Origin: Chthonomonadales bacterium
GTDB taxonomy: Bacteria; Armatimonadota; Chthonomonadetes; Chthonomonadales; CAJBBX01
DNA: 26,944 nt
Assembly: GCA_037443035.1 (NCBI GenBank)
Contig: JBBIPC010000026.1
Location: 15,172 to 42,115 of the forward strand
Direction of reading: 5' to 3'
Shown here: positions 1 to 26,944 of the stretch, one piece after another
How the letters are laid out: every line of letters starts with the position of its first letter
Numbering within the stretch: position 1 is the stretch's first letter
Translations under genes and position numbers: made by a program
Notes under the pieces: model-generated
The model's input: only the letters and a program-made list of their open reading frames with translations
Told to the model about the DNA's origin: nothing
The model's database searches: none

Positions 1-255
1 CCTCCTGCCCTTAGTTCCCTCGCCCCGCTTGCGGGGAGAGGGTTAGGGTGAGGGGGTGCATATGGACCGCGCTGGCAACCGCGAAGGAACGCTGCCAATC
101 TTTGTCCAAGCCTTGCTGTGGCCACCTGCCATCCAAATGCGGCGCATTCCTTGGCGGACCGCCCCCTCTCCAACCCTCCCCGCTTGCGGGGAGGGTGATG
201 CCTCCTGCCCTTAGTTCCCTCGCCCCGCTTGCGGGGAGAGGGTTAGGGTGAGGGG
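1..255. repeat. REP-like palindromic repeat cluster: two identical 55-bp copies (1-55, 201-255) plus an oppositely oriented variant (162-196)
   Basis: 1-55 equals 201-255 exactly (200-bp period). Each copy carries the hairpin ccctcgccccgc-tt-gcggggagaggg followed by ttagggtgagggg. 173-196 is a perfect 11-bp stem, accctccccgc-tt-gcggggagggt. The cluster may continue beyond the left edge. Confidence 0.9.
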
Positions 256-443
256 CGGCGCGAGTACAGTGCCGGCTGCCGCCGTGGCACGCTGATTGCC
301 TCCTGAGGTCAGCCCGCTCTGTAGGTGGGGGAATGGCGAAAGTGCGTGCAGACAGGACCATGCCGCGACGTTCGCCACCCCTCATGGTCCAGGGGCGAGA
401 TGCTGCTAACAGGTCCGAAACTGCAGGATCTGGACGGAGCCCA

Positions 444-1676
444 TCACCCCGCGAACTCCTCGATGGCCTCCCGCGCGACTTGGGTCCAGATGTCGAACCG
501 TTCGGGATGATGCTCGCAGGTGTGCGTATCCTTGAGGATCATCTCGAGAATGCAGCCGCGCGTGACTTCGAGGGCATAGCTAATATAGCTCCGGATCTTC
601 TGCGGTTCGAAGTCACCGATCAGCATGCTCGGATCCGGCTTCCATGAGAAGATGGCCCGACTCCCCAGGCGCTCTGCACACCGTTCCACGTTGGCCATGG
701 GAGCGATGGAGATACGGCGGATGTGCGGGATCGTGAGCACGTCGTCCAGTTTGTCCGTCAGCGGCTCGCAGCAGCCGTACCCGTTGAGGCCAAATGGTTC
801 CAGCAGGCGCTTTTCGTACTGAAGAGCGAATTCGACGTGCATGCGTGGCCCTACCTGTGCCATCTCCTGTGACTCCGCGCTGGCCCACATGTCGCAGGGA
901 CGTACGTGGTTGCCATCGAAACCCGGCGCAGGCAGCTCGTCGGTCCATCCATTGCCGCCAGAGGAGTGATAGGTGTTGTCGTTGTTCAAGCTGAGGAGGT
1001 CGTGCTCCACGTATTGCTGTATCAGTCTCCGATGGCCCTCTTCCAGGAACGCCATAGCGTCGTGGAGCCACGAGGGGTTCTCGCACATATCGAGCATGGT
1101 CTGCTCGAGGCCACGCCAGCCAGTCCAGAGGTTCATGAGGTGGAAACTGACATGCGCCACACCCTTGAGCTTCACCTGGAGAATGTCCCCGAAAAGCTCG
1201 TGGGCCTGCTCGAGAGCCTCGTGCGTGGCCTTCTCATCAACGTCAATCTCCGGGAAATGGAGCTTCCGCATGTCTGAAGGCTCGCAGATGACGGGATCGA
1301 ACGCCCAAGCTCCGCGGGCTTCTGGACTATCGCGATGCCTCGGCTCCAGCCCCCAGCCCGTATTCCGGATGGCTTTGTGGACCACCCACTCGCCGTCCAC
1401 TACGTTGTCACTGCGGAAATGCTCGAAGGTGTAGATCCGATGCCTGAGGTCCCATTCCATGTGACGAGCAGCCGGCTCCTCGCATCCGAGGACGCTCTCC
1501 GGCAGCAACTCGCCCCACGAGCCTTCAGGAAAGATCAGCATCATGGGTTTGCCGGGATGCAAGCTATTGTGCCGCTTCCACTCCCGACGGCGCGCCTCCA
1601 TCTCGGATGAGGCACCGATCTCGGCCACACGCTTGGCCAGGTCTCGCAGAATAGTGCGATCGTGCAGGGTTTTCAT
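444..1676 (-). CDS. Uroporphyrinogen decarboxylase / cobalamin methyltransferase (URO-D/MtaA-like) TIM-barrel family protein, function unknown (~410 aa)
   Basis: ORF 444..1853; start moved to MKTLHDR (1676) after a purine-rich RBS. Motifs WRGLEQTMLDMCENP, SQEMAQVGPRMHVEFALQY, YGCCE and SWKPDPS are typical of URO-D-like proteins. Confidence 0.7.
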   Translation of the reverse strand: MKTLHDRTILRDLAKRVAEIGASSEMEARRREWKRHNSLHPGKPMMLIFPEGSWGELLPESVLGCEEPAARHMEWDLRHRIYTFEHFRSDNVVDGEWVVHKAIRNTGWGLEPRHRDSPEARGAWAFDPVICEPSDMRKLHFPEIDVDEKATHEALEQAHELFGDILQVKLKGVAHVSFHLMNLWTGWRGLEQTMLDMCENPSWLHDAMAFLEEGHRRLIQQYVEHDLLSLNNDNTYHSSGGNGWTDELPAPGFDGNHVRPCDMWASAESQEMAQVGPRMHVEFALQYEKRLLEPFGLNGYGCCEPLTDKLDDVLTIPHIRRISIAPMANVERCAERLGSRAIFSWKPDPSMLIGDFEPQKIRSYISYALEVTRGCILEMILKDTHTCEHHPERFDIWTQVAREAIEEFAG

Positions 1677-1918
1677 AGCAATCTCTCTTTCTGCGTCGTA
1701 CCAGCGGTTCCTGCTGGCTACGTCCAGCAGATGCGTAAGGTCGCGCGCCGCCAGCATCTGACAAGATCGCGGACGAGACGAGCAATCATCCACTGTCGCT
1801 GTACGCGCCTGCAGCCGGAGCACCGAACGCAGTGGATCCGTACTATGCGTCAAGCGGATGTCACCGGCAGATCGTCGGTGCCGACTTCCGCGCTACTAGC
1901 GCCTCATGCGAGGAGAGT

Positions 1919-2767
1919 ATGGGATCCATTGTCTCGAAGCAAGATCTCGATTTCTTCACCGAGAACGGTTTTCTGACTGCCCGGCGCCTGCTCAGCGATG
2001 AAGAGGTCGCCGTCCTACGCTCACGATGTTTCGAAATCCTCGAGGGCAGGGGCTCTCGGAAGCCGGAGTCGGTGCGGAATCTGTACGGCGACGAAGAGAA
2101 GGTCGTCATCCAGATCGTCAACGCCTGGGAGGCCGATGATCGGTTCTACCGCTACCTGTTTCACCCCGCTCTTACGGAAGCGGTAGCGTTGCTCATGGCA
2201 ACCGACACTGTTCGGGTCTGGCATGATCAGGTGCAGTACAAGCCGCCACGCAAGGGTGGTCCCACGGTGTGGCACCAGGATCATCCTTACTGGCCCGTGC
2301 TCCAACCGGCAGATCTGGTCAGCGCATGGCTGGCGCTGGAGGACGCGGATGTGGAGAACGGCTGCATGCACGTGGTTCCTCGAAGTCATCGTTGGGGGCC
2401 CTACGACGGTGGCACCGTGGGCATCCGGGAAGAGGACTGGGGGCCGGACTATGACCCGACGTTCGTCCCCGCAGGTGAGGTTGTGGAGATCGTTCCCTGC
2501 CCTGTCCGTGCCGGAGAAGTCATGTTCCACCATTGCCTCACGTGGCACGGTACACCGCCCAACCGAAGCGAGCGAGGTCGTCCCGGCTTCGCGGTTCATT
2601 TCATGCCGGGCCACACGCGCTATGTGCCGCGCGCTGGTCATCTCATCGAGCACCGCATCACAGTCCAGCCCGGAGAGATCCTACAGGGGGAGTACTTCCC
2701 TACTGTGTGGGACCATGGCCCTGTCGTCCCTCCGCCTCACGTGGCGGATCAGGAGGCGCGAAAATGA
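1919..2767 (+). CDS. Phytanoyl-CoA dioxygenase (PhyH) family Fe(II)/2-oxoglutarate dioxygenase (~282 aa)
   Basis: RBS gaggag before ATG 1919. Motifs FFTENGF, WHQD (HxD), WLALEDADVENGCM, distal His in WHGTPPN and a following Arg. Confidence 0.9.
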   Translation: MGSIVSKQDLDFFTENGFLTARRLLSDEEVAVLRSRCFEILEGRGSRKPESVRNLYGDEEKVVIQIVNAWEADDRFYRYLFHPALTEAVALLMATDTVRVWHDQVQYKPPRKGGPTVWHQDHPYWPVLQPADLVSAWLALEDADVENGCMHVVPRSHRWGPYDGGTVGIREEDWGPDYDPTFVPAGEVVEIVPCPVRAGEVMFHHCLTWHGTPPNRSERGRPGFAVHFMPGHTRYVPRAGHLIEHRITVQPGEILQGEYFPTVWDHGPVVPPPHVADQEARK

Positions 2768-3549
2768 ACCTCGACAGCATCGTGACGGACGAGCACGTTG
2801 CATTCTTCCGTCAGAACGGGTTCGTGCAGTTGGAGCGCGTGCTCACGCCAGAAGAACTCTCCGCCATACGCGCGGCGGCTGACGATGTGCTCTCGCGTCG
2901 CTATGACGCGCGTATCGACACTTCGGCGGCCAATCCGGAATACGAGAAGGTCTTCGTTCAGAAGGTGAACCTCTGGCGGGTGCACGACGGCATCCGCGAA
3001 TACGTTCTGAGACCCAGACTTGCCGAGATCGGGCGCCGGCTCCTGGGCGTGCCAGCGGTACGCTTATGGCACGATCAGCTTCTGACCAAGATGCCTGGCG
3101 ATAGCAAGCCTTCGCCATGGCATCAGGACCGACCCTACTGGCCCATGATCGGCTACAGTCAGCTATCCTGCTGGATGGCGCTGGACGATGTGGACGAGCA
3201 AAACGGCTGCATGCAGTTTCTGCCGGGAACGCACCTCTGGGGAGAGCTGGAACCTGTGAACCTGGTGACGCCGCAAGATCTTCGCGACGTCGCAGGCGAG
3301 CGCGAGATTCCAGATCCCTACGTTGCACGGCTCAGCGCAGGAAGCTGCACGTTCCACCATTCCCTGACGTTTCACTACGCTGGCCCGAACCGCACCGAGC
3401 GTCCCCGGCGTGCGCTCGTCACAATCTACATGGCGGATGGCACGGGCTACAACGGTCGTGGCCACGTGGTGACCGATGGCCTCGGCTTGCCAGTGGGCGA
3501 GCCACTCCAAGGGGAGCTGTTCCCAGTACTCGCTTCTGCCGAGGTCTGA
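2764..3549 (+). CDS. Second PhyH family dioxygenase (~261 aa)
   Basis: ATGA overlap with the upstream stop and RBS aggagg. Motifs FFRQNGF, WHQD, WMALDDVDEQNGCM and FHYAGPN..RPRR. Confidence 0.9.
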   Translation: MNLDSIVTDEHVAFFRQNGFVQLERVLTPEELSAIRAAADDVLSRRYDARIDTSAANPEYEKVFVQKVNLWRVHDGIREYVLRPRLAEIGRRLLGVPAVRLWHDQLLTKMPGDSKPSPWHQDRPYWPMIGYSQLSCWMALDDVDEQNGCMQFLPGTHLWGELEPVNLVTPQDLRDVAGEREIPDPYVARLSAGSCTFHHSLTFHYAGPNRTERPRRALVTIYMADGTGYNGRGHVVTDGLGLPVGEPLQGELFPVLASAEV

Positions 3550-3605
3550 GCTTCGCACGTCGTCGGCGAAGCCCACGCGTTCACCCGACGCTGACGCGAG
3601 AACAG

Positions 3606-3640
3606 GCGCCATCCCTCATGACGGGATGGCGCTCTTCCTC
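3606..3640 (+). terminator. Probable intrinsic terminator of the PhyH pair
   Basis: Perfect 10-bp stem gcgccatccc / gggatggcgc with a 7-nt loop, followed by a pyrimidine tract (tcttcctc; weak U-tract). Lies between the PhyH stop and the next promoter. Confidence 0.55.
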
Positions 3641-3684
3641 TCGCTGCCTACGAAACAGTTAGCATGGCGTAATAATATAGGGAC

Positions 3685-3713
3685 TTGACTATATCGTGAA
3701 CTCATGATATCAT
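3685..3713 (+). promoter_or_regulatory. Sigma70-type promoter of the arsR-tusA-hdr operon
   Basis: TTGACT (3685-3690), 17-nt spacer, TATCAT (3708-3713) with extended -10 TG. An AT-rich stretch lies upstream (3670-3679) in an otherwise GC-rich window. Confidence 0.8.
3691..3710. promoter_or_regulatory. Palindromic operator, likely the ArsR autorepression site
   Basis: ATATCGTGA-AC-TCATGATAT is an 8/9 inverted repeat with a 2-nt centre. It fills the -35/-10 spacer, as ArsR/SmtB operators typically do. Confidence 0.7.
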
Positions 3714-3732
3714 CATGTCCGGAGGCCGTGAC

Positions 3733-4083
3733 ATGATGGAAGAGAGAGCTTTGATCGCCATGGAGGCTCTGGAACGGGTGGTGCCGATGATCCGCACAGC
3801 AGCTCACCCGCTGAGGCTTCGCATCCTGGACTACCTCGAGACTGCGGGCGAGCCACGTACCGTCAGTCAGATCATCGATTGCTGTGGCGCTGCGCCGTCC
3901 TTCGTCAGTCAGCAACTGCGAATCCTCAAGGATCAGGGAATCCTTGCCTGTCGGCGGAAGGGCGCGTACGTCTACTACCACATTGCTGACCGCTCTGTCC
4001 TTCATTTGCTCGCCTGTATTCGGCATAGTCAGGGTCTCGACGACAGATCAGATGCTTCACGAAAGGAAAAGAACGATGGCTGA
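3733..4083 (+). CDS. ArsR/SmtB family transcriptional repressor (~116 aa)
   Basis: HPLRLRILDYL...TVSQI...VSQQLRILKDQGIL..RRKGAYVYY. RBS ggagg at 3721; start 3733 or 3736. Confidence 0.92.
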   Translation: MMEERALIAMEALERVVPMIRTAAHPLRLRILDYLETAGEPRTVSQIIDCCGAAPSFVSQQLRILKDQGILACRRKGAYVYYHIADRSVLHLLACIRHSQGLDDRSDASRKEKNDG

Positions 4084-4324
4084 TCTCAACTCCATTACCC
4101 CCGCGAAGACGGTAGACGCGCGCGCTATGGCGTGCCCTGGTCCGTTGCTGGAAGCCAAGAAGGGCATTGGTGGCGTTGCCGTGGGACAGGTCCTCGAGAT
4201 CCTCTCGGGTGACAAAGGAAGCCGTGAGGACATCCCGGCCTGGTGCAAGAAGACCGGTCACGAGTACCTTGGCTTTGTCGAGCGTGACGGCTACGACTCT
4301 CTGTACGTCATCCGGAAGAAGTAG
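4076..4324 (+). CDS. tusA: TusA/SirA family sulfur carrier (82 aa)
   Basis: VDARAMACPGPLL (CPxP persulfide Cys), GQVLEILSGD and DIPAWCKKTGH. Overlaps the arsR stop. Confidence 0.9.
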   Translation: MADLNSITPAKTVDARAMACPGPLLEAKKGIGGVAVGQVLEILSGDKGSREDIPAWCKKTGHEYLGFVERDGYDSLYVIRKK

Positions 4325-4332
4325 ATTCGGCG

Positions 4333-4758
4333 ATGCGGTCAGCGGATGACCTCAAGATCCTGATCATTACGACAATGATCAGCTCCTATCCGGGCGCGAA
4401 CACAGTTGGCCAGGCACGCCTGCAGTACTCCCCTGGGACGTACATCATCCGCGTGCCAGATCCAGTCCTCTTCCCCGAGGATTTCTATCTCCGGTGCTTC
4501 CGAAAGGGCATGGACGGGATCATCGTCATGAGTTCCGGTTCCGACTGTCCCTACGAGGGTGCCTACCAGCGCCTTTCCGCACGCATCGGCCGGGTCTACG
4601 AGCGGATGAAGGCCCAGGGGATTTCCAGTTCCCGACTCAAGTTGACGACGGTCTGCACGGTGTGCAAGGCGGCCTTCCTCAAGGAAATCCGCGATATGCA
4701 GGAGGCCATTCTGGCCGACGATGGGGAGCGCCCGACCCTAGCCGTGCAAGCCGCCTAG
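4333..4758 (+). CDS. MvhD/FlpD-like (hydrogenase delta subunit) protein with an atypical cysteine pattern
   Basis: SYPGANTVGQARLQYSP..IIRVP, F.KG.DGIIV..DCPY and GI...RL match the MvhD scaffold. Most canonical Cys positions are replaced, and a CTVC is present near the C-terminus. Confidence 0.8.
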   Translation: MRSADDLKILIITTMISSYPGANTVGQARLQYSPGTYIIRVPDPVLFPEDFYLRCFRKGMDGIIVMSSGSDCPYEGAYQRLSARIGRVYERMKAQGISSSRLKLTTVCTVCKAAFLKEIRDMQEAILADDGERPTLAVQAA

Positions 4759-4767
4759 GATTCAGCG

Positions 4768-6099
4768 ATGAAAACGACGACGCGACAGATCCGAACCGAC
4801 GTTCTAGTGGTGGGGGCAGGCATTGCTGGCCTCCAAGCATCCTTGGATCTGGCCGACCAGGGCCGGTCCGTGGTGCTAGTGGAAAAGCGCCCCAGCATCG
4901 GCGGCGCCATGATCAATCTCAGCAAAGTCTTTCCGACTCTGGACTGTGCCAGTTGCATCACGACCCCTCGCATGGCATCCGTGGCGCATCACCCCAACAT
5001 TCAGCTCTTCACACTCACAGAGCTGCGGTCGGTGGAGAAAACGACGGATCGCTTCCGGGCACAGATGGTCAAGAAGCCGCGGTTCATTGACGAGAGCAAG
5101 TGCATCGGCTGCAAACGCTGCGAGGAAGCGTGTACCGTGTACCTACCGGATGAGTTCGAGCACGGTCTCGGTGCGCGGAAGGCGATTTCCATACCCTTCA
5201 CGAACGCCATACCGCAGTACCCGGTCCTTGACGAGGAGAACTGCCTGCTATGCGGCTCCTGTGCCCGGGCCTGCCCGACTGAGTGCATTGACTTCCTTCA
5301 GGAACCGGAGGAGATCGAGGTGGACGCCGGGGCAGTCATCATGACGACCGGCTTCGATCTGACGCCCATTGATGTCAAGCCGCACTACGGAGGTGGTGGG
5401 TTTCCCAACGTCCTCTCTCCCCTGCAGATGGAACGCCTACTCGCACCCCACGGCCCCTACGGCGGAGTCATGCGACCATCCGATGGCCGGACGCCCGACT
5501 CCATCGCCTACGTTCAGTGCGCTGGTTCCCGCGACAAGAGCATCGGAGTGCCGTATTGCTCCAGGGTCTGCTGCATGTACGCGATCAAGCAGGCCATGCT
5601 CCTCTCGGGGTCGCTCCCCATTGCGGACATCACGATCTACTACATGGACATTCGCGCCTTCGGCAAGGGCTACGAGCAGTTCTACCAGAACGCCAAGGCC
5701 ATGGGCATCAACTTCGTGAAGGCCAAGGTTGCGCGCATACGGGAGGATGAAAACCACAACCTCTTCCTTCGCATCGAGCGACAGGACGATGGCAGCGGCC
5801 CCCAGGAGGTCCAGCACGATCTAGTGGTGCTCTCGCTGGGGATGGTGCCCGCCTGGATTCCTTCCCGTGATGGCATCGTGCCTCTGGAAGCGGACAGCGA
5901 TGGCTTCGTCCGTCTGCCGAGTGCGAAGCTGAGACCGAACCTTACTACCATGGACGGTGTCTTCGCGGCAGGCGCCGCCACAGGCCCCAAGGACATCGTG
6001 GACGCCATCACCGACGCTGGGGCAGCGGCCATGGCAGCCTCCAACTATCTGGCACGCCTCGCGGGTAGCAGGGTCGTTACGGCAGGAGCGGTACGATGA
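4768..6099 (+). CDS. HdrA/QmoA-like FAD, iron-sulfur flavoprotein (HdrA1)
   Basis: GAGIAG FAD motif; KVFPTLDCASCI; inserted ferredoxin motifs CIGCKRC..C and CLLCGSC..CP; QCAGSRD; YCSRVCCMYAIKQ; GPKDI. Confidence 0.92.
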   Translation: MKTTTRQIRTDVLVVGAGIAGLQASLDLADQGRSVVLVEKRPSIGGAMINLSKVFPTLDCASCITTPRMASVAHHPNIQLFTLTELRSVEKTTDRFRAQMVKKPRFIDESKCIGCKRCEEACTVYLPDEFEHGLGARKAISIPFTNAIPQYPVLDEENCLLCGSCARACPTECIDFLQEPEEIEVDAGAVIMTTGFDLTPIDVKPHYGGGGFPNVLSPLQMERLLAPHGPYGGVMRPSDGRTPDSIAYVQCAGSRDKSIGVPYCSRVCCMYAIKQAMLLSGSLPIADITIYYMDIRAFGKGYEQFYQNAKAMGINFVKAKVARIREDENHNLFLRIERQDDGSGPQEVQHDLVVLSLGMVPAWIPSRDGIVPLEADSDGFVRLPSAKLRPNLTTMDGVFAAGAATGPKDIVDAITDAGAAAMAASNYLARLAGSRVVTAGAVR

Positions 6100-7994
6100 C
6101 CGAAGCAAGCATCTCCCCGACCCAAGACGATGGTGCCGTTGGCGGCTCCCCACCGCGTGACGGCGTTCGTGTGGGCGTCTATGTGTGTCACTGCGGTGGC
6201 AATATCTCTGACGTAGTCGACACAGCGGCAGTAGCTGAAGCCCTGGCGCACCACCCCGACGTGGCGGTCTCGCGTGATTACGTATTCATGTGCTCGGACC
6301 CCGGCCAGAACCTGATCGTCGAGGATATCCAGGCCGGGCGGGTGAACCGCGTTGTAGTCGCCGCCTGTTCGCCGACTCTTCACGAGACGACATTCCGCAA
6401 AGCGCTGGAGCGCGCTGGACTGAACCCATATCTGTACGAGCATGTTAACATCCGGGAGCAGACGAGCTGGGTCCACAAAGGCGACCATGAGCGGGCCACA
6501 CGCAAGGCCATCCGTCTCACGGCCGCAGGTGTCGAGAAAGTGGCCCAGCAGGAAGAGCTGCATTCCATCGCTGTGGAGGTGACCCACCACGTGGCCGTCA
6601 TCGGTGGTGGGGTTGCCGGTATGACGGCAGCCCTCGCTACCGCCGATCAGGGTATCGGGGTAACTCTCATCGAAGCGGCCGATTGCCTCGGCGGACGGAT
6701 GCAAGAGCTGAACACTGTCTATCCGACCGACGACAAGGCGGCGGACCTGGTAAGGGATCTCGAGGGCCGCGTCACGGCGCACGCGAAGATCGAGATCCTT
6801 CTCGCCGCACGCGTTACCGAGATGGACGGGCATGTTGGCAAGTTCCGGATCGCCGTCCAACTGGCAGATCGGTCCATTCGCGAGATACGTGCCGGCGCCG
6901 TCATCTTCGCGACGGGATTCGACCATTACCAACCCATCGAGGGTGAGCTGGGCCATGGCACAACGCCTGCCGTGGTGACCTTGCCGGAGTTTCAGAATGT
7001 CCTGCGTGAGGCCATGCCCGCCGAGGGGGGATTCACCTACGACGGCCGAGTCGTACGGAGCGTTGCGTTCATCCACTGCGTGGGATCCCGTCAGATCGAG
7101 GGCATCCATGCTCCCCAGCCGGACGGGAAGGTCAATGACTACTGCTCCCGCGTGTGCTGCACAGCGACGCTTCATGCGGTCAAGCAGCTCCAAGACCGGT
7201 TCCCGGAGGTGCTGGTCTACGATCTGCACAAGGACATTCGGACCTATGGACGCGGGCACGAGGACCTCTACGAGCTGGCATCGCGCCGCGGCACGCTCTT
7301 CTTCCGCTTCCCGGACGAGGAACCACCCACAGTGAACGTCCAGGACGGCAAGATCCTGGTGACGACGAAGGACATCCTGACATGGGGAGAAGAGCTGGCC
7401 ATACCCGCGGATATGGTCGTGCTGGCCACGGGCATGATGCCTCGGGATATCAGCGATCTCATCGCCATGCGTAAGCTGCCAGTGGGCGCCGACCGATTTC
7501 TCCAGGAAGTCCATCCGAAGCTCCGGCCCGTCGAAATGGCCAACAACGGCATCCTCCTGGCCGGAGCGTGCCAGGGGCCCATGGACATCAACGAAGCTTG
7601 TGCAGCAGCGCAGACAGCGGCTGTGAAAGCGGCTATCCTCCTAGCGAAGCCTGTCATCGAGCTGGATCCGTTCGTGGCCGAAGTGAACCAGGACCTCTGC
7701 GATGGCTGCGAACTCTGCCTGGCCGAGTGCGAGTACGACGGTGCGCTGACCATGGTGGACGTGACAGCGAACGGCGTAACCGCACGGAGAGCTGTGGTAA
7801 CGCCTGCTCTGTGCGTGGGATGCGGAGCCTGCGCGGCAGTCTGCCCCACACGCGCCATCAACGTGGCAGGTTGGACGCTGGATCAGTTCGACGCCATGGT
7901 GGACGCGATCGTGGCAGAAGATGTCGCCAGTCTTGCCACGTCGGAACGGCGCAGGAAGTCCTACAAGCCGCTTAGCGTCGCTGTCAAGAGCTAG
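6096..7994 (+). CDS. HdrA/QmoB-like FAD, iron-sulfur flavoprotein (HdrA2)
   Basis: N-terminal GVYVCHCGGNI / FMCS / AACSP / NIREQ domain; GGGVAG; HCVGSR; YCSRVCC; GACQGP; C-terminal ferredoxin CDGCELC..C and CVGCGAC...CP. ATGA overlap with HdrA1. Confidence 0.92.
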   Translation: MTEASISPTQDDGAVGGSPPRDGVRVGVYVCHCGGNISDVVDTAAVAEALAHHPDVAVSRDYVFMCSDPGQNLIVEDIQAGRVNRVVVAACSPTLHETTFRKALERAGLNPYLYEHVNIREQTSWVHKGDHERATRKAIRLTAAGVEKVAQQEELHSIAVEVTHHVAVIGGGVAGMTAALATADQGIGVTLIEAADCLGGRMQELNTVYPTDDKAADLVRDLEGRVTAHAKIEILLAARVTEMDGHVGKFRIAVQLADRSIREIRAGAVIFATGFDHYQPIEGELGHGTTPAVVTLPEFQNVLREAMPAEGGFTYDGRVVRSVAFIHCVGSRQIEGIHAPQPDGKVNDYCSRVCCTATLHAVKQLQDRFPEVLVYDLHKDIRTYGRGHEDLYELASRRGTLFFRFPDEEPPTVNVQDGKILVTTKDILTWGEELAIPADMVVLATGMMPRDISDLIAMRKLPVGADRFLQEVHPKLRPVEMANNGILLAGACQGPMDINEACAAAQTAAVKAAILLAKPVIELDPFVAEVNQDLCDGCELCLAECEYDGALTMVDVTANGVTARRAVVTPALCVGCGACAAVCPTRAINVAGWTLDQFDAMVDAIVAEDVASLATSERRRKSYKPLSVAVKS

Positions 7995-8004
7995 GAGCAG
8001 GGAT

Positions 8005-8304
8005 ATGAGCGAGACAGAAACCCCACGATCGAAGAGCAACTACGCCGCCCAACAGATCAAACAGGCCCGGGCCAAGCGGGGCAAGATGGACCCGACCAAG
8101 CTGGAGGCCCACAAACGCAACCGGGAGATCCAAGACGCGATTCTGACGGCCATCGCGGATAGGGCCATGACGGTGCCGGAGATCGCCGAAGTCACGGGCA
8201 TGGATACGCACCTCGTCTTCTGGTGGATCACTGCCATGCGCAAGTACGGGAAGGTTCAAGACGACGAGAAGCGGGGCGATTACCTAGCCTACCGGAAGAA
8301 ATGA
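8005..8304 (+). CDS. Small winged helix-turn-helix protein (99 aa)
   Basis: RBS aggag, ATG 8005. ILTAIADRAMTVPEIAEVTGMD..LVFWWITAMRKYGKV resembles a wHTH. 10-nt gaps on both sides. Confidence 0.75.
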   Translation: MSETETPRSKSNYAAQQIKQARAKRGKMDPTKLEAHKRNREIQDAILTAIADRAMTVPEIAEVTGMDTHLVFWWITAMRKYGKVQDDEKRGDYLAYRKK

Positions 8305-8314
8305 GGTACGAACC

Positions 8315-9430
8315 ATGGCCATCGCGGTAGATCCATCGCTTCTACGCGAGCTGAAGAGGCACGGCGCCTTCGACATATCTGCGTGTTTCCACTGCGGCAA
8401 CTGCACAGCAGTATGTCCGCTCTCGGACGAGGTCGGGAACTTCCCGCGCCGGATGATACGCCTGGGCCAGATCGGCGACCGTGCACGGCTCCTGGGGAAT
8501 CCGGACACGTGGTTGTGCTACTACTGCGGCGAGTGCTCCGACACCTGTCCCCGGCAGGCGGAACCTGGAGAGTACATGGCCGCCGTTCGGCGCTACGCCA
8601 TCGCCACAGCCGAGCCTACAGGACTGGCGCGGTTCATGTATGGAAGCACCCTGGGGCTTCTCCTGATGACGGTCGTCTTCGGTATCATCCTCGGCGCGTT
8701 CCTGGTCGCGGTACGTAGCCCCGGCGAGGCTCAGCACTGGCTGTTTCGCCTGGTCTCCTACCAGACCATCCACAACGTGGGTCTGGGGGTGATGGTTCTG
8801 ACCGTGCTCAGTGCGGTCATCAGTGCCGGCAATGTCCTGCGACGCTTCCTGCGTAACGCTCCCAAGATCACGGCGCCAGCCATGGCCATGGCATGCAGAC
8901 GAACCATGGTCGAGCTGCTGACCATGAAGCGTCATCGGGACGAGACACCGACACCGGGCCAACCGTGGTACCGGAACGCCGCCACAGTTCACTTGACCAT
9001 CATGTGGGGTTTCCTAGGGCTGCTGCTGGCCACTACTCTCGACTTCGTGTTCATTGTGCTTCTGCCGCTGCACATTACAACGTTCTGGCCTGCTCGAGTT
9101 ATCGGAACGGTCAGCGGAGTTGTCATGTTGGCAGGTGTGACGGCTGCGATCGTCCGCCGGCTGACGAAAGCCGAGAAGAACGTGACGAAGACGGATCCTG
9201 TGGACTGGTGGCTCTTGTGGGTTCTCTTCGTACTGGCCATCACTGGCTTCTGGCTGGAGATCGTCGTGACCATCCGGTCGGCAAGCCCCATCCATGACGT
9301 CGTACTGCTCGTTCACGCGGCTCTGGCGATGGAGCTTGTGCTACTGGCGACGTTCACCAAACTGGCCCATGTAATCTACCGTCCCCTGGCCCTAGTCGCC
9401 TATTTCCTGCGCAAGGAGACCTCTTCGTGA
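8315..9430 (+). CDS. QmoC-like subunit: HdrC-type 2x[4Fe-4S] domain fused to an HdrE/NarI-type heme-b membrane domain
   Basis: CFHCGNCTAVCP and CYYCGECSDTCP, then about 6 hydrophobic helices with His in HLTIMWGF, LVHAAL and TKLAHVIYRP. Confidence 0.85.
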   Translation: MAIAVDPSLLRELKRHGAFDISACFHCGNCTAVCPLSDEVGNFPRRMIRLGQIGDRARLLGNPDTWLCYYCGECSDTCPRQAEPGEYMAAVRRYAIATAEPTGLARFMYGSTLGLLLMTVVFGIILGAFLVAVRSPGEAQHWLFRLVSYQTIHNVGLGVMVLTVLSAVISAGNVLRRFLRNAPKITAPAMAMACRRTMVELLTMKRHRDETPTPGQPWYRNAATVHLTIMWGFLGLLLATTLDFVFIVLLPLHITTFWPARVIGTVSGVVMLAGVTAAIVRRLTKAEKNVTKTDPVDWWLLWVLFVLAITGFWLEIVVTIRSASPIHDVVLLVHAALAMELVLLATFTKLAHVIYRPLALVAYFLRKETSS

Positions 9431-9491
9431 AGGTGTCCGGTGACGACTCTCGGCTAGCCTCGGTGCTGGCACACAAGATGAGGATAGAAGG

Positions 9492-10070
9492 ATGACAAGC
9501 GAGAAAGAACACATGTCTGCGACGACGGAAACGCTGGCAGCTCAGGTAGCGACGCTTCAGGAAGAAGTCGAGCGTCTCAAGGCGAATGCACCGGACGACA
9601 AACTCTCCATGGTGGTGTTCAGCGGCGATCTCGACCGGCAACTGGCGGCATTTATCATCGCGACCGGCGCTGCTGCCATGTTCGACGAAGTCGTCATGTT
9701 CTTCACGTTCTGGGCGACGCCAGCGTTGCGGGACCCTAAGAAGCGCCCAGGGCCAAAGGACATGATGGCGAAGATGTTCGGCTGGATGCTACCCAAAGGT
9801 GCCGGTCGGCTGAAGCTCTCCAAGATGCACATGGCCGGTATGGGGACCGGCATGATGAAAGGGCTCATGAAGAAGAAGGGTGTTCTTTCGCTGGAGCAGC
9901 TCATCCAACAGGCAGCCAACTCCGGTGTGAAGATCTACGTCTGCCAGATGAGCATGGAGCTGATGGGTTTCACCACGGATGAACTGATTGACTATCCCGA
10001 TCTCAGGGTCGCTGGCGTGGCCAAATTCCTTGCCGAGGCCGGTACGAGCAAGGCGACGCTGTTCATATAG
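9492..10070 (+). CDS. DsrE/DsrF/DrsH-like (DsrE2-type) sulfurtransferase
   Basis: LSMVVFSGDLD, AFIIATGAAAM, MFFTFW, LSKMHMAGMG, VCQMSMELMG (conserved Cys) and C-terminal TLFI. Alternative start at 9513. Confidence 0.9.
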   Translation: MTSEKEHMSATTETLAAQVATLQEEVERLKANAPDDKLSMVVFSGDLDRQLAAFIIATGAAAMFDEVVMFFTFWATPALRDPKKRPGPKDMMAKMFGWMLPKGAGRLKLSKMHMAGMGTGMMKGLMKKKGVLSLEQLIQQAANSGVKIYVCQMSMELMGFTTDELIDYPDLRVAGVAKFLAEAGTSKATLFI

Positions 10071-10210
10071 ATTGTTTCGACTAGTCCTGCGGGCAGGCTG
10101 GGGACGCTGCATGCCTCCGCCGGTGCTGTACCTCGCAGGGGCAACCAACGTGAGCCCGTGTGCCCAACGGCACAACTGGGAACGAAAAACAGGAAGGACA
10201 TGCTGCAACT

Positions 10211-10651
10211 ATGAAGCAAGTGTGCGTGGCCGCGGCAGGCGTCATTGCCGTGCTGGCGGTCACCATTGGTAGTACGCCGGCGGTAGCCACTGACGGGTAC
10301 TTCAGTCACGGCTACGGAACGCGAGTCAAGGGCATGGGAGGCGCCGGAGTCGCTCTACCGCAAGACTCCACATGCGTCGTCGTCAACCCGGCCGGGGCAT
10401 TGCGCGTCGGAAACCGCTACGATATCGGGCTTGCCCTTTTTCATCCGGAGCGTGGCTACCGCGTCGACGGCAATCCCAGCGGAGCACCGGGCACGTTCGG
10501 GCTCATGCCTGGCGGCCACGAGAGCGACAACCTGAACTTCGCTGTCCCGGCACTCTCGATCACCAGGGTGTTGGGCCCGTACTCCGCCTGTGCCTCCACC
10601 CTCGGCAGCCGCATTGTGCATCGCTTCAGGCACCGCGATGGACGCGGATGA
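10211..10651 (+). pseudogene. 3'-truncated FadL/OmpP1/TodX-like outer-membrane channel (146 aa remnant)
   Basis: Signal peptide ending PAVA, then TDGYFSHGYG...KGMGGAGVALPQD...NPAG, the hatch N-terminus of FadL-type barrels. Similarity fades around 10590 and the ORF stops flush against the convergent gene; family members are usually ~400+ aa. Confidence 0.7.
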
Positions 10652-11542
10652 TCATGCGCTTCCGACGCCGCGTGTACGGGTGCGGATGGCGTACAGGCCT
10701 CTGCCGGCCGTAATGAACAGAGTCTGGCGGTCTCGGCCGCCGAAGCAGACGTTGGCCGTCCATCGTTCGTCGGGCACCGGGATCCGCTCGATCTCCTGGC
10801 CGTCTCGGCTGAACACAACGACGCCAGGGCCGGTAAGGTACACGTTACCCTCGCTGTCTATGGTCATGCCATCGGATCCCATGTTGCAGAAAAGGCGCTT
10901 GTTACTAAGCGAACCGTCCTTAGCAATGTCGTAGGCGTACGTCTTTCCTGCACCGATGTCCGCGACGCAGAGGGTCTTGCCATCCGGCGTGCCGATGATG
11001 CCGTTCGGTTGGCGAAGATCGTCCGCGACGCGGGTGACCTTCCCGTCAGGCGATAGGAGGAAAACCGATTGAGGGTTGCGCGGTTCCGTACCAGTAGGCC
11101 AGTAGCCTCGACGGTAGTACGGGTCTGTGAAGTAGACAGCGCCGTTCGGCGCGACCCAGACGTCGTTCGGCCCATTCAGCCGGCCTCCTGCGTCGTCGCT
11201 CTTGACCGCGACTGTGTGGCGCTTGGTCCTGGGCTCGATGACCCACAGCTCGTTGTGTTCATCAGCGCAAGCCCAGAGGCGTCCTTTCCTGTCGAAGCAC
11301 AGGCCGTTCGCTCTGCCGGAGGGCTGCAGGAACGTCTCCAGCTTCCCCTCGATGGTCCACACAAGAACCCGATCGTTGGGCTGATCGGTGAAGTAGACGT
11401 TTCCGCGGCTATCGGACGCGGGCCCTTCCGTGAAGGCGAACCCGTCGGCGAGTCTGACGAGCTGCGCGCCCGGAGCGAGCACGCCACGTTGCGGCTGAAT
11501 CATCATGGCGCCAAGGAAGAGGCACAGGACGCTTGCGAACAT
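10652..11542 (-). CDS. SMP-30/gluconolactonase/LRE family protein, probably exported
   Basis: FTEGP, YFTDQ, ANGL, LNGPND, YFTDPYY, QPNGI, SDGMTID and TANVCFGG; hydrophobic N-terminus. Start uncertain (11575/11542/11506). Confidence 0.9.
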   Translation of the reverse strand: MFASVLCLFLGAMMIQPQRGVLAPGAQLVRLADGFAFTEGPASDSRGNVYFTDQPNDRVLVWTIEGKLETFLQPSGRANGLCFDRKGRLWACADEHNELWVIEPRTKRHTVAVKSDDAGGRLNGPNDVWVAPNGAVYFTDPYYRRGYWPTGTEPRNPQSVFLLSPDGKVTRVADDLRQPNGIIGTPDGKTLCVADIGAGKTYAYDIAKDGSLSNKRLFCNMGSDGMTIDSEGNVYLTGPGVVVFSRDGQEIERIPVPDERWTANVCFGGRDRQTLFITAGRGLYAIRTRTRGVGSA

Positions 11543-11597
11543 GGCTTCTGAGGCTCCCTTCCGTTCGGAGATCATGGCGCGGGCTCCGGCACTGCAG

Positions 11598-12701
11598 CTA
11601 CGGGGTACCGAACCGAGCGAGTGCGAGCTTCAGATGACGGACAGCCTCCGTCTCCCAGCGCAGGGCTGTGCGAATGGCTGCTCCTCCACCTCGACGCCTC
11701 GTGGGCTGCAACCAGAGTAGGCGGATGTCCTCGACATCGGTTACACCCGACTCTGTGCCCAGCCAATGGCCCCACTCGGTCCAGGCATCGGCGGCCCGGT
11801 GGAATAGAGCTGCTGCCTCACGGATGTGCGCACGTGCTGTCTCGGGAAAATCAGCCAGATGACGTTCCAGATAGCGTGCAGCAATGTCGCGCCCGGCTAT
11901 CTGCCGGTAGACGCAGTGGCCGCCGAGCCATCCCGCATGCCAGTGATCCGGGTCCATGGTCCGGTCTTCGATGTCCTCCGCGAACCGTTTGAGACCTTGA
12001 AGGCCGTACGAGGCGTGGTCCAGGTACCGGACATGTGCGCGTGGATCGTCATCGGCGCAACGGACCATGGCAGCGATGACCTCGCGCAGCGTCTTGGAGA
12101 CCGGCACCCTGGAGCAGGCTTCGCCGATTCGTTCCATGGCTCCGAACTCGGCTTGCCACTTCTCGAACATCTCCCAGTCCCACCATTGTTGAACGTTCCA
12201 CCCCCCGCGAACGAGAAGCCGTCGAGCGGAGGGTTCTGCATGGTCCTCGTAACCTAAGAAAACGACGTCGTCCAACCAGGACCCATGCACAGGTTTTCCC
12301 ATATCCACGGAATAGCAAATATACCTCCACGCATCCTCGGCACTTTGCGGCGATTCGGGACGTTCGAACCGAAAACCTGTGGCACTTGCCAGGCGATCAT
12401 CCACGACTTCCTGCGGATCGGGCGTTGCGTAGAGTGGTTGGTAGCGTTGCGGGTGATACGCGAACGCCGTGGCGTGGCCCGAGATGACCAGGACCGTGTC
12501 GTAGTCTACATCCTGGGCACCGGCCACCTCGAGCAACGCAGCACGGCACAGATGGGCGCTATAGAGGCGGTTGATCTGGCCTTCGTCAGTGGGGAAACTG
12601 TACCCTATTTCAGTGGCCTTTTCCAGGACACGAGCTTTCCCCACCTCGCCAGCGGCGCGCCTCGCAACGAAGTCCCTTGTTTCCGATCGTCCAGTAGACA
12701 T
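11598..12701 (-). CDS. Hypothetical protein (367 aa), possible BtrH-like / papain-fold N-terminal region
   Basis: Fills the gap between co-directional genes. The pattern DYDTVLVISGHATAF ... AWRYICYSVDMGKPV ... VFLGYED recalls BtrH_N/C39-like proteins; the fold call is weak. Confidence 0.6.
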   Translation of the reverse strand: MSTGRSETRDFVARRAAGEVGKARVLEKATEIGYSFPTDEGQINRLYSAHLCRAALLEVAGAQDVDYDTVLVISGHATAFAYHPQRYQPLYATPDPQEVVDDRLASATGFRFERPESPQSAEDAWRYICYSVDMGKPVHGSWLDDVVFLGYEDHAEPSARRLLVRGGWNVQQWWDWEMFEKWQAEFGAMERIGEACSRVPVSKTLREVIAAMVRCADDDPRAHVRYLDHASYGLQGLKRFAEDIEDRTMDPDHWHAGWLGGHCVYRQIAGRDIAARYLERHLADFPETARAHIREAAALFHRAADAWTEWGHWLGTESGVTDVEDIRLLWLQPTRRRGGGAAIRTALRWETEAVRHLKLALARFGTP

Positions 12702-12813
12702 ATCCCCAGCACGGCAAGAATAGCCGAATCCTGGGGTGGTGGCTATCGGTCCTAAGGCGAGAATACTGTAGGACGGAGGGAACGCCTGCTGCTTGGGAAG
12801 TCCTACGGAGGTC

Positions 12814-15960
<3,147 letters not shown>

Positions 15961-16027
15961 TCATCGTTGGGCGCAGAACTAGATGCGTTACAACAGAGCC
16001 GGATAAAGCCTAGTCGCCCATCGGAGC

Positions 16028-16036
16028 AGTATAGCA
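16028..16036 (-). promoter_or_regulatory. Possible extended -10 promoter (TGCTATACT) for the GH2 gene
   Basis: Reverse complement of agtatagca, about 77 nt upstream of the GH2 start. No good -35. Confidence 0.4.
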
Positions 16037-16166
16037 CCCTGAGCGCTCGAGGGGACACGTAGTACCTGCGGACGTGCGACCGGCGGCGCAACTGTGCCAT
16101 CGTCCGTGCGAAACGTGCACGGATGCGGCGTCGGAGGCAAGTATACTAAGAAGAGGTTCTAGTGTC

Positions 16167-16961
16167 TTGAGCATTTACGTCATCGTCAACCAGAAGGGTG
16201 GTGTGGGCAAGACCACCACCGCCGTCAACCTCGCAGCCTATCTCGCGCTAGCGGGCAGGAGAATCCTGCTGGTGGACCTCGACCCACAAGCCAACGCCAC
16301 CAGCGGTCTGGGGCTAGACAAGAACAGCATTGGCAAGAACGGCTCGGCGGCGGAATACGGGGTCTACCATGTCCTGGTCGAGGGTGCAGCATCCAAAGAC
16401 GCAATCGTACCGACTGCCACGACGAATCTCTGGGTGATGCCTGCGAACCTGGACCTAGCAGGTGCCGAGGTGGAGCTCATGCCCCGCGTGGCGCGCGAAA
16501 CCGTCCTCCGGCGTGCCCTGGATACGGTGCGCGCGGACTACGATATCGTTCTTCTCGACACGCCGCCATCCCTTGGCATTCTCACCGTTAACGCCCTCAC
16601 TGCCGCCGACGCGGCTGTCGTACCGATCCAGTGCGAGTACTACGCGCTGGAAGGGGTCAGCCAGCTCATGCGGACCATCGAGATCGTGCAACAATGCCTG
16701 AACCCGGGGTTGCACGTAGCAATGGTCATCCTTACCATGTACGACAGCCGTATTCGGCTATCGCAGCAGGTAGCAGACGAAGTACGGAGCGTGTTCGGGG
16801 ATCGGGTGTCGCCGACGGTCGTACCTCGCAATGTCCGCCTATCCGAGGCCCCGAGTCACGGTGAGCCCATAGCGCTCTATGACCCCGGGTCCCGAGGAGC
16901 CACAGCCTATCAGCGACTGGCGGAGGAGGTGATGCAGCTTGAGCAAACGCGGCCTCGGTAG
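16167..16961 (+). CDS. parA: Chromosome partitioning ATPase ParA/Soj
   Basis: NQKGGVGKTTT deviant Walker A, DLDPQANAT, DTPPSLG, QCEYYALEG and PRNVRLSEAPSHG. TTG start after agagg; TATACT at 16142-16147. Confidence 0.95.
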   Translation: MSIYVIVNQKGGVGKTTTAVNLAAYLALAGRRILLVDLDPQANATSGLGLDKNSIGKNGSAAEYGVYHVLVEGAASKDAIVPTATTNLWVMPANLDLAGAEVELMPRVARETVLRRALDTVRADYDIVLLDTPPSLGILTVNALTAADAAVVPIQCEYYALEGVSQLMRTIEIVQQCLNPGLHVAMVILTMYDSRIRLSQQVADEVRSVFGDRVSPTVVPRNVRLSEAPSHGEPIALYDPGSRGATAYQRLAEEVMQLEQTRPR

Positions 16962-17802
16962 AGGTCTGAACGCACTTCTGGCTGGAACCCAGGCCGACGA
17001 CGTGGCACGCAACGTGCGCGAACTGCGGCTGGAGAGCATCGCGCCGAATCCGTTCCAACCGCGAACGCATTTCGACGAGGATTCCCTGAAGGAACTAGCC
17101 GACTCCATACGGGAAAACGGCGTTCTGCAGCCGGTCCTCGTTCGCCGGCGCGGTCCAGAGCGGTACGAGATCATCGTCGGGGAGCGGCGCCTGCGGGCGT
17201 CGCGTATGGCCGGTTTAGCGACAATACCCGCCATCGTTCGGGAGTGCTCCGACAGAGATATGCTCCTCGTTGCCTTGGTGGAGAACGTCCAACGGGAGGA
17301 CGTGAACCCCGTGGAGCAGGCGCAAGCCTACTACAGGATGCAACACGAGTTCGGCCTGACGCAGGAGGAGATTGCGCGGCGCGTGGGGCGTTCCCGTTCT
17401 GCGGTTGCCAATACGACTCGGCTGCTCTCCTTGCCCGAGCGTGCGCTGCAAGCGCTACAGGATGGACGGATCACGGAAGGCCATGCCCGGTTGCTTGTGA
17501 GTTTGGATCCCTCCCTCCAAGGCACAGCGTTGGAGGCGTTTCTGGGGCGTCAAATGAGTGTGCGGGAGGCTGAAGCGTTCGTTCGCTCCCTACGACGCGG
17601 TGAGAATGCAGCACAGGCCGAAGGAGTGCAGCCCGGTAGCCGGGATCCCAACCTTGCGGCGCTGGAAGATAGCCTGTCGGTGGCACTGGGCACCCGTGTC
17701 GCTGTGGAACCGCTCGTCCGTGGCCGTGGCTCAGTACGTATCGAGTACTACACCGAGGAACAGCTCGAGGGGATTGTGGAGCGTATCATCGGCGGGAGCT
17801 AG
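16939..17802 (+). CDS. parB: Chromosome partitioning protein ParB/Spo0J
   Basis: MSKRGLGRGLNALL, PNPFQPR, GERRLRA (CTPase), ENVQRED and HTH LTQEEIARRVGRSRSAVAN..R, GHAR. Overlaps parA. Confidence 0.95.
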   Translation: MSKRGLGRGLNALLAGTQADDVARNVRELRLESIAPNPFQPRTHFDEDSLKELADSIRENGVLQPVLVRRRGPERYEIIVGERRLRASRMAGLATIPAIVRECSDRDMLLVALVENVQREDVNPVEQAQAYYRMQHEFGLTQEEIARRVGRSRSAVANTTRLLSLPERALQALQDGRITEGHARLLVSLDPSLQGTALEAFLGRQMSVREAEAFVRSLRRGENAAQAEGVQPGSRDPNLAALEDSLSVALGTRVAVEPLVRGRGSVRIEYYTEEQLEGIVERIIGGS

Positions 17803-17818
17803 GTGGATACGCGGGATG

Positions 17819-17834
17819 TGTTTCACGTGAAACA
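17819..17834. promoter_or_regulatory. parS: parS centromere-like site
   Basis: TGTTTCACGTGAAACA is a perfect match to the 16-bp chromosomal parS consensus, 16 nt after the parB stop. Confidence 0.95.
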
Positions 17835-17915
17835 GTCCGCATGATCTCGCGCCGGTCGGCTCTAGCATCCGCCGCAGCAGGATTGAGTTGCGCTCTGAAC
17901 GAATGGTAAGGCACC

Positions 17916-18848
17916 ATGTCCGCCCCTTCCATGCTTCGCCGAATCCACCCACGCACCCAAGGCGGTCCATCGAAGCACTCTTCGTTCTTGCTGGTCGTAG
18001 GGATGCTCCTGCCTTCCGTGGCGCTCCTCTTGGTGTTCAACTACGCGCCGGCCGTCATCGGTCTCTACCGGGCTTTCACGCACTGGGAAACAGGTGAAGC
18101 TCCGCACTGGTGCGGCCTCGCCAACTTCGTAGCTATGGGTCGTGATGAATTCCTCCGTATCAGTGTGGGCAACCAGATCCTGTTGCTGTTAGCGAGCCTT
18201 GCCAAGACCCTCATCGCGCCGTTCGTCGTGGCGGAGCTGCTAACCGGCCTCCGATCGAGCCGTCTCCAGTACGTGTTGCGCACGGCGTTCATCCTTCCCA
18301 TGGTGGTGCCCGGCATGGTGACCATGCTCCTCTGGGCGTTCATCTACGATGGCAGTATCGGCTTGCTAAACATGATCCTCGAGGCGCTGGGCATGGGCAA
18401 TCTCACGCGCGCGTGGCTCGGTGAGGCCAATACCGCTCTCCTGGCCATCGTAGGCGTGGGCTTTCCGTGGGCTGGAGGGCTGGCCTTGCTCATCTACCTG
18501 GCCGGTCTCAACGGCATCTCCGCCGACGTCTGGGATGCCACGGCTTTGGATGGCGCAGCTGGTCTCCGTCGCATCTTCGCGGTGGATATTCCGCTCCTAC
18601 GCCCCCAGATTCGCTTGCTGGCCACTCTGACCATCATCGGTTCGCTCCAGGACTTCGGCAGCATCCTCATTCTGACCGGCGGTGGCCCCGGCCTGGCTAC
18701 CCACGTACCGGCCCTTCACATGTACTTCCAAGCGTTCCGGTTCGGCCATATGGGCTATGCGTCCGCTATTGGATTCGTGCTGTTCCTCGTGATCTTCGTT
18801 CTCGCTGTGCTCAATCAGCGATGGGGGCGCCGAGAGGTCGAGGCGTGA
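17916..18848 (+). CDS. Carbohydrate ABC transporter permease (CUT1, MalF/UgpA-like)
   Basis: GLANF, LPMVVP, GLLN.IL..LG, WLG, IYLAGLNGI, EAA-like loop DATALDGA and GYASAIG; several TM helices. Start approximate. Confidence 0.9.
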   Translation: MSAPSMLRRIHPRTQGGPSKHSSFLLVVGMLLPSVALLLVFNYAPAVIGLYRAFTHWETGEAPHWCGLANFVAMGRDEFLRISVGNQILLLLASLAKTLIAPFVVAELLTGLRSSRLQYVLRTAFILPMVVPGMVTMLLWAFIYDGSIGLLNMILEALGMGNLTRAWLGEANTALLAIVGVGFPWAGGLALLIYLAGLNGISADVWDATALDGAAGLRRIFAVDIPLLRPQIRLLATLTIIGSLQDFGSILILTGGGPGLATHVPALHMYFQAFRFGHMGYASAIGFVLFLVIFVLAVLNQRWGRREVEA

Positions 18849-21127
18849 TCCCCATTCTGCTCGCCTCCTTTCTAGTAGTTCGGCCTGCATCGCCGCCAGT
18901 GGGCCTTCGCCTGGAGGGCAGCTTTCTGCAGTACAGCGATTCGATGGCAAACCGCACGTTCGCGGAGTGGCGCAGGGAGTTGGACGCGGCGCGCGCCATC
19001 GGTCTCCACACGATCATCATCCAGTGGCTCTCCTATGGGAATCACGCATACATGCCCGCCGGGTCTGGCCCAGATCCCACGGAGCACATCCTCCGATACG
19101 CAGACGCGCACGGCTTGCGCATCTTCATCGGTCTGCGTGGTGATGAGGCATGGTGGAGCAACTGGAAGGATGCCGCCTATCTCGATGCCCTTGCGGCAGC
19201 TAGCGAACGCATCGCCAGTCTCGCGTGGAAACGCTATGGCCACCATCGCGCCTTCGCGGGCTGGTACATTCCAACCGAGCTCTGGGACGCCCCGTTCACC
19301 GATGCGCAGATTGCCGCCTTGCGACGCTTCTTCCAGACCATCAGCACACACTGCAAGAGCCTCGCCGACGGCAAGCCTGTGGCCATTGCGCCGTTCTTCA
19401 CGGGCCTTACACCGCCCAAGCGTGTGTCGGAGATCTATGCCGCGCTGCTCACGGATTCCAATGTGGACGTCCTCATGCTCCAGGATGGCGTTGGAGCCAG
19501 GGGCTGGCACACCGAAATCGAGGAACGGGTTGTTCCCTATTTCCAGGCGTTCAGAGACGCCTGTCTTGCGGGAGGGGTCGAGCTGTGGTCCGATCTCGAG
19601 TGCTTCAGACTAGAGGATCGGAAGACGCATGCCTTCGGGCCAGCACCGCCCGAGCGGATACTAGAGCAGCTCGCCGCTGAGGCACCGTTTGTTCGGCACT
19701 TCGTGACCTTCGACTTCTTTCACTACATGAGCCCCTCCTGCGGCAAGCAAGCGTCGAACCTGTACTACGGCTACAAGCGGTTCTGCGCGGATGCGGCATT
19801 CCTGCCTGTTCTCGGTCGGTCCATGCAAGTAGACCCGACATTCGTCTACTATCGCGATCGCTCTCCGGAGAGTATTGCCGACGAGATTCGGGCGGCGGGC
19901 TACAGCCTTGTGCATTACGTCGTGGTCAACGACACCGATGTAGACGGTAGACTGGTGGAAGCCTTCCGGCGACGGGGCATCGGTGTGTGGTACGTTACGT
20001 TCGGCAACGGTACCTACCGCCCCTCGGGCCTGCCACCCGGCTGGGAAGAATGGCGCATGGTGACGCGCTCCGACCTGGCCGGTCAGCCTCACAACGATGG
20101 CTACACACGTCTCTGCCTGAACAATCCGGCCTACCGTGCTTGGAAGAAGTCCACCATGGCGAAGGTGCTCACGCAGCATGCGTTCGTTGGAGTGGATATC
20201 GCCGAGCCGCACTGGCCGGAGTACCCCGGCATCGCTTCGCCCGCTTATGCATGCTTCTGCAAGTACTGCAGATCGGCGTTTCTGAAGGCGAATCCCGAGG
20301 AGACGGACCTGCCGGATATCCTGGACCCGGCATCGCCACGACATCCCTCCCGCAATCCTGAGCTCTGGGCGAAATGGCTCCGCTTCCGCCAGGTCTCCCT
20401 CACCGACTTCCTGAAGGATCTTGTCAACGCACCGGACGGCCTCCGACAGACCTGCCCAGACCGCAAGGTGTGCACATGGACGCTGGCGCTGCTCGGCGAT
20501 GACGGCATGGCTCGGGTGCGCGAGCTGCACGGTGAGGACGCAGCCGAAGTCGTCCGCATCGTCAAGCCCGACGTGCACTGCCTGCAGACCCACTGGCCCG
20601 ATTGGATGGAGGGGGACCTGGAAGGAGATTACGTTCGGGGCTACAAGCCGTATCTCGATGCCATACGTCGCGTGGTACCGAATGCTCCGGTCGTCTTGCA
20701 GGCGGACATCGGCTCGCAGAAGCAGAATCGCCGATCCTGGGCGTGGGTACGTCAGTTCGAGAATGCATGCAGGCGTATGGGCGCCCAGGGGGCCATGTCG
20801 TACGAATACTTCATCGGCGGGTACATGTACGATGAACCGCCTAGGGTGGTGGAAGCGAGTCGAGTGGGAGATGCGTTGCGGCTTGTTTTCGACAAGAGGC
20901 TCGACCCGGCAACCGCCGGCAAGACAGGCGCCTACGAGATCGAGGGAGCGAACGTGACGGATGTGGAGGTGGATGGTAACGTCGTGAAGTTGCGCCTGAC
21001 GGGCGCGAAACCTGGGAGTCTCCTGCGAGTGACCGCGAAGGGTATCGCCGACGCCGCTGACCGGCGGCTTTTCGATGATCGGCCGCCATGCGTGCTCGTC
21101 GAACAGACGCTGCGTGTGCGCTGGTGA
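18845..21127 (+). CDS. DUF4434 domain + second glycoside-hydrolase-like TIM barrel + C-terminal Ig-like domain (~760 aa)
   Basis: GTGA overlap with the permease stop. LEGSFLQ...IIIQW...GWYIPTE...LQDGVG...LWSDLE matches DUF4434. The second half has LCLNNPAYR, GVDIAEP, CFCKYC..AF and W..FR, as in GH-like barrels. Confidence 0.7.
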   Translation: MIPILLASFLVVRPASPPVGLRLEGSFLQYSDSMANRTFAEWRRELDAARAIGLHTIIIQWLSYGNHAYMPAGSGPDPTEHILRYADAHGLRIFIGLRGDEAWWSNWKDAAYLDALAAASERIASLAWKRYGHHRAFAGWYIPTELWDAPFTDAQIAALRRFFQTISTHCKSLADGKPVAIAPFFTGLTPPKRVSEIYAALLTDSNVDVLMLQDGVGARGWHTEIEERVVPYFQAFRDACLAGGVELWSDLECFRLEDRKTHAFGPAPPERILEQLAAEAPFVRHFVTFDFFHYMSPSCGKQASNLYYGYKRFCADAAFLPVLGRSMQVDPTFVYYRDRSPESIADEIRAAGYSLVHYVVVNDTDVDGRLVEAFRRRGIGVWYVTFGNGTYRPSGLPPGWEEWRMVTRSDLAGQPHNDGYTRLCLNNPAYRAWKKSTMAKVLTQHAFVGVDIAEPHWPEYPGIASPAYACFCKYCRSAFLKANPEETDLPDILDPASPRHPSRNPELWAKWLRFRQVSLTDFLKDLVNAPDGLRQTCPDRKVCTWTLALLGDDGMARVRELHGEDAAEVVRIVKPDVHCLQTHWPDWMEGDLEGDYVRGYKPYLDAIRRVVPNAPVVLQADIGSQKQNRRSWAWVRQFENACRRMGAQGAMSYEYFIGGYMYDEPPRVVEASRVGDALRLVFDKRLDPATAGKTGAYEIEGANVTDVEVDGNVVKLRLTGAKPGSLLRVTAKGIADAADRRLFDDRPPCVLVEQTLRVRW

Positions 21128-21215
21128 ACGGACCCACCGTCCGGGCGCACGGCGAGGCAGGCGCAGCTCCCCGCAATGTAGGATTCAGACACTGCCGAGG
21201 GGTATCTCACCGTCC

Positions 21216-21953
21216 ATGAACAACACTCCAGACGCAGCCCCTAGAAGCGCCCGGTGGCACCGTTGGAGGTCGGTGCTGTGGGTTGTCTTCCTCGTAGCTA
21301 TTGTCGCTGCTGGGGTTCCGGCGTTACGGTTCCGGAGCTACTCCATGAGCCGTGTTCGTTGCCAGTCGAACCTGCGCCGCTTGGCTGTGGCGTTGCTCCT
21401 CTATGCCCAGGATCACGACTACCGATTCCCCATACCCGACTATCCCACCGGCCCGGACCGTTACCGAACATGGGTGGACCTGCTGAGCATGTACGTAGAC
21501 CGCCAGCCCATCCTCCAGTGCCCATGGAACGAGCCAGGGCATGCTCGCCATCCGCGCAAGGGCTTCCGATTCGGCTCCAGCTACGCCCTCAACTCGCGCT
21601 TCTGGAACCATTTCATGCCTGGGCCCTTCCCCTTGGACAACCTGGAGTTACCGACCCAGACGGTACTGCTCGTCGAAGCGGGCAGGGAACGGGCAGATGG
21701 CCCGTTCGGTCACGACCTCACCGATAGAATCTGGCATACCTACTGGGACACGGGCGCCATGCCGGGTGCCTATCCTTCGCCCCACTGGGGGAAGATGAAC
21801 ATCGTGGCAGTGGACGGACACGCCCGGACCGTCAGCGTGGCACACTATAGCCTCGACGGCCACAATCCTCAGCTCGGCAGGTTGGGAGGCGGTGTGTTCA
21901 ACTGGAACGGTGGTCATCCCAACGGAGACACCTCCGGTCCTCCTGCCGAGTAG
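21216..21953 (+). CDS. DUF1559/SBP_bac_10-like pilin-type protein with H-X9-DG C-terminal motif (~245 aa)
   Basis: One N-terminal TM helix, CQSNLRRLAVALLLYAQDHD, ILQCP, SYALN and HWGKMNIVAVDGH. Confidence 0.8.
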   Translation: MNNTPDAAPRSARWHRWRSVLWVVFLVAIVAAGVPALRFRSYSMSRVRCQSNLRRLAVALLLYAQDHDYRFPIPDYPTGPDRYRTWVDLLSMYVDRQPILQCPWNEPGHARHPRKGFRFGSSYALNSRFWNHFMPGPFPLDNLELPTQTVLLVEAGRERADGPFGHDLTDRIWHTYWDTGAMPGAYPSPHWGKMNIVAVDGHARTVSVAHYSLDGHNPQLGRLGGGVFNWNGGHPNGDTSGPPAE

Positions 21954-22108
21954 GCGGCACTGGGGTTCGCTGGCGATCCCTTGCCACTCGAACCTGCCGG
22001 TAGTTCACAGTACTTCCCTGAGACGGTAGATTGTCGGTACACTGGCATACTCACCACGAGGTGTATGGCGATTCGCGAGATCTACGAATCGCCGGGAGGT
22101 TGACGACC

Positions 22109-24925
22109 ATGCATATCCGCCTCCGTCGTTCGCAAAGCCGATGGGCGGCAGTTGCCATGCTCGTCTCGGCAGCATCGCTGATGATCGGCACGGCCTACAG
22201 TGGCGTGGCCATGCGGCGTGCAGCTCCTCAGAGTACGGAGCCGCGCCGCGCAGAAATCGAGCGCGACTGGCTCGAACAGGAGACGGCCCGTGTGGAAGGC
22301 CGAACCGCACTGACGACGGCCGAAGACGCGGCGGGCGCCTGCGACGGCTGGAAGGATGGCCAATGGGGGTTCCACACGGGCCTCGACGCCGAGCCGTGGT
22401 GGCAGGTGGACCTCCAGACGCCCACGCAACTCGACCGGGTCGTCGTCTACAACCGGTGCGATGCAGCCTCCCGTGCGGACCAACTCTCCATTCTCGTTTC
22501 GGTGGATGGACGGTCCTGGAACCGGGTCTACCGGCATGCAGGTCCGACCTTCTACGGTGCTACGGACGGACGGCCGCTCGTCGTACCGCTGAAGGGTGTC
22601 GCGGCCCGCTATGTGCGTTGCACCATTCCCGGTCCTGCGTACCTGCACCTCGACGAAGTGGAGGTCTATGCAGCAGCCGACCCGGCCACGAACATCGCCC
22701 TGAACAAGCCCTGCGATCAGAGCAGCCTAAGTCAGTGGTCGCGTCCACCTCATCGCCCCGCGCTGTCAGTTCTCCCGCTCGAGGACCTCCTGGAGCGCGG
22801 CCGAAAACTCGTGGCGCGGCTCAGAGCCGTGGGCATCCCCACGACGGATTGCGAGCGGGAACTCCAGAAGGCAGCATTGGCCGCCAACGGCCCTCCTGAA
22901 CAGCGACATCAGGCCTATCTCAACGCTCGGTGGGCCATGCGGCGCCTCATGCTCGCGGACCCGCTCCTTAGCTTCGACCGCCTCCTCTTCGTCAAGCGCG
23001 TCAACGGTTCGTTCAATCACATGTCGGACCAGCATTACGGCTGGTGGTCCCGACCTGGTGGCGGCCTGTACATTCTGAGCGGCTTCCGATCCGACACGCC
23101 TCAGATTCGCCAGATCGAAACCGGCCTTCCGGAAGGCAGCTACATTGACCCGGATCTTTCCTATGACGGCAAGAGGATTCTCTTCGGGTATTGCCGATAC
23201 TATCCGGAAAGCGCCCAGCGTGCCGACAAGACGGACAAGGCCAGCATTCCCGAGGACGCTTTCTATCATCTCTACGAGATCACCGTGGAGGGAACCGGGC
23301 TCCGTCGGCTCACGAGTGGTAAGTACGACGACTTCTCGGGGCGATACCTGCCCGACGGCTCCATCATCTTCCTCTCCACCCGACGAGGTGCCAGTGTCCA
23401 GCATGTCGGAGCTGTCGCCGACGAGGCAAGCCCGCGCCCGGACAGTTTCGTGCGCTGCGGCGGTGACCGGTACCGACCTGTATCGGTCTACACGCTCCAC
23501 AGGCTCATGCCGGACCGTAAGACCGTCATCGCTCTGTCGCCGTTCGAGAACTTTGAGTGGACTCCCAACGTCTGTAACGACGGTCGCATCCTCTACGCGA
23601 GATGGGACTATGTCGATAGGAACAACATGCCCTTCATGAAGCTCTGGTCCACCAACCCGGACGGCACGAATCCGCAGGCGGTCTATGGGAACCATACCGC
23701 TCTGTTCCATTGCGCCTTCGAGGCCCGCCAGGTTCCTGGCTCCCGCAAGATTCTCTTCACCGCGTCGGCGCATCACGCCGTGACCGGCGGGAGCCTCGTG
23801 ATGCTGGACCCGGCTAGAGGTATGGACGGTGCCGAGCCCATTCAGCGCATCACACCGGAGGTGTGTTTCCCCGAGGTCGAGGGATGGCCCCGGTCGTATT
23901 ACATGAGCCCCTTCCCTCTATCGGAGCGGGTTTTCCTCACGGCATGGGGTCGCGGCAACCTGGCCGAGAATCCCACGCGTGGCCTCGGTATCTATGTCGG
24001 CGACACCGACGGCAACCTGGAGCTGCTCTACAAAGATCCGGCCATCTCCAGCACTTATCCGCAGCCGCTGAGGGCCCGGCCCATGCCTCCCATGCCCTCG
24101 GATCGTCTCGCTGAGCAAGCGGACGAGGGGAGGTTCCTCGTCAGCAGCATCACCACAGGCCTTCCCGTGCTGAACCAGCGTATCACGCGTCTTCGGATCG
24201 TCGCCGTACCGGCCAAGACCCAGCCTGAGATGAACAGCCCTAACCTGGGAGTGACCGCCGACGATCCTGGCAAGTGCGTGCTTGGGACGGTACCTGTGGA
24301 GCGGGATGGGTCGGCCTACTTTCTGGCGCCCAGCGGCGTGCCCCTCTTCTTCCAGGCGATTGGCGAAGACGGCACCGCCGTCCAGACCATGCGGACGGTG
24401 ACCTATGTCCAGCCAAGGCAGACAGTGGGATGCGTGGGCTGCCATGAGAGCCGAGCCACGCCGGTAGCTAACCGCCGACCTATGGCGCTGAACCGGCCTC
24501 CGTCTCGCATCACACCTGGGCCGGATGGTAGCTGGCCGTACCGTTTCGACCGCCTTGTGCAGCCCGTCCTCGACCGGCACTGTGTGAGCTGTCATGCTCC
24601 TGGGAAGCATGCGTCGCATGTGAACCTCGCACCTGCCGCGGCCTACGAGACGCTCGTGAGTTACGGACATCCCAGCCTGCGCGAGCACGTGCAGAACCGT
24701 TATCGGGAGGGCAGGTCCATAGCGGGCCAGGGTGCGGCCGCCACGAGCGCCTTGCTGCAGCTTCTGCGGAAGGGGCACCAGGGAGTCCGCCTGGACGCCC
24801 AAGACATGGAGAGGTTTGTTACATGGATGGATACCTACGCCCAGCGGCTGGGGTCGTTCAGCCCACAACAGGAGGAGGAACTGATGCTGCTGCGGCGACG
24901 CTGGGCGGCGATCCTGGCGCCGTGA
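22109..24925 (+). CDS. HzsA-related exported protein: F5/8 type C (discoidin) domain, TolB-like beta-propeller, hydrazine synthase alpha middle-like domain, two CxxCH (~938 aa)
   Basis: RBS ggagg and signal peptide. FHT...PWWQVDL...VYNR...LDEVEVY (discoidin); DPDLSYDGKRILF, DGRILYARWDYVDR; LGTVPVERDGSAYF; CVGCH (24431-24445) and CVSCH (24581-24595). Confidence 0.8.
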   Translation: MHIRLRRSQSRWAAVAMLVSAASLMIGTAYSGVAMRRAAPQSTEPRRAEIERDWLEQETARVEGRTALTTAEDAAGACDGWKDGQWGFHTGLDAEPWWQVDLQTPTQLDRVVVYNRCDAASRADQLSILVSVDGRSWNRVYRHAGPTFYGATDGRPLVVPLKGVAARYVRCTIPGPAYLHLDEVEVYAAADPATNIALNKPCDQSSLSQWSRPPHRPALSVLPLEDLLERGRKLVARLRAVGIPTTDCERELQKAALAANGPPEQRHQAYLNARWAMRRLMLADPLLSFDRLLFVKRVNGSFNHMSDQHYGWWSRPGGGLYILSGFRSDTPQIRQIETGLPEGSYIDPDLSYDGKRILFGYCRYYPESAQRADKTDKASIPEDAFYHLYEITVEGTGLRRLTSGKYDDFSGRYLPDGSIIFLSTRRGASVQHVGAVADEASPRPDSFVRCGGDRYRPVSVYTLHRLMPDRKTVIALSPFENFEWTPNVCNDGRILYARWDYVDRNNMPFMKLWSTNPDGTNPQAVYGNHTALFHCAFEARQVPGSRKILFTASAHHAVTGGSLVMLDPARGMDGAEPIQRITPEVCFPEVEGWPRSYYMSPFPLSERVFLTAWGRGNLAENPTRGLGIYVGDTDGNLELLYKDPAISSTYPQPLRARPMPPMPSDRLAEQADEGRFLVSSITTGLPVLNQRITRLRIVAVPAKTQPEMNSPNLGVTADDPGKCVLGTVPVERDGSAYFLAPSGVPLFFQAIGEDGTAVQTMRTVTYVQPRQTVGCVGCHESRATPVANRRPMALNRPPSRITPGPDGSWPYRFDRLVQPVLDRHCVSCHAPGKHASHVNLAPAAAYETLVSYGHPSLREHVQNRYREGRSIAGQGAAATSALLQLLRKGHQGVRLDAQDMERFVTWMDTYAQRLGSFSPQQEEELMLLRRRWAAILAP

Positions 24926-25983
24926 ACCTGCGGATCCTGCCGCACGACGGATGGGAGGAGATCGTTCTTGCGCTGCCATGCGCGCCAGGGGAGAGTGCGT
25001 CGGAAGCGCTTCTCAGGGCGGTTTCCGTGCTCCATCGCGAGGATGCTGACCTCCTCCGCGCGGTCGTCTTTGGCAGGGTAACACCCCACGGTCAGACCGT
25101 CGTCGGTCCGCGTGGCATTCCGGCAACCTTCATCGAGGGAGCGCCCTGCTCGGAAGGGTTAGTGGCAGGCGTCCAGGTTGTGGGTGCCCGCGGAGTCGAA
25201 GTAGCATGCTACGAAGGGGAGTACGGAGCCATGGCCACCGTGGTGGAGGATCGCCACGCGCGCTGGGCCTATGTCTCCAACGTTGCGCCGAGTTCCCTCT
25301 GGGCGCCACCAGGCATGCAGGCGCGGGAGGCGTTCGAACGGGCCGAAGCGACGTTACGGCTGGCGGGCATGGGCTTTGAGCATGTCTATCGCACATGGCT
25401 CTTCGTGGAAGACATTTTGGGGTGGTATGGCGACCTCAACAGGGTGAGGACCGCCTTCTATAGCGAGCGCGGTGTGTTCCGGGGAGTCGTGCCTGCCAGT
25501 ACTGGCGTTGGAGCGTCCAATCCCGTAGGCGCAGCCTTGACCATGGATGCGCTTGCGGTCTCGCCCTTGGATGGGCGCATTCAGATACGACCTGTGGAGT
25601 CGCCCCTCCAGTGTTCCGCGCAGAACTACGGAAGCTCCTTCAGCCGGGCGCTGGAAATCGTCGAGCCAGGTCTGCGGCGCCTCGTCGTGTCGGGCACGGC
25701 CAGCATTGGCCGGGATGGGTCTACTTTGTGCGTGGGAGACGTCGCCGCTCAGACCGACTGGACACTGGACGTCGTGGAGGCCATCCTCCGGAGCCGTGCT
25801 ATGGACTGGAGCGACGTCACACGGGCCGTGGCTTACTTCCGCAACCCCTCCGATTGGTGCGTCCTTCCCGATCGCTGGGTTCGGCGAGGGGCGCCCGACC
25901 TCCCGGTGATCACAGCTGCCAGCGTGATCTGCCGCGACGACCTTCTCTTCGAAATAGAACTCGACGCGGCGAGACCGGACTAG
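24922..25983 (+). CDS. Multi-domain RidA/YjgF-fold protein, FkbO/Hyg5 chorismatase-like (~353 aa)
   Basis: GTGA overlap with the upstream stop. Motifs RTW, YGDLNRVR, PASTGVG, ESPLQCSAQNYGSSFSRA, SGTASI and ICRDDLLFEIE. Confidence 0.75.
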   Translation: MNLRILPHDGWEEIVLALPCAPGESASEALLRAVSVLHREDADLLRAVVFGRVTPHGQTVVGPRGIPATFIEGAPCSEGLVAGVQVVGARGVEVACYEGEYGAMATVVEDRHARWAYVSNVAPSSLWAPPGMQAREAFERAEATLRLAGMGFEHVYRTWLFVEDILGWYGDLNRVRTAFYSERGVFRGVVPASTGVGASNPVGAALTMDALAVSPLDGRIQIRPVESPLQCSAQNYGSSFSRALEIVEPGLRRLVVSGTASIGRDGSTLCVGDVAAQTDWTLDVVEAILRSRAMDWSDVTRAVAYFRNPSDWCVLPDRWVRRGAPDLPVITAASVICRDDLLFEIELDAARPD

Positions 25984-26006
25984 AACGTAGCTCAGGAACC
26001 CACACC

Positions 26007-26783
26007 ATGTCCATGAAACAACATGAAGCCGTGGCATTGGCACTGGAGCGCCTGGGGGGCGAAGCGACGCTGGGAGAGCTGTACCGAGCCACCATGGAGA
26101 TCCCCGACTGTCACTGGGGAACGAAGACGCCATTCGCCTCGATACGGCGGATTGTCCAGACTCACCCAGCCTTCGTGCGCGTCCGGCCCGGCCTCTGGGC
26201 GTTGAAGCAGAGTCGGCAGGAACGTGGCTTGCCTCCTGTCCAGGACGAGGCATTGGCGACACCGGAGCAGAATGCCGAGAATCACTCTTTCTACCAGGGC
26301 TTGTTGCTCAAGCTCGGGAGCCTCGGCGGATACGACACGTTCGCGCCCCACCAGGACCGAAACCGGCTGTTCGTGCGACAACCGATTGGCGCGCTGCGGA
26401 CGCTATCGGACCTGCCTCCGTTCACATACCCTGAGATTGTCAAGAAGGCCTCGACCGTGGACGTGATCTGGTTCGTCCGCAGGAGCCAAGACGTGCGCAT
26501 GCCGGCGAGCTTCATCGAGGTCGAGCACACCACGGATTTTGTCAACTCCCTGGTGAAGTTCTGCGAGTTTCAGGACTTCTCGGCGGCAATGGTCATCGTG
26601 GCCGCCCGTGAACGTCGGAGGGAATTCGAAGCGGCGCTCGACCGAACAGCGTTCGAGCCCATCAGGAAGCGGGTGGAGTTCGTCCCGTACGATGTGCTTG
26701 CACGGGAATACGAAGCTGCGGAATGCCGCGCGGCGTGCGGGCTGCCTCCGCCTCGCTCCCCACGACGGACTGCCAGATTCTGA
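26007..26783 (+). CDS. N-terminal wHTH (HARE-HTH-like) + PD-(D/E)XK restriction-endonuclease-like protein (~258 aa)
   Basis: LGGEATLGELY...TKTPFASIRRIVQ...PGLWAL (HARE-HTH-like), then HSFYQG..., VDVIW and FIEVEHTT (D...ExE variant catalytic core). Confidence 0.65.
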   Translation: MSMKQHEAVALALERLGGEATLGELYRATMEIPDCHWGTKTPFASIRRIVQTHPAFVRVRPGLWALKQSRQERGLPPVQDEALATPEQNAENHSFYQGLLLKLGSLGGYDTFAPHQDRNRLFVRQPIGALRTLSDLPPFTYPEIVKKASTVDVIWFVRRSQDVRMPASFIEVEHTTDFVNSLVKFCEFQDFSAAMVIVAARERRREFEAALDRTAFEPIRKRVEFVPYDVLAREYEAAECRAACGLPPPRSPRRTARF

Positions 26784-26804
26784 ACCACACGGAGACTGCC
26801 AGCA

Positions 26805-26944
26805 GTGAAGCAAGCCGTAGGTCACAGGTTCCGAAGCATGCGGAACCCTCGGTACCGCATCAGCAAGTTCGACCACGAGACCTTCATCGTCTACGACCGA
26901 GAAGAGAAACGGGAGATCTGCGTCTGTTCGAGCTACGAGGGCGG
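26805..26944 (+). CDS. Partial hypothetical protein running off the window (VKQAVGHRFRSMRNPRYRISKFDHETFIVYDREEKREICVC...)
   Basis: RBS ggaga at 26791 and GTG 26805 (or ATG 26838). Open to the window end with C/G-ending codons. Confidence 0.45.
   Translation, partial: MKQAVGHRFRSMRNPRYRISKFDHETFIVYDREEKREICVCSSYEG

Follow-up and report, generated by a model that had tools for sequence, protein, structure and literature searches.

A nine-gene cluster in a 26,944-nt stretch of a Chthonomonadales bacterium genome (the window) raises the question of what an Hdr/Qmo-type complex does when it is encoded with sulfur carriers. All nine genes that the original prediction placed behind one promoter are present on the + strand, in the order arsR-tusA-mvhD*-hdrA1-hdrA2-wHTH-qmoC-dsrE2-fadL remnant (Table 1). 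The claimed overlaps or gaps of at most 10 nt through the qmoC-like gene agree with the junctions from arsR through qmoC, which measure -8, 8, 9, -4, 10 and 10 nt. A sigma-70 scan found 3 sites versus 1.8 +/- 1.3 in shuffled sequences, so by itself it is not beyond chance; upstream of arsR, a partly similar AT-rich block was seen in three of four relatives compared (L006, L008 and L010) and is missing from the fourth (L013). Three other accounts were considered and rejected: that the genes cluster by chance, that the operon is broken, and that a canonical Qmo cluster has become parted from aprBA.

Table 1. Features of the cassette, in window positions
Feature	Position	Strand	Basis
Candidate sigma-70-like promoter	3685..3713	+	10/12 matches, 17-nt spacer
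10-bp palindrome, candidate ArsR operator, overlapping the promoter	3704-3713	+	read from sequence
ArsR/SmtB-family repressor	3733..4083 (alternative start 3715)	+	PF01022, NF033788 over cut-off
TusA sulfur carrier, Cys20 in CPGP motif	4076..4324	+	PF01206, E 2.5e-21
MvhD*: MvhD fold, canonical [2Fe-2S] ligand set lost, C108-x-x-C111 at helix start	4333..4758	+	PF02662
HdrA1: FAD domain with an inserted 2x[4Fe-4S] domain and a core [4Fe-4S]; N- and C-terminal arms missing	4768..6099	+	alignment to residues 146-566 of 5odc_A
HdrA2: N-terminal cluster domain, FAD domain, core cluster, C-terminal 2x[4Fe-4S]	6096..7994	+	alignment to 8rvu_a
wHTH: small Cys-free winged-helix protein between hdrA2 and qmoC	8005..8304	+	no Pfam match; predicted winged-helix fold
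QmoC-like membrane subunit: HdrC-like 2x[4Fe-4S] and di-haem-type membrane domain	8315..9430	+	NF038018, 190 bits (cut-off 300)
DsrE2-type sulfur carrier, Cys151	9492..10070	+	PF13686, E 2.4e-49
FadL/OMPP1-type outer-membrane channel, 5' remnant	10211..10651	+	similarity to full-length copies

The operon had been described as lacking aprAB, sat, dsrAB, hdrB, hydrogenase and lipoate-binding genes, and family and profile searches within it gave no match to aprAB, sat, dsrAB, CCG, hydrogenase or GcvH. For HdrB and hydrogenase this is true of the operon but not of the genome (100% complete, 1% contamination), which carries a separate hdrC-hdrB-hdrA-mvhD-mvhG-mvhA operon on contig C4. The genome-wide search found no aprA or dsrA over cut-off and no PF01747. 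No lipoate-binding protein was found in the 140 scanned of 427 flanking ORFs, and the host has one PF01597 gene outside the operon. Futalosine menaquinone genes and complex I are also present.

Of the two HdrA proteins, only HdrA1 keeps both the FAD-side cysteine pair and the Lys and Glu beside the FAD (K274 and E222), which we take to be the bifurcation residues. C60, C63 and K274 are present in 65/65 sequences and E222 in 64/65. HdrA2 lacks the inserted ferredoxin, the Cys pair and the Lys (its alignment to 8rvu_a skips residues 251–325); the Lys position is occupied, among 64 rows, by Gln (33), His (20), Ser (4), Asn (3) or Arg (1). Its C-terminal clusters are retained, which suggests Fe-S input as well. 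In two loci (L075 and L077), HdrA1 contains a 458-aa GltD-like NAD(P)-binding module as an insertion at its ferredoxin domain. The best PDB matches of HdrA1 and HdrA2 are methanogen HdrA structures, with sHdr HdrA (6tjr) weaker. In a quick HdrA tree, a branch with SH-aLRT support of 100 separates 22 QmoA/QmoB rows from 36 TusA-type rows, and HdrA1 and HdrA2 group with three ordinary HdrAs, which bears out their predicted position outside the AprAB-linked QmoAB clades.

The separation from canonical Qmo does not extend to the membrane subunit. In a quick QmoC tree, for which the careful search is unfinished, Apr-type and TusA-linked contexts are mixed, and two Apr-linked QmoCs also score below the NF038018 cut-off (213 and 260); QmoC was therefore rejected as a context marker. 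Eight Cys and H226, H334 and H352 are kept in 81/81 QmoCs and H153 in 79, a pattern from which haem binding may be inferred, and about 6–7 hydrophobic segments are present. The wHTH model (pLDDT 90) matches SmtB/ArsR-like structures. By tblastn the protein is found in 55/61 loci, at a fixed position, and is missing from all 24 QmoB-fusion-type clusters.

The most altered subunit is MvhD*, which is a separate gene and forms one separate clade. Its predicted structure (pLDDT 83) best matches 5odh_D (TM 0.76). C108 and C111 are invariant (69/69), and at most two of the four canonical [2Fe-2S] cysteines remain in any of the 69 sequences. A complex prediction of MvhD* with TusA (score 0.01, mark 0.32) gave no answer and was counted neither way. 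In the QmoC-linked loci with a canonical MvhD, tusA is absent (5/5) and mvhG/mvhA are mostly present (4/5); one of these loci (L059) nests within the TusA-type clades of both HdrA1 and HdrA2. The rebuilt MvhD with an invariant CxxC and the hydrogenase-for-carrier swap are new here. According to the passages seen of PMC12350162, MvhD adjoins the partner HdrA at its bifurcating FAD, and the arm is formed by HdrA N- and C-terminal domains; the HdrA cysteine pair between MvhD and the FAD is proposed in part of PMC13580544 to mediate a two-electron step.

The predicted conservation of the tusA/dsrE linkage was confirmed across genomes. Among loci picked by QmoC with enough flank, tusA is present in 59/61; two phylum samples added more loci with the CxxC, all of which have tusA (19/19), and the gene lies immediately upstream in 31/31 loci picked by MvhD*, a set that counts in the window locus and three genomes already met. 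Since MvhD* is one clade, this linkage reflects one origin and few exchanges, not many independent events. A Cys-bearing DsrE gene of at least two types lies within 1 kb of 65/68 tusA loci; tblastn with the window DsrE2 had undercounted these neighbors (33/61), and a profile search corrected the count. Cys20 is kept in 69/69 TusAs, and Cys151 in 41/41 DsrE2 proteins, with an equivalent Cys in 34/34 shorter DsrE replacements. The cassette occurs in at least 12 phyla, Asgard archaea among them; numerous uncultured members of those archaea and of Chloroflexota, Acidobacteriota, Bacteroidota and Armatimonadota carry it; the viral contigs contained no relative. Additional clusters in atlas searches were unnamed or FlpD only.

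How far the complex is new depends on its comparison with known systems. A type II QmoABC, or HdrA-like Qmo, was reportedly described by Chernyh et al. in 2020. The cassette shares with it QmoAB proteins that resemble typical HdrA more closely than they do canonical QmoAB, and its HdrA pair fits this type, placed by definition rather than by direct sequence comparison with references. The available parts of Neukirchen et al. 2023 (PMC10504309) place type II Qmo also in organisms that lack Apr or Dsr and leave its role in those that do not reduce sulfate unassigned; those parts do not mention TusA/DsrE linkage, a remodelled MvhD or a function in non-sulfate-reducers. The Ca. Methanoglobus Mvh-Qmo-Hdr cluster, with proposed bifurcation to menaquinone and ferredoxin (10.1101/2023.09.08.556235), also has two HdrAs, a QmoC with an HdrC-like domain, MvhD and no HdrB; however, its MvhD is accompanied by the MvhAG hydrogenase, whereas the cassette has no MvhGA, a rebuilt MvhD and added TusA/DsrE. 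The HdrA-HdrA-QmoC core is thus known, and "undescribed" does not hold for it, while the remodelled MvhD, and the fact that it changes places with the hydrogenase module, add strength to the sulfur-carrier reading. Canonical type I QmoABC, for which confurcation with AprAB as partner was proposed (PMC3333476), shares HdrA-like flavoproteins, an MvhD-like domain and the QmoC anchor (2x[4Fe-4S], four haem His), but has its own HdrA lineage, keeps all four Cys in an MvhD that is fused to QmoB, and lies beside aprBA without tusA, dsrE or wHTH. The sHdr-LbpA systems combine an HdrA-like flavoprotein with TusA/DsrE carriers (reactive Cys) and ArsR-type repressors, but lack QmoC and contain lipoate-binding proteins along with catalytic HdrB subunits, in contrast to the cassette operon with neither CCG nor LbpA. 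The nearest solved structures, those of methanogenic HdrABC-MvhAGD, share the FAD-side Cys pair, the Lys and Glu of HdrA1 and the MvhD fold, but there a symmetric HdrA dimer binds HdrBC, whereas the cassette divides the domains between two unequal HdrAs and has QmoC in place of HdrBC. The literature searched gave no account of the tusA-mvhD*-hdrA-hdrA-qmoC-dsrE set, nor did the passages seen of PMC4911364, PMC13490349, PMC8477390, PMC12142623, PMC6397845, PMC8528874, PMC11094781 and bioRxiv 10.1101/197269.

From these sequence features, we consider the chances nearly balanced that the cassette encodes a one-armed flavin bifurcating/confurcating complex which couples quinol and ferredoxin/NAD(P)H to TusA/DsrE-borne sulfur, with reduction the favored direction. 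MvhD*, HdrA1, HdrA2 and QmoC would form an asymmetric, membrane-anchored assembly with three ports around the single bifurcating FAD of HdrA1. The high-potential port would run from the core cluster through the QmoC clusters and haems to menaquinone, and the low-potential port would be the inserted ferredoxin domain of HdrA1, fed by ferredoxin or, in some variants, by the built-in NAD(P)H module. The middle port would be the HdrA2 arm with MvhD*, where sister complexes dock hydrogenase; here it would receive TusA-borne sulfur, loaded or unloaded by DsrE, most likely through a two-electron thiol relay from TusA persulfide via MvhD* C108/C111 and HdrA1 C60/C63 to the FAD. In the favored confurcating direction, quinol and reduced ferredoxin/NAD(P)H would turn protein-bound sulfane sulfur into sulfide, giving non-sulfate-reducers a quinone-linked sulfur sink. 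Ferredoxin lies near -450 mV and the sulfur/sulfide couple near -270 mV. Averaging the former with menaquinol at -75 mV (PMC3333476) gives about -260 mV, close to the sulfur couple. Against this reading stand the HdrB-like genes of the host and of 23/50 carriers and the finding that no sulfur importer or exporter is consistently linked (YeeE in 2, TauE in 1, FadL in 6 and rhodanese in 12 of 68 loci). The full claim, a widespread confurcating reductase of TusA persulfide in which a thiol relay replaces the Hdr [2Fe-2S] input, is a more tentative proposal.

The same wiring could run oxidatively, with sulfide or TusA sulfur oxidized and the electrons divided between menaquinone and ferredoxin/NAD(P)+, serving detoxification or an additional energy gain. 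This is allowed by the host haem-copper oxidase and agrees with sHdr, always accompanied by TusA/DsrE and oxidizing sulfur (PMC11094781, in the part seen), and with the MvhD port being an electron input in hydrogenase-linked sisters (10.1101/2023.09.08.556235). We regard it as unlikely, however, given the lack of HdrB or lipoate-binding protein in the cassette, a sulfite exporter beside just 1/68 loci, and the four-electron site that sulfite formation needs, none being evident. Slightly less probable is that a re-ligated Fe-S cluster sits in MvhD*, which would be only an electron adaptor for a donor encoded elsewhere, with TusA/DsrE supplying cluster sulfur or repair, or regulating. Such a cluster in place of the dithiol is possible because 42/69 MvhD* have at least four site Cys, positions 17, 43, 68 and 72 being Cys, Ser or Asp by turns, and cysteine desulfurase-like genes lie beside 4/68 loci and NifB/X-like genes within 14/68; against it, 21/69 (window included) have three site Cys and 6/69 the CxxC alone, and the equally cluster-rich Apr-type Qmo (0/24) and Mvh-type clusters (0/5) lack tusA.

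It is improbable that the cassette, as a type II Qmo, works with a catalytic partner encoded in trans, whether HdrB or AprAB, the latter having been proposed for V. moutnovskia. In the portion seen of PMC10504309, type II Qmo is present in the sulfate reducers V. moutnovskia and A. degensii, with one accession omitted between QmoB and QmoC in their table rows, as a small gene would require, and hdrB-like genes occur in 23/50 carriers. However, 27/50 have no hdrB match, and the host HdrB has its own HdrA and HdrC. As predicted, aprAB is not common to all carriers: aprA is present in 9/50, all nine with separate Qmo genes at aprA, and in 0/15 Armatimonadota carriers (90–100% complete). Equally improbable is a related substrate at the middle port, such as a small-molecule or protein disulfide, a thiosulfonate or a selenium species, since despite reported thiosulfate transfer by DsrE/TusA homologues (PMC4175335, in part) and CoA-disulfide-reductase/rhodanese genes in 7/68 loci and the host, no specific transporter or enzyme is conserved beside the cassette.

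By its nearly invariant linkage to TusA/DsrE and its rebuilt MvhD, the cassette offers a candidate substrate and specific residues for mutation in the question of what type II Qmo does. If the sulfane-sulfur reductase reading is true, soil, peat and sediment fermenters and heterotrophs could respire sulfur through the quinone pool with no need of Psr, Dsr or HdrB, and the wide spread of the cassette would mean that cryptic sulfur cycling has more participants than are now recognised. Such an enzyme would also offer a natural test of the two-electron step at the HdrA cysteine pair, which lacks an explanation so far. The cassette bears on the route by which two electrons arrive at the bifurcating flavin of HdrA, a gap stated in the passage seen of PMC13580544. 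The cassette genes are currently annotated as hydrogenase or methanogen-type Hdr subunits.

At the ends of the operon, the fadL remnant is 79% (L008) and 66% (L006) identical to residues 1–131 of 434-aa copies; PF03349 is the family of a full-length relative, and the part past residue 131 was not found in the host genome. In persulfide-sensing ArsR proteins of the BigR/SqrR type, two conserved Cys form a sulfur bridge (PMC10451225). The window ArsR scores 27.8 of 155 bits with the BigR model and has Asp at the first sensing-Cys position, Cys95 near the second, and also Cys50, Cys51 and Cys73; both Cys of the pair are present in 4/26 linked ArsRs.

The cassette in the window is real and conserved, and is placed by definition in the type II Qmo/Hdr family, of which it is an uncharacterised variant. 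All nine genes claimed in the original prediction (arsR, tusA, mvhD-like, hdrA1, hdrA2, a winged-helix gene, qmoC, dsrE2 and a fadL remnant) were found closely packed on a single strand. Neighbouring genes from arsR to qmoC overlap by up to 8 nt or lie at most 10 nt apart, and qmoC–dsrE2 and dsrE2–fadL are separated by 61 and 140 nt. Two near relatives have an intact 434-aa fadL gene, and the frame in the window corresponds to its residues 1–131; the part beyond residue 131 was not found anywhere in the host genome. The GC content of the operon is 0.61 versus 0.62 for the genome, and the nearest named relatives among the matches listed belong to Armatimonadota, Chthonomonadales.

A search of GTDB with a QmoC profile gave at least 553 matches among at least 600 candidate stretches, of which the best 80 were retained, and synteny was counted in the 61 of these loci with at least 6.5 kb upstream. 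Within these 61 (from the best 80 of at least 553), tusA is present in 59, mvhD, hdrA1 and hdrA2 in 60 each, the winged-helix gene in 55, arsR in 21 and window-type DsrE2 in 33, with shorter DsrE types standing in elsewhere. The 68 loci with tusA span at least 12 named phyla (5 records carry no phylum name). Among the matches listed, a DsrE gene lies on the same strand within 1 kb in 65 of these 68 loci (in 55 of the 56 that have 1 kb of sequence on either side), and every DsrE type seen retains the cysteine, so the predicted tusA/dsrE linkage holds. Other sulfur-handling neighbours are sporadic among the same 68 listed loci (rhodanese 12, CoA-disulfide reductase 7, FadL 6, cysteine desulfurase-like 4, YeeE 2, TauE 1). 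When loci were chosen by the MvhD subunit with the invariant C108-x-x-C111 pair (CxxC-type MvhD) rather than by QmoC, all 31, including the window and three genomes already in earlier sets, had tusA upstream and hdrA downstream. The distribution of this subunit is patchy (16/301 sampled genomes in Armatimonadota, 16/301 in Chloroflexota and 3/301 in Bacteroidota).

Three architectures emerged from 58 further QmoC-like loci, drawn from an Asgard sample (18 of 21 matches) and the phylum of a deltaproteobacterial carrier (40 of 67). In 24, QmoA, QmoB with fused MvhD and QmoC occur together, with aprA visible in 16 and neither tusA nor the winged-helix gene in any. Nineteen contain tusA, CxxC-type MvhD, HdrA1, HdrA2, the winged-helix gene and QmoC, with DsrE in 17, and four have canonical MvhD and no tusA, with mvhG/mvhA in three. 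The remainder were ended by contig limits (5), lone qmoC genes (4) or other (2). With L059, a locus of the first set, included, tusA is absent from 5/5 canonical-MvhD loci and hydrogenase is present in 4/5. TusA-type loci are thus distinct in architecture from Apr-type (aprA-linked) and hydrogenase-linked ones.

In a quick HdrA tree (67 rows, LG+G4), a branch with SH-aLRT 100 separates QmoA and QmoB from HdrA1 and HdrA2, each of which forms its own group (99 and 99) next to ordinary HdrA. L059 is placed within both TusA-type groups, which indicates a module exchange. The expected separation from canonical Qmo therefore applies to the HdrA subunits and not fully to QmoC, which is partly mixed with Apr-type proteins: the window protein falls in a 43-row group (98) without Apr-type members, and a 22-row group joins 7 TusA-type with 11 Apr-type QmoCs. 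Several loci among L137–L147 combine Apr-type QmoAB with a QmoC grouping among TusA-type QmoCs, and the tree suggests that the membrane subunit may have been exchanged in them. QmoC-like genes of the same family also occur with no hdrA nearby (L073, L132, L133, L134 and L141), in L073 with dsrE directly 3′. The CxxC-type MvhD rows form a single group (100), so their tie to TusA arose once and has been retained since.

In 50 of the best 80 carrier genomes, of unstated completeness, aprA was found in 9, a dsrA-like gene in 10 (9 over cut-off) and an hdrB-like gene in 23. Each of the nine aprA carriers has its own set of Qmo genes close to aprA, apart from the cassette (complete in 7, truncated by the stretch edge in 2), and aprA was detected in none of 15 Armatimonadota carriers that are 90–100% complete, with the same model that detected it among the 50. 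The scarcity of aprA and the separate Qmo genes beside it therefore argue that the cassette does not travel with sulfate reduction. In the host genome (completeness 100%, contamination 1%), no aprA or dsrA was found over the family cut-off, nor any PF01747 ATP sulfurylase. The gene absences claimed earlier are correct for the operon itself; HdrB and a hydrogenase are nonetheless encoded in trans, in a separate operon (table). The host also encodes a haem-copper oxidase, futalosine menaquinone genes, complex I, a weak match to cytochrome bd and a CoA-disulfide-reductase/rhodanese homologue (51% identity), and is probably facultative.

HdrA1 aligns to residues 146–566 of methanogen HdrA: it has the inserted ferredoxin domain and neither terminal domain. 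HdrA2 has both terminal domains and no ferredoxin insert. Among the matches listed, HdrA1 retains the flavin-side Lys in 65/65 rows and Glu in 64/65, which we take to be bifurcation residues, and a Cys pair in 65/65; HdrA2 lacks the Lys and the Cys pair. PMC13580544 places this Cys pair between MvhD and the flavin, as the proposed mediator of an unexplained two-electron step. According to PMC12350162, the HdrA terminal domains together with MvhD make up a mobile arm in solved Hdr complexes and serve the FAD of the partner HdrA; on this basis the domain split suggests that HdrA1/HdrA2 may be a one-armed heterodimer. HdrA1 frames exceed 900 aa in 3/68 listed matches, and Bacteroidota variants carry an insertion at the ferredoxin domain (table); long HdrA1/HdrA2 frames were also seen in L079, L148 and L152.

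The CxxC-type subunit has the MvhD fold. Among the 69 rows listed, it keeps none of the four canonical ligand cysteines in 6, one in 32 and two in 31, and C108 and C111, where the last helix begins, are present in 69/69. At least four cysteines lie near the site in 42/69 listed rows (three in the window protein, the pair alone in 6), which speaks against a purely dithiol site. QmoC retains eight Cys and four His. The winged-helix protein is Cys-free; it may act as a local regulator or belong to the complex as a subunit.

Ferredoxin has a potential of about −450 mV and the sulfur/sulfide couple one of about −270 mV. That of menaquinol is −75 mV (PMC3333476). In the proposed mechanism, the HdrA1 flavin would be a hub with three ports: a quinone port, where QmoC would occupy the place of HdrBC; a low-potential port, the inserted ferredoxin domain; and a middle-potential port, where TusA and the rebuilt MvhD site would replace hydrogenase. 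Since the MvhD port takes H2-derived electrons in sister clusters, TusA-borne sulfur as the middle-potential partner would be the simplest reading. The calculated menaquinol/ferredoxin mean, near −260 mV, is close to the sulfur/sulfide value, so the reaction could go either way near equilibrium. Net reduction of TusA-borne sulfur is the favoured direction on two grounds: many of the carriers come from lineages of heterotrophs, often fermenters, that have low-potential electrons to spare, and neither a sulfite exporter nor a site for four-electron oxidation is conserved with the cassette. This mechanism is specific and testable.

In full-text literature, mostly open-access, no description of the TusA/DsrE-linked Qmo form was found, nor any of the CxxC MvhD, and an earlier mention is possible. 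The available part of PMC11094781 treats TusA/DsrE together with sHdr and does not contain the word 'Qmo'. A Methanoglobus preprint proposes bifurcation to menaquinone and ferredoxin for the hydrogenase-linked form; hydrogenase is at the MvhD port in that cluster, whereas the present cassette has TusA/DsrE and CxxC MvhD.

Coordinates of features in the window and in related loci
Locus	Position	Strand	Feature
Window	444-1853	-	Long ORF, no Pfam match
Window	1832-3549	+	Tandem PhyH-family dioxygenase genes, directly 5′ of operon
Window	3685-3713		Sigma-70-like site sharing bases with a 10-bp palindrome
Window	11598-12701	-	Long ORF, no Pfam match
Window	16074-17802	+	parA-parB pair
Window	21075-21953	+	Long ORF, no Pfam match
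Window	22031-24925	+	Large protein, F5/8 domain and hydrazine-synthase-alpha middle domain; RidA-like gene follows
Window	25611-26783	+	Long ORF, no Pfam match
L005 (host, G000:C4)	10161-17189		Complete hdrC-hdrB-hdrA-mvhD-mvhG-mvhA operon; canonical MvhD; maturation-protease-like gene present
L059	3254-11104		HdrA1/HdrA2/winged-helix/QmoC of the same lineage with canonical mvhD-mvhG-mvhA, without tusA; natural swap control
L075	5704-7077		GltD-like NAD(P)-binding module (458 aa) inserted at HdrA1 ferredoxin domain
L077	5561-6934		As in L075

Follow-up and report, generated by a model that had tools for sequence, protein, structure and literature searches.

An MvhD-like subunit that lacks the canonical [2Fe-2S] cysteine set and carries a conserved CxxC, encoded beside tusA

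Related Hdr-like complexes and the operon of the window

The closest described relatives of the protein studied here are MvhD, VhuD and ElpC (chains 5ODC_D, 7BKB_F, 8RVU_F and 9SW2_D), the [2Fe-2S] connectors of the Mvh-, Fdh- and Elp-Hdr complexes. The cluster ligands of canonical MvhD are presumably C13, C42, C67 and C72. Another related system, sHdr-LbpA, uses HdrB-type subunits and lipoate-binding proteins. Methanogen MvhD has an additional cysteine, C16 (PMC13580544). In the solved Hdr complexes MvhD is a connector on the input arm and is not located at the HdrB end (PMC12350162). A cysteine pair of HdrA has been located between the mobile arm and the FAD in two cryo-EM studies from 2026 (PMC13580544; PMC13518236). 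In M. marburgensis this pair, Cys202/Cys205, has the MvhD cluster on one side and the partner HdrA's FAD on the other; in the cryo-EM maps it binds, together with MvhD Asp71, an unidentified ligand; the electron step at the pair was called a critical gap (PMC13580544). The HdrA Cys/Sec pair was also proposed to be a redox-active disulfide relay, comparable to thioredoxin reductase and DsbD (PMC13518236).

Here we describe MvhD', an MvhD homologue encoded in a Chthonomonadales bacterium. The window, the whole stretch of DNA that was analysed, is 26,944 nucleotides long. Its gene order around mvhD' is arsR-tusA-mvhD'-hdrA1-hdrA2-hth-qmoC-like-dsrE2, with the following features:

3685..3713, + strand: sigma70-like promoter candidate before the operon, 10 of 12 consensus matches, with TG
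3715..4083, + strand: ArsR/SmtB-family regulator (NF033788, 61.5 bits, cut-off 55); start codon tentative
4076..4324, + strand: TusA sulfur carrier, 82 aa (PF01206, 75.8 bits)
4333..4758, + strand: mvhD', 141 aa, MvhD-like subunit without the canonical [2Fe-2S] cysteine set
4768..6099, + strand: HdrA1, 443 aa, with FAD domain, PTLDCASC pair and an inserted 2x[4Fe-4S] motif
6096..7994, + strand: HdrA2, 632 aa, with N-terminal cluster domain and C-terminal 2x[4Fe-4S] domain
8008..8304, + strand: HTH-like conserved protein, 98 aa, a candidate regulator or structural subunit (Atlas look-alikes are ArsR/HTH_5-like)
8315..9430, + strand: QmoC-like subunit, a membrane domain joined to an HdrC-type 2x[4Fe-4S] domain, with conserved H226 and H352
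9492..10070, + strand: DsrE2-like sulfur carrier (PF13686, 167.7 bits); C151 in 61 of 61 sequences

The promoter candidate is a consensus match only, with three such matches found and 1.8 expected by chance. The QmoC-like subunit scores 189.9 bits against NF038018, below the cut-off of 300. HdrA1 has neither N- nor C-terminal arm domains, and its PTLDCASC pair is C60/C63 (4945-4956); the FAD domain of HdrA2 has no cysteine pair. Several other genes lie in the window. Two tandem PhyH-family dioxygenase genes are found upstream of the operon (1832-3549, + strand). Right after dsrE2, a FadL/TodX-type outer-membrane channel gene survives as an N-terminal remnant (10160-10651, + strand), in which residues ~25-136 align to an intact 400-aa FadL of a related locus (L020; 32%, E 6e-9) before the likeness stops; intact FadL-type copies lie 3' of the operon in 28 of 158 loci. 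An ORF at 24922-25983 (+ strand), which by eye has a two-part RidA/chorismatase-like look, follows a gene for a large discoidin-domain-like protein (22031-24925).

The operon resembles that of QmoABC in having two HdrA-like subunits and a subunit that combines HdrC with a membrane part. QmoABC has AprAB as a partner, whereas no aprA or dsrA comes near its cut-off in the 100%-complete genome of the window (best aprA score 24.7 bits against 641.75). In Desulfovibrio MvhD is a domain of QmoB (PMC3333476), whereas mvhD' is a separate upstream gene. The operon also resembles type II Qmo, as described for V. moutnovskia and A. degensii (Neukirchen et al. 2023; PMC10504309); type II Qmo occurs with or without Apr and Dsr, and the authors called its function unclear. 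We infer that the operon is probably type-II-Qmo-like from the V. moutnovskia homologue WP_048057085.1 and from the gene order of five loci (L081-L085), which are 80-84% identical to the cluster representative of that protein and are similarly arranged. The sHdr-LbpA complex always occurs with TusA and DsrE, and TusA interacts with sHdr proteins (PMC11094781); the operon studied here differs from it in combining MvhD' and a QmoC-like subunit with no HdrB, in place of HdrB-type subunits and lipoate-binding proteins.

The available text of PMC10504309 mentions neither MvhD, its cysteines nor a tusA linkage, and its supplementary spreadsheet has no match for MvhD, FlpD, TusA or 'type II'. The cysteine pattern reported below is not described in the available parts of PMC12142623, PMC4911364, PMC7174415, 10.1101/197269, PMC11237513 and PMC6085437. 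In a literature search with incomplete coverage of the related Qmo/Hdr papers, we found no description of the cysteine rewiring of MvhD'. MvhD' is a real, conserved protein of a known family, and its cysteine rewiring is apparently undescribed.

Residues and predicted fold of MvhD'

MvhD' matches PF02662 (MvhD/FlpD) with 59.3 bits (cut-off 22.3) over model positions 1-119 of 123. It can be aligned over nearly its full length to six solved MvhD/ElpC sequences (9sw2_D, E 1.5e-12), and a comparison with the canonical MvhD of its own genome gives 98.5% in hhalign. In the alignments to the solved chains and to the genome's canonical MvhD, CCNWCSY reads TTMISSY, RVMCSG reads RVPDPV, GCHHGDCHY reads SS-GSDCPY, one residue shorter, and WISASE reads TVCTVC. 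C13, C16, C42 and C67 correspond to T14, S17, D43 and S68, and C72 is the sole canonical cysteine left; at the four positions that define the canonical [2Fe-2S] site (C13, C42, C67 and C72), MvhD' has T14, D43, S68 and C72. The shortened loop before D71 has no His, and His68 of canonical MvhD is absent. The residues of interest are:

4459..4461, + strand: D43, which takes the place of canonical C42; this position is D/C/S/A in the window's branch and Cys in the sister branch described below
4543..4548, + strand: D71-C72, a conserved Asp and the only surviving canonical cysteine
4654..4665, + strand: the CxxC (C108-T-V-C111), in the loop after strand 4 and just before the last helix

The remaining cysteine, C55, is not conserved (67 of 121 aligned homologues; 19 of 79 locus rows). 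No match to the CCG domain (PF02754) was found in MvhD' by a Pfam profile search. An earlier note on this DNA had reported the cysteine losses (TMISSY, RVPDPV and SSGSDCPY, with one canonical Cys left), a CTVC at 4654-4665 in place of the WISASE-like segment, and an intact ORF directly after tusA. The alignments to the solved MvhD chains bear out the losses, the coordinates of the CTVC are exact, and the ORF (141 aa) is intact and starts 8 bases 3' of the tusA stop.

An AlphaFold2 (AF2) model of MvhD' built with 38 sequences has a pLDDT of 80.9 (below 50 for residues 18-27) and consists of four strands and four helices. C108 and C111 are predicted between the strand of residues 102-105 and the helix of residues 112-129, placing the CxxC at a helix N-terminus, an arrangement common to thioredoxin-type and metal sites and hence non-discriminating. 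All candidate ligands are located just after strand ends in the model. A Foldseek search at E<=0.001 returned four matches, all of them MvhD/ElpC with TM 0.73-0.74 (5odc_D, E 3.3e-9, TM 0.74), and lumazine synthases came next. In a wide fold search the best match was again a lumazine synthase with Z 8.3, in the range of common alpha/beta arrangements, and periplasmic binding, receiver and B12-binding domains, which have flavodoxin-like alpha/beta folds, were also listed. No thioredoxin or HdrB chain was among the fold matches listed for the model. The fold matches listed for MvhD' are thus MvhD and flavodoxin-like proteins, and among them the 'thioredoxin-like fold' of the earlier note finds no support.

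By sequence and predicted fold MvhD' is a member of PF02662, and it stands outside the canonical [2Fe-2S] ligand set. Like MvhD, VhuD and ElpC, it has the PF02662 sequence, the predicted fold (TM 0.73-0.74), Asp71, Cys72 and a linkage to hdrA. Unlike them, it lacks C13, C16, C42, C67 and His68 and has the CxxC in place of WISASE. It is also almost never encoded beside a hydrogenase-like gene; tusA adjoins it instead.

Conservation and gene context of the CxxC subfamily

In an alignment of MvhD' with the best 120 of 300 hits (121 rows, one hit being the window's own protein), D71, C72, C108 and C111 are present in every row and the replacement residues are nearly fixed (T14 in 120, S17 in 121, D43 in 118 and S68 in 121). 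Among genome loci, C108/C111 are found in all 79 rows formed by the window and 78 loci of its branch, and in all 159 locus rows when both branches of the subfamily described below are counted; the CxxC is the sole cysteine element kept throughout. Residue 71 is D or E in all 159. C72 is present in 73 of the 79 rows and is S or N in the other six. Position 43 varies across the subfamily (D, C, S or A), and so does position 72 (C, S, N or G; C, S or N within the window's branch). Four loci, Chloroflexota among them (L074-L077), have S43/S72 and the CxxC as the sole remaining cysteine element, and P0125 and the long-branched P0131 have the CxxC and no other site cysteine. The CxxC is constant while the old cluster site erodes around it. 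DCPY and the CxxC had both been put forward as possibly invariant motifs; the CxxC is (159/159 rows), and DCPY is not, with C72 lost in 6 of 79. In the 78-locus alignment, once recognisable cluster motifs are set aside, invariant cysteines are limited to those of the CxxC, TusA C20, DsrE C151 and HdrA1 C60/C63. TusA C20 (4133-4135) is found in 78 of 78 loci, and TusA C57 is variable.

Patterns with C108/C111-type cysteines were among the seeds of the locus searches. A HMMER search run without a word index served as a cross-check on this seeding and gave 151 aligned stretches, 75 of which do not cover the CxxC site. The CxxC is present in 39 of the 76 that do; the other 37 are 31 canonical-type MvhD proteins, five members of a separate degenerate group and one broken fragment. 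The five (P0213, P0237, P0247, P0251 and P0253) form an MvhD group with long branches, in which most of the cluster cysteines are gone and no CxxC is present, and their MvhD domains sit inside larger proteins.

A decaying MvhD with chance cysteines would fit the patchy occurrence of the gene: of 40 related genomes, 10 have a copy that is 72-86% identical, whereas the only genome of the same genus gave no match, and the operon is therefore accessory. Decay is refuted by conservation. The dN/dS of mvhD' is 0.045-0.18 in five pairs with close loci (a sixth pair was saturated), and both cysteine codons are used at each CxxC cysteine position. Since dN/dS is low and C108/C111 are invariant across many phyla, MvhD' is not decaying, and the probability left for this explanation is practically nil. 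The view of the earlier note that the protein has been repurposed stands, with the CxxC invariant in every locus row.

A quick IQ-TREE analysis, with SH-aLRT support only, covered 86 rows and 128 columns (49 full-coverage representatives and 37 hand-picked locus rows, including the window). The 50 CxxC rows fall in one group (SH-aLRT 91), apart from 30 canonical rows (100), and this group divides into two branches (99 and 94). The CxxC is the mark of one MvhD subfamily. The branch without the window, here called the sister branch, has C44, C73, C79, C110 and C113 in 121 of 121 rows, D20 in 121 and D69 in 120; it includes the V. moutnovskia (Vulcanisaeta moutnovskia) protein WP_048057085.1 and proteins named from Caldivirga, Odinarchaeota, Nitrososphaerota and Aminicenantes. 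One protein, P0162, combines the CxxC with four old-site cysteines and lies outside the CxxC group in the tree, in a position that is not firm. The five-Cys sister branch was also considered as a CCG-like domain, a candidate we rejected (hhalign to HdrB 6.7%).

Gene context is similar in both branches. The 78 genome loci of the window's branch contain tusA in 77, hdrA1 in 77, hdrA2 in 72, hth in 68, qmoC in 67, dsrE in 60 and arsR in 52, many of the absences being due to short contigs; the 80 sister-branch loci contain tusA in 75 and hdrA1 in 77. The 98-aa HTH-like gene between hdrA2 and qmoC, which encodes no conserved cysteine, is also found in 36 of the 80. Over all 158 loci, tusA lies within 600 bp of mvhD' in 151, also where the gene order differs, which substantiates the tie between the CxxC protein and tusA drawn in the earlier note. 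It is farther away in one locus and missing in six, three of these at a contig edge. MvhG-like and MvhA-like genes occur in one locus each; a partner of this kind may still be encoded elsewhere in a genome. Hosts of the operon of the window's branch include Armatimonadota, Elusimicrobiota, FCPU426, Fibrobacteres, Spirochaetes, Chloroflexota and Acidobacteriota, and the CxxC subfamily operon also occurs in several archaeal groups. Its MvhD' is mostly annotated 'hydrogenase iron-sulfur subunit', so genomes may be credited with hydrogenase or sulfate-reduction functions that are absent there, and a sulfur-handling route may go unrecognised in genomes that hold the operon. The genome of the window has in addition a separate canonical hdrC-hdrB-hdrA-mvhD-mvhG-mvhA locus (G000:C4:120229-125596, L079), whose MvhD keeps all cysteines and is a built-in control. 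A search of this genome gave no YeeE/YedE match and one rhodanese-domain match.

The two HdrA proteins split their parts, with the cysteine pair and a lysine in one and the arm domains in the other. A PTxDCxxC pair is present in HdrA1 in 153 of 159 ORFs, the other six having no pattern match. The lysine after the CC motif of HdrA1, which we take to be the bifurcation-linked K409, is found in 131 of 131 matched sequences (28 unmatched) and in 0 of 113 matched HdrA2 sequences. HdrA2 has no cysteine in the pair-equivalent segment in 35 of 35 matched sequences (91 unmatched by the pattern), and none is conserved there in the alignment. The split fits the arrangement reported in PMC13580544, in which the arm of one subunit works with the FAD of the other. 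In some HdrA1 variants of ~900 aa, a module for pyridine-nucleotide binding has been added (L143).

What is encoded at the HdrC end differs among operons, being either a membrane QmoC or a CCG protein, while the tusA-mvhD' end is constant. In two sister-branch loci (L092 and L094) the operon ends in HdrC and a two-CCG HdrB while encoding the CxxC protein, and 15 other sister-branch loci have a short HdrC and a protein with one intact CCG domain in place of QmoC. An example of this protein is L143:13262-14272, in which the first CCG domain is degenerate and the second intact. These loci bear on whether the CxxC protein has taken over from HdrB the catalytic reduction of disulfides at the HdrC end, as would be conceivable from the operon of the window and its close relatives, in which no CCG protein is encoded. 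Related operons encode both proteins, so the CxxC is probably no HdrB substitute; the sister branch has no profile likeness to HdrB in the hhalign comparison above, and the HdrC domain is here fused to a membrane domain. We consider such a replacement highly improbable. The 'standing in for missing HdrB' of the earlier note is weakened by the same co-occurrence and by the location of MvhD on the input arm (PMC12350162).

MvhD' might instead be an adaptor with a structural or regulatory role, its CxxC being a structural Zn site or disulfide, or a persulfide-sensing switch that gates the arm, with another enzyme as redox partner (AprAB where present). The occurrence of type II Qmo both in sulfate reducers and in organisms without Apr/Dsr (PMC10504309) is compatible with such a role, as is the five-row degenerate group, which shows that cofactor-poor MvhD domains exist. 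However, neither aprA nor dsrA exceeds its cut-off in the window's genome, and no Apr-sized recurring neighbour is found among the 22 largest gene clusters of the 158 loci. The operon would then also have no catalytic end except its sulfur carriers. This role is improbable.

A possible dithiol relay between TusA and HdrA1

We tentatively propose, at a probability of roughly 47%, that the CxxC of MvhD' is a redox dithiol which links, by electron transfer, the flavin of a Qmo-like HdrA1/HdrA2/QmoC complex with TusA-bound sulfur. If the homologous Mvh-Hdr complexes are a guide, MvhD' would ride on the mobile arm of HdrA2 and reach C60/C63 and the FAD of HdrA1, which it would face with the same edge as canonical MvhD, presenting a cysteine pair instead of a cluster. 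The gene context suggests that TusA, loaded by DsrE2, takes the place of the hydrogenase or formate dehydrogenase that docks on MvhD. The persulfide on TusA C20 would exchange with C108/C111 of MvhD', these with C60/C63 of HdrA1, and the latter pair would be reduced or oxidised by the FAD. QmoC may connect the FAD with the quinone pool, and the arm may connect it with ferredoxin (NAD(P)H in the long HdrA1 variants). The favoured direction in these anaerobes would be the reduction of carrier-bound sulfane sulfur to sulfide. The sulfur couple lies near -270 mV and ferredoxin at about -450 mV. Menaquinol, at -75 mV (PMC3333476), would by itself be too weak for the sulfur couple; its mean with ferredoxin is close, and confurcation, which has been proposed for Qmo, would be plausible on these grounds.

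The dithiol relay is favoured because the CxxC is the only cysteine element kept, tusA is adjacent, and MvhG/MvhA-like genes are nearly absent. It is also favoured because the HdrA1 pair and D71 of MvhD' are retained and the HdrA pair has itself been proposed as a disulfide relay (PMC13518236). The proposed exchange from FAD through a CxxC to a partner thiol is similar to thioredoxin reductase and DsbD relays, the analogy drawn for the HdrA pair in that article. Unlike in those relays, the CxxC is on an MvhD scaffold and in a separate subunit, and no thioredoxin-fold match was among those listed. The relay is weakened because the five Cys and D20/D69 of the sister branch resemble a metal site, and because V. 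moutnovskia, which reduces sulfate and presumably uses its type II Qmo with AprAB (PMC10504309), holds a member of the CxxC subfamily. Nor does the adjacency of the genes in itself mean that TusA binds MvhD'.

A relocated or shared metal site is a serious alternative, and one that we regard as possible, at about one chance in three. C108/C111 could bind an Fe-S cluster or a metal ion; the further ligands would be C72 and D43 (in the sister branch C44/C73/C79) or, on the other side of the interface, C60/C63 of HdrA1, and MvhD' would stay a one-electron wire or become an S-S-cleaving cluster site. Three Cys and an Asp are a known [4Fe-4S] ligand set. The Cys-to-Asp swap at position 43 is kept in 118 of 121 close homologues and C72 in all 121, five cysteines are invariant in the sister branch, the candidate ligands all follow strand ends in the AF2 model, and the intermediate P0162 holds old-site cysteines and the CxxC together. 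The HdrA pair and MvhD Asp71 bind a ligand in cryo-EM maps (PMC13580544), which would allow a metal to be bound by four cysteines shared between the two subunits. Against such a site, positions 43 and 72 vary and several members keep the CxxC alone. Since the CxxC is retained after loss of all other cysteines, it is not always part of an intramolecular four-ligand cluster; the CxxC-only members exclude a general intramolecular site and are still compatible with a bridge to HdrA1. Such a bridge would be expected to restrain the mobile arm. The two branches may also differ in this respect.

If the dithiol relay operates, MvhD' could be the port through which substrate enters a widespread sulfur enzyme that has not been described before. 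In it, a cysteine chain of TusA C20, MvhD' C108/C111 and HdrA1 C60/C63 would connect the carrier-bound persulfide with a bifurcating FAD, where the electrons of quinone and ferredoxin are split or merged. We put this broader reading forward as rather unlikely. If true, it would mean sulfur respiration or sulfide oxidation that uses no molybdopterin, siroheme or non-cubane cluster, many 'type II Qmo' complexes would serve TusA rather than APS reductase, and the operon would be a natural test of the dithiol role proposed for the cysteine pair of methanogen HdrA. The subfamily is a natural case in which the HdrA pair and the facing Asp are kept, the [2Fe-2S] ligands have been lost and another cysteine pair has been gained, and MvhD' (141 aa) and TusA (82 aa) are directly expressible and testable.

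Where MvhD' has no more than one old-site cysteine left, residue 57 of TusA (4244-4246) is nearly always Cys; in loci that retain two or more, it is mostly Ala. The trend is confounded by kinship, and we set this covariation aside as evidence. Further sulfur-related genes are scattered over the loci. A second DsrE-like gene is present in 59 of 158 loci (e.g. L036:12816-13187), and a small Cys-rich protein with a CGGC motif in 12 (e.g. L034:13189-13521). Other neighbours of the operon are a pyridine-nucleotide oxidoreductase-rhodanese-TusA-DsrE fusion (L041:13634-16162), a YeeE transporter (L073:14178-15089) and, in one locus, sat and TauE upstream (L086:2-2219).
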